Assembly (NCBI GenBank): GCA_963722255.1 | Contig: CAVRJO010000002.1 | Coordinates: forward strand, 416,001-480,000 | Direction of reading: 5' to 3' | From: Candidatus Babeliales bacterium | GTDB taxonomy: Bacteria > Babelota > Babeliae > Babelales > JANWKD01 | Length of the DNA stretch: 64,000 bases | In this document: positions 1 to 64,000 of the stretch, one piece after another | How positions within the stretch are numbered: position 1 is the stretch's first letter | Layout: each line of letters opens with the position of its first letter | The notes under the pieces: generated by a model | Database searches by the model: none | Told to the model about the DNA's origin: nothing | Seen by the model: the letters and a program-made list of their open reading frames with translations, nothing else | Position numbers and translations under genes: made by a program

Positions 1-2
1 CA

Positions 3-3000
3 TCCTTGATTTAGTAAAATTTCATTAAGAACAGTAAACGTTCCATTGAAATCATTAGTAATTGTTTGCTTAATGTCGGCAAGCACCGTGAAGGTATTTA
101 CCGCAGTCGAGTTGATAGCGGCAATGGCGGTGAATGTTCCGTTGAATTCAGTGAAAGTCCCATTAAAATCATTGGTGATGGTTTGCTTAATATCGGCAAG
201 CACTGTAAAGGTATTTACCGCAGTCAAACTGATAGCGGCAATGGCGGTGAATGTTCCATTGAATTCAGTAAACGTCCCATTGAAATCGTTGGTTATCGTT
301 TGTTTAATATCAGCAAGCGCAGTGAATGTTCCATTAAATTCATTAGTAATATTAGTGCAACATGCATTCAATGCCGTGAAGGTTCCGTTAAAGTCGTTAG
401 TTATCGTTTGTTTAATGTCGGCAAGCACCGTAAAAGTGTTTACCGCAGTCAAATTGATAGCGTCAATAGCAGTAAAGGTTCCATTAAAATCATTAGTAAT
501 TGTTTGCTTAATATCTGCAAGCACCGTAAAGGTATTTACTGCACTCAAATTGATAGCAGCAATAGCAGTAAACGTCCCATTGAAATCATTTGTTATCGTT
601 TGTTTAATATCAGCAAGCGCAGTGAATGTTCCATTAAATTCATTGGTAATATTAGTGCAACATGCATTGAGTGCCGTGAAAGTACCATTAAATTCATTAG
701 TAATTGTTTGCTTAATATCTGCAAGCACCGTGAAGGTATTTATTGCACTCAAATTGATAGCAGCAATGGCAGTAAATGTTCCATTGAATTCAGTAAACGT
801 CCCGTTGAAATCATTAGTTATCGTTTGTTTGATATCAGCAAGTGCAGTGAATGTTCCATTAAATTCATTGGTGATATTAGTGCAACATGCATTGAGTGCT
901 GTGAAGGTGCCATTAAAATCATTGGTAATTGTTTGCTTAATATCTGCAAGCACTGTGAAGGTATTTACTGCATTTAAATTGATAGCGGCAATGGTGGTGA
1001 ATGTCTCATTAAAGTCATTAGTTATCGTTTGTTTGATATCTGCAAGCGCAGTGAACGTTCCATTAAATTCATTGGTAATATTAGTGCAGCATGCATTCAA
1101 TGCCGTGAAGGTTCCATTAAAATCATTAGTGATGGTTTGTTTAATGTCGGCAAGCACGGTGAAAGTATTTACTGCACTCAAATTGATAGCAGCAATAGCG
1201 GTAAATGTTCCATTAAAGTCGTTAGTCACCGTTTGTTTGATATCTGCTAGCGCAGTGAAGGTGCCATTAAATTCATTAGTAATTGTTTGCTTAATATCTG
1301 CAAGCACTGTAAAGGTATTTACTGCAGTCAAATTGATAGCGGCAATGGCAGTAAATGTTCCATTGAACTCAGTGAAAGTCCCATTGAAATCATTTGTTAT
1401 TGTTTGTTTGATATCTGCAAGCGCAGTGAATGTTCCATTAAATTCATTAGTAATATTAGTGCAACACGCATTAAGTGCCGTGAAGGTACCATTGAAATCA
1501 TTAGTAATTGTTTGCTTAATATCAGCAAGCACGGTGAAAGTATTTACTGCACTAAAATTGATAGCAGCGATAGCAGTGAAAGTACCGTTAAAGTCATTAG
1601 TAATATTAGTGCAACATGCATTGAGTGCCGTAAACGTTCCATTAAAATCATTAGTGATTGTTTGCTTAATGTCGGCAAGCACTGTGAAGGTATTTACTGC
1701 ACTAAAATTGATAGCAGCAATAGCTGTAAATGTTCCATTAAATTCAGTAAAAATACCATTGAAATCATTAGTAATTGTTTGCTTAAGATCAGCGATTGCT
1801 GTGTAGGTGCCAAGGAATCCAGCATTCAATACAGTAAATATTGCAGTAGTATCATTAAGTAATATCGTGTTCAATACTGTGAAAGTGCCATTAAAATCAT
1901 TGGTGATGGTTTGCTTAATATCGGCAAGCACTGTGAAGGTATTTACTGCACTAAAATTGATAGCGGCAATAGCAGTAAACGTTCCATTAAAGTCGTTGGT
2001 TATCGTTTGCTTAATATCCGCCAATATTGTCCAAGTATTGGCAAAATCATTAGCGAGGTTGGTGCAACATGCATTGAGTGCTGTGAAGGTGCCGTTAAAA
2101 TCATTGGTGATGGTTTGCTTGATATCTGCAAGCACTGTAAAAGTATTTACTGCATTCAAATTGATAGCAGCAATAGCAGTGAAAGTCCCATTAAAATCGT
2201 TAGTTATCGTTTGTTTGATATCGGCAAGTGCAGTGAATGTTCCGTTGAATTCATTGGTGATATTAGTGCAGCACGCATTGAGTGCCGTAAACGTTCCATT
2301 AAAATCATTAGTGATTGTTTGCTTAATGTCGGCAAGCACTGTGAAGGTATTTACTGCACTAAAATTGATAGCGGCAATGGCAGTAAAGGTTCCATTAAAA
2401 TCGTTGGTTACCGTTTGTTTGATATCAGCTAATATTGTCCAGGTATTTGCAAAATCATTAGAGAGGTTGGTGCAACATGCATTGAGTGCAGTAAAGGTGC
2501 CATTAAAATCATTAGTAATTGTTTGTTTGATGTCAGCTAAAACTGTCCAGGTAAAATCAAAATCGTTTTGAATAGTAGCACAGCAGGTTGTTAAAGTAGT
2601 ATCAAGATCATGAAGAGTTGAGTAAACACCAGAAAGGTCGCATGATCCTGTAGAAATAGCAGCAATAGCAGTAAATGTTCCGTTGAAATCAGTAGTTATT
2701 GTTGTTTTGATATCGGCTAATATTGTCCAGGTGAAATCAAAATCGTTTTGAATAGTGGCACTGCAGGTTGTTAAAGTAGTATCAAGATCATGAAGAGTTG
2801 TGTAAACACCAGAAAGGTCGCATGATCCTGCAACAATAGCCGCAATAGAAGTGAAAGTCCCATTAAAATCTGTAGTGATAGTTTGTTTGATATCGGCTAA
2901 TATTGTCCAGGTGAAATCAAAATCATTTTGAATAGTGGCACAGCAGGTTGTTAAAGTGGTATCAAGATCATGAAGAGTTGTGTAAACACCAGAAAGATCG

Positions 3001-3692
3001 CATGATCCTGTAGAAATAGCAGCAATAGCAGTAAATGTTCCATAGAAATCAGTGGTTATTGTTGTTTTGATATCATTCAGCGTGGTGTAAACACCGGAGA
3101 GATCACAAGTGCCTGCAACAATAGCTGCAATAGCAGTAAAAGTGCCATTAAAATCTGTAGTGATTGTTTGTTTGATATCAGCAAGAATTGAGAAGGTTTG
3201 CGCAAAATCGGCTAAAAGTTCATCACAGCAGTTTGATTGATTGTTACAACAATTAATGATAAGTAACTTAATGCTTTCTAAAAATTCTAATATTGGCGTT
3301 AAGTTACATGTTACTAGAGCTGAACCGACAGCTCCCGGACTATCAACTGGTGCATCAGGACGAGGTGCTTTTGAACTTTTAAGTTGCTCTTCTAAGCCCT
3401 GAATAAGTTCAGGAAATGCACAAATAAGATCTTCTTTAAAAACAGTTAATTCACCTTGTGCAAGTCTTTCATAGCATCGTATCAAATTTTCAGATACAGT
3501 GTTGATACTATTATTTGCTAATGCATTTGTAAGTATGCTTTCAAGGAAATCTATAAAGGTATCAGGTACGGTATACGTTTCATTATTTTCTAAAATTGTG
3601 CCTTGTTGAGCTGTTACTAGTAGGGGTTGTAGAAATAAGGTTATTAACAAAAAAATGTCTAATAACTTTTTTAGTTTTTTTAATAGCTTCAT
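3..3692 (-). CDS. Secreted Cys-Cys/FNGTFT-repeat fibre-like protein, paralog 1 (3' end runs off the window; at least 1230 aa)
   Basis: Absent from the ORF track because no stop lies in the window. ATG at 3692 gives MKLLKKLKKLLDIFLLITLFLQPLVVTAQ (signal-like), then RCYERL...KAPRPDAP...CCNNQSNCC, closely matching 15030. Codon phase at both ends agrees (last codons ...NDFNGTFTVLNEILLNQG). Confidence 0.9.
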   Translation of the reverse strand, partial: MKLLKKLKKLLDIFLLITLFLQPLLVTAQQGTILENNETYTVPDTFIDFLESILTNALANNSINTVSENLIRCYERLAQGELTVFKEDLICAFPELIQGLEEQLKSSKAPRPDAPVDSPGAVGSALVTCNLTPILEFLESIKLLIINCCNNQSNCCDELLADFAQTFSILADIKQTITTDFNGTFTAIAAIVAGTCDLSGVYTTLNDIKTTITTDFYGTFTAIAAISTGSCDLSGVYTTLHDLDTTLTTCCATIQNDFDFTWTILADIKQTITTDFNGTFTSIAAIVAGSCDLSGVYTTLHDLDTTLTTCSATIQNDFDFTWTILADIKTTITTDFNGTFTAIAAISTGSCDLSGVYSTLHDLDTTLTTCCATIQNDFDFTWTVLADIKQTITNDFNGTFTALNACCTNLSNDFANTWTILADIKQTVTNDFNGTFTAIAAINFSAVNTFTVLADIKQTITNDFNGTFTALNACCTNITNEFNGTFTALADIKQTITNDFNGTFTAIAAINLNAVNTFTVLADIKQTITNDFNGTFTALNACCTNLANDFANTWTILADIKQTITNDFNGTFTAIAAINFSAVNTFTVLADIKQTITNDFNGTFTVLNTILLNDTTAIFTVLNAGFLGTYTAIADLKQTITNDFNGIFTEFNGTFTAIAAINFSAVNTFTVLADIKQTITNDFNGTFTALNACCTNITNDFNGTFTAIAAINFSAVNTFTVLADIKQTITNDFNGTFTALNACCTNITNEFNGTFTALADIKQTITNDFNGTFTEFNGTFTAIAAINLTAVNTFTVLADIKQTITNEFNGTFTALADIKQTVTNDFNGTFTAIAAINLSAVNTFTVLADIKQTITNDFNGTFTALNACCTNITNEFNGTFTALADIKQTITNDFNETFTTIAAINLNAVNTFTVLADIKQTITNDFNGTFTALNACCTNITNEFNGTFTALADIKQTITNDFNGTFTEFNGTFTAIAAINLSAINTFTVLADIKQTITNEFNGTFTALNACCTNITNEFNGTFTALADIKQTITNDFNGTFTAIAAINLSAVNTFTVLADIKQTITNDFNGTFTAIDAINLTAVNTFTVLADIKQTITNDFNGTFTALNACCTNITNEFNGTFTALADIKQTITNDFNGTFTEFNGTFTAIAAISLTAVNTFTVLADIKQTITNDFNGTFTEFNGTFTAIAAINSTAVNTFTVLADIKQTITNDFNGTFTVLNEILLNQG
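30..3200 (-). repeat. Irregular tandem array of coding modules (18, 14 and 7 aa; 54/42/21 bp)
   Basis: Modules LADIKQTITNDFNGTFTA, LNACCTNITNEFNGTFTA, IAAIN(L/F)(S/T)AVNTFTV and EFNGTFT occur in shuffled order; copies differ mostly at third codon positions. Confidence 0.9.
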
Positions 3693-4024
3693 TTAATACC
3701 TTCTAAACTCTTTTTAAAAAAAATCGCGTCTATTTGTTATTATGTAATCAAAAAACAGACTATGAAATGACGGCATACAATTTCAATGGTTATACAGTAA
3801 ATTTTTAAGGGATTATATGAAATTCTCACTAAGAATTTATTCTAACTTTTTGTTTATTGGAATGACAAAAACAGTACAAGATTCAACAACAATTTGAAAA
3901 GAATATAAGAAGTTCTTTTGACAATAGAATTTCGCTTATTTGAGAGAAAAAAATTAATCAAGAGACTGATAGCACCATCGAACCCGCCTAATTCTATTGT
4001 CCCTAATTCTATTATCAAAGAGAT

Positions 4025-5128
4025 CTAGAGTTTAAATATACTTAATAATGTTTTATCTAATTTTTCTAATTCAAAATCAAGATCTTTTTGAAGCATGAGC
4101 CCTGTTTTGGCATCAATATGCGTAATAACAGAAACACTATTAAGAATTCCGTAACGAATTGCCGTTTCTACAGATCCAAATCGAGCTATTCCTGCTACAA
4201 ATGCGGACCCAAATGCATCTCCTGCCCCTAATGTATTTACCACCTTTATGGGGAAACTAGGATGAAAATAGATTGTATTTTCAGAATAGACATAAACACC
4301 TTCAGCACCATTAGTAACCACTACAATTTTAGGACCACGAGCGGCTACGGCTTTGAAATAGTTGATCAGATTGAAGCATTCATCATGGGAATTGTATACT
4401 TCACTCAATAAAAATGGCATTTTTTGAGTAGCATTATGCATATCAAACTTCAAATTCAATGGCCCTGTCAAGTCAGAATGGGCAAGAGAAATCATAAATT
4501 GACGAGCTTCTTCTTTGTTTAAAATCAAAATATCGATATTTGGTAAAGCACGGCATAATGCAACAGCGCCTGCCAAAAGTTGGCTTCGACCTGGATTATT
4601 TGCCACAACCAACCCATCAGATTTTGCTTGTTCAGTTATTGGTAAAAGATGATGTGAAGATTCACCACTCAAAGAGGTGATATAGAGATACGAATAGTTT
4701 TTTAATTTTTGCAAAGGAAGTTCATTTGTTTGAATCTTTGTATTACTTCCTCGAAAGGCTAAAACAGTTCGCTCTCCTTTAAAAGAAGGAATAATAAATG
4801 AAATACCGGTTTGACCATTTTTATCAACGACGCAATCCTGAACTGATATCCCCTCATTTTTTAACGCCTCTAAAATCATAGAGCCTTGACTATCTTCACC
4901 TATTTTAAAAAACGAAGAAACATCAAATCCTAAACGTTTGAATGAAACGGCTGAATTAGTTGCTCCACCTCCTGTTGAGTATCTAATTCTATCAATCTCA
5001 ATTTTCGATCCTTCCTGCAATAACAGGAAGGATTCTTTTTCATTTTTGCGACAAAATTCAATCGTTTGTATATCCTCATGATGAATAAAAATATCCTGAG
5101 AAGCACCACCGAGCGTTAATATTTTCAT
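4025..5128 (-). CDS. PfkB/ribokinase-family carbohydrate kinase
   Basis: GGGATNSAV near the N-terminus and the NTLGAGDAFGSAF anion-hole motif. Confidence 0.9.
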   Translation of the reverse strand: MKILTLGGASQDIFIHHEDIQTIEFCRKNEKESFLLLQEGSKIEIDRIRYSTGGGATNSAVSFKRLGFDVSSFFKIGEDSQGSMILEALKNEGISVQDCVVDKNGQTGISFIIPSFKGERTVLAFRGSNTKIQTNELPLQKLKNYSYLYITSLSGESSHHLLPITEQAKSDGLVVANNPGRSQLLAGAVALCRALPNIDILILNKEEARQFMISLAHSDLTGPLNLKFDMHNATQKMPFLLSEVYNSHDECFNLINYFKAVAARGPKIVVVTNGAEGVYVYSENTIYFHPSFPIKVVNTLGAGDAFGSAFVAGIARFGSVETAIRYGILNSVSVITHIDAKTGLMLQKDLDFELEKLDKTLLSIFKL

Positions 5129-5139
5129 AGGCGATAGTA

Positions 5140-7501
5140 TTATGCTTTCTTTTGTTTTTCCATAAGCACATGATCAAGTACCTCCTGAGCATGATTTACC
5201 CAAATTATATTAACACCTTGTGCGATTTCTTCAAAGCCAACAAGATCATTTTTATTTTTTTGCGGTAAAATAACATAAGGAACTTTGTTACGTTTGGCTG
5301 CTAATATTTTTTCCTTAACGCCGCCTATCGGCATTACATTTCCTCTCAAATTCAACTCACCAGTCATTGCATATTGCGCATTAATTGGCTTATGAGTTAA
5401 TGCTGAAAGAATAGAAGTAAGCATAGTTACGCCAGCTGAAGGACCGTCTTTTGGAACACCGCCTGCAGGCACATGTATATGTAAATCATAATTCGTAAAC
5501 ATATCCTTAGAAATACCAAACTCTTTTGCATGTGCTCGTGCATAACTCAAAGCTGCCTGTGCAGACTCTTTCATAACCGATCCAAGCTGGCCGGTCAATA
5601 AGAGTTTGCCCTTGCCCGGCATGACTAATGCTTCAATTTTTATCATTTCTCCGCCAAAAGAAGTCCATGCAAGACCATTGGTAATACCAATTCTATTTTC
5701 ACAATCAACGATATCATCTAAAAATCTTCGAGGGCCTAAATATTTATCCAAATTTTCTTAAGTAAAAACTAAATGCTGGTTATCTTCAACTATAGAACGA
5801 GCTGCCTTACAACAAAGCTTACGCATGGTTCTTTCCAGTTGTCGCACCCCTGCTTCACGAGTGTAATTAGTGATAACATCCAGTATTATATCATCTTCAA
5901 AAGCAATATTGGAATTTTCAAGGCCGGAATCATAAATCGCTTTTTTTACAAGATGTAGTTTACATATGTGCAATTTTTCAGTTACGGTATATCCGGAAAG
6001 CTGGATAATTTCCATACGATCTCGTAATGGTTCAGAAATGGTTTCAAGATTATTGGCAGTTGCAATAAAAATCACTTTTGAAAGGTCAAATGCAATTCCT
6101 AAATAGTTATCATAAAATGTTTTATTTTGATGTGGATCCAGGACCTCAAGCATAGCTGCTGAAGGATCACCTCTAAAATCAGCACCAATTTTATCAAGCT
6201 CATCGATAATGATTACCGGATTTGATGAGGCTACTTTTCTAAAACCTTGTATAAATCTTCCCGGCATTGCGCCAACATAAGTTCTTCGATGACCTCTAAT
6301 TTCTGCTTCATCTTTAACGCCACCTAAAGATACTCTAAAATATTCGCGTCCTAAGCTTTTTGCAATAGATTTTCCCAATGAAGTTTTACCGGTTCCTGGA
6401 GGACCCGCAAAACATAAAATCGGTGTATATCCGTCTTTTTTAAGATTGTCGTATTGAGATAAAATCTAAAATTCTTTCTTTAATATCATTAAGACCATAA
6501 TGATCTTCATCAAGTATGCCTTTTGCATGCTTAATATCAAGATTATCTACCGTCTCTTTTCCCCATGGCAAAGCTAAAATCCATTCAAGATAATTTCTCG
6601 TTACTGATGCTTCCATAGAATCCGGAGCAGTTCTTTCAAGACGATTTAATTGTCTTATTACTTCAGTGTATGCTTCTTCTGGTAAGGTTAATTGCTCAAG
6701 CTTAGCGCGCATCGCTTCGATTTCTTCATGATCATCTTCGCCCAAGTTCTTTTTTTATTGCTTTCATTTGTTCACGTAAATAAAATTCTTTTTGTGATTT
6801 ATTCATAGATTCACGAGCTCGATTTTTAATTCTTTCTTGAATTTCAGCAACTTCTAATTCTCGCGTTAAAAAGAAATATAATCCCTTCTAGGAACTCTTT
6901 ATTTGTTTGCGTCTCTAAAAGATCTTGGGCTCTGTCAACATTTAAATTAAGATGCGAAATATAAAATCAGCTATTTTTTCAGCGTCATTGCATTTTAGAG
7001 ATAATATCATATGAAAATCGGGACTAAGCATATGTCCTGAAGTTGCTCATTTTTTCAGCCAATTCTTTAATATTTTTGATTTGTGCCAATAACTTCAGGA
7101 TGCATTTGCTAATGATCTTGATCAAATGGCTCAACTAGAGCATTAAGCGATTCTTCATGTGCTAATATTTCTTTACTTTTGCTTTACAAATCCCTTGAAC
7201 AAAATTTTAATACCACCTTCTGGAATTTTAATAAGTCGCATTATAGATGCAACTGTACCTACTTCATATAAATCTTTAGTGCCTATGGCTCCTTGATAAT
7301 TATCGATTCTTTTTTTAGCAGCTAACAGCATAATCTATTTTTGAATTTTCTACTGCAGTGCTGGATGCCCTTGATGATCTTTTCATCAAGAACTAAAAAT
7401 GGAACAATCATATGTGGAAATACAACCACATCCATAGTGGGTATGACCGGCAATATTTCTGGAATTTTTTCTTGAACATTCTTGATTGACAATGTCTTCA
7501 T
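5140..7501 (-). CDS. lon: ATP-dependent Lon protease (multiple frameshifts, probably sequencing errors)
   Basis: ATG at 7501 (MKTLSIK...[11 protein letters not shown]); Walker [11 protein letters not shown] near 6380-6410; [32 protein letters not shown]. Confidence 0.93.
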
Positions 7502-7663
7502 TAGTCCCCCTGAATTAATGTAAATGAACCAATTCTATTATGCTCTATAACAGATTGAACATTTTGATCCCTTAGAAAACAGTCTACTCAAATGTCCCAA
7601 ATGAAAACAAGAATTAACACACTCTATGAATTTCAAAATGACAAATAATTCAAAAACAATAAG

Positions 7664-8236
7664 TTATTGGATAATCTTCTTTTTGGGAGGTATTGCAAAA
7701 GATTGAAATGCTTGTTTTTTATGGATTTGCTCTCTTTTTTGAGTAATAGTATCAAAAAGTATCGTTGCATGAAAAACATTACTGCTCATTATACTACCAT
7801 CTGAACCTATTTTATGGTTCTCATCCTTCGATTTTTCTATTTCTTTTATTGTTGCATCCCAGACAAATTCAGAAACATAGGCAACTTTTCTTTTTTTTAG
7901 TGAAAAAAAATTCTTCCTTGATTTAACAGTATATTGTTTTGATTTTTCAATCCCATCATAAAAACTATTTTTCACAAGATCCATTTCAACATCACCTACA
8001 TATTTATCTAGCAGAATTAACTCTTTTTGGTATGCTTCTTGTTCAAGTTTATCTTTATTTTTTTCCAACGTAGTAATAACCCCATTTAATTCTTCTAGAA
8101 GATTAATCCCAAATAAGGTACATTTACTTGAATTCTTTCTAAGTTCTTCATAATCGACTATTGGTCCTTCCATACATAAGGAATTGCAAAAACAACCCAA
8201 AACAAAGATCACCACTCTGTAAAAGTTTTTGGTCAT
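7664..8236 (-). CDS. Secreted hypothetical protein (signal peptide ending LC-ME)
   Basis: 190-aa ORF with upstream aggag RBS and hydrophobic N-terminus; no recognised domain. Confidence 0.7.
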   Translation of the reverse strand: MTKNFYRVVIFVLGCFCNSLCMEGPIVDYEELRKNSSKCTLFGINLLEELNGVITTLEKNKDKLEQEAYQKELILLDKYVGDVEMDLVKNSFYDGIEKSKQYTVKSRKNFFSLKKRKVAYVSEFVWDATIKEIEKSKDENHKIGSDGSIMSSNVFHATILFDTITQKREQIHKKQAFQSFAIPPKKKIIQ

Positions 8237-8350
8237 AAACTCTCCTTTTTCTCTTTTTTTCGATTCATAATTTATATTAGCAGATGCTCAGGTATAAAAT
8301 AAAGCTTAATGATATGACATTTTCATAAAAAAGTTGTATAGTATAAGTAT

Positions 8351-9325
8351 ATGGATATCAATTTAATTATTCAATTTGTTAAAAATAATACTCTTCTTAC
8401 AACTTCCGATACCGTTATCTTAGGATTATCGGGAGGCCCCGATTCTGTCTTTTTACTCTATTTTCTCAAAGAAGCTCAGAAGAATCTTGGATTTTCTCTT
8501 GTTGCTGCCCATCTTGATCATGGATGGCGCGTCGAATCGGCCAACGATCTCATTTTTTGTGAAAATGTCTGTAAAGCATTAGATATCCCATTTGTAAGCG
8601 CTCAAGCGTCGGAACTTTCTATTAACTTTAAAAAGAATGGGTCTCAAGAAGCTTTGGGAAGGGTTTTACGTCAACATTTTTTAGAAACTATACGAAAACA
8701 GTATAATGGCACAAAAATTGCCGTTGCCCATCACAAGCAAGACCAGCAAGAAACATTTTTTATTCGGCTTATTCGAGGATCTTCACTTACGGGTCTTACT
8801 GCCATGAAACCTAAGGCGGGCTTTTATATTCGTCCCTTATTGCAAACAAGCAAATCTGATATTCTTGCCTATTTGCATGAACATAATATCCCTTACCTAA
8901 CAGATTCTACTAATGCTTCTGAAAATTTTTTACGCAATAGAATTCGTTTAAATGTTTTACCCGCTTTACAAAAGGTCGATACTCGTTTTGATACAAATTT
9001 TTTAAGCACTTTAGAATCTTTACAAGAAACAGAACAGTTTTTACAAAACTTAACAGTAAAAACCTATGAAGAATTAGTGGTTGATAGTTCAAATTTTCTT
9101 TGCTTGTCAAAGCTTTTGGCTCTTGATGATTTTTTACAAAACCGCATTATTTTGCATTGGCTCATTGAAAATAAGGTTACGTTTACGCCATCTCAAAGCT
9201 TTTTAGAAGAGATTCGAAAATTTTTGCACCAAACTAAAAGCAGTTCTCATATGATTCATACGAATTGGATGATATTTAAAAAACAAAAAAATGTTTTTAT
9301 CAAAAAAATTGAAAAACAATTTTAA
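8351..9325 (+). CDS. tilS: tRNA(Ile)-lysidine synthetase
   Basis: SGGPDS PP-loop, HLDHGWR, AHHKQDQQET, IRPLL, DSTN, RNRIR. Confidence 0.95.
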   Translation: MDINLIIQFVKNNTLLTTSDTVILGLSGGPDSVFLLYFLKEAQKNLGFSLVAAHLDHGWRVESANDLIFCENVCKALDIPFVSAQASELSINFKKNGSQEALGRVLRQHFLETIRKQYNGTKIAVAHHKQDQQETFFIRLIRGSSLTGLTAMKPKAGFYIRPLLQTSKSDILAYLHEHNIPYLTDSTNASENFLRNRIRLNVLPALQKVDTRFDTNFLSTLESLQETEQFLQNLTVKTYEELVVDSSNFLCLSKLLALDDFLQNRIILHWLIENKVTFTPSQSFLEEIRKFLHQTKSSSHMIHTNWMIFKKQKNVFIKKIEKQF

Positions 9326-9507
9326 TGCACTAAGCCTTTTTATCTGCCTTTTTTATTTTTATTATATGCTAAATATTGGCAATTCAAATTGTCCAGCAGG
9401 CTGCTGGACTTTTTCATAAGCCAAGTAAAAGCCTCGCATATAAAAAATGTTTGATCGGGAAAAACCCGCTAATCCAGGAAATTCTTTTTGTATATCTTCA
9501 GCTCAAA

Positions 9508-10143
9508 TTATTCCCCAAATTTCAAATACAATGCATAGCAAACTGGCATTGCTAAAGCAAATCCTATGGCGCCGTAACCAATTTTAGAAAGCATACTTGG
9601 TTCCGAATGTCTTATTCCGGGATCAATAATGAGATTTGTACCTTGCAAAAGATTATCGGTTGTAAACTTTTTAGTTGTATGATTTATGGGACAATTTCGT
9701 AATATCTGTGAAAAGGTATCAATATACACACCCTCAAACAAACCATAAAATCCAATATCACACAGAACTTCACAAAAATTATCTGATCGCTCTATTCTTT
9801 TCGCAACAAAATCTTTTACTAAAGAATAACTATGTACATGCAAATCAATAAGGTAATTACCATCTTCTAGTTTATATACTTCAATCTGATTAAAATAATC
9901 ACATACAAATTTATTACTTTGATCTTTTGCACGTAATCCAAAGCCTGCTTCAGCAAGGGTTAAGCTTTCGCAACCTTCAATATCTGCATTTTCTAAGCGT
10001 TCTTTTTCTGCTCGAGCTCGTTCTTTTCTTACATGATTACGTTCTGCCCTATCACATTTTTTCTCAAATTCACGACTCTTCATACAATTACCTGAAGAAA
10101 CGAACCCACAAAAAATCAGTAACGCTACTATTTTATGATTCAT
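9508..10143 (-). CDS. Secreted/membrane hypothetical protein
   Basis: Signal-like N-terminus (NC-MK) and a C-terminal hydrophobic helix. Confidence 0.7.
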   Translation of the reverse strand: MNHKIVALLIFCGFVSSGNCMKSREFEKKCDRAERNHVRKERARAEKERLENADIEGCESLTLAEAGFGLRAKDQSNKFVCDYFNQIEVYKLEDGNYLIDLHVHSYSLVKDFVAKRIERSDNFCEVLCDIGFYGLFEGVYIDTFSQILRNCPINHTTKKFTTDNLLQGTNLIIDPGIRHSEPSMLSKIGYGAIGFALAMPVCYALYLKFGE

Positions 10144-10238
10144 TGATAAACCTCAACTGACAAAAAAATGTTTATAAATCAACAAAAATTCTAATAAAAG
10201 TATAATGATAGTTGTGATTTAGTAAACAAGCTTGTAGT

Positions 10239-10565
10239 ATGGAAAATAAAAAATACTATTTTTTTGAAATAAATAAAAATATGATTAAAGAACAAGAAAC
10301 AATAATTCGTTTATTGGATGCTCTCTACCCCGGTGTAAAAATTTATCTGTTTGGTTCACGTGCTCGTGGTACAGCAAAACATTATTCAGATATTGATTTA
10401 GCAATCGATACCGGCAAAAAACTAAATTTTTTAGAAATTGCTAAAGCAAAAAATGTTATTGATGGTTTAAATATGGCTGTAACCACTGATATTGTTGATA
10501 TGAACTCTATTCCTGAAACGCTTCGTGCGACCATTCTTAAAGAAGGAATTGTATGGAAAAATTAA
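10239..10565 (+). CDS. Minimal nucleotidyltransferase (MNT) antitoxin
   Basis: LFGSRARG...SDIDLAID motif; overlaps the downstream HEPN gene. Confidence 0.9.
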   Translation: MENKKYYFFEINKNMIKEQETIIRLLDALYPGVKIYLFGSRARGTAKHYSDIDLAIDTGKKLNFLEIAKAKNVIDGLNMAVTTDIVDMNSIPETLRATILKEGIVWKN

Positions 10566-10987
10566 AAGAACGCTATGATAATTTGCTCAAAGCATATAGC
10601 AGATTAAATCATATGATTAACCGTTTTTTAGAATTTTCCCATAAAATGCAACCAAAAACGTGTGTTGATGAGGACGATTGCCTTGCATTTAGAGATGCGA
10701 TGATCCAACGCTTTGAATTTTGCTTTGATTTAACTTGGAAATTATTAAAGATTTATTTAGAAAATAACTATGGGATAGAAGTTGCATCACCAAAAAAAGT
10801 TTTCCAAGAATGCATTAAGCAAAACCTTGTACCTGAAGATAAAAGTGATCTTCTCTTAGAAATGGTTGAAGCTCGTAACAATACTTCTCACAATTATGAT
10901 GAAGAAATTGCTCATGAAATTGCCCAAAAAATTCCACAATATTATGAACTTTTAAAAACAATAATTACGCCTCTTAAAGTAAAGTAA
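10553..10987 (+). CDS. HEPN / nucleotidyltransferase substrate-binding protein (HI0074-like), toxin of an MNT-HEPN pair
   Basis: DAMIQRFEFCFDLTWK, SPKKVF, and the R-X4-H motif RNNTSHNY. Confidence 0.9.
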   Translation: MEKLKERYDNLLKAYSRLNHMINRFLEFSHKMQPKTCVDEDDCLAFRDAMIQRFEFCFDLTWKLLKIYLENNYGIEVASPKKVFQECIKQNLVPEDKSDLLLEMVEARNNTSHNYDEEIAHEIAQKIPQYYELLKTIITPLKVK

Positions 10988-12894
10988 TTACTGTTTCAAT
11001 TAGATCATCATGCATAAGATTAACCACGGCACGTAACTGCTTAGTAGGAATTTTGGTTCCATACTGAAATGAAACAAACCCATCAATAACGCTAAAATCA
11101 ATACCCGATTTAAAGGTTGCAATTCTCTTTCCTGCTAAACTAAGAATATAACAATCAGAATCCTTGGTAAGAGCGATTGATGGATGCAGTGTAAAGTTCC
11201 AGCACCCGAGCAAATCAGGATCCTTTTTTTGTACCGTTTTCCAACAATCAGCAATAACTATTTGATTAAGATTCTCCTTATATTCTATAGATCTATACGC
11301 AGTTAGACCGTAAAATCTTCTATATAAGGTATGGCTTGTTTTTAATCGATACTGATTATTAACATCGTGCCATTCTTGCAAAAATTCTTGCTGAGGGAGT
11401 TGCAACGAAAAAAAGAAAATCATCAAACTCAATGGGTTCACAACCCTTCACATAAAAACTGTTATGATTTTGAATAGATCTAAAATGGTTACGCCAAAAA
11501 GCTGAAGGTGTATACAAATAACTACCCGGGTCAACAAAAATGGGTTTACCATCAACAGCAAGCGTTATGCTGCCCACATCATTGTGAAAATGGCCTGAAG
11601 GTTGATTATTTTTATACACATGGTGGCGTAAGGAATAATGAACCCGGTCAGTTTTAACGATCGAAAGACCGAAATTTCTAAAATGTTTTACCGGTTCATA
11701 GTAGTCATCGGATTTCATCGATTGTATAAGGTTGGTGCTTATTCCGGAATATAAGATTTTGCCTGAATCATCATCGCCAATACGAATTATAGAAGTGTCA
11801 GAATTTGGTTTACACCAGTCAATAAAACTAAACATTCTTGAAAGTTTTTCTATAAAGCTTTGATCAAATGCAAAGCCCATTTTGGGTGCAAGCAGATAAA
11901 AATGGTACACTATTTCTGTAATAAGCCCATGATAGGATGTTGAACCTTCATAATCAGCCCCTTCATCAAAAATCTGTTTTTTGAATTCTGATAACAACTC
12001 CTGAAAACACCATTCTGCTCGTTGTGGAACTTGGGGTAAATCATAAAAATAGTAGCATAGATAAAAATATCCTATAAGATCCGAAAAATAATGGTTGGAC
12101 GTACGCAAATCATAGATCTCCCAGTTATTTTCTAGATAATGAAAATGATCGTAAAGGCTTTCAGTAATTTTTTGTAAAAATTCTTGAGAAACTGTTCTAC
12201 TCTCTTTAAAAAGTTCAAGAGCCCAAATAATATTTATGCTCCGAATGGCTACGTCCATCGGGCATGCCCAATTAGCTCCTAATAAGAAACTATTATGGGC
12301 TAACCAATCTTCATAATGCCTCACAAATGTTTCGGCATATTTTTCATTACTTGAAAGATTATATGCTTGACCAAGAATAAAAAAATGGTGCAACCGAGAA
12401 AGCTCCCAGGGAACTTTAATGTCTTTTGTAGTTTGATCTGTTCCTGAACAAATTTTTACATCTTTAAAGTAGGCCCGCCAATCAAATTCAGACTGAGCGG
12501 TTGAGTTTTCTGCTTGTAAACGAATATCAGTATGCCATGGAATTATAGCATAGTTTTTTAATGGTGAACCAAGAATAGAAAAACAATTTTGCACGTAAGT
12601 ATCTGCTTGAGCAATAAGCAATGCTTTCTCAAAAGAAACTTTAAAATCATCAGGATGCAAAGCAATTCTCTTGCTAGCATCTAACCAGAAAAGTGTGAAT
12701 TTTTTATACTTCTTTGCAGAATGTTTTTTTACAATATCATTCCATTGATAATGAGCTTTTTTTAAGATCGCTTTTGAACGCCAATAGGTGTCAAATATTC
12801 TACTTTGAATGCGTGTATAGAGAACTGCAACTGAAGTTTTAGGTCCTAATTCAATGGACCTGCGCATATAATGCTTTAATTTTCTTAGCTCCAC
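10974..12894 (-). CDS. Heparinase II/III-like protein (one frameshift near 11400)
   Basis: DIKVPWELSRLH, SNHY, EGSTSYH, GHFHNDVGS, VDPGSYLYT; the C-terminus continues in ORF 10974-11441. Confidence 0.85.
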
Positions 12895-12909
12895 TACTCA
12901 CCTTTATCA

Positions 12910-14839
12910 TTATTGTAATCGAGTCCCATTAGGAACTGTTTTTTGAACAGAAATTAATTGTAAATTGCCTTGATCATCTTTAGCAGTCAAAATCATTCCT
13001 TGTGATTCTAAACCCATCATCATACGAGGTTTTAAGTTATACACAAAAACGGCCTGCTTTCCTATCAACTCTTCAGGCTGAAAAAAAGTTCGAATACCAC
13101 TTAATATTTGTCTCATACCACAATCACCAAAATTAACCTTTAAACGATATAACTTATCTGATTTTGGAATCGTACGGCACTCTTCAATTGCACCAACACG
13201 TAATTCAATTTTTGCAAAATCAGTAATATCAACCCCTTCTATTTCAATTGGCTTTTGTTCCATGATTTCTTCTTCTTTTCTTGGTTCAATTTTATTAAAT
13301 AAGTTTGGTATTTTTTGAATAGTAAAAGTATGATTCCACGTTTCGTGTTCTAAAAGTTCAACACAATCAATTGTTCCAAGATTATGCATGGCTCCAATGC
13401 TTAATAACATTTGTTCCATACTCTTGGGCATAATGGGCCATAAGAGAAGACCTACAGCACGCAGACTATGGCATATCGCTGAAATAACCTCTAAAAATTT
13501 GGTGCGATCTTTTTGTGCTAACTTCCAAGGTTCATGTGCATGAAAAAAAGCATTTGATTGTGCGATAAATTTCCATATTGCAGCTAATGCCATATGAATC
13601 GAATATTCATGCATATATTTTTTGACTTGAACAATCATTTGTTTTGCTTGTTCATGCAAAGCGATTCCGTCAGAAGACCATTCAACCGGATCCAAATTAA
13701 AAATTTGATTTTTTTCAGCAAGCGTTGTCATGCGATTCAACAAATTTCCAAGATCATTAGCTAAATCTGAGGTAATACGCTGTTCTAGATCATCCAACGA
13801 GAAATTAGAATCTTGACCTATCGAAAATTGTCTCATTAAATAATAACGAACCTGATCAACACCATATAATTCAGCCAATTGCTTTGGATCAACAACATTA
13901 TTTCGTGATTTAGACATCTTTTCATTATCAATTTTTATCCATCCATGTACTAGCAGTTGCTTTGGTAGCTCCAATCCTGATGCCATGAAAAATGCAGGCC
14001 AATAAACGGCATGAAATCGTACAATATCTTTACCCAAGATCTGAAGATCTGCAGGCCACCAATAATTAAACTCCTTTTGCCTCTCTTTTTGCCCATAGCC
14101 AATAGCCGTAATATAATTATTCAATGCATCTGCCCATACATAGGTAACATGCTTTTCACTGCCTGGAAAAGGAATTCCCCAGGTAATTGACGTACGCGAA
14201 ATACTCAAATCACGCAACCCAGATTTTACAAAATTGATTACTTCTTGCGTTCGTTCTTGAGGCACAATAAAATCAGGATTTTCTTCATAAAAATGCAATA
14301 AACGATCTTGATATGCCGACAATTTAAAAAAGTAGGATTCTTCAGAGAGAACAACTGTTGTCACGCAGCACATAAGGGACATAAAGGCTTTTTTATTTCC
14401 TGAACTTCTATATCAGTAACAAAAGCTTCACATGCGTACAATACCATCCTTCATAAAAAGCTTTATAAACATCACCTTAATCAATAATTTTTGTAGCCAT
14501 AATTGAACGGCTTTGATATGTTCAGTATCGGTCGTTCGTATAAAATGGCTATATTCTAAACGATATTCTGCCAAACTTCTTTATAAGCATCGAATAAAGC
14601 TGTCAACAAAATTCTTTGGCGCCATTGCCGCTTTTTGCTGCAGCTTGTGCAATTTTTTGGCCATGCTCATCAGTGCCTGTTAAAAAAAGATATTTGATCC
14701 CAATAAGCCTATTCCAACGGGCTAAAACATCTGCAAGAAAAGTCGAATAGAGTGAACCTAAATGAGGCTTAGCGGTAACATAATAAATTGGCGTGGTAAC
14801 ATAAAATTTTTTTTGATGGTTATTCATATTAGTTTTCAA
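12910..14839 (-). CDS. metG: Methionyl-tRNA synthetase with C-terminal tRNA-binding domain (frameshifts at 14380-14620)
   Basis: YVTTPIYY, PHLGS, TGTDEHGQKI, YVWADAL, GKDIVRFH, KMSKS, C-terminal OB fold (ESQGMIL). Confidence 0.95.
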
Positions 14840-15029
14840 TTATTATTATTTTTTTTATAGATGATTAATAAGTTTAAAACATTTATAGCAATGATGCAAA
14901 AATATTATTAAGTCTTCAAAGCCATAGAAATGAAATAATATTCTTAAAAAAATAATTCATATCTTGATTTCATGTTTTATTACCTGATTTACTATTAAAA
15001 AAAATAGTTCTAATTTCGGAGAAATAGTT

Positions 15030-18000
15030 ATGAAAGCATTCAAGCAATTAAAAAAATTGTCAAATATTGTTGTTCTAATTGCGCTATTCCTTCAACCTCT
15101 TGCTTTACCTGCGCAACATATTATTCAAAACAGCAATAACAACACCGTTGAAACCTGTACTGTACCTGATTCATTTCTCAATTTCCTAGAAAATATTATC
15201 ATCAAAGCTCTCGAAAACAATACCATCGATTCTCTTTCAGAAAATTTATTACGATGTTATGAAAGGCTACTACAAGGGGAATCAACAGTCCTCAAGGAAG
15301 ATCTCATCTGTGCATTTCCTGAGCTTATCAACGGTCTAGATGAACAACTTAAAAATTCAAAAGCTCCTCGTCCCGATGCGCCATTTGATACGGCAGGTGT
15401 TGTCGGTTCAGCTCTAGTAACATGTAACTTAACGCCAATATTAGAATTTTTAGAAAGCATTAAGCTGCTTATCATTAATTGTTGTAACAATCAAGCAAAC
15501 TGCTGTGCTGAACTTTTAGCCGATTTTGCAGGAACATTTTCGGTCCTTGCTGATATCAAACAAACCATTACGACAGACTTCAATGGAACGTTCACTGCTA
15601 TTGCTGCTCTTGTTGTAGCTGCTTGTGATCTTTCCGGTGTATTTACAACTCTCCATGATCTTGAAACCACCGTAACTACATGCTGTGCAAATATCCAAAA
15701 TGATTTTGATTTCACCTGGACTATTTTGGCAGATATTAAGCAAACAATCACCACTGATTTTAATGGCACCTTCACTGCAATTGCAGCAATCAATGTTGAT
15801 GCTAACAACACCTTCACGGTCCTTGCTGATATTAAAAACACTTTAACAACCTGCTGCGCTACTATTCAAGTTGATTTTAATGATACGTGGACTATTCTTG
15901 CAGATATTAAACAGACTATTACCAACGATTTTAACGGTACCTTCACGGTACTCAATACAATTCTACTTAATGAAACCTCCGGTACTTTCACTGCAATCAA
16001 TGCCGGATTCAATGGGACATTTACGGCTCTTGCAAATCTATTACTAACGGTTACTACCGATTTCAATGGTACTTTCACTGCGCTCAATGCTTGTTGCACT
16101 AACTTAACTAATGATTTTAACGGAACATTCACTGCACTTGCTGACATTAAACAGACTATTACCAATGACTTCAATAGTACGTTCACGCTATTGAATACAA
16201 TTCTACTTAATGAAAATAGTGGTACTTTCACTGCTATCAATGCCGGATTCAATGGAACATTTACGGCTCTTGCAAATCTATTACTAACGGTTACTACCGA
16301 TTTCAATGGTACTTTCACTGCGCTCAATGCTTGTTGCACTAACTTAACTAATGATTTTAACGGAACATTCACTGCGCTTGCTGATATTAAACAGACAATC
16401 ACCAATGATTTTAACGGTACCTTCACCGTTCTTAATACAATTCTACTTAATGAAACTGCTGGAACTTTCACTGCTATCAACGCCGGATTCAATGGAACAT
16501 TTACTGCACTTGCAAATCTATTACTAACGGTTACTACCGACTTCAATGGCACGTTCACTGCGCTCAATGCTTGTTGCACTAACATCACCAATGAATTCAA
16601 TGGAACATTTACAGCGCTTGCAGATATCAAACAAACAATAACCAACGATTTTAACGGTACCTTCACGGTATTGAATACCATATTACTTAATGAAAATAGT
16701 GGAACATTCACTGCTATCAATGCCGGATTCAATGGAACATTTACTGCTCTTGCAAATCTATTACTAACAGTTACTACCGACTTCAATGGCACCTTCACCG
16801 CGCTCAATGCTTGTTGCACTAATATTACTAATGAATTTAACGGCACATTCACTGCACTTGCTGACATTAAACAGACTATTACCAATGACTTCAATAGTAC
16901 GTTCACGCTATTGAATACAATTCTACTTAATGAAAATAGTGGTACTTTCACTGCAATCAATGCCGGATTCAATGGAACGTTTACGGCACTTGCAAATCTA
17001 TTACTAACGGTCACTACCGACTTCAATGGCACCTTCACCGCGCTCAATGCTTGTTGCACTAATATTACTAATGAATTTAATGGTACATTTACTGCACTTG
17101 CTGATATTAAACAAACCATCACCAACGATTTTAACGGCACTTTCACGGTATTGAATACGATATTACTTAATGAAAATAGTGGAACATTCACTGCAATCAA
17201 TGCCGGATTCAATGGAACATTTACGGCGCTTGCAAATCTATTATTAACGGTTACTACCGACTTCAATGGCACCTTCACCGCGCTCAATGCTTGTTGCACT
17301 AATATCACCAATGAATTCAATGGAACATTTACAGCGCTTGCAGATATCAAACAAACTATTACCAACGATTTTAACGGCACTTTCACGGTATTGAATACGA
17401 TATTACTTAATGAAAATAGTGGAACATTCACTGCAATCAATGCAGGATTCAATGGAACATTTACGGCGCTTGCAAATCTATTACTAACGGTTACTACCGA
17501 TTTCAATGGCACTTTCACTGCGCTCAATGCTTGTTGCACTAATATTACTAATGAATTTAATGGCACATTCACTGCACTTGCTGATATTAAGCAAACTATC
17601 ACCAATGATTTTAATGGCACCTTCACGGTATTGAATACGATATTACTTAATGAAAATAGTGGAACATTCACTGCAATCAATGCCGGATTCAATGGAACAT
17701 TTACGGCGCTTGCAAATCTATTACTAACGGTTACTACCGACTTCAACGGAACCTTCACCGCGCTCAATGCTTGTTGCACTAACTTAACTAATGATTTTAA
17801 CGGCACATTCACTGCACTTGCTGACATTAAACAGACTATTACCAATGACTTCAATAGTACGTTCACGCTATTGAATACAATTCTACTTAATGAAAATAGT
17901 GGTACTTTCACTGCAATCAATGCCGGATTCAATGGAACGTTTACGGCACTTGCAAATCTATTACTAACGGTCACTACCGACTTCAATGGCACCTTCACCG

Positions 18001-18659
18001 CGCTCAATGCTTGTTGCACTAACTTAACTAATGATTTTAACGGCACATTTACTGCACTTGCTGATATTAAACAAACCATCACCAACGATTTTAACGGCAC
18101 TTTCACAGTATTGAATACGATATTACTTAATGAAAATAGTGGAACATTTACTGCAATCAATGCCGGATTCAATGGAACGTTTACGGCGCTTGCAAATCTA
18201 TTACTAACGGTTACTACCGACTTCAACGGAACCTTCACCGCGCTCAATGCTTGTTGCACTAACTTAACTAATGATTTTAACGGCACATTCACTGCACTTG
18301 CTGACATCAAACAAACTATTACCAACGATTTTAACGGTACGTTCACAGTATTGAATACGATATTACTTAATGAAAATAGTGGAACATTTACTGCAATCAA
18401 TGCCGGATTCAATGGAACGTTTACGGCGCTTGCAAATCTATTACTAACGGTTACTACCGACTTCAACGGAACCTTCACCGCGCTCAATGCTTGTTGCACC
18501 AACTTAACTAATGATTTTAACGGCACATTCACCGCACTTGCTGATATTAAACAAACGATTACTACCGATTTTAATGGTACCTTCACTGCTCTTAATGCTA
18601 TAACTGCCGATACAGGTTTTGTTTCAGTATTTGGCGATCAAATTGTAGGAACCAGGTAA
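15030..18659 (+). CDS. Secreted FNGTFT-repeat fibre protein, paralog 2 (N-domain plus stalk)
   Basis: Signal-like N-terminus, KAPRPDAP motif, 11 copies of an 80-aa repeat; ends at an in-frame TAA just inside the head domain. Confidence 0.9.
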   Translation: MKAFKQLKKLSNIVVLIALFLQPLALPAQHIIQNSNNNTVETCTVPDSFLNFLENIIIKALENNTIDSLSENLLRCYERLLQGESTVLKEDLICAFPELINGLDEQLKNSKAPRPDAPFDTAGVVGSALVTCNLTPILEFLESIKLLIINCCNNQANCCAELLADFAGTFSVLADIKQTITTDFNGTFTAIAALVVAACDLSGVFTTLHDLETTVTTCCANIQNDFDFTWTILADIKQTITTDFNGTFTAIAAINVDANNTFTVLADIKNTLTTCCATIQVDFNDTWTILADIKQTITNDFNGTFTVLNTILLNETSGTFTAINAGFNGTFTALANLLLTVTTDFNGTFTALNACCTNLTNDFNGTFTALADIKQTITNDFNSTFTLLNTILLNENSGTFTAINAGFNGTFTALANLLLTVTTDFNGTFTALNACCTNLTNDFNGTFTALADIKQTITNDFNGTFTVLNTILLNETAGTFTAINAGFNGTFTALANLLLTVTTDFNGTFTALNACCTNITNEFNGTFTALADIKQTITNDFNGTFTVLNTILLNENSGTFTAINAGFNGTFTALANLLLTVTTDFNGTFTALNACCTNITNEFNGTFTALADIKQTITNDFNSTFTLLNTILLNENSGTFTAINAGFNGTFTALANLLLTVTTDFNGTFTALNACCTNITNEFNGTFTALADIKQTITNDFNGTFTVLNTILLNENSGTFTAINAGFNGTFTALANLLLTVTTDFNGTFTALNACCTNITNEFNGTFTALADIKQTITNDFNGTFTVLNTILLNENSGTFTAINAGFNGTFTALANLLLTVTTDFNGTFTALNACCTNITNEFNGTFTALADIKQTITNDFNGTFTVLNTILLNENSGTFTAINAGFNGTFTALANLLLTVTTDFNGTFTALNACCTNLTNDFNGTFTALADIKQTITNDFNSTFTLLNTILLNENSGTFTAINAGFNGTFTALANLLLTVTTDFNGTFTALNACCTNLTNDFNGTFTALADIKQTITNDFNGTFTVLNTILLNENSGTFTAINAGFNGTFTALANLLLTVTTDFNGTFTALNACCTNLTNDFNGTFTALADIKQTITNDFNGTFTVLNTILLNENSGTFTAINAGFNGTFTALANLLLTVTTDFNGTFTALNACCTNLTNDFNGTFTALADIKQTITTDFNGTFTALNAITADTGFVSVFGDQIVGTR
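15897..18590 (+). repeat. 240-bp (80-aa) tandem repeat, 11 full units plus a partial unit
   Basis: cttgc(a/t)ga(t/c)at... recurs every 240 bp (15897, 16137 ... 18537); each unit is 18+15+11+18+18 aa. Confidence 0.95.
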
Positions 18660-19775
18660 GATTATGTTAGCGTTCAATTTCAATATGGAGTATCATCATT
18701 TGATACAACGGCTTCCGTTCTAACCACCGGAACCGTACAATCATCTAACAGCCTAGCAGTAATCTCATCGGGGGTGGGACCAACCGGATTTGCACAGTTG
18801 CAAAGTAATCGTAATCTACGATATCGTCCAGGCCATGAAGGATCTGCATTCTTCACTGCTCAATTCTCGGGTGGCTCGGCAGCTAATTCAACACAGTGGA
18901 TTGGACTTTTTGATAATCTCAATGGCGCCGCAGTCGGATATACCGGAACCACATTCTCAATCCTTTTCAGACAAAATGGTGTTGATACCACAACCCCCCA
19001 AAGTTCATTTAACCGCGACAAACTTAATGGAACAGGCCCAAGCGGTTTTACAATCAACCCCCAAAATATAAATGTATTTAGAATTTCTTATGGTTGGCTA
19101 GGGGCCGCACCGATAAACTTTCAAGTAATTGATCAAAATGGTGAATGGATTACATTTCATCAACTTATATTCTCAAATACAATCCAGGGCTCAACTTTTT
19201 ACAACCCCACATTACCTATTACCGCACAAGTCCTAAAAACGGCGGGCACAACAAATTTAACAATCGGAACGGCATCCTGGAATGCAAGTCTTGTTGGAGA
19301 ACCATCAACGGCCGGCAGTAGATTTTTCGGAGCTTCAAGCGGGACCGTTGCAATATCATCGCCGGGAGTAGGACATTTGATGACAATTATAAATAATACA
19401 ACATTCAATGGAGTACCAAATAAAGTTGCCGTACGAATCTCCTTATTTACCGGAGGAACGGTAACAACTGCCAGCGAAACCTCAATTATTCAAATCTTAA
19501 CCGGCGCAACGGTAACGGGGCTTTCATTCACAAGCGTCAGTCCCAATTCAGTAGTCTCATTTTCTACCGTTGGAACCTATTCTGCAGGAACGGGGACACC
19601 TGTACTCATTATTCCCAATAATACTTTCGGTAGCGGTCCATTTGCACTCTTTTTACCTCAAACAGACATTTCAATTATTCTCCTGCCCGGACAAACTGCT
19701 ACCGTTACGGGGCAAAGTCTTTCCGGAGCCGGAACGACCGGTATTGCGACTCTTACATGGGAAGAGATGTTCTAA
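18660..19775 (+). CDS. Beta-rich head domain, in-frame continuation of 15030 after the TAA
   Basis: Same frame as 15030: ...GDQIVGTR*DYVSVQFQYGVSSFD... aligns with 21235 GDRIEEPRDDQISIQFQYGVSSFD. Confidence 0.85.
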   Translation, partial: DYVSVQFQYGVSSFDTTASVLTTGTVQSSNSLAVISSGVGPTGFAQLQSNRNLRYRPGHEGSAFFTAQFSGGSAANSTQWIGLFDNLNGAAVGYTGTTFSILFRQNGVDTTTPQSSFNRDKLNGTGPSGFTINPQNINVFRISYGWLGAAPINFQVIDQNGEWITFHQLIFSNTIQGSTFYNPTLPITAQVLKTAGTTNLTIGTASWNASLVGEPSTAGSRFFGASSGTVAISSPGVGHLMTIINNTTFNGVPNKVAVRISLFTGGTVTTASETSIIQILTGATVTGLSFTSVSPNSVVSFSTVGTYSAGTGTPVLIIPNNTFGSGPFALFLPQTDISIILLPGQTATVTGQSLSGAGTTGIATLTWEEMF

Positions 19776-19800
19776 AAAAAATAAGGAAGGAAAATAATTA

Positions 19801-21216
19801 ATGAACTTTTATAATAAAAAAACGAGTACTACAAGACTAATAATGATTCTAACAATCTTTATTATATCACCATGCATTATCAAACCAACATCACATCAAC
19901 ACTTTATCATACAAGATCAAAGCAATGCTATCGCAGAACTATCATCATTTGATAATCCAACATATATTGGTCAACAAACCACAATTACGCATCCAGGTGT
20001 TTATGCTTTAAATACCCCTATTGATTTTAATCCGACATCTTCAGGACAATCATTTATTACTATCGCATCAAATGATGTTATTCTAGACTTAAATAGAAAA
20101 ACGATACGCTTAGATGCTACAAATACTCAACCGAACATTATAGGTATCTTTGTACAACCAAATCTAAGAAATATCATTATTAGAAATGGAACCATCAGCA
20201 GCATGACATGGGATGGCATATATGTATCTGATGGCTGTAATCTTATCAATATAAATAATATAAGTATAAACGGGTCTACCGATGCCGGCATTAATATTGA
20301 TGGATTAAAAACAGGAACAGGTATCTCTAATGTCACGCTCAATGATATAGATATACAACAAATAAATGGCGCAGCCTCAAATGCCTACGGAATTTTATTA
20401 AAATATACTTTCATATGTAACCTAATTGAATGTATGGTCACCCAACTCAATACAAATTCCTCAAATTGTTACGGTATTAAAATTAAAAATTCTGATTCAG
20501 CTCAAATCAAATCATGCATAGTAAGTGAAAATAACTGTGGGGGTACTGTTAATATTGGCTATCAAATAATAAATTGTACTCCTTGTATCATTGAAGACTG
20601 CCTATCAGCAAACAATACCTGTACAGGCTCAAATCCGATATCAACAGCATATGGGTTCAGTCTTGAAAGGTCACAAAATCAATTGATGAATAACTGTTCA
20701 GCAATTTCAAATCAGTGTACTTATACAGCCTGTGGTATTCGTCTCTTTCAATCTGAAAGTTGCATCGTTAATAATTGTCAATCGCTTTCTAATACAAGTT
20801 CTTTATTAGATGCCATCGGTTTTATAGATGATACTGGATTTGGTAATGAATTCAACGAATGTATTGCAAATAATAACAACGGAAAAACAAATGGATTTGG
20901 ATTTTTACTTAATGCAATCAGCTCATCAGCAATAACCGACTGTGATATTAGGGCAAACTTAAGTACAACAGGAACTGCTTATGGAATTTCATTAACAACA
21001 ACAGTATGTACTATTGCAAATAATACCATTGTAGGCCATATCGGCAATGGGGGCTACGGTATATTTGATAGCGCCAACCTTGCGACCGGTAATGTTTATT
21101 ATGGAAACTACGCAATTAAAAACACTATTAATTATTCTCCTGGAAATCCGACAATTCCTGTTTTTGCCGGACCAGTAAGTGCAATCCCGGGACCTTTACA
21201 AAATATTTCACTCTAG
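19801..21216 (+). CDS. Secreted right-handed parallel beta-helix protein, Cys/Asn-rich
   Basis: ITHPGVYAL, ITIASNDVILDLNRKTI and repeated I..C....N...G.GF turns. Confidence 0.8.
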   Translation: MNFYNKKTSTTRLIMILTIFIISPCIIKPTSHQHFIIQDQSNAIAELSSFDNPTYIGQQTTITHPGVYALNTPIDFNPTSSGQSFITIASNDVILDLNRKTIRLDATNTQPNIIGIFVQPNLRNIIIRNGTISSMTWDGIYVSDGCNLININNISINGSTDAGINIDGLKTGTGISNVTLNDIDIQQINGAASNAYGILLKYTFICNLIECMVTQLNTNSSNCYGIKIKNSDSAQIKSCIVSENNCGGTVNIGYQIINCTPCIIEDCLSANNTCTGSNPISTAYGFSLERSQNQLMNNCSAISNQCTYTACGIRLFQSESCIVNNCQSLSNTSSLLDAIGFIDDTGFGNEFNECIANNNNGKTNGFGFLLNAISSSAITDCDIRANLSTTGTAYGISLTTTVCTIANNTIVGHIGNGGYGIFDSANLATGNVYYGNYAIKNTINYSPGNPTIPVFAGPVSAIPGPLQNISL

Positions 21217-21234
21217 CAATTTAAAGGTAAATAC

Positions 21235-22494
21235 ATGAATTCCAGAGAAATCTTTTTGATAGTTCTTATATCAATAATAGTTCATCAAACTATGCAACCC
21301 ATACAAAATGTAAATGAGGGATTTATCTCAGTTTTTGGCGATCGAATTGAAGAACCCAGAGATGATCAAATCAGTATCCAATTTCAATACGGAGTTTCAA
21401 GCTTTGATGTAACAACTTCAGTAATTTCAACGGGAACAATTCAATCATCAAATTCACTTGCCGTTGTTGCATCAGGTACAAATACAACATCCTTTGCACA
21501 AATACAAACTATTGATATTCTTCCTTATCAACCCGGACACGAAAGCTACTGTTTTTTTACCGCAGGGTTTCCCGGTGGTTCAGCAGCAAATTCAACGCAA
21601 TGGATTGGATTATTTAATACAACTGACGGTGTTGCTGTTGGCTACAATAATACTACCTTTTCAATTCTATATCTCAACAATAGCGTTTCCACAATAATCC
21701 CACAAAGTTCATTTAATGGAGACACCCTCAATGGCAGTGGCCCCAGTGGATTTACCCTTAATCCCGCCAATATAAATGTCTTTAGAATTGTGTATGGATG
21801 GCTTGGAGCAGCGCCCATACTTTTTCAAATTGTAGATCAAAATGGTACTTGGATAACCTTTCACACCATTATTCGTTCAAATCTTACACAAGGTCCTTCC
21901 TTTAGCAACCCGGAACTCCAAATAACCTCTCAAGTTAACAAAGTAGGATCAACAACGGCAAACCTTTCAATTGTCTCAGCAAGTTGGAATGCCGGCAATG
22001 AAGTAAGTCTTGATCCTTCACCAAGTCAACGTTATTTTTCCGCCAATAATTCTAGCAACCCGACACTCAATGCCACAGGCATAGAAACACATATACTCAC
22101 TATTCAAAACAAACCGACGTTTCAAGGATTCACCAATAAAATCCATGCAACTATTACGTTTTTTAATGGAGGAGGCACCTCCGTAAATAGTCTAACATCA
22201 CTTATCCAATTACGCAGCAATGCAACCGTTACAGGGCTTTCTTTTTCCAACGTTAATACCGCAAACTCCATTATGCAATTTAGCACAGCCGGCACCTATG
22301 TTGCAGGAACAGGCACTCTTATACTTATTGTTCCCAATAATACTTTTGGTAGCGGACCTTGGAATCTTTTACAATTTCAAGGAAATCTAGAAATTATACT
22401 TTACCCCGGTCAATCGCTCACCATAACGGGAATAAGTTTATCAGGAGCCGGCAATACGGTAACGGCTAGTATTGGATGGCTTGAACAATTTTAA
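21235..22494 (+). CDS. Stand-alone secreted paralog of the fibre head domain
   Basis: Signal-like N-terminus then colinear similarity to 18600-19775 (GGSAANSTQWIGLF, GPSGFT.NP.NINVFRI.YGWLGAAPI, PNNTFGSGP, W.E.F end). Confidence 0.88.
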   Translation: MNSREIFLIVLISIIVHQTMQPIQNVNEGFISVFGDRIEEPRDDQISIQFQYGVSSFDVTTSVISTGTIQSSNSLAVVASGTNTTSFAQIQTIDILPYQPGHESYCFFTAGFPGGSAANSTQWIGLFNTTDGVAVGYNNTTFSILYLNNSVSTIIPQSSFNGDTLNGSGPSGFTLNPANINVFRIVYGWLGAAPILFQIVDQNGTWITFHTIIRSNLTQGPSFSNPELQITSQVNKVGSTTANLSIVSASWNAGNEVSLDPSPSQRYFSANNSSNPTLNATGIETHILTIQNKPTFQGFTNKIHATITFFNGGGTSVNSLTSLIQLRSNATVTGLSFSNVNTANSIMQFSTAGTYVAGTGTLILIVPNNTFGSGPWNLLQFQGNLEIILYPGQSLTITGISLSGAGNTVTASIGWLEQF

Positions 22495-22504
22495 ATCAAA
22501 CAGA

Positions 22505-22528
22505 AAGAGGCGCTCGAAAGCGCCTCTT
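22505..22528. terminator. Hairpin between convergent operons (likely bidirectional terminator)
   Basis: aagaggcgct-cgaa-agcgcctctt, followed by attttt. Confidence 0.8.
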
Positions 22529-22553
22529 ATTTTTGATGTTTACTAATCTATTA

Positions 22554-24095
22554 TTAATAACCTGACAATTGTCCAAGTCTTATATAAATAGATTTAAGCC
22601 ATTGAATTACATCAAAGGTAGTTGTTGACAAGGTATCAATAGACGAAGGCAAATCATCCCATGGATTATTTGGCGGGAATGGAGGTGTATTTGGTGGATT
22701 ATCTGCTAAATTACCAAGAACATCGCATGCACAGCTGGTTAGCGTCACAAATACTTCATTTATTGAAGTATAAACACCAGTTAGATCACAAGACCCAGCA
22801 ACGATAGCTGCAATAGCAGTAAATGTGCCATTGAAATCGGTGGTAATAGTTTGGTTAATATCCGCTAATGTAGTGTAAACGCCGTTTAAATCACAGGCAG
22901 ATATTACAATTGCTGCCAGTGTTGTAAACGTACCATTGAAATCGGTTGTAATAGTTTGGTTAATATCCGCTAATGTAGTGTAAACACCGCTTAAATCACA
23001 GGCAGATATTACAATTGCTGCCAGTGTTGTAAACGTACCATTGAAATCTGTGGTAATAGTTTGCTTAATATCCGCTAATATTGTCCACGTATCGTTAAAA
23101 TCAACTTGAATTTTTGCACAACACGTTGTCAATGTTGATTCAATGTCAAACAAGGTAGTGAAGGTGCTATCAAAATTAACTACAATATTTGAACAACATG
23201 CAGTTAAGGTGTCATTAATATTTACTACTACGGTGAATGACTCAGTAATCGATGCTATTGCAGTAAATACACCGTTAAAATCAACTTGAATGTCAGCACA
23301 ACAAGTGGTCAACGAATTTCTAATATCTGTTAATGATGTGAAGGTTCCTTCAAAATTAACTTCAATATCCGCGCAACATGTTGTTAAGGTATTTTTAACA
23401 TCTGATATTGCGGTAAAAATACTATTGAAATCCATATCAATTGCAGCTATAGAAGTAAATACTCCATTAAAATCGACTTGGATATCAGCACAACAGGTTG
23501 TTAATGATGATTTAATATCTGCAAGAATTGTCCATGTAAAAGCGAAATCTTGTTGAAGAATAGAGCAACATTGCGTTACAATCATTGTCAAACGATTAAG
23601 CAGTTGAAGAACTTCATTAAAATTACATTCAAGAACAGTTCCAACAGGCGCACCATCGGTATTTCCCGGTGCATCAGGGCGTGGTGCTCTTTCAGTCTTC
23701 ATCATCTGCGTTAACTTCTCAACAACTACAGGCAATGCTATAGCCAAATCTTGAACGTGTAATGATTTTGCACCATTTTCAAGTTGTTCATAACATCGTA
23801 AAACACCCATAGGAAGTTCATGCAATGTATGAGTTTCAAGTGCGCTTTCAATAACTATTCTTAAGAGCTCATCAAGTCGCAATCCCATCAAACTTTCCGG
23901 CGTAATAAGCATTTGCATATTATTGTCTTTAACTTCTTGTGCTAAAGACGCCATACACATCTCATCCATTTCACACTGCATTGCTGCAGGACGAGCTAGC
24001 TGTTTGTTAAAAATATGCATGGGTGTAAGTAAAACCCCAAGCGCGAGTAATGCGCTCAGGATTTTGCAATGACTTCTCTTGTGCCATTTATTCAT
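22554..24095 (-). CDS. FNGTFT-repeat fibre family paralog 3 (short stalk, different C-terminus)
   Basis: Signal peptide, RCYEQL...RAPRPDAP, LTTCC..IQVDFNG and LADIKQTITTDFNGTFT repeats, Pro-rich linker and terminal amphipathic helix DVIQWLKSIY. Confidence 0.88.
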   Translation of the reverse strand: MNKWHKRSHCKILSALLALGVLLTPMHIFNKQLARPAAMQCEMDEMCMASLAQEVKDNNMQMLITPESLMGLRLDELLRIVIESALETHTLHELPMGVLRCYEQLENGAKSLHVQDLAIALPVVVEKLTQMMKTERAPRPDAPGNTDGAPVGTVLECNFNEVLQLLNRLTMIVTQCCSILQQDFAFTWTILADIKSSLTTCCADIQVDFNGVFTSIAAIDMDFNSIFTAISDVKNTLTTCCADIEVNFEGTFTSLTDIRNSLTTCCADIQVDFNGVFTAIASITESFTVVVNINDTLTACCSNIVVNFDSTFTTLFDIESTLTTCCAKIQVDFNDTWTILADIKQTITTDFNGTFTTLAAIVISACDLSGVYTTLADINQTITTDFNGTFTTLAAIVISACDLNGVYTTLADINQTITTDFNGTFTAIAAIVAGSCDLTGVYTSINEVFVTLTSCACDVLGNLADNPPNTPPFPPNNPWDDLPSSIDTLSTTTFDVIQWLKSIYIRLGQLSGY

Positions 24096-24121
24096 ATACT
24101 AATTCCCTTCATCTACGACCA

Positions 24122-25956
24122 TTAAAAGTTAACAACCAGGCCTAAATACCAATCGGTATCATTAAGCGCATTCTGGCCCGCAAAGGTGTGTTCCCAACCT
24201 GCAAATATTTGCCAATTGCAGCATTGTTTGAAGATTTCAGCCTTAACGGTGTGTGCTATACGTTTTGTTCTTGATTCTAATAAGCATGGATTCAGTGGTT
24301 GTGTTACCCCAAAGAAATCTTTAGCAGTAGTCACATCAAAGCTTACATGATCTTTACGTTTAACCCATGCTTGATAACCAACATCAAAGCCGATGTAATC
24401 ACAAGCGCATGGGACTAAGAACGTGAAATCAATATCACCTATAAAATATTGCCATGAAACATCACCGCAAATTCCAGGTCCGATATTTGCAATGGTAGCG
24501 CCGACAAATGGTGCACTTAATGTTTCTCTGTGACGCAATGCCCAGTAGTACCATGCATCTGCTTTAACTGCGAACCATTCACATGGCTGCCAACCTAAGT
24601 ATCCACCAACTTTTATTTCATAGTGGTGATTGTTTCCGATCGGTGATAATAAAAGTTGACTGGTTGTAGAAGTTCTTGTATCAGTTGGAAAGCGCACACC
24701 AAATATAGCTTCTGCAAACCATGCTCCATCACAAAGACAACCATCATAACGAGCGTAAAATTCGGTATCAAAGTTACCAATACCATTGTTACGCGCTGTA
24801 TCAAAGGTTATGCCATTTGCAAGAAGAAAATCAACGGGAGAAAGACCATTATTAATGCTATGGAATTGAAGAAGTTGCTTGAGACGTATCTTGCAATTTG
24901 ACAAACAGCGTCAACAAGCTCTAATGAAGCTGCATCCGATCCTGCCGTTGGAACTTCGATCATTATTGCGGGGCAACCAATAGTTTCTTTGAACTGCAGG
25001 GCTCAAACCTATACCAGCAGCATAATCAACACCGGTACCAAATACAAATTTACTTCCAGTTCCAGAACCAGCACCACTAGCCGGTAAGGCTGGTAAGTTG
25101 CGACCGTTGGTTGCGGTAAAGCAAATGGTGGTGTTGGTTGTGAACCACCATCACTTTCAATGAGATAAGCTGGTGTTTGCGCAGGTACAACATTTGATAC
25201 ATCAGCTCCATTAATACGTGTATCACCATTTGGAGCAGGGTTTGCTGTCCCATCACCATAAACAACTAATGCACTTGGAATAAATGGAGCACTTCCTGAT
25301 TGTTGCATCAAACAAAGCAGACGCGAGATCTAAACGAATTGCAAACACATCAGAACCGTTTGTTCTTGACCAACCGGAACCGGATCGCATGTTGGACAGC
25401 TTCAACGTTCATTATCAAGTACAAATAGATCAACGATACTTTCTTCTAAAGCACAACATGAATCAAGCGCCATCTTTATAGAACGGAAAGGAACACGTGC
25501 ACGGAATCCAAGACCCCATTGCTCTTCACACCCAACACGCGTTTCAAGATTAGCACCAAAAATTGCCATCTCTTCATTATAATCAAACGTAGGGGTAAGT
25601 GCTAAAATACCAAGCAAAGGATCTGAAGGAACTGGCAATGGCGTGCTTGAAGAAAACGAGTTTGCTACGGTAAATGATGGTGCACCAAAGAAAAGCGCTG
25701 CCAATGTTTCTTTTGTCGTAGAATCCTTACAGGTAAATGCGCTATTTGCATTTTTATGTAAGCCAGCTCCCCAAATATCTACATAAAGCCATTTGCATTC
25801 ATCTTTACAATCTTCATAATCAGCCCGCGCAAAGGGATAGTGGTTAAATGCATAACCGCGTTCAAGCGATTCAGGTGTCACAAACACCCGTGCTGTCACA
25901 TTGGAAAATCCAACGAAACTGAGCACCGCAAGAATCTTGAGATTTCGTTTATTCAT
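24122..25956 (-). CDS. Putative outer-membrane beta-barrel protein, Cys-rich (frameshifted into several ORFs)
   Basis: Signal peptide at 25956, amphipathic beta strands, C-terminal YLGLVVNF; ORFs 25402, 25009 and 24122 read as one gene. Confidence 0.65.
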
Positions 25957-25996
25957 ATTGCTCCTTTTTAAACGACATTTTTTTCATTATATTCTA

Positions 25997-26024
25997 AGGC
26001 CATAGACAAATAAATCTATGGCCT
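25997..26024. terminator. Intergenic hairpin after the giant protein gene
   Basis: aggccataga ... tctatggcct, 10-bp stem. Confidence 0.5.
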
Positions 26025-26036
26025 ATAAAAGTTATA

Positions 26037-29000
26037 TTAAAATTCGCCTGTTCCTTGAATTTCATCAGCGCGAACAATTTGGAATGAAACAGGATCAACA
26101 TCAAGACTGACTGCCCCAATTTGTAATGAATGTAAATCATTGACAACATTATTACCTGAAGTACCATAAATTACTGGCAACACATCACGTCTAATTGTTG
26201 TACCAACAACAAATCCAAGATTATCAATATTCAATGCATTATTACCAATATTTGCTTTTGGTGAAAGTTGAGAAAAATTATCGATTGTATTTAAGTAATT
26301 AAACAATGCTTGTGGCGTAAGTCCTGCAGCCCCTAATGGTTGTGCGGTTTAGCACGATCTTGCAATAGAAGCTTACCTGACATAATACCAGATTGAATAA
26401 ATCCACCTGGTTGAACACCGGCAAATGTAGTCACTGTAGGAACAATCTGAAATTGGAATTATTTGACCATCACATCAAGTTCGGTACAGTTTACTTTGAC
26501 CATGTTGCCACCACCAAGAATTGCTGAAGTAGCGGAATTGAAGATAAATGAATAGCTACCTTCAGAACCAATTGCAAGCAATGATGCTTCTTCAATGCTA
26601 CCAGATGCAATTTGATTATGGTAGAATGTTCCACCCGGTAGTTGTACCAATTCCAAGAGGCCCACCAATAATAAGTGAACAGGTTGTCACATTGCTAAGA
26701 CAACTAACTAACCAATTGATTTGGTAGCTTGCTGCGCAGTTTGTTGAACAATACCAACACTTAAACCAAAGAAGCCATGTCGATTAATTTCAAACAATGC
26801 ACCTTGACCGGCAAGCTCTAATAGCAATGATATCGATTGTGATGTACTTGTAACGACCGTATCACCAATTTGGAATGCACCACCAGGTAATGCATCAGTA
26901 CCAATTTGAATTGATGCTTGGTCATTCAATACCCAAACAAGATTGGTTATCCAATGAACAACGTTGGAAATGTTTCAACACCAAAGTATGCATTAGCCGG
27001 AATAAACATTGATGAATCTTCAATCATGTTTATAATACCGGTACCACTCAATTTAACACGAACACTATCGGTACTATTAACATTTACAGCCGGTAATGCT
27101 TCAACTTGCGTATCAAACTCAGGTTCCATGTACCATTGCGCTTGACCGCTTAAGATAAAGGTACCGCCATTCATAATAATGCGAGCACCCGGTTCGCAAA
27201 CAAGTTTAACTTGACCGGTAATTTCAAATATTTTGAAGGGGTAGTAAATTGTGAAAGATCAAGAACACCGGTTGATTTAATACGAAGTTCTTTTGGTGTG
27301 GTTGAACTAATTGCAAGAAGTAGGCCACCATTTGCTTAAATGCCGTACCACTTAAAATATGGCATACGTTGTTAATAATAACATCTTCATTCAATTCAAT
27401 GTTACCATTACCATTTGGAACAAGCATCACACCGTTAATACCAAGAACAATAGATGCTTCAAGTGAATCAACATCTTTGTGTGCTGAACCTAACCCAACA
27501 AGACCATCATTTTGCAATACTAAGAACGCTGTAGGAGCTTGTGCTGAGTTATTACCTTGCAAGAAGACTAACTCACGAACAAATCCGCCATCAACTAACA
27601 AGTGAGCAGTATCACAAATGCGTGAACGCAAGATTTGCAATTGATCAACTTCACCTTGAATTGTCGGTAAGTTCACCAGATTGTTTTGTGTTACTGCAGG
27701 ACATGCGCATGGTGCCGGAACTTCTTCAGTATCATACGGAATAAAGCATGTTGGTGTAATAAATAAATCATTACAACAGAATGTTTTCTTAGCAGCACCC
27801 CAATCAAAGCTAAAATCAGAAAGTTGTTGACCTGGAGCAACAAGAATACGTTGTGCAGGATCTGAAAGAAGCGGTTGCCATTCTGTTATACCAATAGTTG
27901 GTTCAAAGAATGTTTGATTACTTGGTAAATTAACAATACCACCGCGGCTTTTGGTTACCATTGCACCAAAGCTTGCAATACGATTATTAATAAGACTCAA
28001 AGAACCAAGTGCATCAACAAATATTCCGCCTTCTCCCGTAACGCCAGATTCTTGTGGTAATGCAATTGTGCCACCACGAGTTTCAAATGAATAGCATGAA
28101 CCATCGATGATAACGTTTGCAGGTATTGTTAAGGGGAATGTAGCACCGAATCTATCAATTCCAACGGCACCATCAGTACCGATTGAAAAGTTACTTGCAT
28201 TATTCAAGAAGATTGTTTGAACATCATTTTGTCCGGTAATTGCTGCGATACTTGGTATACCTTGCGTAATACAGCTATCGTTATACGCAGTAAGCAAACT
28301 AACAGTGATATCAAATCCTGCTGTTTGTGCGTTTATTTGGAATACGTTAAGATGTGAATTTCCATCAGCACCTATATCACAGTTTTCAAAACAGTCATCG
28401 GTTCCTAAGATCCAATTGCGACCATAGCCATTATCGATGCAACGTCCATTGCTATAGAAAATAATAGCACTATCATTGTCACCATCCGGATCATTAGGGA
28501 ATAAGAAATCAACACCGGTTGAACAAATGTTTGAGTGTACACGCAACTTAGAATCGATTAACTCTATTGTTGGGCGAGGTCTACCTGCATGGCAGGGAAA
28601 TAAGTAACTATCACTACCAATGTAGGTTGGTTGTGATGAAAGATTAGGATTACCTAAATTCCAATGCTCATAAACTTTGTGAATCGTGTCAGTGTGAATC
28701 AAAGAAGTATTGTTCAAAGTCATGATATTGTTTATTAAGAAACAACCAAGATTGTATTGAATATAATCGCCATTTGGCTGACGATTAAAGGTTCTCTTTG
28801 GAAAGTTTGGAGCAGCAATAGAATCTATGGTAACAGGACATCCCGTTGGATCTACTTGTAATGATAAAATATTAATACCAGTTTCATCTGGGCTTGAACC
28901 AAAAATATCAAGCGGACCTTCAACATCTAAAAGAATATTTCCAGCGCAGGTACTTAATACTGAAGTATTGACCGTAAAGTCCGGCGATACGCTTCCACAA

Positions 29001-30304
29001 TTATCAACACCTGAAAGGAAGTAGATTGCTGAAGAGCCAACTAAATTAATTGTTGCCGGTGAAAAATCATCAGGCGCATCAACGATAAACGCTGAACCAT
29101 TTCTTAAACGTTCTAATGGTTCAAGAATGCCACATGCATCAGGCAATGTGAAATCACAACAAACGTTTGTTGTTGTACCAATATATGCAATATATGTTTC
29201 ATTTCCAACGGTAATAACACCTGTAGGACCTGTTAACACAAACCCCGAAACAACGCCACCAGGAAAAGTATTAATCACCGGAATACAGAAAGGATTAATT
29301 AACAATCCTTCATCAGGACACAAACTATTATTATTGATAATTTCTAGAGCAGATCCTGTTCCAAAACCGGATAAATTTGTAGTAACAAAATTTGCAGAAG
29401 CACCTGATTGAGCACCAAAATCAATATCACTAATCATAAAATTTGGTAATGTTAAATCAGCCGGATGACCGATAATATTTACACCACCACCATTTTGGAT
29501 AATAAGTTGCAATGATGAAGTTACCGCATTAGCCTTAGATTGGAAATTAAGTTCTGCAGTTGCAGTGGCATCACCAGTTTGTGCAGCAAATGTAATTAAG
29601 GAGCCGGGTCCAACAATTACTTGAGCAGGTAATCCCGTAGTAGCAACCAATGAATTTGCAAATGCAACAAATGGGCTATTTATTGTAGACATTCCTTCAA
29701 CAAAGAATGTTCCACCACTGCCGGCATCTTTAGCAGTAAAGCTTACGGATTGTCCATCACCAAGAGTAAATAGTATAGTTCCACCACCTGATGCAGTTAC
29801 GAGTAAATCAAGAGGAGTTGCTCCATTTGCAGAACCACTAAATATCAAATCGTTTGTGAGATTAAAATTAATAGTTCTACCGGCAGCTGCAAAAAGATAA
29901 AGGCGTGCAGGGGCTGCAGGGGTACCATTACATAGATTCCCCGAACCGGTAATAATTGCATCACCATTAGTAACGGAAATAGTTATATCGCAATTTATTG
30001 AAGATACATTAATTCCTCCAACAAGTGCGTTTGTACCAATAACATCAATATTTTGGTCAACAACACTATTCACTACACCTGGATTAGTCTGCCCGGCGCC
30101 ACATCCGGTATCACTCAGATTATGCCAGTTTACCGTAGTTCCACATGGTGAAAATGCTAATGGTGCAGCTACAGCAGCTATAGGGCCAACACCTTGATGA
30201 TTTGGTTTTCCGAATTTAGTCATACCTAATAATTCGGGTGCAGCCAAACCAAGGCCCACCATAAAAATTAGGCTAAAACTATTCAAGAGAAATTTTTTTC
30301 TCAT
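26037..30304 (-). CDS. Giant secreted Cys/Gly/Asn-rich beta-structured surface protein (about 1400 aa; 3' part frameshifted)
   Basis: MRKKFLL... signal at 30304; a 1000-aa ORF followed by same-strand fragments 26947, 26708, 26459 and 26037 of the same composition. Confidence 0.7.
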
Positions 30305-30587
30305 ATCTTCTTCCTTTTTTATAGAGATTAACATTGCTTGTTTTTATAAAAACAATACTTGTCATGATAGAGAGAAAATGATGCTTCATTGAGGGAGGAA
30401 ATGCTTCTTACTACCAGTACAAATGTTATAAAAAATACCCATACTTTTCTACGCGTTTCACCTCCGTTTATCTTCTAAATATAATTTTTTTTGATAACAT
30501 TATGGCTACCTTGAGTTGGAGAGCTCGATACTTAAAGCACTCCGGAATAGTATTAAAATGCCTAAAAATAAAAGTCAAGCTTTTTAT

Positions 30588-31700
30588 CTAGCTGGCTTTT
30601 AGAGCGATCCAAATGTCATTCAGAGTTGATTTTTTGAGTATATTTTTAAAATAAAAAAGTTTATGATTTAAAGAGATATGAGCTGCAAGGATTGATGGAT
30701 AATTTTTTAAGAGATTTTGAAGATCAATAGTAGCAGGAATAAAAGTGAAAACATTAAAATGATGATTGATAACATCCGGCTTGTATAAAAAATTGATAAA
30801 CGAATAAACCGACTCCTCTTTGATGCTTGCTTTTGGAATAACCCAATTATCGGTAGTCATAAACGTTCCTTCCTGAGGAACGACAAATTCGATATTTTTT
30901 TGAACACCCATAAGTCTAAACATAGTTGGTGTGGTTGATACAACAACCGGGCATGTTGTTGATAGCAATAAATAATCGGCACGAAATTCGGTATATGCCT
31001 CAACCCATTTTTTTTGATTAATAAGAAGAGTTTTAATTTTTTGAATAGTACATTCATCAATATGTTCTAAAGAACCATTAAGATATAATGCCGTTAATAA
31101 AATCGCTTCCCGAGGATTATCAAGCATTGATATTTTGGCATGATGTGGTAATGGTTTAAAGATAAGATCCCATGAAGGTGTTAATACTTTTTGATCAAAA
31201 AAATCTCTGTTAAGTCCAATACCATAAATTCCCCAATAATAGGGAATCGAATACTCATTTTTAGGATCAAAATAAGCACCAAGCAAACGAGGTTCTATTC
31301 TATCCCATATACTAATTTTCGATTTATCTAAAACTTTTAATAATCCATCTTCTTTGAGGAGTTCAACCGTATGATCGGATGGAATTATTAAATCATAACC
31401 CTCACCTTTAGTTGCTCTTATCTTTACTAACAATTCATCATTATTATCAAAATAGCTTATGTTAACATGAATACCTGTTTCATCTTCAAATTTTTTTATC
31501 ATAACTTCATCAAGCATATCAGTCCATGTAGCAACATTAATTGACTCTTTTGAGCTCAATGAATAAAAAAGAATTGGTAAATAAAGAACACCAAAAAAAA
31601 TAGCCACCCAAAAAATGAGTATCAAAAATTTGGTAGAGAAGCGAATGAAAAATGAATCGTCCATAATTAAAATATCCGTATTTTTGATTGCAACCAACAA
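30588..31700 (-). CDS. potD: Spermidine/putrescine ABC transporter substrate-binding protein
   Basis: FEDETGIHV, YDLIIPSD, YSIPYYWG, PQEG...DNWVIP. Confidence 0.88.
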   Translation of the reverse strand: MLVAIKNTDILIMDDSFFIRFSTKFLILIFWVAIFFGVLYLPILFYSLSSKESINVATWTDMLDEVMIKKFEDETGIHVNISYFDNNDELLVKIRATKGEGYDLIIPSDHTVELLKEDGLLKVLDKSKISIWDRIEPRLLGAYFDPKNEYSIPYYWGIYGIGLNRDFFDQKVLTPSWDLIFKPLPHHAKISMLDNPREAILLTALYLNGSLEHIDECTIQKIKTLLINQKKWVEAYTEFRADYLLLSTTCPVVVSTTPTMFRLMGVQKNIEFVVPQEGTFMTTDNWVIPKASIKEESVYSFINFLYKPDVINHHFNVFTFIPATIDLQNLLKNYPSILAAHISLNHKLFYFKNILKKSTLNDIWIALKAS

Positions 31701-32458
31701 AACACTAACACCAAAAGACTACTTACCAATAATAAGAGTGTTGAAAGAGCATTTAACATGGGAGATATGCCTGTTCTGATTGTTGCATAAATATACAAAG
31801 GCAATGTTTGCGCTTCAGTTCCGGCACAAAAAAATGCAATAAAAAAATCATCAAAGGATATCACAAAAACTAAAAGACCTGAGGCAATTAATGCAGGAAT
31901 AAGCAAAGGGACAACGACACGAAAAAAGGTTTGATTAATCGATGCACCCAAATCCAAAGAAGCTTCAAGTAATGCAGGATCTATTTCAGCAAAACGTGAT
32001 GATAAAATTGGAACAACATACCCAAGACCCAGAACAGTATGACCGGCAATTAATGTTAACAACCCGGCGGGAATAGAACAATAGGTGAACAACAATAAAA
32101 GACCAACTGCAAGCATAATCTCAGGGAAAAAAAGATTTGCATAAAACAGTGAAAGAAAATTTTTTAAACGACTTTGGGTTGAATAAAATACTAAAAAAAT
32201 ACCCATTGTTAAGCTAAGAATCACCGATGCTGTCGCAACAATACATGAATTTTTTACCACGTGCCAAATTTCATCAGATTCAAAAAGCTCATGATACCAT
32301 TGCCATGAAAACCCAACCCAACGATAGGGAAATGCTACCTCATTAAAAGAAAATAAAACCAATACCGCTATGGGAATATATATAAATAAAAAGCAAAGAC
32401 AAATCATTGCCGAAAAAAAATGTGAACCAAAAAATTGTCTAACTATTTTCACTATCAA
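31667..32458 (-). CDS. potC: Spermidine/putrescine ABC permease
   Basis: YIPIAVLVLFSFN, LEASLDLGA, SFDDF, TLPLYIY. Confidence 0.9.
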   Translation of the reverse strand: MIVKIVRQFFGSHFFSAMICLCFLFIYIPIAVLVLFSFNEVAFPYRWVGFSWQWYHELFESDEIWHVVKNSCIVATASVILSLTMGIFLVFYSTQSRLKNFLSLFYANLFFPEIMLAVGLLLLFTYCSIPAGLLTLIAGHTVLGLGYVVPILSSRFAEIDPALLEASLDLGASINQTFFRVVVPLLIPALIASGLLVFVISFDDFFIAFFCAGTEAQTLPLYIYATIRTGISPMLNALSTLLLLVSSLLVLVFCWLQSKIRIF

Positions 32459-33356
32459 TCTTTCTTTGATGATCTATTTCTTTGTGTGAAAAAAATCGAA
32501 GAAATATAAGCACTAAACAACACAAAATAATACTGCTACCTAAGGTAAATGCTGCACCTAATGGTCGATCTTGGCCTATTAAGAAAAAATGTGAAATTGC
32601 TGTACCCACAAACATATACTTATCACCACCCATGAGAAGTGGAATAACAAATTCGCCAAACGCAGGAACAAATACCAATAAAATTCCCGTTTGTATTGCA
32701 GGCCTGGTTAATGGTAAAATTATTTTAAAAAATGTTTGTAGATGGGTCGCTCCAAGATCTTGAGAGGCTTCAACAAGAGTCAAATCAAACTTTTCTAAGC
32801 TGGTAAATAAAGGCATAATCATGAATGGTAAATAACAATAAAACATAACAATCATAATTGCAAAAAAACTATTAAGCATAAGAATTGGTTCGTGTATTAA
32901 ATCAAGCATCAACAATATACGATTTAAAAGACCATCTTTATCAAGAACAAAACTCCAAGCATAGGTCAAAACCAATAAGTTGGTAACAAAAGGTAAAACA
33001 AGAAAAAAAAGAAAAAAATTTTTCCATTTTCTTTTTTTTAATGCAATATAATAGGTCAAAGGATAACCAACCAGTAAGCAAAATAATGCAGTGAAAAAGG
33101 CAACACATAAAGAGCGTGCAATAATATGCACATACTCAGAAGCCAAAATTTGATAATAATGATCGAACGTAAGATTATCAAATGATACCGGTTGTGAAAA
33201 ATCTTTAATGAAGCTCAACACAACAAGAAAAAGTAAAGGAATTCCAAAAAAAACAAACTGCCATACAAAGGCAGGTACCGCTTTAAAGAAAAAAACTTCT
33301 TGTCGTGTTAACTGTTTTTTCATCGTTCTAAGAGCACCGCATTTTCTTTTTGCCAA
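32439..33356 (-). CDS. potB: Spermidine/putrescine ABC permease
   Basis: GYPLTY, YLPFMIMPL, EASQDLGA, FVPAFGEF...LMGG. Confidence 0.9.
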   Translation of the reverse strand: MAKRKCGALRTMKKQLTRQEVFFFKAVPAFVWQFVFFGIPLLFLVVLSFIKDFSQPVSFDNLTFDHYYQILASEYVHIIARSLCVAFFTALFCLLVGYPLTYYIALKKRKWKNFFLFFLVLPFVTNLLVLTYAWSFVLDKDGLLNRILLMLDLIHEPILMLNSFFAIMIVMFYCYLPFMIMPLFTSLEKFDLTLVEASQDLGATHLQTFFKIILPLTRPAIQTGILLVFVPAFGEFVIPLLMGGDKYMFVGTAISHFFLIGQDRPLGAAFTLGSSIILCCLVLIFLRFFSHKEIDHQRKIDSENS

Positions 33357-34414
33357 TATAAGTGAACTTGAGTTCCATAGTCTATAATTTCGCGTGTAAA
33401 ATGTTCTTCATTTTGTTCAAAAACATGAATCAATGAGTTATTTTTCAAACGAACATTATATTGCGTTGATCTTCCATGATATACAATAGATTCAACAGTT
33501 CCAATCAAGATGATTTGAAAACCCTTCAACTTCTTTGATACTAATCAAGATTTTTTCAGGTCTTATACTCATAATACAAATTTTTTCCATCCGACATCCA
33601 TTCTTTTTTTTCAGGAAACCAAACTAAAACATTTCCGATTCCCGGAATTTCTAATGCCGGTTTTGTTTCAATATCTCGAAGAAAGCCTTTCAAAATATTA
33701 GTTGTTCCAACGAATTTTGCAACAAATGTTGAAATAGGGAATTCATAAATTTCTTTTGGTGTTCCAATTTGTTCAATAGATCCATAATGATTCATAATCG
33801 CCATCTGATCAGCAACAGTTAATGCTTCAAATTGATCATGGGTAACATATAAAAAAGTTGTTTGTAGTTTATCTTGCAGATCAATCAAGCTCAACAAGAA
33901 TTTTTTCACGTAATTTTAAATCCAGTGCAGCAAGAGGTTCATCAAGCAATAGCACATCAGGTTCATTTATAAGCGCTCGTGCTAAAGCAACGCGCTGTTT
34001 TTGTCCACCTGAAAGTTGATCTATAGATTTATATGCATGATTTTCCATATGCGTTGAGGTTAAAGCTCTCATCACTTTTTGATCAATAACCGAGCGTTCA
34101 AGACCTTTAATACGTTGACTATACGCAACATTATCAAAAACATTTAAATGAGGAAATAAGGCATAACTTTGAAAGACGGTATTAACACGGCGTTTATTAA
34201 TAGGCAAATCAGTAATATCTTCGTCCCCTAAAAATATACGTCCACTATCTACTTTTTCAAATCCTGCAATTAAGCGCAAAATAGTTGTTTTGCCACAGCC
34301 ACTTGGACCAAGCAAGGCAAAAAATTGCCCTGAAGGAATAGTTAAATTCAGATTTGTAAGAATCGTATTCCCATTATAGGACTTCTTGATATTTTCGAGC
34401 CTGATACTTTTCAT
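33320..34414 (-). CDS. potA: Spermidine/putrescine ABC ATPase (two frameshifts)
   Basis: [46 protein letters not shown]; three same-strand fragments. Confidence 0.9.
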
Positions 34415-35154
34415 TATTTTTTCTCGGCTTTGCAAAAAAAATTGGAACAATAACATCAGCTAAGGTACATGGTACGACAACTGCGACAATAAGAAATAAA
34501 AATAAAAGTCCCATTTGGGGATACCAATTACTGAGTCCTTCTGAAATCAAATAAAATAATGAAGCAAGGGAGCTTATTAAAATATGGCCAAAGTGTGACC
34601 CTACCGAATAAACACTTTTTATTGTTGAATCATGTCTACTCATTGCCAACCCATTGATAAGTCCAATGATGTAAAAAGGAATAACATTGTGCAATTCTGA
34701 AATCAAGCAAATATGAAAATGCATATGCACACCTAAAAACAATACCCGCCAAATAGGGCAAAATTACATCAGATAGGGTGCAAAAGAAAAGCGAAGAAAT
34801 AATAGCAACAACAATCCCTTTGGCAACATTATTAGAAAAGCGAGAAAACGTTACCAAGCATCCGGTCATTGCAAAAATTATATGCAAAAAGTGAAAACTA
34901 TGAAAAAGTACATGCGCTCCTTCCATAGCATGATCGTGTCCATGGCTATGCCCATGATGATGTTCATGGCCTAAGCCAAAAACATCCAATAAGCTTAAAA
35001 TTACTAATCCTAATGCTAGTGAAAAGACCGCATAGGGTAAATGATGTAATAGCTCACCTAAGAGATTACCTTCGTGATGGTCATGCGTTGCACAGGTTTG
35101 CGATGTTTTATGATCCATAATAATCCTATCCATTTTTAAACTTTTTATAAACAA
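34374..35154 (-). CDS. His-rich integral membrane protein (possible metal transporter; one frameshift near 34740)
   Basis: HEHHHGHSHGHDH loop, multiple TM segments, repeated FCTLSDVILP / PCTLADVIVP motif. Confidence 0.6.
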
Positions 35155-35256
35155 TGAAAGGCCGTTTGACCGACCTTTATCGTTAACTATAAATTGTTTT
35201 CAAAATAAATCAAAAAAAACTCTTTAAAATGCATGGCCAAGGGTTAAAAACAAAGA

Positions 35257-35298
35257 AAAGCGGTACTTTGTTGAAATTATTCAACAAAGTACCGCTTT
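35257..35298. terminator. 19-bp perfect hairpin downstream of the 35319-36123 gene
   Basis: aaagcggtactttgttgaa-atta-ttcaacaaagtaccgcttt. Confidence 0.75.
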
Positions 35299-35318
35299 AT
35301 CATTCTTATTAGTAAATT

Positions 35319-36123
35319 TTAGTACTTACGTTTTAATACCTCAGCAATATCTTCTTTTGTCATAGGAAGAATCTTAATGATTTTTCCATAAGTATCTCCT
35401 AATAGATCGTCATAGCTCACTGTTTTATATGCAGTCTGCTTCATCTTTTCATCAAAATAGGGTTCTACTCGCCAATCTGTTATAGGATGCAAAGCACCTT
35501 TTTCTTTCGTACGAAATAGTAGCCCATGGAATCGACCATGATCTAGCAGGCGGTTTTGTTCCAGGTCTATTATCAATAAAATCAAAATAATCGTCGTTAA
35601 ATGTTAAATTAAGAACCATCGCTCTTATTTCTGGACCCTTTTCCAAATTATCATACTCATAGGTTTGTGTTAAAAATTTTTCAAATTTATCAACATCAAA
35701 AATTAATTTTACTCCTGACTTACCATCAGCTTTACATAAATAAAAAACAATCTGATTAGAGTCCCTTCGTACAATCAACCCTTTGTTCTCGCGAGAATCC
35801 GTTATCAAATAGGGATTGGCGAACATAAAATCAATAGCAATTGGCTTATTGGCTTTGTAGACTTGCATAAATAAACTTGGAGGGCCATAACATTCTTGTT
35901 GAGAGATTGAGTCATTTCCAAATGCACCCTTAAAATAAATCCATTCACCACAACGTATTTCCGTTATTGTGATATCTCCTATCGAATAATTGCCTGAGAC
36001 ATAGTCTCCTTGCGTCAAATTTTTCTTGAACCTATGAGGATCTTGAAAGGGAAATTTAGCTCTTTTTGCACTTAAGGACATAGAAAAAGCTGCTATAATA
36101 ATAAAAAAAATTACTTTCTTCAT
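35319..36123 (-). CDS. Secreted hypothetical protein (one frameshift near 35590)
   Basis: MKKVIFFIIIAAFSMSLSA signal peptide; two overlapping same-strand ORFs. Confidence 0.65.
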
Positions 36124-36225
36124 ACTTTGATCCTCTTAAAAAATCAATTAAAAAAAATTTATTTACTAACAGTATTATTATAGCAAAGTGTCGCACAAAC
36201 GAGCAATAAATTTAAATATAAATTT

Positions 36226-39150
36226 TTAAAATGCGTGGCCGAGCGTTAAAAACCACGAATACCATGATTCTTCTGGAACATGTTTCTTCCATTTCCATCC
36301 TAAATCAAACCGAACAGGTCCAATTGGGGTATAATAACGAATACCAAAACCTGTTCCGGCTAAAAAATGGCTCTTAACAACTTCAGTAATCGAACGATCG
36401 GCCAAAAACCCAATATCTTGAAAAAGAACTCCTCCTATACTCCAAAATAGGGGAAATCTTAACTCAAAGTTCATATTAAACAGAGATTTACCTCCTTGTG
36501 GCACGAGAATATTCTTGCCCTTGTGCTTGAAACTACCCAGTGGAGGGCCAAAGTCTTGATCATAGCTTCTTAAAGAGTTTTGTCCGCCAATAAAAAACGT
36601 AAAGGCGGCATAATATTAGGAAAATCCTGATTAAAAATATGCCCTGCTCTAAAACGCATAGGCCACAACAGATGATATCCATGAAACAGGGAAAAAAACG
36701 GATTGCTCAAAAAGAAACTTAAAAAAAGTTGTGCTTATTCTTCTGAGTGGAACCATGATCTGGCAAGAAGCAACCGTTAACGTTCCATAGGTTGGATTTA
36801 CATCATTATCTAAAAAATTAATTACCAAATCCGGTTCGGTGTAAATATAAGGTACTTGTTTATCGACTAAAACCGTTTCAAAATTAATCGCACGAGCCAT
36901 TTCAAGAGAGAATTTATTGGTTTCCATTACTTCAACACCTATATTTACTCCAAAGTTGACCATTGAACAGCATCTATTTACACCAAATAAAAAACCCTGT
37001 TGAATTGCTTGATACAAAGGTTTATCACTTCCAATATGAACAGGTTGCGTATATTTATTACTGTATCCTTTAATAACCGTATTTAAAGGCATTGAAAAAA
37101 ACCAAGGACGTTGATATTCAACCGAAATATTTCTATAAAATCGAGTAAAATCCGTATCAATACAAAAATAGTCGCCCGCATTAAACGGATTTTTATAGAG
37201 TCCTGTTCCTCCGAATTTATAGGTCGTTCCTTTTCTGAATTCTAATAAGGTTTTACTTACTTGCTGAAATCCTGCTCTTAAACGTATTTCAAAAGGTTCA
37301 TCTTGTAATAGTTTAATAATAATTGCTTTTTGCTCCTCTTGTTGAGCAATATCATACGGTGACAAGTAAATAGTTTCAAAGATTCCTAACTTGCGTAGCC
37401 GCTTTAATGAATCTTCCATTTTTTGCTTTTGCCACACATCACCTTCCTTGAAAGAAAGCTCGCGAACTATATTATTAAAAGGAAAGCTCGTTGATCCGAG
37501 CAGAATAATCTTTCCAAATTTTACAACCTTATCAATTCCTGCAATTTTCCAAATAACAGCAACATCAGAACCGTTATGGGTAATGTCCGGTTTGACATCA
37601 ACGTATAAAAATCCTTTTTTTTGAAAATAATCCATAAGCCATTGTCTCTGAACTTGGATCTGATTAGGATCAAATGGAACTGCTTCCTTACGTAGGCAAC
37701 TATTAAAAGGCGCCATTTTTTCAAGTTCAGGGAAATTCTCAATAATTACTGATTTGAGAAAACGACGTGAACCTTCAATAAGATTAATATATACCTCATA
37801 AATGGCCGGATCCTCTATTTTTTTATAGTCTTGATTGACTATCTTGACGTCTAAAAAACCATGACTTACATAAAAATTGGCCAATTTTTGTAATGATTGA
37901 CGCAAATAGTCTTCATCAAAAGGTTGTTTGAGAAACGATGAAAAAAAAGATTGAAGAATCTTATGGGTAAAACTTTCAGCACCTTGTATGATAACTTTTT
38001 TTATACTACTGCGTGATCCTTCCTTTATTAAAAAATAGTTTCGATGATCTTCTTGCTTAGTAGTAACTTCAACTTCCCAAAAACCTTTTTTTTGATAAGC
38101 ATCGATAATTTCTTGTATTAAAAATGAATCGGGTAATAACGCAGTTGATCGTCCAAAGGCAAAAATAATATCAAACAGTTGCTCATTTGAAAAAAAGTGA
38201 TTCCCAAAAAAAGTTATCATCTTTTTCTGGTTGAGCGTAATAGTAAACTCTAATGCAACAGTTTCTTGGTCAAGCTGCAGCTGTTTATTAACCGTAATTC
38301 GAGCATTTAAAAAACCCTTTTTTGCAAAATATTGCTTCAAAAATTTTTTTTGTTGCGTAACCAGTTCCTGTGTATAGCATTGACCATCCAATCGAGGCAC
38401 AAAAAGATCTCTAACTTTTTTCTGAAACCTTTCAGAAATTTGATCTCCCTCCGTTGATGCTAAAAAGTTCAATTGAACATCGGAAATTATAAATTCATAA
38501 CCGGAATCAATTACTAATGTTACAATGATCGTTTTAGTTTTATTATCATAGTTTAAATAATCAACCACACGCCCTTTAAAAAATCCATCGGCTTTGAGAG
38601 CATCATTAATTTTTTCTAAAGAATGTTCATGTTTTTCTCTGTCAAATTGCTCTCCAAACTCTAATACATAAAGATTTCGATATTTCTCTGCTCCACGCAA
38701 TAATCCTTGCACAATAACCTTCTTAAAGGTCCAAATACTTTCAAGCTTTATGGTTAATTCATTTTCCCCTTTACACCTATGTAGATGTAATTCTGCACGA
38801 GAAAACTTATTTTTCATTTTAATATGCAGGCAAGCCTCTACCAATTGTTGTTGCGTAACAAGATCTCCTTGAGTAAAACCAAGCAGATAGTTTTGCTCAT
38901 GAATTTCCATAGAGACATCTGTTTCAAAACGTAGAGTATCTACCTTAAATGATTCCGGAAATAGTGAAAGAAGCTCTCTTATCTTGGAACGATCGGCTGA
39001 AAAATCAACCGTTACGCTATTGACCAGATCATGAGCTTCATAACAAGATTTTTCTTGATCAGCTTGTATTGCTCTTAGCGAGACTAAGAAAAAAAATAGA
39101 ATAGAAAAGTGCTTTAACCTTTGAATCACTGTTACCCTAATGCTCTTCAA
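36226..39150 (-). CDS. Omp85 family (BamA/TamA-like) outer-membrane assembly protein, frameshifted near 36600-36660
   Basis: POTRA-like repeats (IVRELSFKEGD, LRKLGIF), GGQNSLRSY lid motif near 36560-36590, GFGIRYYTPIGPVRFDLG, terminal LTLGHAF. Confidence 0.88.
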
Positions 39151-39394
39151 ATAATGAGAACATCAGTTTAGCATAAGAGCAAAAAAATTTATAAAATGTT
39201 TTCCTGCAGTACGTCGCTGACAAACAACACAAATTCGACAATAATAAATCGTGTAATTGAGCTTATAACTATTGAAAATATACACTTAACAACACAAACA
39301 CTATTTGAATATATATATTTTTTTGCTCTGCTCAAAAGGGTTTTAATAAATTGTAAGAAAAGTTCTTGTTATATAAAATGGGAAAAATATTTTA

Positions 39395-39733
39395 TTATTT
39401 TTTGGTATTTTGCGTAAGACCTAGTGAAGTTACAATACCATTTCGTTCAAGTAAAATATCATAACCAAGACCTTGAAGGACTTTAAATAGGCTTTTGGTA
39501 TTAAAGCTTACTTTAAAGCCAGATTTCATATCTTGCACAATAGTTGGGGATACTCCAGCAAGTTTTGCTAATTTTCTTACCGAAATATCATCTTCTTCCA
39601 TAGCTGCTAAAATTAGTTCGGAAAGTAAAAAATCATGATAGCCTTCTTCATATTCCCGTTTTTGCTCAGGAGTTTTGGCTTCCATAAACTCTTCAAACGT
39701 TGTCTTAACTTTCTTATTTATTCGCTTAGTCAT
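39395..39733 (-). CDS. XRE-family HTH antitoxin
   Basis: ISVRKLAKLAGVSPTIVQDMKSG helix-turn-helix; overlaps the upstream toxin. Confidence 0.8.
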   Translation of the reverse strand: MTKRINKKVKTTFEEFMEAKTPEQKREYEEGYHDFLLSELILAAMEEDDISVRKLAKLAGVSPTIVQDMKSGFKVSFNTKSLFKVLQGLGYDILLERNGIVTSLGLTQNTKK

Positions 39734-40109
39734 AATAAGTTCCTTCTTTATATCTTTGAGTGTAATCCACTTTTGCTTTTATAGCACGTTCCTTTTCCCT
39801 TGGAGGCATTTTTTGTGATTGTTTTTTATAGGCATTTGTAATAATTATTCGTGAACCTTCAAAAAAGAAACATAAAAATCTATCTGGCGCCGGTTTAAGC
39901 GCAAAAATTTGGTCACCTTCATTGGTAAATTTTTCTTTATTACCGATTTTTCCCGTATCTGCTAACCTTTGAATTAAATAGAAAGTTCTGTTTTTTTGTT
40001 CCTCGGTTAATTCAAGGAAATATTCAAGTGCACCACTATTGCCTCTATTATTAAAATACCACTCGACAGTAAATTCTAAACCCCGATATGCTATAAATTT
40101 TCTCTTCAT
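39726..40109 (-). CDS. RelE/HigB-like toxin
   Basis: IFALKP..DRFLCFF....IIITNAYKKQSQKMP..E..RA motif; toxin-first order. Confidence 0.82.
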   Translation of the reverse strand: MKRKFIAYRGLEFTVEWYFNNRGNSGALEYFLELTEEQKNRTFYLIQRLADTGKIGNKEKFTNEGDQIFALKPAPDRFLCFFFEGSRIIITNAYKKQSQKMPPREKERAIKAKVDYTQRYKEGTYYD

Positions 40110-40143
40110 TGTTTCCTAAATAAATTATACACACATGAATATC

Positions 40144-40161
40144 GTACCAGAAATCTAATAC
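40144..40161. promoter_or_regulatory. Imperfect palindrome, candidate TA operator
   Basis: gtaccaga-aa-tctaatac about 35 bp upstream of the toxin start. Confidence 0.35.
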
Positions 40162-40204
40162 AATTTCAATATTTATATGGTTAATAAGGACTGAGATTTT
40201 ACTA

Positions 40205-40233
40205 CTGGATTCCACGCTTCGCTCTGAATGACA
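40205..40233 (-). repeat. REP-like half element
   Basis: Reverse complement tgtcattcagagcgaagcgtggaatccag; same TGTCAT end as the 44692 element. Confidence 0.55.
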
Positions 40234-40409
40234 TTTGTGTGCGTTAGCTTGTGTACTACAGCATAGAAATGTATTTTTTAGAAATATTTCCTTTGAGCCC
40301 AACACGTTGAAGGCTTTGCAGCATATCCCAAAAGGGATGTGCGAGAAGCCGCCTTTTGGGCGATAAAGAGAGATCCCTAAGAGAGACTTCTCTTAGGTGC
40401 CCTTGTCTT

Positions 40410-40463
40410 AAAGGTATTGGGCAAGCAATACCTTTATAAAAAAAAGCTTTGTGGCAAACAAAA
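40410..40463 (-). repeat. About 53-bp dispersed hairpin repeat, copy 1
   Basis: Reverse complement tttgtttgccacaaagctttttttataaaggtattgcttgcccaatacctttaa matches 42401-42453. Confidence 0.75.
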
Positions 40464-40483
40464 TACTGCAAAAGATACAACCC

Positions 40484-40762
40484 TTATTCAATAATTCGGA
40501 AAACACCCCTATAATCCCGTTCTTTTATAAAAGGCTCTATCTCAATTGCTTCTGCAGACTTCTTACTCATCTCTTTATGAAGAACATCTACAAACTGATT
40601 AATCGGATCCTTTAGTCCACACACAACAATTAAGATTGCATTATTATCAATTTGTGCCGTACCTTCAAGCGATAATTTTTTAGCGTTCTTTTGGACACAA
40701 TTATGTAAAAAAGCCTCCGAAACATTACATAAAAACCGTATACGTAAACATTGAGCCATCAC
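40484..40762 (-). CDS. Acylphosphatase-like protein
   Basis: 92 aa; AKKLSLEGTAQ and C-terminal FRII resemble the acylphosphatase fold; catalytic motif degenerate. Confidence 0.55.
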   Translation of the reverse strand: MMAQCLRIRFLCNVSEAFLHNCVQKNAKKLSLEGTAQIDNNAILIVVCGLKDPINQFVDVLHKEMSKKSAEAIEIEPFIKERDYRGVFRIIE

Positions 40763-40922
40763 TTCTCCCTTTTTTAGACTTTTACACTCTTTCTGCAGAA
40801 CTTACCAAATCAATTTTATTAATGTCAAAAAAGTAATAGATTGCCATAACCTGGACTTACAAAAAAGTAATGGTTAAACTCATAATGACAGCTTTTTTTA
40901 AACCTTAAAAATACTCAATGCC

Positions 40923-42362
40923 ATGAATACCATATCGTCTTCGATCCGCGTTCGTTTTGCCCCATCTCCCACCGGAGTTTTACACCTAGGAAGTGTTCGT
41001 ACTGCTCTTTTAAACTATCTCTTTGCACAACAAAAAAATGGGACATTCGTTTTACGTATAGAAGACACCGATCCTGAAAGGAATTTTGATCCCAACGGCA
41101 AAAAACTTATGGAAGATATGGCATGGCTAGGACTTCCCTATACAGAAGGCGGTGAACTTGGTGGTCCTTATGGACCCTATTATCAATCACAACGTACCTC
41201 TCTCTATCAAGAGCAGCTTGATATTTTAAAAACAAAAAATGTTCTCTATCGTTGTTTTTGCACCGCTGAAGAACTCGAGCGCAAAAGAGTTCGTTCATTA
41301 GCTTTAAAAATTGCTCCTCGCTATGATCGAACATGCCTAAAATTAACCGAGTCAGAAATTCAAAAGAAATTAACTGATAATGTCCTTTTTATATGGCGTT
41401 TTAAGATTCCCGATGATTATATTGCTACCGTTCATGACCTTGCTCATGGAAAAATAAATTTTGATCTAAACCATTTTTCAGATTTTCCCGTAAGCCGTTC
41501 CGATGGCACATTTACATTTCTTTTTGCTAACTGCATTGATGATATTCTTATGAAAATTACCCATGTATTGCGCGGTGAAGATCATCTTTCAAATACGGCA
41601 AATCAGATATTGCTTTTTGAAACCTTTGGCGCTCCAACTCCATTGTTTTGGCATTTACCAGTCTTATGCAATGTCGATGGCAAAAAAATGTCAAAAAGGG
41701 ACTTCGGTTTTTCATTACAAGATTTAAAAAATGGTGGATTCCTACCTGAAGCAATTAATAACTATTTAGCTATTACGGGCGGATCATTTACTCACGAAAT
41801 TATGGATATGAAGACCCTTACGAGTGCAATGAATTTCGATTCGATCAAACCGGTCAGTAATATACGCTACGATGTTGAAAAATTAAAATGGGTTAACCAT
41901 AAATGGATTCAGCTCTATGATTCTGAAATGTTACTTGAAAAGGTTTTGCCTTATTTAACAACAGCATATCCAAAAATTACACAAGTAAATCATCAAAAAT
42001 TATTAGAATTAGTTAACACAATAAAATCAGAACTTATCACATTAAATGATGTTGTTCCCATGCTCAATTTTTACTTTGAAAAACCTATCATCACACATGA
42101 AGCAATTCTTGAACATATTCCCGCAAATTTACAAGAATCTATGAAAGCGCTTATAAAGCATGGTATTCATCATGTTACCAATGTTGAAAATTTTTTAGAA
42201 ATAGTAAAAAATGAAGCAAAATCTGCGCAAATACCAACAAAGCTTCTTTTTACCATCTTACGATTATTACTTACCGGATCAACACATGGACCTAGCATTA
42301 AAGATATTATGACTGTTCTTGGTGCGCAAGAAACAGAAGAACGCTTAAACTTATTTTTATAA
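40923..42362 (+). CDS. gltX: Glutamyl-tRNA synthetase
   Basis: RVRFAPSPTG.LHLG, LRIEDTD, YQSQR, HVLRGEDH, KMSKR. Confidence 0.96.
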   Translation: MNTISSSIRVRFAPSPTGVLHLGSVRTALLNYLFAQQKNGTFVLRIEDTDPERNFDPNGKKLMEDMAWLGLPYTEGGELGGPYGPYYQSQRTSLYQEQLDILKTKNVLYRCFCTAEELERKRVRSLALKIAPRYDRTCLKLTESEIQKKLTDNVLFIWRFKIPDDYIATVHDLAHGKINFDLNHFSDFPVSRSDGTFTFLFANCIDDILMKITHVLRGEDHLSNTANQILLFETFGAPTPLFWHLPVLCNVDGKKMSKRDFGFSLQDLKNGGFLPEAINNYLAITGGSFTHEIMDMKTLTSAMNFDSIKPVSNIRYDVEKLKWVNHKWIQLYDSEMLLEKVLPYLTTAYPKITQVNHQKLLELVNTIKSELITLNDVVPMLNFYFEKPIITHEAILEHIPANLQESMKALIKHGIHHVTNVENFLEIVKNEAKSAQIPTKLLFTILRLLLTGSTHGPSIKDIMTVLGAQETEERLNLFL

Positions 42363-42400
42363 AAAATAGTTAATAAAAAAGTCTTCTTTTTGTAAGATGT

Positions 42401-42453
42401 TTTATTTGCCACAAAGCTTCTTTATAAAGATATTGCACGTCCAATACCTTTAA
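42401..42453 (+). repeat. About 53-bp dispersed hairpin repeat, copy 2
   Basis: tttatttgccacaaagcttctttataaagatattgcacgtccaatacctttaa. Confidence 0.75.
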
Positions 42454-42485
42454 TACATTTTTTTATAATATATTTTTTTAACCTA

Positions 42486-43449
42486 TAGCGCCCCGCTTTA
42501 ATTTCCGCACAAATGTGCTATACTATCCTTAAAATTTTAAAAAGGAGAAGCGAATGGCATTCAGTCTTGATTTAAGAGAACGAGTAATAGGGGCAGTTGA
42601 TGGTGGCATGCATATAGACGAGGCCGCTAAAATATTTGATGTCAGCAGAAGGGTAATTTATGAATGGTTAGAATTACGAAAAAAAACTGGCGAGCTCAAA
42701 CCAAAAACAGGTTATCAAAAAGGCCATAGCCACAAAATTACAGACTTGGAAAAATTCAAAGCATTTGCAAATTCTAATAAGCAATGTACATCCCCACAAA
42801 TGGTTATTAGATGGGAGCAACTTACAGGCGTGAAGGTCTCTGAAGACGTGATGCTACGGATGCTTAAAAAGATTGGTTTTACATCTAAAAAAAAACTTTT
42901 AGCTACGCCGAAGCAAATGCAAAAAAACGTGCCGATTTTTTAGAAGAAATTAAAGACATCGATCCAGCAAAAATCATTTACTCTGATGAAACTGGAATTG
43001 ACGATAATGAGGTCGTTCTTACTGGATGGGCACCACGCGGAGAACGTTGCCATGCGCAAAAAAAAGCTGAACGTAAAACACGTTATAATATCACGGCAGC
43101 ACTGAATTTAAATTTGTTGTTTGCGCCATTTTTGTTTGAAGGATATTCAAATTCTGCTGTTTATGAAACTTACGTAGAACAGGTTTTGGCTCCTGCGTTA
43201 GAACCTGGAATGGTACTTATAATTGACAATGCTAGCTTCCATAAATCTAAAAAAATAATTCAGCTTATCGAAGCCGCTTCGTGCAGAGTTATATTTTTAC
43301 CCCCATATTCACCTGATTTTAACCCAATTGAGCATCATTGGACGGCTGTCAAAAATGCAATCAGAAAAGCTGCTGAAAATATTAAAGATTTTTATGAAGC
43401 AGCTGTTTATGCATTGAGTGAAATGTGCGCGGCTTAACGAGGGGCGCTA
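42486..43449 (+). mobile_element. IS630-family insertion sequence
   Basis: Terminal inverted repeats TAGCGCCCC...GGGGCGCTA, TA duplicated on both sides, split transposase inside. Confidence 0.92.
42554..43437 (+). CDS. IS630 transposase (HTH orfA plus DDE orfB joined by a -1 shift at A9, 42887-42895)
   Basis: MAFSLDLRERV HTH; the -1 frame gives KKTFSYAEA...IIYSDETG, then DNASFH and LPPYSPDFNPIEH. Confidence 0.9.
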
Positions 43450-43507
43450 TAGGTATTTTTATGTCAAAAATACCTAGGTTAAAAAATCAAATAAAGATAT
43501 TAAAAAA

Positions 43508-43526
43508 GGGACCTAAAACAGGTCCC
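43508..43526 (-). terminator. Rho-independent terminator of the 43554 gene
   Basis: gggacct-aaaac-aggtccc with a T-run on the minus strand. Confidence 0.6.
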
Positions 43527-43553
43527 TCATACCGTAGTAAAAATTGATATTTT

Positions 43554-44126
43554 TTATTTTGTAGATAATGCTTCTTTAAGCTTACCAATACGTTCTTCAA
43601 TTTCTTGCAATGTAATTCTTTCATTTTGATATCCTTGAGCTTTATAAAGCGCATAGAAAACCAATGGGAAAGATATAAGCAATGCATATGCTTGTGTATC
43701 TTTTGAATGCAAATGATGATTTACACGCTCATTTGAAACATGAGGAAGCAGATCAAATCCACATATTACAGCTAGAATAGCTGATACAAAGAACCCAGAA
43801 AAACCAGCAAATTTCAAATTATTTTCTTTTTTTTCCACTGATGCAATTTTTTCTGCACATTCTTTAAGTACCGCCATAAGAATCGCTTTTACATTGCTAT
43901 TAAATTTATTCTCATCAATCGATGTTGAAGCACTATTGTCATTGAGCAGCATTTGCACATAAGTTATATCTTCTTTGCTTACATTGTGAAGATTTTCATT
44001 TGAATCACGCACTTGCAAAACAAGATCATTTATAACCATAGAATTTTCACCTGCACTAGCAGAAGAATTCATTCCAATAGACCCACCAATGAACACAATG
44101 GAAAGAAACAGAGTAGAAAATTTCAT
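43554..44126 (-). CDS. Secreted/membrane hypothetical protein with two TM helices
   Basis: Signal-like N-terminus, two hydrophobic segments, C-terminal coiled coil. Confidence 0.7.
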   Translation of the reverse strand: MKFSTLFLSIVFIGGSIGMNSSASAGENSMVINDLVLQVRDSNENLHNVSKEDITYVQMLLNDNSASTSIDENKFNSNVKAILMAVLKECAEKIASVEKKENNLKFAGFSGFFVSAILAVICGFDLLPHVSNERVNHHLHSKDTQAYALLISFPLVFYALYKAQGYQNERITLQEIEERIGKLKEALSTK

Positions 44127-44330
44127 AAAAAATCCTTATATATAATGGTTTAAAAAAAATCTTATCTTAGTGTACCCCCTTTTAAATAGTTTGCAATCGA
44201 CACTAAATTATTTTTAATCGCATAAGATATATTAATAATTTTTCTATAAATTGATGCAGTGAGAATTTTCAAGCTTTTTAAGAATAGATAAAAAACCGAC
44301 AAAATTTTCTTGAATTGTCGATTTTATAAC

Positions 44331-44687
44331 TTATAATTCAGCAGAAGAATCCATTAATCTATTCGGTAATTTTTGAAAATCAGTTATCATGCCCTGATCT
44401 TGATAATAGTTCATAAGATGCACGAAATATGATTCAAGCTGCGGTGGAACAAAGAATTCAAATAAACATGTTTCTTTGTTCAAGGATCTATCAAAACATA
44501 AATGTTCAAAGCTACGTAATGTTGCTGTCAAAAAACCCGTATCAGGTTTAGAAACCTTTGCTTGATAATAAAGGCAATAAAAATTTTGTTGCATACATAA
44601 AACCAAATAAAGAAATTGTAAAATAAATCTAACTGTAAACGAAAAATGTTTAAAACAAAAATTTTTTTTAATAAGAAAAATAACCAA
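44331..44687 (-). CDS. Small hypothetical protein, DUF4911-like (true start probably near 44595)
   Basis: FLTATLRSFEHLCFDRSL...FEFFVP. Confidence 0.5.
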   Translation of the reverse strand: MVIFLIKKNFCFKHFSFTVRFILQFLYLVLCMQQNFYCLYYQAKVSKPDTGFLTATLRSFEHLCFDRSLNKETCLFEFFVPPQLESYFVHLMNYYQDQGMITDFQKLPNRLMDSSAEL

Positions 44688-44691
44688 TGAA

Positions 44692-44945
44692 TGTCATCAC
44701 GAGGAGCTGTCCGGCCGACGCTTATCCAGGCCTTCCGGCTTGGCAAGCTGTGGCGGATCCGCTATTTGCGCTTGTCCGCCGAAGTTTTAACGAAGGCGGA
44801 ACGTGGTGACCCAGTAATTAAAATGAAAAGTCTTTATAACTGGGCCCTCTTACGCCAAGGCTTCAAAGGGCAGGTTGCTACGCCCTGTCCGTCGGAGCTT
44901 ACCAAGCCGGAAGGCCTGGATAAGCATAGTCGGATCGCAATGACA
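44692..44945. repeat. GC-rich nested palindromic element (REP/MITE-like scaffold with inserted small palindromes)
   Basis: Ends tgtcatcacga / tcgcaatgaca; 30-bp inverted repeat 44720-44749 vs 44896-44925 (29/30); extra hairpins at 44771-44800 and 44845-44874. Confidence 0.85.
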
Positions 44946-45009
44946 ATTGTGGAATTATTTGCCTAAGCTGTGATTTTATATTTTTATTATCATCGAATTC
45001 GCGTTATTT

Positions 45010-45648
45010 CTAGTTTACACTATGTAACCAATCTTTAATAGCCTCATGTCTCTTTTTTAATGAATCTTCTTTCTGCTTACGCCATGCACTAGTTTTTTCA
45101 TTAGTTATATAGCCCCAGCCGGCAGCTCCAGCACATGCTACAGTAGTAATACCCACTTTTACATACCCATCTATCTCAGAGAAAATTTCATGGGGGACCC
45201 ACGGAGCACAAGCAAGCAATAAAAACCCAATGGTTAAAGCGCCAAATTTTTTAACAGCACCAAATTTTTCTTGCTCGAGCTTATCAAAAGCTGCTATTTC
45301 TTCTATAGCTTCATTAAGCAATAGTTGTTTGTCTACTCTGTATTCATCAAGATTTTGTTTCGATTCATACAATTCAAAATTATCGTATAGTTCTTTATAG
45401 TCGAGTTTTTTTTTATCTTGTGGGGGCTGAATAGCTAATTTCTGAACATACGGAATAGTTTGTTGAGGCTGTTCAGTGGACTTTTGAATCGACGTTTGAG
45501 ATGTTTTCTTTTGTTGTTGCACATTTTCCGGCTGTTTACGCAAACGCATATCGCTCATTAGCTCAATTAAATCTTCCTCTATGTCTTGATTTGCATATAT
45601 AAAACCCTGAAATAGTAACAATCCAAATATGAGTGTTGTATAGTTCAT
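45010..45648 (-). CDS. Secreted/membrane hypothetical protein with Gln-rich linker and two TM helices
   Basis: Signal ...GFIYA, QQQKK region, two hydrophobic segments. Confidence 0.7.
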   Translation of the reverse strand: MNYTTLIFGLLLFQGFIYANQDIEEDLIELMSDMRLRKQPENVQQQKKTSQTSIQKSTEQPQQTIPYVQKLAIQPPQDKKKLDYKELYDNFELYESKQNLDEYRVDKQLLLNEAIEEIAAFDKLEQEKFGAVKKFGALTIGFLLLACAPWVPHEIFSEIDGYVKVGITTVACAGAAGWGYITNEKTSAWRKQKEDSLKKRHEAIKDWLHSVN

Positions 45649-45766
45649 ATAAAATCTCCCAATACTATTTTTTAAAGTAACCTACAGCAATCTTGTACAA
45701 AAGTATGTCATTTGTATATCCTAAAGCAATCATATGTTACAACCTCTTTTAAAAAGTTAAAAAAAT

Positions 45767-46936
45767 ATGGACAACGAAAATAATCAAAAAATAGGCTTAG
45801 CAACTGCAACAATTGTTGGAATGAATGCAATGATTGGCGCAGGAATTTTTAGTGTTCCCGCCGCCTTAGGCTCATTTGTTGGCCCTGCTGGAATTATAAC
45901 CTATCTTTTTGTAATTATTGCTGTTTGGTTTATGGGATCTTCAATGGCTCGTTTAGCCCAACTTTATCCTGAAGAAGGATCATTTTATACGTATGCATCG
46001 CAATGGGGCGGCCATTATGTGGGATTGCTTTCGGCGGGAGCGTATCTCATTGGCTTGATTATAGCAATGGGGCTTTTGACTCAAATGGCAGGTCAAAATC
46101 TCCATGAAGCATTCCCACAACTCAATGCATATTCTTGGGGACTTATTGTTCTTATAGCACTTATTATTTTTAATCTTGTTGGTGTTACTTTATCAAAAAT
46201 TGGGCAAATGGTTCTTATATGCTGCACCGTATTTCCTATACTTATGACTATAATAATTGGTTTTATGCATGGCAGTGTCAATAATCTTACCCCATTTTTA
46301 CCGTATGGATTTACACATATTTTTACAGCAACTAACGCTGTTATTTTTGGTTTTTTTGGATTTGAATGCGCTGCATCTCTCTTTAGTGTTGTTGAAAATC
46401 CACGAGAAAATGTACCAAAAGCTTTACGTTATTCAATTATCTTAGTGGGTCTTCTTTATTTAGGCTTTGTTGGTTCAATAATATACGCAGTACCTCATTC
46501 ATATTTTACCGATCCAACAATTTCGCTCAGATCAATACTTTCAATTATAGTGCCAAATCATCCATGGCTTCTACATCTCATTCATTTTTCAGTTCTTTCA
46601 GCAATATTAGGAACAGTACATTCTATGATTTGGGGATCAAGTAGTTTACTTGTATCATATTGTAAAAAATTCAAATCTCCTTTGAACATAAGCACACGTA
46701 TGGCTGTATGCATTATAGGAATATGCATTTTTATGACATTCTCTCTTTTAAAAAATATGAATGTTTTTTTTAGCTTAACATCGATCTTCCTTATTTTCGC
46801 TTTTGTTTCTTCAATGATAAGTCTTTTACTGCTTCCTAATGAATGGAAAACAGGACAAAACATTAAAACTATTTTAGGTTTATTGACTGCATTTTTGATT
46901 TTTTATTTTGCTATAACCGGCCTTTTACTTTCTTGA
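45767..46936 (+). CDS. APC-superfamily amino acid permease
   Basis: MIGAGIF, EGSFYTYA, FFGFE, ENPRENVPKA. Confidence 0.9.
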   Translation: MDNENNQKIGLATATIVGMNAMIGAGIFSVPAALGSFVGPAGIITYLFVIIAVWFMGSSMARLAQLYPEEGSFYTYASQWGGHYVGLLSAGAYLIGLIIAMGLLTQMAGQNLHEAFPQLNAYSWGLIVLIALIIFNLVGVTLSKIGQMVLICCTVFPILMTIIIGFMHGSVNNLTPFLPYGFTHIFTATNAVIFGFFGFECAASLFSVVENPRENVPKALRYSIILVGLLYLGFVGSIIYAVPHSYFTDPTISLRSILSIIVPNHPWLLHLIHFSVLSAILGTVHSMIWGSSSLLVSYCKKFKSPLNISTRMAVCIIGICIFMTFSLLKNMNVFFSLTSIFLIFAFVSSMISLLLLPNEWKTGQNIKTILGLLTAFLIFYFAITGLLLS

Positions 46937-47017
46937 AATTTTTGTGAATTGGAGTTGACGTGTATAGGATAAAGATGCTATACAATATCAAAATCTGATT
47001 TCACAGAAAGGAGAGTA

Positions 47018-48640
47018 ATGACTCGGTTAATGAAGAACTATTTTCTAATGCTCTTTATATGCATTTTCTTTAATAGTTCATTATCTGCTCTAAGCTCATT
47101 AGCAAATAATGACCCCTATCCAATTTATAATGCAATATATGATCCTTATTTAACACGATGGCAAAAAGAATGGTTGATTGGTTGCAATGAAATTTGTGAC
47201 GACGATGAAATTTTTAGTTTATCCATTTCGGCATTTTCACAAAAAGCTCGTAGCGGTCGAGATTTTGCTCATACAAAGCAACTTTTAGGCGATCTAACCG
47301 GCCCATGGAATATGGTAGGTATGCTTTATGGTGGACTTCCTATCGGAGAATCGTTGCAAAATACACAACTTGGTGAAGCAAAACTTCATATTTTTTCTGA
47401 CCTGATTCAAAGTCAACTACCTACCCCACAAACTCCCATACCCATCTCCTTTGAAGATATTATTATTTCACCCACGTCAGAACAATCATCAATTTATGTA
47501 TTAACCGATAGCAGTCAAAACATAGGATTCTTTTCAGTACCTATCCATTATCGTAAAGTTGGCGTGAGGTTTGAAGCCACATTAAAACCTTTTGAATGTT
47601 TTGGCCTTACGGTTCAAGCAGGTGTTTCAGAAATTCGTCAAACGGTTACCGGTCTTATTGATCGCACACCGAACATTGCTCCTGAAAATACGGGAAATGA
47701 TTTTAATGGAACGGGTAACTGTCCCGATCTTTTATGCGGTGGGCAGCCTTTTGATAATAACTTTTTTAGAAACATTCCTGTTTTGCTGAATAATAATATT
47801 TACTCAAATTGTAATATTTGCAACCCAAATCCATGTACCATGGCATCAGATTTAACAACCTCATCATGCACAAATCCTTATTTGGAGATCGAAAATCAAC
47901 TCATGGATGCAAGCAAAGCAAGCCTCATTTTTCATCAAATTGGTTTTAATGATTGCAATTTTGAAAAAACATCATTTGAGGATGTTCGCTTTATCTTCTG
48001 GTGGCGAGATATCTTTGAGATTAATAGAGACCGCTGCAGCTGGCCCTACTTCTTATTTACCCCATCAGTAGAGTTCAACTTTGTCATACCAACAGCTAGA
48101 AAGAAGGATCGCAGGGAACTCTATTCACTGCCTTTTGGTAATGATGGCCACTGGGCTTTGGGCTTTGATGCGGGGATTTCGTTTGATTTTGTTGAAACGG
48201 TTGAGATTGCTTTTTATGGTGGCATGAACTACTTTTTTCCAAGAAACGTTTGTAATTATCGCATTCCAACTGACTTATACCAACAAGGAATATTCCCCTT
48301 TGCAACAAACGTTAATGTCTCTCCAGGGTATAACTTTAACTGGCGAGCCGTATTTAATGCATACCACTTTGTTGACAGAGTATCGGCCTATGTTGATTGG
48401 GTTTTTGTAAAACATGAAACGGATAAAATTAAGCTTTGTACCCCAGATCCGGCATTCCCTATCGACATGATTGAAAAAGCAGAATGCACCACAAAGTTTA
48501 TGTCACAATTTGTTGATGCGGCAATTTACTACGATATTTCTCCAAATCTACAGCTTGGAGTCATAGCCCAATTTCCTGTTGCGCAACGTAATGCCTATCG
48601 CTCAACCACCTATTTGTGGACTTTTAGATGTGTATTTTAG
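47018..48640 (+). CDS. Cys-rich putative outer-membrane beta-barrel protein, related to 24122-25956
   Basis: Signal peptide; IPTA...LPFGNDGHW resembles FPTD...SPIGNNHHY; terminal TFRCVF. Confidence 0.65.
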   Translation: MTRLMKNYFLMLFICIFFNSSLSALSSLANNDPYPIYNAIYDPYLTRWQKEWLIGCNEICDDDEIFSLSISAFSQKARSGRDFAHTKQLLGDLTGPWNMVGMLYGGLPIGESLQNTQLGEAKLHIFSDLIQSQLPTPQTPIPISFEDIIISPTSEQSSIYVLTDSSQNIGFFSVPIHYRKVGVRFEATLKPFECFGLTVQAGVSEIRQTVTGLIDRTPNIAPENTGNDFNGTGNCPDLLCGGQPFDNNFFRNIPVLLNNNIYSNCNICNPNPCTMASDLTTSSCTNPYLEIENQLMDASKASLIFHQIGFNDCNFEKTSFEDVRFIFWWRDIFEINRDRCSWPYFLFTPSVEFNFVIPTARKKDRRELYSLPFGNDGHWALGFDAGISFDFVETVEIAFYGGMNYFFPRNVCNYRIPTDLYQQGIFPFATNVNVSPGYNFNWRAVFNAYHFVDRVSAYVDWVFVKHETDKIKLCTPDPAFPIDMIEKAECTTKFMSQFVDAAIYYDISPNLQLGVIAQFPVAQRNAYRSTTYLWTFRCVF

Positions 48641-48732
48641 GATTAATAAGAGCTTTTCAGGCTCTCTTATAGACAAAATTGAAAAAAACTATTAGAATTA
48701 TAGAAGAAAATTTAAAGTAAAATTATAAAGGG

Positions 48733-48951
48733 ATGCTTCTTATGGCAAAAAAATCTAATATTGAGATTAGTGTAAACAATAATCTTGAGCGCGCTATGAA
48801 ACAGTTAAAAAAGAAAATGGAACGTGAAGGCGTTACTCGAGATATGAAACGTATTGTTTACTATGAAGCTCCTACCCAACAACGCCGTAAAAGCTTAATT
48901 CGTGCAAAAAAACAAAACTATATTAGAATGGCATCGATGCGTCCCGCATAA
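48733..48951 (+). CDS. rpsU: 30S ribosomal protein S21
   Basis: NLERAMKQLKKKMEREG...YYEAPT. Confidence 0.88.
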   Translation: MLLMAKKSNIEISVNNNLERAMKQLKKKMEREGVTRDMKRIVYYEAPTQQRRKSLIRAKKQNYIRMASMRPA

Positions 48952-48963
48952 AGTTATCCTTTT

Positions 48964-49332
48964 ATGAACGAAACCGTCAAAACAATTAAGCAAGCACAAA
49001 AAGAAAGTCTTCTTTTAAGGGAGATCTCAAATCTTTTTATGAAGACTTCTGCTGATGATCCTCGCTTAATGTCCTTAACTATAAATCGCGTTAGTATATC
49101 GTCTGATAAAGGATATTGCTCAATCTATTTTTATACGCCGGGCGGGCTTCAAGAGTTTGAAAAATTGCTAGAAATTCTTAAGCTCTATAAACCTTCTTTA
49201 CGCACTGCATTAGCTAAATCCATTAAATCTCGTTATACGCCGCAACTTATCTTTAAATTTGACGAACAGTATGAAAAAGAAGAAAAAATGAATAAGCTTC
49301 TTGACTCATTAAAAGAAAAGGGCGAGCTATAA
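48964..49332 (+). CDS. rbfA: Ribosome-binding factor A
   Basis: DPRL, VSISSD, RYTPQLIFKFD. Confidence 0.88.
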   Translation: MNETVKTIKQAQKESLLLREISNLFMKTSADDPRLMSLTINRVSISSDKGYCSIYFYTPGGLQEFEKLLEILKLYKPSLRTALAKSIKSRYTPQLIFKFDEQYEKEEKMNKLLDSLKEKGEL

Positions 49333-49341
49333 TTGTTTATT

Positions 49342-50078
49342 ATGTTCCTTTTTTTTTAGTCTGGGGATCATTTTTAAATATGCTTGCTTATCGGCTTATC
49401 TCTGGAGATAGCCTTCTACGTTCTCGCTCATTTTGTCCTTCCTGTGATACAACCATTGCTTGGTATGATCTTATTCCCTTAGCATCATGGCTTATTCTTA
49501 GAGGAAAATGTCGCAGCTGTTCAGCCTCTATCTCTCCGCTCTATTTTTTTATTGAATGTATTGCCGCATTAGTTTTTTCAGCTCTTGTTTATACCATGCA
49601 GCCTGATTTTTGGTTTGCCTACTTTATCTTCTTTTCAGCTTTGCTTGTAACTATACGAACTGATCTAGAATTTATGCTTATTTCTCGCTATGCTTCAGTT
49701 TTTCTTATCCCTCTAGGATTTTTTTTTAGCTTTACCTCATTCTTACCCATTTCATTAATAACCAGTTTAGTTGGTGCCTTAACTGCTTATTTATTTTTAA
49801 AGCTTATTACTGCACTCTTTTTTATGTGCACAAAAAAGGTCGGCATGGGAGAAGGCGATGGTGAACTTTTAGCCTTCATTGGTTCATTTCTTGGCATTAC
49901 AGGCTGGTGGATTTCGCTCATTGTGGGATCACTTTTAGGCTCAGTCTGTGGAATAGTATATATGTTTTATACGCAACAAAAGCATTCCATTAAAATGCCC
50001 TTTGGTCCCTTCTTAGCCTTTGGAGCACTAGCATATGTGCTTTTTGAAAAACAGCTTTTAGCTATTTTTGGTTTTTAA
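49342..50078 (+). CDS. pilD: Prepilin peptidase (start probably shifted by a poly-T indel)
   Basis: GSFLN, RSFCPSC, WYDLIP, GKCRSC, GMGEGD, PFGPFL. Confidence 0.9.
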
Positions 50079-51408
50079 GATGATAAGCGCAATCTATCTT
50101 ATGGATTTTCCAATCTTCTTTTTGGCATTCTTTTGAGCAATAATAAACAGCTGGACAAGCACCACACACCAAAAACTCCTTAGATTGTTCTGTTGTCTTG
50201 TGGCATTTTTGGCACTCACGGACTTTCTTTAAACAGTTACGTTTATGAGTAAGCCAATCTTTTTGTTGGCACCCTTTTGAACAATAGTGAACTTCTTTAC
50301 AGCACCCACACACCAAAAATCTTTTTTGCGAAAAATGCTCCCATGTCTTACAAAAATCACAACTTGCAGGCGTTCGAATACAATTTGCTGCTTCAATTAA
50401 CATATTTTTTATACAATTTCTATACGATTGAACAATTTCTTCTTTGTTTACTGCGTTCTTAAACAGAAGTTGGTTTTGTTTTTTTAGTTTCTGCGGAAAA
50501 GTACCAGCATCTATGGGTGAAAATACCTGAGACATTAAAATATATCGTCTCTCTAAATATTTTTGCAAATAAGTAGAATCTGCAAAACCTTGATACAAAA
50601 CAATAACTTTATTTTTATTTTTTAACATCTCTTCAATGCTCAGCTTAGCTATTAGGAAATCAAAATCCAAGACCCAATTCATAAAATTATTTTTAAAATA
50701 AATTAAGTTGTATTTTGTAAATATTTCATATAAAGCTTTTTTTAAGAGTTGACTGCCATCGCTACAATGAGTTTCAAAAAATTTTAGCGCAGATGCTTTT
50801 ATTAGAGCATATTCTTTATGTATAGATTCATCATCTTTTTCATTAAAACAGTGCTCAATAGCCGTTAATGCTTCTTTATATTCATCAACAGTCATATCTG
50901 GTAAATGTAAACTTTTTTCTCTCAATATTTCGCCTAAAATGCATTTTTCATTTTCTTTAAGCTTAAATTTTTTAATATCCCGCACATAATTGTTTATCCA
51001 TACTGCAAATTGAATAGGAATAGAAATTATTGGTATGCGTAAGGTTTGAGAAAATATCAATGCATTACTGTTACCACTTGTAGTGTCTGTAAAAATAGTT
51101 GGCAACTCTCCTTCTATCTTACTATAATAACTAGAAAACAAGTTATACAAAGAATCTGATCGATAATCGGTAAGTACAGTAAAATGAGAATCCTTACGAT
51201 TAATTTTTTTCAGCAAATAAGAGAAGTAATTATTTTCTTTTCCTTGAAGTTCATACAATTCTCTTTCAGACGGTTTTAATAAGCTAATATCGGCATCAAT
51301 CATTACAATAGTATTACCATAGCTTTTATAAACCTTAATAAAATTAAATACCCCCTGCAAGGAAAACACAATGACAAATGGTATGATAAATATTTTTTTC
51401 ACAAACAC
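50062..51408 (-). CDS. Putative secreted protein with two C-terminal MYND zinc fingers
   Basis: CxxC...CxxC...YCSxxCQxxDW..HK..C occurs twice; hydrophobic N-terminus. Confidence 0.85.
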   Translation of the reverse strand: MFVKKIFIIPFVIVFSLQGVFNFIKVYKSYGNTIVMIDADISLLKPSERELYELQGKENNYFSYLLKKINRKDSHFTVLTDYRSDSLYNLFSSYYSKIEGELPTIFTDTTSGNSNALIFSQTLRIPIISIPIQFAVWINNYVRDIKKFKLKENEKCILGEILREKSLHLPDMTVDEYKEALTAIEHCFNEKDDESIHKEYALIKASALKFFETHCSDGSQLLKKALYEIFTKYNLIYFKNNFMNWVLDFDFLIAKLSIEEMLKNKNKVIVLYQGFADSTYLQKYLERRYILMSQVFSPIDAGTFPQKLKKQNQLLFKNAVNKEEIVQSYRNCIKNMLIEAANCIRTPASCDFCKTWEHFSQKRFLVCGCCKEVHYCSKGCQQKDWLTHKRNCLKKVRECQKCHKTTEQSKEFLVCGACPAVYYCSKECQKEDWKIHKIDCAYHLKNQK

Positions 51409-51637
51409 CCTTCAAATAGTAATTTCATTTAATTGATACAGAATGTAATTGTATCAAACAAAATTACTCATGCAAAATAATTATCAACTTAAAAAATTAC
51501 TAAAAGATAACCGCTTGATTAATCAAACAAAGGTAATTTGTTGCGCAACATTGTTATCTTGCAAAATTGGTTTCTAAAATTTTATACTCATTTCCTAGGG
51601 GAAAGATAAATGACCTTCGGCAAAGAAAAGCTAGGTT

Positions 51638-52483
51638 ATGACTTGGGGACGATATCTCATTATTTTTTTATTATGCATACTACCTCTTCATGCAACCAGA
51701 TGGAACAAAAGTAAAAGAATCGAATGCAAACATACACCATCTTCTACACACTTTACATTAAAAGAAGTTCCTTACCGGTTTGTACGATGTGCAGCAACCC
51801 TCGTTGAAGAGGCAATTCGCTTAAATCTCAACTTAGTTAGTCTTGACACAGTCAAAGTTTTTACCGCCTTTGTACCATTTTACTTAGTAACACGCATGGC
51901 TGATGCTCAAGTGCATAATAACTTTTATGACATTTCTTGCCATAAAAATATCAATCAGATGCCTAATGCCGTTATTAACACAATTAATAAAGGATGCGAT
52001 CTTGGCATTGTTTTATTAAGTAGCCTTGCATTATTTGCCTGGGATGAAAAATTGCGCCTTACAGCGCGTATTTTTGGAATCGGTGCATTATCGGCCCTTT
52101 ATGCTAAAGATTTTGTCAAAAAAATTGAAGTAAAAAGCTGTTTGCGACCTTGGAATGAACATTTTAGTTCAAAAAAACAGTCTTTTGGCGGCTTTCCTTC
52201 CGGGCATATGATCGAAGCAACCTATATGCTTACCGTTTGGGGACTGCAATATGGGCTTAAAGCTGCTATTCCTTTAGGTCTGTTTGCAGGGCTTTCGTTT
52301 GGTGTGCTTGTTGGAAGCAATCGTCATTATGCTTCTCAAGCGGTTGCAGGTGCAGGATTTGGTGTAGCATTTGGACTTGCTGCTCATAAACTTATACATA
52401 CCAAAATCTCTGAAACAATTGATTGCAGTTTTGCACTAAACAAACAAAAGTTGCCGACCCTTTCTTTAGGATGCAGTTTCTAA
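51638..52483 (+). CDS. PAP2-family phosphatase
   Basis: K......RP, FPSGH and NRHYASQ motifs. Confidence 0.8.
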   Translation: MTWGRYLIIFLLCILPLHATRWNKSKRIECKHTPSSTHFTLKEVPYRFVRCAATLVEEAIRLNLNLVSLDTVKVFTAFVPFYLVTRMADAQVHNNFYDISCHKNINQMPNAVINTINKGCDLGIVLLSSLALFAWDEKLRLTARIFGIGALSALYAKDFVKKIEVKSCLRPWNEHFSSKKQSFGGFPSGHMIEATYMLTVWGLQYGLKAAIPLGLFAGLSFGVLVGSNRHYASQAVAGAGFGVAFGLAAHKLIHTKISETIDCSFALNKQKLPTLSLGCSF

Positions 52484-52594
52484 AAAAAATGTACTTTAAA
52501 AAAATATTTTTACAAAAGAAATTTTCTTTGATATAATTCATATAGAAATATAAAATATTCATTTTTAACAATTAAAAAAAGGATACCAACTTAT

Positions 52595-53293
52595 ATGAAA
52601 AACTATTTTCTTTTACTATTACTTTTCTTTGCATGGTGCAAAGGTATGGAAAACAGGGAAGAACTTCCTTCAATCAGAGAGCAGTTTCCAGATCTTTTCC
52701 AAAACAGAGAAGAATACCCTCATAACCTTGGATTGAGCTTTAATTTCCCACCATATTCAACTGATCAAAACCCTATGCCTGAATACGTAGAAAATTCAGT
52801 CAGTGCTATACAAAATAGTAACATTACCCTCGAAGAATCTGGCAATCCCTATAAATTTCAATGCATTTTCCCCAACTGTGCCATTTTTTCTCTTTGGAAA
52901 AAGTCAATCGACACTCATATACGTTCGCACACTGAAAAAAGACCTTATGTTTGTTCAACACTAAATTGTAATGCAGCTTTTAAGAGAAAAAATGACCTAA
53001 CCCAACACAAAATATCCCATAACCCTGTCAAGAAAGTTACTTGCTCGTTTCGTGGATGTACTAAAACTTTTACAAGACAATCTGATCTAAATAATCACTT
53101 GCTAAAGTTTCATCATATTAGTCTTCAAATTGAATGTAATGAATGTGATGCATCATTTGATAGAATACATTATGAAAAACATTGTAAAGAATTACATCCT
53201 GAATTAATTTATCAATGTTATCTCTGTGGTAAAAGATTTTACTCAGTGAAAGGTAAACGAACCCATTTTTCACAGAATCACAAATCAGCTTAA
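52595..53293 (+). CDS. Secreted C2H2 zinc-finger protein (5 fingers)
   Basis: Signal ...WCKGME; five CxxC/HxxxH units; HTEKRPYVC linker. Confidence 0.9.
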   Translation: MKNYFLLLLLFFAWCKGMENREELPSIREQFPDLFQNREEYPHNLGLSFNFPPYSTDQNPMPEYVENSVSAIQNSNITLEESGNPYKFQCIFPNCAIFSLWKKSIDTHIRSHTEKRPYVCSTLNCNAAFKRKNDLTQHKISHNPVKKVTCSFRGCTKTFTRQSDLNNHLLKFHHISLQIECNECDASFDRIHYEKHCKELHPELIYQCYLCGKRFYSVKGKRTHFSQNHKSA

Positions 53294-53333
53294 CTATTTT
53301 TACAATCTCTTTATCAGCTTAGGATCTTTTATT

Positions 53334-54338
53334 ATGATAAAAAACTATTTTTTTGCATTATTACTTTCTCTTTCAGCATGCTGCAAAGGCATGGAACATA
53401 ATACCGGACAACTCCATCAGAAACTTCCTCGCATTAAAGATCATTTTTCAGATCTTTTCCCTCAACTTCCATCATTAAACTCTGAGGCCCCGGACATTTT
53501 ACCGCAAGGTGCATACCAATTGCTTTCCTTGGCTTACCGCAATAGCCTAGAACAGAATACTGATAGCATGGAAGAGGACACTGAACAACCCGATCAAACA
53601 GTTCCTTCCCTTAGAGAACTCTTTCCAGATCTTTTCACAATTGGAGAAGAATATCCTCAACATCCACCATTAAATTCTGAAACACAAGACATTTTAGCGC
53701 ACAGAACATACCTAGCTCCTTATGTTGAAGCATCATATAATTATTCCTTAGAAGAGACACCTAATTATCAAGTACAGACACCTCAAGTAAATGAAATCCC
53801 CAGTCCTAAAGAGCAGTTAACTATTATTCAATATAATACTCCACAATCACCGCAAAAATTTTACTGCGCACTTGGATGTGGAGTATTTTCATTGTGGAGA
53901 ACAAGTATAAAAACTCATGAACTTGCCCATACCGATGGAAAAAGAGTTCATACTTGCGATGCACCCAACTGCCATGCAACTTTTACTAATAAAGCTCAGC
54001 TTTCTACACATAAAAGAATGCACAATCCTACAGTGCTCTGCAGGGTCCAAGGCTGCAATAGAGCATTTGCACGAACTGATAATAGAGCAAGACACGAAGC
54101 AAGGCACCTTCAAAAAAAATCCTTCAAATGCGAAAGATGCGGAGCAGGATTTATAGAAAAAAGTGACTACAATAGACATAATGAACAACTTCATGAAAAA
54201 AACCACTTTCAATGCATTAAATGCTGTAAAAAACTATTTAATTCTTTTGGTAGACTACAACAACATTACAATAAGAAGGTCCGTAAAGGCGTACTAGAAA
54301 AATGTGCCGGCAAAATAATTGTTGCAGAAAACGTATAG
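53334..54338 (+). CDS. Secreted C2H2 zinc-finger protein (4 fingers plus a degenerate fifth)
   Basis: Signal ...CCKGME; acidic/Pro-rich N-half; C2H2 array; basic C-terminus. Confidence 0.9.
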   Translation: MIKNYFFALLLSLSACCKGMEHNTGQLHQKLPRIKDHFSDLFPQLPSLNSEAPDILPQGAYQLLSLAYRNSLEQNTDSMEEDTEQPDQTVPSLRELFPDLFTIGEEYPQHPPLNSETQDILAHRTYLAPYVEASYNYSLEETPNYQVQTPQVNEIPSPKEQLTIIQYNTPQSPQKFYCALGCGVFSLWRTSIKTHELAHTDGKRVHTCDAPNCHATFTNKAQLSTHKRMHNPTVLCRVQGCNRAFARTDNRARHEARHLQKKSFKCERCGAGFIEKSDYNRHNEQLHEKNHFQCIKCCKKLFNSFGRLQQHYNKKVRKGVLEKCAGKIIVAENV

Positions 54339-54340
54339 TT

Positions 54341-54505
54341 CAAAACTTTCTTTTATGCCAAATCATCAACAACGATTTTTATATCATTGTTTGGACTTGC
54401 TCTGCTCATAAACTTATACCTATTAAAATCTCTGAAACAATTGATTGAAATTTTGCCTTAAACAAAGAACAGATGCCAACGGTTTCTTTAGGTTATAATT
54501 TTGTA
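54341..54505. other. Tandem-duplication junction: pilin 3' end fused to PAP2 3' end
   Basis: 54341-54390 matches 55648-55697 (1 mismatch); 54391-54505 is a diverged copy of 52371-52483. Confidence 0.85.
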
Positions 54506-54613
54506 AAAGATAATTTTAAATTACCTTTTACAAAAGAGCTTTTCTTTGACATAATTCATATAGAATCATAAAAAATTCATTTTTTAACAACTACAAAAGA
54601 AATATCAACTTAT

Positions 54614-55630
54614 ATGAAAAACTATTTTTTTGCATTATTATTTTTCTTTGCTTGCTGCAAGAGCATGGAACATACTACCGGAAGACTTCCTTCCATTAGA
54701 GAGCAGTTTCCAGAACTTTCCTTTCAACTTCCACCATTAAATTCTGAGACATCAGACATTTTAGCGCACAGTTCACCCCAATTGCTTTCCTTGGCATGCT
54801 ATAATAGAATGGAACAGACCACTGATAGCATGGAAGAGGACACTGAACAACCCGATCAAATACTTCCTTCCATTAGAAAACAGCTTTCAGGTTTTTTCAC
54901 TCAAACTCCACCATTAAATCCTGAACCACAAGACATTTTAGCGCACCGAACATACCTAGCTCCTTATGTTGAAGCATCATATAATTATTCCTTAGAAGAG
55001 ACACCTAATTATCAAGTACAGACACCTCAAGTAAATGAAATCCCCAGCCCTACTGAAGAGCAGTTAACTATTATTCGATACATACCCTCTCCAAAATCAC
55101 CGAACACACTCGCTCCAAACATACCCACTCCAAAATCAGCACAACAATTTTACTGCGCACTCGGATGTGGAGTGTTTTCATTTTGGAGAAAAAGTATAAA
55201 ACTGCATGAACTCGCTCATATCGATGAAAAAAGAATTCGTATTTGCGATGAACCAAATTGCCATGCTGCTTTTAGTGATAATAGTGCACTTACTAGACAT
55301 AAAAATATGCACAGGCCTACACTGCGCTGCCGATTTCAAGGCTGCAATAGAACATTTGCACGAAAGGATAATAGAATAAACCATGAAGAAACACACAAAA
55401 AAAGATCCCTTCAAAAAAGTCTCTTCAAATGTTTAAGATGCAGGGCAAAATTTACAATAGAAGGTGACTACAATAGGCATAATAAACAACGTCATAAAGA
55501 AAATGGCTTTCAATGCATTAGATGCTGTAAAAAACTATTTCATTCTAAAGGTAAATTATGTCAACATTACAATAAAAAGATCCGTAAAGGCATACTAAAA
55601 AAATGTGACGGCAAAATAATTGTTGCATAA
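54614..55630 (+). CDS. Secreted C2H2 zinc-finger protein, paralog of 53334
   Basis: Signal ...CCKSME; colinear with 53334. Confidence 0.9.
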   Translation: MKNYFFALLFFFACCKSMEHTTGRLPSIREQFPELSFQLPPLNSETSDILAHSSPQLLSLACYNRMEQTTDSMEEDTEQPDQILPSIRKQLSGFFTQTPPLNPEPQDILAHRTYLAPYVEASYNYSLEETPNYQVQTPQVNEIPSPTEEQLTIIRYIPSPKSPNTLAPNIPTPKSAQQFYCALGCGVFSFWRKSIKLHELAHIDEKRIRICDEPNCHAAFSDNSALTRHKNMHRPTLRCRFQGCNRTFARKDNRINHEETHKKRSLQKSLFKCLRCRAKFTIEGDYNRHNKQRHKENGFQCIRCCKKLFHSKGKLCQHYNKKIRKGILKKCDGKIIVA

Positions 55631-55659
55631 ATTGTATAGTTAAAAATCAAAACTTTCTT

Positions 55660-56142
55660 TTATGCCAAATCATCAACAACGACTTTTATATCATTGTGAT
55701 GATTCACCGTTAATAGATCTGCAGTACCATCTCCATCAATATCTCCGGCTGCTGCAATAATAAATCCTTCTTTATCGGCTTTAGTTGTCCCTAATGCAGA
55801 TTGCGGCGCTGACAATTTGCCAGTAAAATAGTTTTGTCCTTCTTGGCCTTGATTAAATCCATAGGTGTAATTAAATTTTTCTTGCGCTCCACCACCAGAA
55901 TATCCTTCCGGCTTCCAGCCAATACCATCTTTACCAAGAAGCACAGATGAAAAAGTTCCATTTTCAGCCCAATAAGTCTTTTGTGCAACATATAATGAGC
56001 CTAAATTCATGTAAGCCTCGGCTCGTTTAGCCTTTGAAAGAAATTTTAAGAAACTTGGAACAGAAATCATTGATAAAAAACCTATAATAGCTACCACTAT
56101 CATAAGCTCAATCATAGTAAAACCCTGAATATTTCGCTTCAT
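55660..56142 (-). CDS. Type IV pilin
   Basis: MKRNIQG/FTMIELMIVVAIIGFL prepilin cleavage and methylation motif. Confidence 0.9.
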   Translation of the reverse strand: MKRNIQGFTMIELMIVVAIIGFLSMISVPSFLKFLSKAKRAEAYMNLGSLYVAQKTYWAENGTFSSVLLGKDGIGWKPEGYSGGGAQEKFNYTYGFNQGQEGQNYFTGKLSAPQSALGTTKADKEGFIIAAAGDIDGDGTADLLTVNHHNDIKVVVDDLA

Positions 56143-56451
56143 TGACCCTACCCTAACCCTATAAAGCTTTATTGATATCATGATAGTGTAATGAGGATGC
56201 CTAAAGTCAATAATTTTGAAAAAAATAGATTTTCCCAGGAAAAAGCTTTACTAAAAAGATTAGTGATTTCAAAAGTCATATTCCTATTCATTAAAATGGT
56301 TTTTGACCAACCACTAGAAATATTTTCTATTTGAAACAATCAAAAGCTTTAAACCATCACACATAAAGCTATTTATACCTGTAAAACAGCCGCTTATCAT
56401 TTTTAATCTTTTGTAAATACTAGGCAGGTTTTTTCATATATAATTCAATGT

Positions 56452-56479
56452 TTGACATTTTTAAAAAATATTATACTAT
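56452..56479 (+). promoter_or_regulatory. Candidate sigma70 promoter for the folC-like/atp operon
   Basis: TTGACA-16 bp-TACTAT. Confidence 0.35.
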
Positions 56480-56634
56480 TAAATAGAAGATAGGACCCCA
56501 TCAAAGGCAAACTAAACAAGTTCTATATAATTTAAGTATTCGCTTTCATATTATTACTGCTTACCGGCTAATTAATATCAATCAGCAATAATAAATGAAG
56601 AGGTTTTTTAAATACATTCTATTTTGGAGAAAAA

Positions 56635-58107
56635 ATGGCAACCATAAACAAGCAAGATATAGTAACTAAAACAGCTGCGGCTTTAGGTAAACAAAGAAAT
56701 TATAATGAGGTCGTTGAATTTCTGGACTCTAACTGGGTTCATGAACAACCGACTGAAAAAAGCTTTGCACTTATTACTAAGCTTGACCAAGCTTTAAAAA
56801 GCCCTTCAAAAAGTTTAAACGCTATTTTGATTGGCGGAACTAATGGGAAAGGACTTACCATCCATTTTGCCACAAAACTTTTTCAAGAAGAAAAGATTAG
56901 CTCAGGAGCATTTTATTCACCGCACATTTTGAGCTACAATGAACGTTTTACCATCAACAATGAAACTATTTCAAATAAGACGTTTACCGAGTTGGCAAAT
57001 GATGTTATTAACACCGCTGAAGCACATGGTATTCCTGCAACATCATTTGATATTTTAACCATGATGTCCGTTCTTTATTTCACCTCAAACAACGTTGATG
57101 TTGCTTTGCTTGAAATGAAGAATGATAGTCCTTTTGATCCTACCAATATTTGTAAACCAAATATTTTAGCAATTACTCGTATAACTAACGAAAATATAGC
57201 ACCTAAAAATGATAAAACAGCTGAATATATCAAATATATTCTTCAAGGTGTAAAACCTGGAACCCATGTTATTTCAGGCGATCAAAGCAAATTAAATCTT
57301 CAATTGATGGCTGATCAAGTTGAACTTCACAAGGGTATATGGGAAATGCCAATACGTAAACTTGCACCATTAGCATATCCTTTTGAACAACTTCATGGTC
57401 GCTGCGCTGCACTTGCTGAACGCATTTGCCAAATTTATGTTGACGATTTCCTAAAAGATAGCACCTTGGTTTCTAGCGCAAGCCTTCTTGCAAAACCTAA
57501 AGGGCAACGTGGACGTCCAACCTTACAACGTAAAAAAGAATCATTAGAGAATCCTCAAAGAACACTTGAACAATTCTGGAAAGAAGAATCAAGCACGTTG
57601 GCTGGCCGTTTCCAAGTTTTAGATAAAGAAAAACCAACAATCTTACTTGATAATGCAAGTAATGTTGATGCGTTGAAAAATCTTTTACTAGGTATTAGAT
57701 TAATGCATTATCAAAAACCTTTAAAAGGCTTAGCATTTATCTTTGCTTGTGATAAAAACCAAATAAATGTTGAAGAATTTTTACGACTTCTTAGATACTT
57801 CTCTAAGAAAAATTCAGGACAAATTATTTTCTGCCCTATTGAAAGTAATGTTCCCGGCGTTCAAGAAGAATCATGGGATGTTGAACAAATTATCAACAAT
57901 GTACAAAGACTTGGTGATGCATCAGGATCAGGCAAAGCAACAACTATTGCATTGAAGGTCAAGGCTAAACTTGCTAAGAATTTCGAAGAAGCATACGAAA
58001 TGGCTAAAAAGTCAATTAATGATGAGCGCCATGGATTAATGGTTATTTCCGGTTCTCAATCAATTATTAGCCAATACTGGAAATTTAAAGGCATTAAAAA
58101 AATCTAA
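56635..58107 (+). CDS. Divergent FolC/Mur-ligase-family protein
   Basis: GGTNGKG, FYSPHI.SYNERF, LAGRFQ, ILLDNASN; the usual EVGLGG and DxAHN motifs are altered. Confidence 0.7.
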   Translation: MATINKQDIVTKTAAALGKQRNYNEVVEFLDSNWVHEQPTEKSFALITKLDQALKSPSKSLNAILIGGTNGKGLTIHFATKLFQEEKISSGAFYSPHILSYNERFTINNETISNKTFTELANDVINTAEAHGIPATSFDILTMMSVLYFTSNNVDVALLEMKNDSPFDPTNICKPNILAITRITNENIAPKNDKTAEYIKYILQGVKPGTHVISGDQSKLNLQLMADQVELHKGIWEMPIRKLAPLAYPFEQLHGRCAALAERICQIYVDDFLKDSTLVSSASLLAKPKGQRGRPTLQRKKESLENPQRTLEQFWKEESSTLAGRFQVLDKEKPTILLDNASNVDALKNLLLGIRLMHYQKPLKGLAFIFACDKNQINVEEFLRLLRYFSKKNSGQIIFCPIESNVPGVQEESWDVEQIINNVQRLGDASGSGKATTIALKVKAKLAKNFEEAYEMAKKSINDERHGLMVISGSQSIISQYWKFKGIKKI

Positions 58108-58110
58108 TCT

Positions 58111-58386
58111 ATGATAACATCCATCATTGTTGGTTCACTCTTAGGAATTATATATGGGCTTTCTTTCTTTGTCACAAAGAAGAAAGCCCTTTCTTCTTAT
58201 TCTTCACAGGCGACAGTTCTTCGTGTCGCAGCATTTTCATCTTTTCGTCTTCTTTTTATTTCGTTAATATTTTATTATCTATTGCTACAACATAATCTTA
58301 ATTATATACTGGTTTTGGTATCATTTTTAATTACCTTATGGATCACTGTTATAACTAAGAGCGATATGCGTTTATGGAAGGCTTAG
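58111..58386 (+). CDS. AtpI-like small membrane protein
   Basis: Hydrophobic 91 aa with FRLLFI, directly upstream of and overlapping atpB. Confidence 0.6.
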   Translation: MITSIIVGSLLGIIYGLSFFVTKKKALSSYSSQATVLRVAAFSSFRLLFISLIFYYLLLQHNLNYILVLVSFLITLWITVITKSDMRLWKA

Positions 58387-59117
58387 AAGTTTTTAATGTC
58401 GAACATGTATGGCATCCACTTAAATTGCTTGGCATTGATTCATCTATAATCAGTATCACCATCCCAACTGTCATTAATACGTGGATTGTTTTATTCGTTT
58501 TAACGGGATTTATTCTACTTTTTCGATTACTACTTTATAAAAGTAATGTTGTGACTTTTCTTGTACATTCGTTTGTCGATTCATTTATAGAGCTTTCAGT
58601 TCAATCTTTAGGTAGCTTTAACTACACCCATTTTGCTTTCGTTTTTTCTATTTTTGTGTTTATTCTTTTGTGTAATTGGATTGCTCTCATCCCTTTTGTT
58701 GAAGAACCAACAAAGGATATCAATACAACGCTTGCACTGGGATGCATATCGTTTTTTTATAAAGAATTTTATGCGATAAAAACACATGGCTTTCTTGCCT
58801 ATATTAAAGAATTTTTTCATCCTTTTTTTGTAATGTTTCCACTCAATCTCATAAGCCATTTTTCAAAAATCATTTCAATATCATTTCGCCTTTTTGGAAA
58901 TATCTTTGGTGGTTCAATCATTACTCAAATCTATACGAGTGCAATTTCACTCTCGTTCTTAACTGAACTCTTTGGCTTATTATCAGGAATAAATTTTTTA
59001 GTACTTTCTTTTTTTATCCTTTTTGAAGGCTTAATTCAAGCGTTTGTTTTTACTATGTTAACGCTAACCTATCTTGCTATTGCAGTACAAACTGAGGAAG
59101 AAGAGGCACCCATATAA
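58374..59117 (+). CDS. atpB: F0 ATP synthase subunit a
   Basis: PTKDINTTLAL, SISFRLFGNIFGG, EGLIQAFVFTMLTLTY. Confidence 0.93.
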   Translation: MEGLEVFNVEHVWHPLKLLGIDSSIISITIPTVINTWIVLFVLTGFILLFRLLLYKSNVVTFLVHSFVDSFIELSVQSLGSFNYTHFAFVFSIFVFILLCNWIALIPFVEEPTKDINTTLALGCISFFYKEFYAIKTHGFLAYIKEFFHPFFVMFPLNLISHFSKIISISFRLFGNIFGGSIITQIYTSAISLSFLTELFGLLSGINFLVLSFFILFEGLIQAFVFTMLTLTYLAIAVQTEEEEAPI

Positions 59118-60082
59118 TGGAACATATAAGTTCATTTCTTCATTATGGAACAATCTTGTTTATTATTGGTACTACTTCTCTTGGCACCGGTATTGGTGGC
59201 GGCAAAGCAACCATGAAAGCTCTCGATGCACTTAATTGCTCGCCAACATCTTTTCCTGAAATTTTTAGAGCTCTCATCATAGGCCTTGCTCTTATTGAAA
59301 CAAGTGCAATTTTGGGTATCGTTATGGGACTCATTCTTATTCTCGGGCAACCCCTGCAGGACAACGGAAATCTCTTTATTACGCTGGGTGAAATAGGCAT
59401 TGCATTCGCTTTAGGAATATCAGGAGGACTCGTTGGACTTCTTTCAGCATTACCTGTGCAAGAAGCCGTCTATGCTATTGCTCGGCAACCATTTTTTAGT
59501 AACAAAATTTTAAATACAATGCTTTTAACGCAATCAATTGTTCAAACACCGGTAATTTTTAGTTTTTTAATTGCCTTATTTATTAAAGGACAAATAGGCG
59601 CCGTAACTACCTACGCAAATAGTATACGTTTAGTAGCAAGCGGATTATGCATTGGCATTGGAAGCATAGGGCCAACTATTGGCTTAGCTCGTTTTGCACA
59701 AATTGCTAATAGATGTATAGCATTCAATCGAGAAGCCTATTCAACGCTCATGCCATTCATTTTTGTCAGTCAAGCAATTATCGAAACACCTATAATTTTT
59801 GCTGTGCTTGTTACGATTATTTTATTATTTACGCCAATAAAACCTGATAATGAAACATTAGGGGCGCTATCATGTATTGCGGCAGCATTCTGCGCTGCTC
59901 TTGGTACCTTAGGACCCGGTATTAGTTCCGGCAAAATTGCATCTGCTGCATGCAAGGAAATTGCTTTAAATCATGAAAACAGTTCTATCATTTCTCGAAC
60001 AAGCATTTTGGGACAAGGCATTATCGATGCTGCAGCCATGTATGCTTTACTTGTTGCATTGATTATTATAATTTTGAGGTAA
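59117..60082 (+). CDS. atpE: F0 subunit c-like protein with four fused hairpins
   Basis: Four c-type repeats with carboxylate-site segments IETSAI, VQTPVI, IETPII and IDAAAM; RQP loop in repeat 2. Confidence 0.8.
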   Translation: MEHISSFLHYGTILFIIGTTSLGTGIGGGKATMKALDALNCSPTSFPEIFRALIIGLALIETSAILGIVMGLILILGQPLQDNGNLFITLGEIGIAFALGISGGLVGLLSALPVQEAVYAIARQPFFSNKILNTMLLTQSIVQTPVIFSFLIALFIKGQIGAVTTYANSIRLVASGLCIGIGSIGPTIGLARFAQIANRCIAFNREAYSTLMPFIFVSQAIIETPIIFAVLVTIILLFTPIKPDNETLGALSCIAAAFCAALGTLGPGISSGKIASAACKEIALNHENSSIISRTSILGQGIIDAAAMYALLVALIIIILR

Positions 60083-60166
60083 CATGATTTTACCTTCATA
60101 AATCAATACTGATTCATCGAATTCACGTTAATAAAATTAAAAAATAAAAACGGAGAATGAAGCTTT

Positions 60167-61317
60167 ATGAATACTCATGATACTCATGACTTGCATATAG
60201 TATATATTATTACAAAATTGGAGCTTGGGGGTGCACAAAAAGTTTGTTTATCTCTTTTTGAAGGCCTCAAACAATCTGGATACTCCTCAATGCTCATTTC
60301 AGGCACACAAGGACCTCTAGCAGAAGAAGTAAAACACAATCCTTTTGTCTATCTTTTACCCACGCTAACACGAGAAATTTCTTTTATTAGCATTTACAAC
60401 GAAATAAAAACCTTTTTGCACCTTATACACTATCTAAAAGAACTCAAAAAAAAATATCCGCAGCTTATTGTTCACACTCATAGCACAAAGGCAGGAGTTG
60501 TTGGCCGCTGGGCTGCTTTTTTTCAGGAATTAAACAACGTGTTCATACCATTCATGGCTATGCTTTTCACGCGCATCAATCATATTGCGTGTGGTTAATG
60601 ATCTATTTTCTTGAATTGATTACAAGCTTCATAACAACACGTTTTGTTTGCGTCTCATCAGCAGATGTACAAACCGGCATACGATTGTTCCCATTTTTCA
60701 AAAATAAATATTCTATTATTCGTGCTGCTGTTGATTGGGACCAGTTTACAACAATAACTTTTCCTCCTAAGCAAACCCCACAAGATCTCTTTATTATAGG
60801 AACCATTGCCTGCTTTAAAAAACAAAAAAATCTCACTGATCTTATTAAATCATTTCATAGCGCATATCGCGCTAATAAAAATCTGCGATTAGAAATAATA
60901 GGCGATGGAATAATGCGAAATGAAATTGAACAACTCATTAATTTGTATGAAATTCAAGATGTCGTTATACTCCATGGTTGGCAAAAAAATGTCGTTCCTT
61001 TTATGCAATCATGGCATGCCTTTGCCTTAACTTCATTATGGGAAGGACTGCCATGCGCAATAATCGAAGCACGGCTTTTAAAACTTCCAATTCTTGCTTA
61101 TGATACGGGCGGCATTCATGATGTTATAATTAACAAAAAAAATGGCTTTCTTTATGCTCAAAAAGATTGGAGAAGTTTAGCAGAAGGAATGTTAGAGTTA
61201 AGCATCAATAAAGAGCTTTATAATAACATGCGAAATTATAATGAAAATCTACTCGATTATCATGCAACAACGATGATTAATAATCATATTGCATTATATA
61301 AAGAATTAGCTAATTGA
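60167..61317 (+). CDS. GT4-family glycosyltransferase (one frameshift near 60520)
   Basis: LELGGAQK, VHTHSTKAGVVGR, TSLWEGLPCAIIEA. Confidence 0.9.
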
Positions 61318-61599
61318 AAGATGTATTTTTTTTCCTAATACTTGTGCTGCTTTTAAAAGAGTATGGAGTGTAAGCGAAGTATTGTTGGGATTAAGTAAAC
61401 GGCTTATCGCTGCTTTGCTCGTTCCCATTTTTTTAGCTAAATCTGCTTGCGTTAAATTTTGTTCAATTAAAAGATCATTAAGTTGAAAAGCAATAATTCT
61501 TTTAAGAGCTACAGCCTGCGTATGCTCTAATATACCTTCTTGTGCAAGAAAACTATCGAGTGTTGATCCATAATGGGGATTATTATTACGAGTAACCAT
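61306..61599 (-). CDS. XRE-family HTH antitoxin
   Basis: NPHYGSTLDSFL, LTQADLAKKMGTSKAAISRLLNP..SLTL.TL. Confidence 0.85.
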   Translation of the reverse strand: MVTRNNNPHYGSTLDSFLAQEGILEHTQAVALKRIIAFQLNDLLIEQNLTQADLAKKMGTSKAAISRLLNPNNTSLTLHTLLKAAQVLGKKIHLSIS

Positions 61600-61605
61600 A
61601 AGTTC

Positions 61606-61740
61606 CTATCTTTTTTTTTCTTTTTGTAGCGGTTTCAATTTCATTTTGAGGAGTTTTTTGAGTTTTTTTAACCATTGCTTAACAGGTTCTTTGCCTGAAT
61701 CTTCTTGATAAAAAATTATAGTATATGTTGGTTTAGTCAT
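61606..61740 (-). pseudogene. RelE/Gp49-like toxin remnant with an internal deletion
   Basis: N-terminal MTKPTYTIIFYQEDSGKEPVKQWLK joined out of frame to C-terminal KKTQKTPQNEIETATKRK. Confidence 0.75.
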
Positions 61741-61793
61741 ACTAAAAAATAACCTTATGAAAAACAGCTCTACAACTTACTATTTTATAAAAA

Positions 61794-61813
61794 TGTTATC
61801 ATTTTTGGTAACA
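61794..61813. promoter_or_regulatory. Palindromic candidate TA operator
   Basis: tgttatca-tttt-tggtaaca upstream of the toxin remnant. Confidence 0.45.
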
Positions 61814-62014
61814 ATAATCAATAGTTAAACCCATAATTAATAACATAAGTAACAAAAAATAGTTTAAAACTCTTGTTATTCTTTGATAAAAAATCTTTAC
61901 AATTTGAAATAAAATGCTGTATTATTAAGAATAAGAGACATATATAAAAAAAAATATACCTATAAAACAGTAATCTTAATTGGCCAATACCTATAGAGAA
62001 AATGGGGAAAACTT

Positions 62015-62479
62015 ATGAAAAATTTTAAAATAATAACATTCACGCTTATACTAATGAGCCAATATTATGCGCTACAAGCTGGACCATGCATACGTCTTGC
62101 TAAGGAACTTTCCAGCAAACAAGGTATAACCGAATCTCCAAAAAGATCATTCGCTACCTGGGGCACCTTAGAGGTTCAAGCATCAAAACCAAGCTATTTG
62201 CGATCAAGCCCGGCCAAATATTTTTCTACATCTGAAGCAAAAAGAAAATCGCATGCATTTCAAACCAGTCCTCGAGAGTCTTTCAAGCCTAGCAAAGAAG
62301 TCGCTGCATTGAGAAAAAGACAAAAACAGCTTCAAAAAGACTTAGTTGAAATCAACAAATTGATTCGAGAATATAAAGAATATAAAAAGAGAGCAAAACA
62401 AGAAAAAATTGAACCATCACATGAGAAATTATTTAAAGATAAATTTGAAACCGCAGAAAAAGAAGAAGAGATCAAATAA
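62015..62479 (+). CDS. Secreted basic protein with coiled coil (array member 1)
   Basis: Signal MKNFKII...ALQA, Ser/Lys/Arg-rich segment, C-terminus AEKEEEIK similar to that of the next gene. Confidence 0.8.
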   Translation: MKNFKIITFTLILMSQYYALQAGPCIRLAKELSSKQGITESPKRSFATWGTLEVQASKPSYLRSSPAKYFSTSEAKRKSHAFQTSPRESFKPSKEVAALRKRQKQLQKDLVEINKLIREYKEYKKRAKQEKIEPSHEKLFKDKFETAEKEEEIK

Positions 62480-62482
62480 TTA

Positions 62483-63793
62483 ATTTTATTAACCATTAGT
62501 TAAAAAAATTGGTGAGAGAGAAACAATGAAACATAGTAAAGGGAGAGAAACAATGAAACATTTAAAAATAATAGCACTACTGCTCATTGTAATAAGTCAG
62601 ACGTTTATGCTGCAATCAGCATATCGAAGAGCTGGAGCAACGGGAGCACGAGGCTACTTTTCAAGAACAGGTGGTGCAGCAAGATCATTAACAACCGAAA
62701 CTGGCGCGATATCAAGAACACCAATAACGTGCCCAAACGTCGGTTCCCGATCATTTATGAGCGGACGTTTTCCGGAAACACCCTTAAGAGTTAGAGCTTA
62801 TAAATTTGGAAAACAAGCTGGTGAACAGGCTCGTGAATTTGCCGGGAAACATCGTGGAAAATTGTGGGTTGCTGGTACAGCCGGTGCTGGATATGGGGCT
62901 GGAAAGGCAATACAAAAACATCAAGAAAATGCCGCTCGAGCTCAAATCTATTTAGGTAGTTTTGAAGACTTGATAAATTCATATAATAAAGAAAGAGATG
63001 AAGCGGAAATGATTGAGCTTATTAAAGACTTACAGGAAGTGGGCGGAATCAATACAGGAAATGAGCCCTGGGGACATACGCTTCTTAGAATGGTAATTGA
63101 GGCTAATAGGTTAACAGAAGCTGATAGAGAGGCGATTCTTACATTGGCTATTGAACATGGCGCTCGACCAAAAGAAGTTGAACTTAAAAAAGCATTAGGT
63201 TTAACAGAATATGAGTCTATACCATATGAACGAAGTGGACTTTATAAATTAAACCCTAAGAATAACGTCTTGAAGATTATTTTACCACTTTATGATCAAA
63301 AAACATCGTTGAAGATTATTGACTTGGCTAAAGCTAGAATCAGTAATATTAAGCATGATGTAAGATATCAATCAGAAGAATCGAAAAAAAGAGCACTATC
63401 TACTATAGAAACCTTTAGAGAACTAAAAAATATTGCAGAAGAAAATCTTAATAAACGTAGATTACGCAGCTTAGCAACAACAGGAAAAGAGGAAGCTGAA
63501 TTAAAATAAGCAATTTATATTAAGAAATTATATTTTATTAACCATTAGTTAAAAAAATTGGTGAGAGAGAAACAATGAAACATAGTAAAGGGAGAGAAAC
63601 AATGAAACATTTAAAAATAATAGCACTACTGCTCATAGTAATGAGTCAGACGTTTATGCTGCAATCAGCATATCGAAGAGCTGGCGCAACCGCAACGCGT
63701 GGCTACTTTTCAAGAACAAGCGGTGCAGCAAGATCATTAACAACCGAAACTGGCGCGATATCAAGAACACCAGTAAGTTGCCCTAATGTAGGT
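62483..63793 (+). repeat. About 260-bp direct repeat (62483-62744 vs 63532-63793) covering the intergenic region and leader of array genes
   Basis: attttattaaccattagttaaaaaaattggtgagagagaaacaatgaaacatagtaaagggagagaaacaatg... occurs twice. Confidence 0.9.
62553..63509 (+). CDS. Secreted protein with Arg-rich leader, Gly/Ala hydrophobic segment and ankyrin-like motif (array member 2)
   Basis: MKHLKIIALLLIVISQTFMLQS; WGHTLL...LAIEHGA; an alternative in-frame ATG at 62526 arises from a short duplication. Confidence 0.82.
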   Translation: MKHLKIIALLLIVISQTFMLQSAYRRAGATGARGYFSRTGGAARSLTTETGAISRTPITCPNVGSRSFMSGRFPETPLRVRAYKFGKQAGEQAREFAGKHRGKLWVAGTAGAGYGAGKAIQKHQENAARAQIYLGSFEDLINSYNKERDEAEMIELIKDLQEVGGINTGNEPWGHTLLRMVIEANRLTEADREAILTLAIEHGARPKEVELKKALGLTEYESIPYERSGLYKLNPKNNVLKIILPLYDQKTSLKIIDLAKARISNIKHDVRYQSEESKKRALSTIETFRELKNIAEENLNKRRLRSLATTGKEEAELK

Positions 63794-64000
63794 CGAGCAT
63801 TCGGTCCATCTTCATTTGGTAGCAAAGCGCGTACATTAGGAACTCAAGCTCGTGAATTTGCGGGCAGACATCGTGGAAAACTATGGGCTACTGGAGCTGC
63901 AGCAGGTGCTGCCGGAGCTGTCGCTGCAGGCTATGGCATTAGAAAAGGAATTTCTGAAAAAGAAATGGAAGATAATGTATTGAAACTGATTTCCACGACC
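63602..64000 (+). CDS. Array member 3, partial (runs off the window)
   Basis: MKHLKIIALLLIVMSQTFMLQSAYRRAGATATRGYFSRT...GKLWATGAAAGAAGAVAAGYG; near-identical 5' region to 62553. Confidence 0.85.
   Translation, partial: MKHLKIIALLLIVMSQTFMLQSAYRRAGATATRGYFSRTSGAARSLTTETGAISRTPVSCPNVGRAFGPSSFGSKARTLGTQAREFAGRHRGKLWATGAAAGAAGAVAAGYGIRKGISEKEMEDNVLKLISTT

Follow-up and report, generated by a model that had tools for sequence, protein, structure and literature searches.

Known fibre and export systems

The mosaic adhesive trimer (MAT) fibres of Bdellovibrio bacteriovorus, a bacterium that enters other cells, form a multi-copy family described as combining a signal peptide, a conserved N-domain of ~130 aa, a long trimeric fibre, and exchangeable phage-like or lectin-type C-terminal tips (PMC10769870). 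The same source describes the N-domain as beta-rich and without known structural relatives, and the shafts as intertwined beta-prisms or beta-helices (PMC10769870). Judged by architecture, these fibres are the closest analogue of the fibre family encoded in the window, i.e., the whole 64-kb stretch of DNA analyzed here, which belongs to a parasite-type Dependentiae/Babeliales bacterium and not to a chlamydia. Multiple copies, leader, conserved N-domain lacking known structural relatives, long (here modelled) trimeric fibre, and swappable tips are common to both by description, as is a lifestyle that requires entry into other cells. In contrast to MAT, the shaft is modelled here as an alpha-helical coiled coil, Pfam scans of the fibres found no S74 protease or chaperone domain, and the host is a protist instead of a bacterium.

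Phage tail fibres and receptor-binding proteins have the same layout of stalk and distal tip, and one of the tips found here, a two-domain head, is homologous to phrog_1645 of cyanophages. Its modelled fold likewise matches 9n6a (TM4 gp23) and BFVD models of phage, haloarchaeal-virus, and giant-virus proteins. Unlike phage fibres, the genes of this locus are chromosomal, encode leader peptides and a bacterial N-domain, and have no virion genes among the 56 neighboring ORFs scanned, and the identity of the head to phage proteins is 22-39%. YadA-type trimeric autotransporters resemble the fibres in their trimeric coiled-coil stalk with a binding head and in a length varied by repeats, but the polarity is reversed here, with the conserved end N-terminal and the head C-terminal, and a C-terminal YadA anchor barrel was absent from all Pfam scans of the fibres. 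The model of the neighboring barrel superposes on both the FapF exporter (5o65) and the COG4313 channel (4rl8), and the gene, like fapF, shares an operon with the gene for its presumed cargo. However, at ~600 aa the barrel protein is twice as long, with an insert of ~170 aa by the strand list of the model, and its neighbor is a protein of 1,334-1,952 aa and not an amyloid subunit.

Organization of the locus

The initial annotation had proposed two convergent units of exported-type products, and the gene positions bear this out on both strands. The features are as follows.

3-3692, minus strand: fibre D, N-domain and stalk in the window; the gene continues to the left of it (1899 aa in all) and ends in a beta-helix and WD40-like propeller tip
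15030-18656, plus strand: fibre A, leader, N-domain (~15156-15542), and coiled-coil stalk containing the repeat array (15897-18586)
18657-18659, plus strand: in-frame TAA separating the fibre A stalk from head A; Phe in the same-genus orthologue, whose open frame is 1513 aa
18660-19775, plus strand: head A, two-domain lectin-like head of phrog_1645 type (E 1.4e-34)
19801-21216, plus strand: right-handed beta-helix protein, free-standing and with a leader of its own; other fibre paralogues have related C-terminal tips
21235-22494, plus strand: free head B, which has an N-terminal hydrophobic helix of its own (phrog_1645, E 9.6e-38); the protein used for the head model
22505-22528, no strand: two-way terminator-like hairpin between the convergent units
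22554-24095, minus strand: fibre C, 513 aa, leader, N-domain, short stalk, and headless C-terminal tail of ~50 aa
24122-25956, minus strand: outer-membrane barrel, broken in the assembly; orthologue of 605 aa, predicted 12-stranded and FapF/COG4313-like, insert of ~170 aa read from the model's strand list
26037-30304, minus strand: giant exported protein, first ~990 aa intact (30304-27338), remainder broken; orthologue of 1471 aa

The plus-strand fibre, beta-helix protein, and free head paralogue are present as ORFs at 15030-22494. N-domain, stalk, and head of fibre A are all there as claimed, but the TAA splits their frame. On the minus strand, giant protein, barrel, and short fibre were located as annotated, with the first two interrupted. 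The third fibre paralogue at 3-3692 is real: its N-domain is 72% identical to that of fibre A, and it extends past the window. All listed products begin with a basic and then a hydrophobic stretch, leaders being called by visual reading of the N-termini. The hairpin has a 10-bp stem and lies within the 59-nt gap separating the convergent units. A 906-aa minus-strand ORF (15866-18586) is a shadow ORF of the repeat array.

On balance, the locus is moderately probably two unrelated modules side by side: a Dependentiae-restricted fibre family (15030-24095 and 3-3692) and a giant-barrel unit (24122-30304). As the genome is that of a Dependentiae/Babeliales bacterium, the comparison previously drawn with the chlamydial Cys-rich envelope, and the mention of "infectious particles", apply only loosely.

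Interrupted genes

In the assembly, three genes of the locus are broken: fibre A, barrel, and giant gene. The stalk and head of fibre A form a single reading frame interrupted by the TAA, and at least 13 stops or frameshifts fall in the barrel together with the giant gene's 3' third. The barrel is shifted out of frame near 25099 and has in-frame stops at 25402 (TGA), 25330 (TAG), and 24911 (TGA). In the giant gene, four or more frameshifts, stops at 26708, 26687, 26333, and 26291, and a loss of ~84 residues affect the last third. Lon, MetRS, PotA, BamA, and a heparinase-like gene are also broken within the window. Since many genes of the window are broken but the counterparts checked in the same-genus genome G001 (giant, barrel, BamA, PotA, and MetRS) are intact, assembly error is likelier than gene decay. 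A search of public reads at the breaks returned none spanning any of them. With the genes for fibre A, barrel, and giant protein interrupted in the window, this strain may produce none of the three.

N-domain and stalk of the fibre family

The fibre proteins consist of a signal peptide, a conserved N-domain of ~125 aa, an alpha-helical coiled-coil stalk with Cys-Cys doublets, and a swappable tip. Among 1.84 billion cluster representatives, 169 matched the N-domain at E <= 0.001, and it occurred there almost only as the N-terminus of fibre-type proteins. It was present in 14 of 201 sampled genomes and, in this genome, in at least eight copies at at least five loci. This distribution and the domain make-up support the earlier view of lineage-restricted, modular exported fibres with a common N-domain, variable stalk length, and interchangeable C-termini. 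Pfam and NCBIfam scans assigned the fibres to no named family and, in agreement with the initial annotation, contained no YadA anchor, pilin, or collagen signatures.

The fibre A ORF (1209 aa, 15030-18659, with an N-terminal hydrophobic leader) carries a 240-nt tandem repeat in its stalk, with 11.2 copies matching at 90% (15897-18586). Its hydrophobic period is 3.64 (power 22.7; maximum among 50 shuffles 3.24), and the periods of fibres C and D are 3.54 and 3.58. Pfam matches of the stalk are coiled-coil families; Baculo_PEP_C is named in PMC3695513 among families yielding convergent coiled-coil hits. The stalks are Cys-rich, as had been stated, with 15, 6, and 13 Cys-Cys doublets in fibres A, C, and D, respectively (for D, in the window part only).

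Multimer prediction, suggested earlier as a check, was run on three copies of fibre C residues 36-250 with alignment A5 and three controls. The trimer model scored 0.67 compared to 0.00 for the best of the three controls. In the calibration, proteins solved as pairs reached the same mark in 20 of 30 cases and those solved as single chains in one of 23, counts that are only rough for a trimer since the calibration used two copies and their own alignments. At least 46% of contacts agreed between runs, with a partner pLDDT of at least 61. Contacts were in register (198-198, 226-226), spaced by 3-4 residues, and spanned residues 157-248, while the N-domain lay outside the confident interface. The pLDDT of the model was moderate (62-64), and a coiled coil can score through general likeness to solved coiled coils. 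The model supports a stalk predicted to be a parallel, in-register, three-stranded alpha-helical coiled coil.

The fibres would be exported via Sec and probably held at the cell envelope by the N-domain. This would be followed by the trimeric coiled coil of variable length, whose Cys-Cys doublets could lock the chains, and at the far end by the exchangeable tip: a beta-helix, a beta-helix with propeller, or a lectin-like head common to phage and giant-virus structural proteins. We infer that the tips, presented at the surface, bind and sometimes perhaps cut glycans of the protist host, with the fibres serving attachment or uptake. Their mode of action would then be that of phage tail fibres and MAT fibres.

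Tips and head domain

Three tip types were found: a right-handed beta-helix, a beta-helix with a WD40-like propeller, and the two-domain lectin-like head. Among eight C-terminal pieces from paralogues in this genome, Beta_helix matched six and WD40-type propellers two, and one had no match. Among 150 representatives of the N-domain family, 43 carried a beta-helix and three the head. The beta-helix protein at 19801-21216 (NosD, 25.9 bits at a cut-off of 23.6) is present as annotated, but it is a free-standing version of the commonest tip of the family. By tblastn it had no match in phage records.

Free head B is 58% identical to fused head A. Both match phrog_1645 virion structural proteins over profile positions 67-440 of 440 (E values as listed above), and 145 phage records, mostly cyanophage "virion structural protein", matched by tblastn. 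Of 601 pattern-matching stretches in viral contigs, 557 encode a relative. In the PDB, the best Foldseek match of the head model (free head B, pLDDT 78.0) was 9n6a, which is the TM4 phage gp23 receptor-binding domain, with legume and L-type lectins next in rank; residues ~45-258 of the model match the concanavalin-A-like fold (VIA Z 13.2-16.0). Matches in BFVD reached E 1.9e-30 and included Bodo saltans virus, a mimivirus, and a pithovirus. The head is therefore not a new domain, and the proposed Foldseek check returned a known fold. It was present in 18 of 201 genomes, patchily (15 of 120 genera). Its relatives in public genomes were found at eight loci, all from MAGs; two of these are named by group, L005 as candidate division TM6 and L007 as Candidatus Babeliales.

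The abundance of phrog_1645 in viral contigs, the phage-like layout of fibre, tailspike, and tip, and a patchy spread that fits horizontal transfer would suit a prophage or virus remnant, in which fibre, beta-helix, and head are leftover tail-fibre or tailspike genes with no cellular role. This is highly improbable, as every gene has a leader peptide while tail fibres have none, and the N-domain family is multi-copy, dispersed, and nearly confined to fibre-type proteins. In addition, the 56 neighboring ORFs scanned contained no capsid, terminase, portal, or tail genes and, at a distance of 15-20 kb, only a Gp49-like small protein and an IS630 transposase, and the pair of fused and free head recurs in distant families.

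The tips also bear on whether these proteins are instead released as glycan-degrading or host-directed factors, with beta-helices that act on material of host or prey as lyases or hydrolases of polysaccharides and a stalk that only oligomerizes them. The commonest tip belongs to the pectate-lyase-type fold family, the first domain of the head is as similar to GH16 glucanases as to lectins (Z 15-16), and a heparinase-like gene lies nearby. On the other hand, a soluble enzyme does not readily account for a conserved N-domain and 300-1200-aa stalks, and the WD40-like propellers are binding modules, not enzymes. The alignment of 52 head sequences has no invariant acidic residue; because no Glu is invariant, an enzymatic role of the head appears unlikely. 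Released factors are an unlikely alternative to the envelope-held fibres favored here.

The giant-barrel pair

The giant exported protein has 1,334-1,952 aa across relatives and is encoded directly upstream of the barrel gene. The barrel profile matched 169 of 201 genomes. Among 41 relatives, the giant protein and the barrel each occurred in 27, with both in 26, neither in 13, and only one in two. Of the 26 genomes with both, 23 have them no more than 3 kb apart and on one strand, and the giant gene was directly upstream in all 20 fetched loci, which were chosen from these 23 close pairs. Giant protein and barrel are an almost order-wide two-gene unit.

At the sequence level, the barrel had no Pfam or PDB match. 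The orthologue was predicted as a 12-stranded FapF/COG4313-like barrel (pLDDT 82.8, pTM 0.76), in line with the putative outer-membrane barrel of the initial annotation. The model aligned to 4rl8_A over 264 of 267 residues (VIA Z 24.9, rmsd 2.3) and to FapF 5o65_A over 256 residues (VIA Z 23.8). Autotransporter barrels match as well (Z 16.7-18.2), so the barrel fold alone does not settle function. The beta-rich giant protein may be the cargo or anchored partner of the barrel, which would export or anchor it.

Relationship of fibres and giant-barrel pair

Alternatively, all parts could form one integrated envelope system, with the barrel as exporter or anchor of the fibres and the giant protein as their disulfide-linked scaffold. 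G000 and G001 carry all parts next to one another. In G000, G020, and G037, the gene immediately following the barrel on the same strand encodes a fibre or N-domain protein; in G032, G069, G092, and G178, an N-domain gene is found within ~3 kb of the barrel; and in G024, the barrel is followed by a beta-helix gene. The barrel shares its fold with FapF, a polypeptide exporter, and Cys is fairly abundant in all parts (2.2-4.3%). All eight N-domain-positive genomes among the 41 relatives also have barrel and giant, an overlap that comes from three related families and is therefore not independent evidence.

Against this, the distributions differ about tenfold: of 201 genomes, 169 have the barrel, 14 the N-domain, and 18 the head. 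In G003 and G004, each with 12-13 N-domain matches, no full fibre adjoins the barrel. In G003, MetRS directly follows the barrel (Pfam), while in G004 two ORFs of MetRS and heparinase size, by size only, follow it. At least four head-bearing genomes (G009, G017, G067, and G083) have no barrel match, the eight head loci of other genomes have no barrel or giant gene within 10 kb, and the barrel and giant alignments contain no invariant Cys column. An integrated system is therefore considered improbable, and barrel and giant, previously proposed as specific partners of the fibres, are a pair of their own. Of the synteny expected in relatives, giant-barrel adjacency held, but fibre-barrel co-occurrence was not general.

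The gene order agrees with two separate modules. The fibre cluster is inserted inside a conserved order of potABCD, giant, barrel, MetRS, and heparinase, in the window between MetRS and barrel, and for this reason a single four-part system is not supported. The order from potD through giant and barrel to MetRS (and heparinase) is kept in G003 and G014, and that of barrel and MetRS in G032, G026, and G013.

Gene layout of the window

The open reading frames of exported proteins described in the initial annotation were present at their places, and that observation was largely right. Fibre D is listed with the cluster itself.

Genes and elements of the fibre cluster and of the adjoining giant and barrel genes (positions in the window, strand, description)
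3-3692, minus strand: fibre D, extending past the window (1899 aa in total), N-domain 72% identical to that of fibre A
15030-18659, plus strand: fibre A ORF, 1209 aa, with a basic-then-hydrophobic leader
15897-18586, plus strand: tandem array inside fibre A, 240 nt x 11.2 copies, 90% matching
18657-18659, plus strand: single TAA in the fibre A frame, which continues into the head
to 19775, plus strand: head A region, 371 aa, in the same frame as fibre A beyond the TAA
19801-21216, plus strand: beta-helix protein, 471 aa, NosD match of 25.9 bits (cut-off 23.6)
21235-22494, plus strand: free head B, 419 aa, 58% identity with the fused head A
22505-22528, gap between the convergent units: hairpin with a 10-bp stem and T-runs on both strands
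22554-24095, minus strand: fibre C, 513 aa
24122-25956, minus strand: barrel gene
30304 down to about 26037, minus strand: giant gene

The Pfam Beta_helix score of the beta-helix protein was 23.3 bits, slightly under the cut-off.

Interrupted genes

Several genes of the window are broken. The barrel gene carries a frameshift near 25099 and three in-frame stops, and the last third of the giant gene holds at least four frameshifts and four in-frame stops, with about 84 orthologue residues missing. The heparinase-like gene is also broken, as are four further genes.

Further interrupted genes (positions in the window, gene, type of break)
5143-8287: Lon, in-frame TAA at 5758-5760
12913-14839: MetRS, frameshift
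33323-34459: PotA, three frame changes
36229-39162: BamA, TAG, TAA and TAA inside 12 codons near 36616-36651

The interruption of Lon, MetRS, PotA and BamA suggests that consensus errors occur in patches of the assembly, and since essential genes are broken too, the breaks are probably due to assembly error rather than to real decay. In G001, a genome of the same genus with a completeness of 99% compared with 93% for the window genome, the giant protein (1471 aa), the barrel (605 aa), BamA (934 aa) and MetRS (640 aa) are encoded in single open frames. PotA is also intact there and a stalk-head fusion occurs without a stop, while Lon lay outside this comparison. Only one public read run, and no RNA run among those listed, overlaps the stretch (share of words 0.08), with 10 contigs, of 135-265 nt among those shown; they span no break site and nothing within 23738-28877. 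As the breaks are thus without read coverage, the barrel and the giant protein were characterised on the intact G001 orthologues.

Two other explanations were rejected. Reassignment of TAA, considered for the stops of fibre A and Lon, does not agree with breaks that involve all three stop codons (TAA, TAG and TGA) and frameshifts alike, nor with the fibre A head ORF itself ending in TAA. Homopolymer-type sequencing error was rejected because no homopolymer run was present at the six frame-switch sites inspected.

N-domain and stalk of the fibres

When 26 N-terminal regions from five genomes were aligned, they showed a leader, then a linker that varies and a conserved domain (about 125 aa) with the motifs LLxCYExL, DLxxAxPEL, (K/R)APRP, IVG and CC among others. 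This N-domain is rare: only 169 of 1.84 billion cluster representatives matched its profile at E <= 0.001. It nearly always lies within residues 40-200, in proteins of 100-2,900 aa, and its hydrophobic pattern lacks a beta-type period, although the test is a weak one.

The core hydrophobic period of the stalks was 3.64 in fibre A, 3.54 in fibre C and 3.58 in fibre D, with a period power in fibre A of 22.7 compared with at most 3.24 in 50 shuffles. These values match an alpha-helix and do not match beta structure. Stalk matches in Pfam (Baculo_PEP_C, HAMP_2, ATG17-like and STAT coil) all belonged to coiled-coil families, and Baculo_PEP_C is listed in passages of PMC3695513 among the families prone to convergent coiled-coil matches; these matches are therefore attributed to composition and not to homology.

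Modelled as a trimer with alignment A5, residues 36-250 of fibre C scored 0.67, compared with 0.00 for the best of three controls. Of the proteins solved as pairs, 20 of 30 attained this score, as did 1 of 23 solved as single chains; these counts apply only roughly to a trimer because the calibration used two copies and other alignments. The runs shared at least 46% of contacts at a partner pLDDT of at least 61, and the modelled contacts were parallel and in register over residues 157-248 with a spacing of 3-4 residues. A coiled coil may, however, pass this test through a general likeness to solved coiled coils. At the usual rise of about 0.15 nm per residue, a stalk of 300-1200 coiled-coil residues would extend over roughly 45-180 nm. 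Cys-Cys doublets occur 15 times in the stalk of fibre A, 6 times in that of fibre C and 13 times in the window part of fibre D, and could form disulfides between chains.

In a related locus (L046, G004:C6:267000-268300), a fibre paralogue carries an eight-fold 'NNQQPTT'-type repeat between leader and N-domain, which may be a flexible or glycosylated spacer.

Tips of the fibres

The head can be placed by its sequence profile in a known viral family, the virion structural proteins of phrog_1645, with E-values of 1.4e-34 for head A and 9.6e-38 for head B over profile positions 67-440 of 440. Against phage records, tblastn returned 145 matches, mostly to cyanophages, with 22-32% identity among the 25 matches listed. 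A relative of the head was encoded in 557 of 601 candidate stretches of viral contigs. In public genomes its relatives were found in metagenome-assembled genomes, including candidate division TM6 and Candidatus Babeliales, and a cluster look-up of 10 relatives returned no names. Neither the head nor the N-domain had a PDB relative at the sequence level.

The head was modelled as two beta domains (pLDDT 78.0, pTM 0.52). In the model, the first domain (about residues 45-258) adopts a concanavalin-A-like lectin/glucanase fold and superposes on L-type lectins and GH16 enzymes (Z 13.2-16.0, rmsd 2.6-3.7, 165-198 residues aligned), in agreement with Foldseek. The top PDB match in Foldseek was the receptor-binding domain of phage TM4 gp23. 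Predicted viral structures matched at E-values of 1.9e-30 to 1.8e-10 and came from tailed phages, haloarchaeal tailed viruses, Bodo saltans virus, a mimivirus, a Pyramimonas virus and a pithovirus. Inspection of the invariant columns of 52 head sequences found no acidic residue, and neither Glu nor a catalytic-type motif, which favours a head that would bind rather than catalyse.

The head is a minority tip, present in 3 of 150 representatives of the N-domain family compared with 43 of 150 for a beta-helix like that of the free protein in the window. Among eight C-terminal pieces of the window genome's own paralogues, six matched Beta_helix, two matched a WD40-type propeller and one had no match at all; the tip of fibre D matched both. 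A 1036-aa fibre of G001 likewise ends in a beta-helix. The free beta-helix and free head genes of the window thus represent tips that stand alone. The beta-helix protein had no match in phage records.

Heads nearly always had at least one further head next to them, across distant families; in many cases one copy is fused to a stalk, while the other is free and has a leader of its own. Such pairing was found in all eight head loci from other genomes, in a search run with 27 closer sequences, and in 14 of 18 head-bearing genomes. It may reflect mixed assemblies, or the free copy may act as a helper.

Another arrangement was seen in G000, where four short fibre genes stand in tandem (G000:C1:104636-112367, L039 3636-11367; stop-to-stop frames of 688, 611, 577 and 677 aa). 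Three of their four C-terminal pieces match Beta_helix, and the tandem appears to have arisen through local amplification of fibre variants.

Comparison with known fibres and possible role

The closest described system is the mosaic adhesive trimer (MAT) family of Bdellovibrio. According to passages of PMC10769870, MAT fibres begin with a signal peptide and a conserved N-domain (about 130 aa, no known fold relative), continue in a long trimeric shaft, carry mosaic tips of TNF-like, C-type-lectin and other folds, and are displayed on the predator surface. On paper, the fibres studied here, with a leader and a conserved N-domain of about 125 aa, would function in a similar way; they resemble MAT fibres in exchangeable C-terminal tips, here a beta-helix, a beta-helix with a propeller, the lectin-like head or none. 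They differ in one defining feature, as the MAT shaft is a beta-prism or beta-helix in that source, whereas the shaft here is a coiled coil (period of 3.54-3.64, trimer model). YadA-type trimeric autotransporter adhesins are alike in stalk and head, but the polarity is reversed here and the anchor is lacking: no fibre scanned had a Pfam match to a YadA-type C-terminal anchor, as had been noted from the sequence at first, and the fibres end in heads, beta-helices or a short tail.

Dependentiae occur widely as obligate parasites of protists, and we know of no described mechanism by which they recognise and enter their hosts. In this respect, passages of a Dependentiae genome paper mention no more than type IV pili and 'surface antigens of unknown function'; they report no LPS synthesis genes for one cultured member (PMC6561590). 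No description of the proteins studied here was found for Dependentiae in titles, abstracts and those passages. The fibres are best described as mosaic and trimeric adhesin-like, and they are plausible host-range machinery linked to phage and giant-virus modules. With their virus-shared tips they offer concrete candidates for host-range determinants, and they illustrate the movement of receptor-binding modules between viruses and cellular parasites that share their hosts.

The giant protein and the barrel

The giant gene was detected in 27 of 41 relatives and the barrel gene also in 27; both were present in 26 and neither in 13. A giant gene without a barrel occurred in G002, which is 64% complete, and a barrel without a giant gene in G023, an assembly of 140 contigs. 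In 23 of the 26 genomes the two lay within 3 kb on one strand, and in the other three, which are fragmented assemblies, the matches were on different contigs. In each of the 20 loci fetched from those 23 genomes, the giant gene (1,334-1,952 aa) stood directly upstream of one or two barrel genes (576-651 aa). Passenger and barrel of a type Va autotransporter form one polypeptide, whereas in 20 of 20 loci here the giant protein and the barrel come from two genes and both have a leader. Most of the barrels end in an aromatic residue.

The model of the G001 barrel (pLDDT 82.8, pTM 0.76) was 12-stranded, with an insert of about 170 aa between the barrel halves as read from the strand list of the model. 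It superposed best on the COG4313 channel 4rl8_A (Z 24.9; 264 of 267 residues aligned at rmsd 2.3) and next on FapF 5o65_A (Z 23.8), and Foldseek agreed (E 2.7e-9); autotransporter barrels followed at Z 16.7-18.2. The outer-membrane barrel proposed earlier was thereby confirmed in the model as a FapF/COG4313-like fold. While this fold is common to both, the barrel does not belong to these families by sequence: it matched no Pfam family at E <= 0.05, PF13557 (Phenol_MetA_deg) included, and no relevant PDB sequence at E <= 1. The protein Atlas placed it in unnamed clusters with a weak Phenol_MetA_deg lead at 0.95, PF13557 being found on 24% of the members of one cluster. Pfam also gave no POTRA or ShlB match in the barrel that would indicate two-partner secretion, and the fold match to CdiB reached only Z 9.1.

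The giant protein had no Pfam match and no PDB sequence relative, and its alignment showed no relation to the beta-helix protein in hhalign (probability 0.14). Its conserved parts are residues about 860-1250 and roughly the last 130 residues. In the protein Atlas it fell into unnamed clusters with weak leads to Pectate_lyase_5 and Chlam_PMP. Neither giant nor barrel had an NCBIfam match, with only noise under the cut-offs. The analogy to the chlamydial Cys-rich envelope drawn in the initial annotation was not borne out, as the genome belongs to Dependentiae/Babeliales and none of 18 giant orthologues matched a chlamydial Pmp, OmcB or MOMP type of Pfam family at E <= 0.1.

Gene order and fold, with a 12-stranded barrel of a polypeptide-exporting type always placed behind the giant exported protein, suggest that the two may form a dedicated export or anchoring pair. 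Separate from the fibres, widely conserved and matched by no Pfam or NCBIfam model, this pair is a good target for work on the Dependentiae cell envelope.

Relation of the fibres to the giant-barrel pair

The reading of fibres, barrel and giant protein as parts of one integrated system, as first put forward, was mostly not supported, and we consider it quite unlikely. Their distributions differ about tenfold: among 201 sampled genomes the barrel profile matched 169 (107 of 120 genera, all matching genomes in one order), the head 18 and the N-domain 14. The order of potD-like gene, giant, barrel, MetRS and heparinase-like gene was found in G003 and G014, and the barrel followed by MetRS in G032, G026 and G013. 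In the window the same neighbours flank the fibre cluster (15030-24095): MetRS and the heparinase-like gene on one side (10977-14839), the barrel on the other (from 25956).

Proximity speaks for a single system in some genomes. A fibre gene lies directly behind the barrel in G020, G037 and the window, N-domain genes lie about 3 kb or less from it in G032, G069, G092 and G178, and a beta-helix gene follows it in G024. However, G003 and G004 have 12-13 N-domain matches each and no full fibre beside the barrel, which is followed by MetRS in G003 (Pfam) and by neighbours that match by size only in G004. Heads are present without a barrel match in G009, G017, G067 and G083, and no barrel or giant gene lay within 10 kb in any of the eight head loci from other genomes. 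The site behind the barrel may attract insertions, or a single short fibre may function together with the barrel.

Taken jointly, the fibres and the pair allow a tentative reading, to which we give a limited chance. Swappable surface tips from a pool shared with phages and giant viruses of protists, mounted on the bacterium's own coiled-coil fibre, would decide which protist takes up the bacterium. Beside them, giant and barrel would be a device, not described so far, for export or anchoring at the outer membrane, either a 'split autotransporter' or a FapF-like channel for a coat protein of 1,334-1,952 aa, and nearly universal in the phylum whose cultured member was mentioned above for its lack of reported LPS synthesis genes.

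Other features of the window

Distant families of the taxonomic order share the gene succession potABCD, giant, barrel, MetRS and heparinase II/III-like gene (window 10977-14839 and 30591-34459; loci L017 and L022), with an exported heparinase-like protein retained beside MetRS. Eukaryote-type domains were found in a 448-aa protein with two MYND zinc fingers (50065-51411, E 8.9e-19) and in a protein with C2H2 zinc fingers (52532-53290), both possible host-directed effectors judging from their domains. Directly after an ATP-synthase a subunit, an ORF of about 321 aa (59096-60079) has two stretches matching the c subunit, of which the one at residues 261-324 of a 328-aa stop-to-stop frame matches better. 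The length of this ORF greatly exceeds that of an ordinary c subunit, for which fusion or duplication of the subunit or an incorrect joining of frames may account.

The HTH and DDE parts of an IS630-family transposase lie apart in two overlapping frames (42533-43434). Toxin-antitoxin-like pairs were seen at 10218-10984, a nucleotidyltransferase with a substrate-binding partner (MNT/HEPN type), and at 39398-40115, a Gp49-like protein beside a small ORF. The window also encodes a prepilin peptidase (49305-50075) and a type IV pilin-like protein with an N-terminal methylation motif (55663-56247); a possible interplay of fibres and type IV pili is raised in passages of the MAT paper (PMC10769870).
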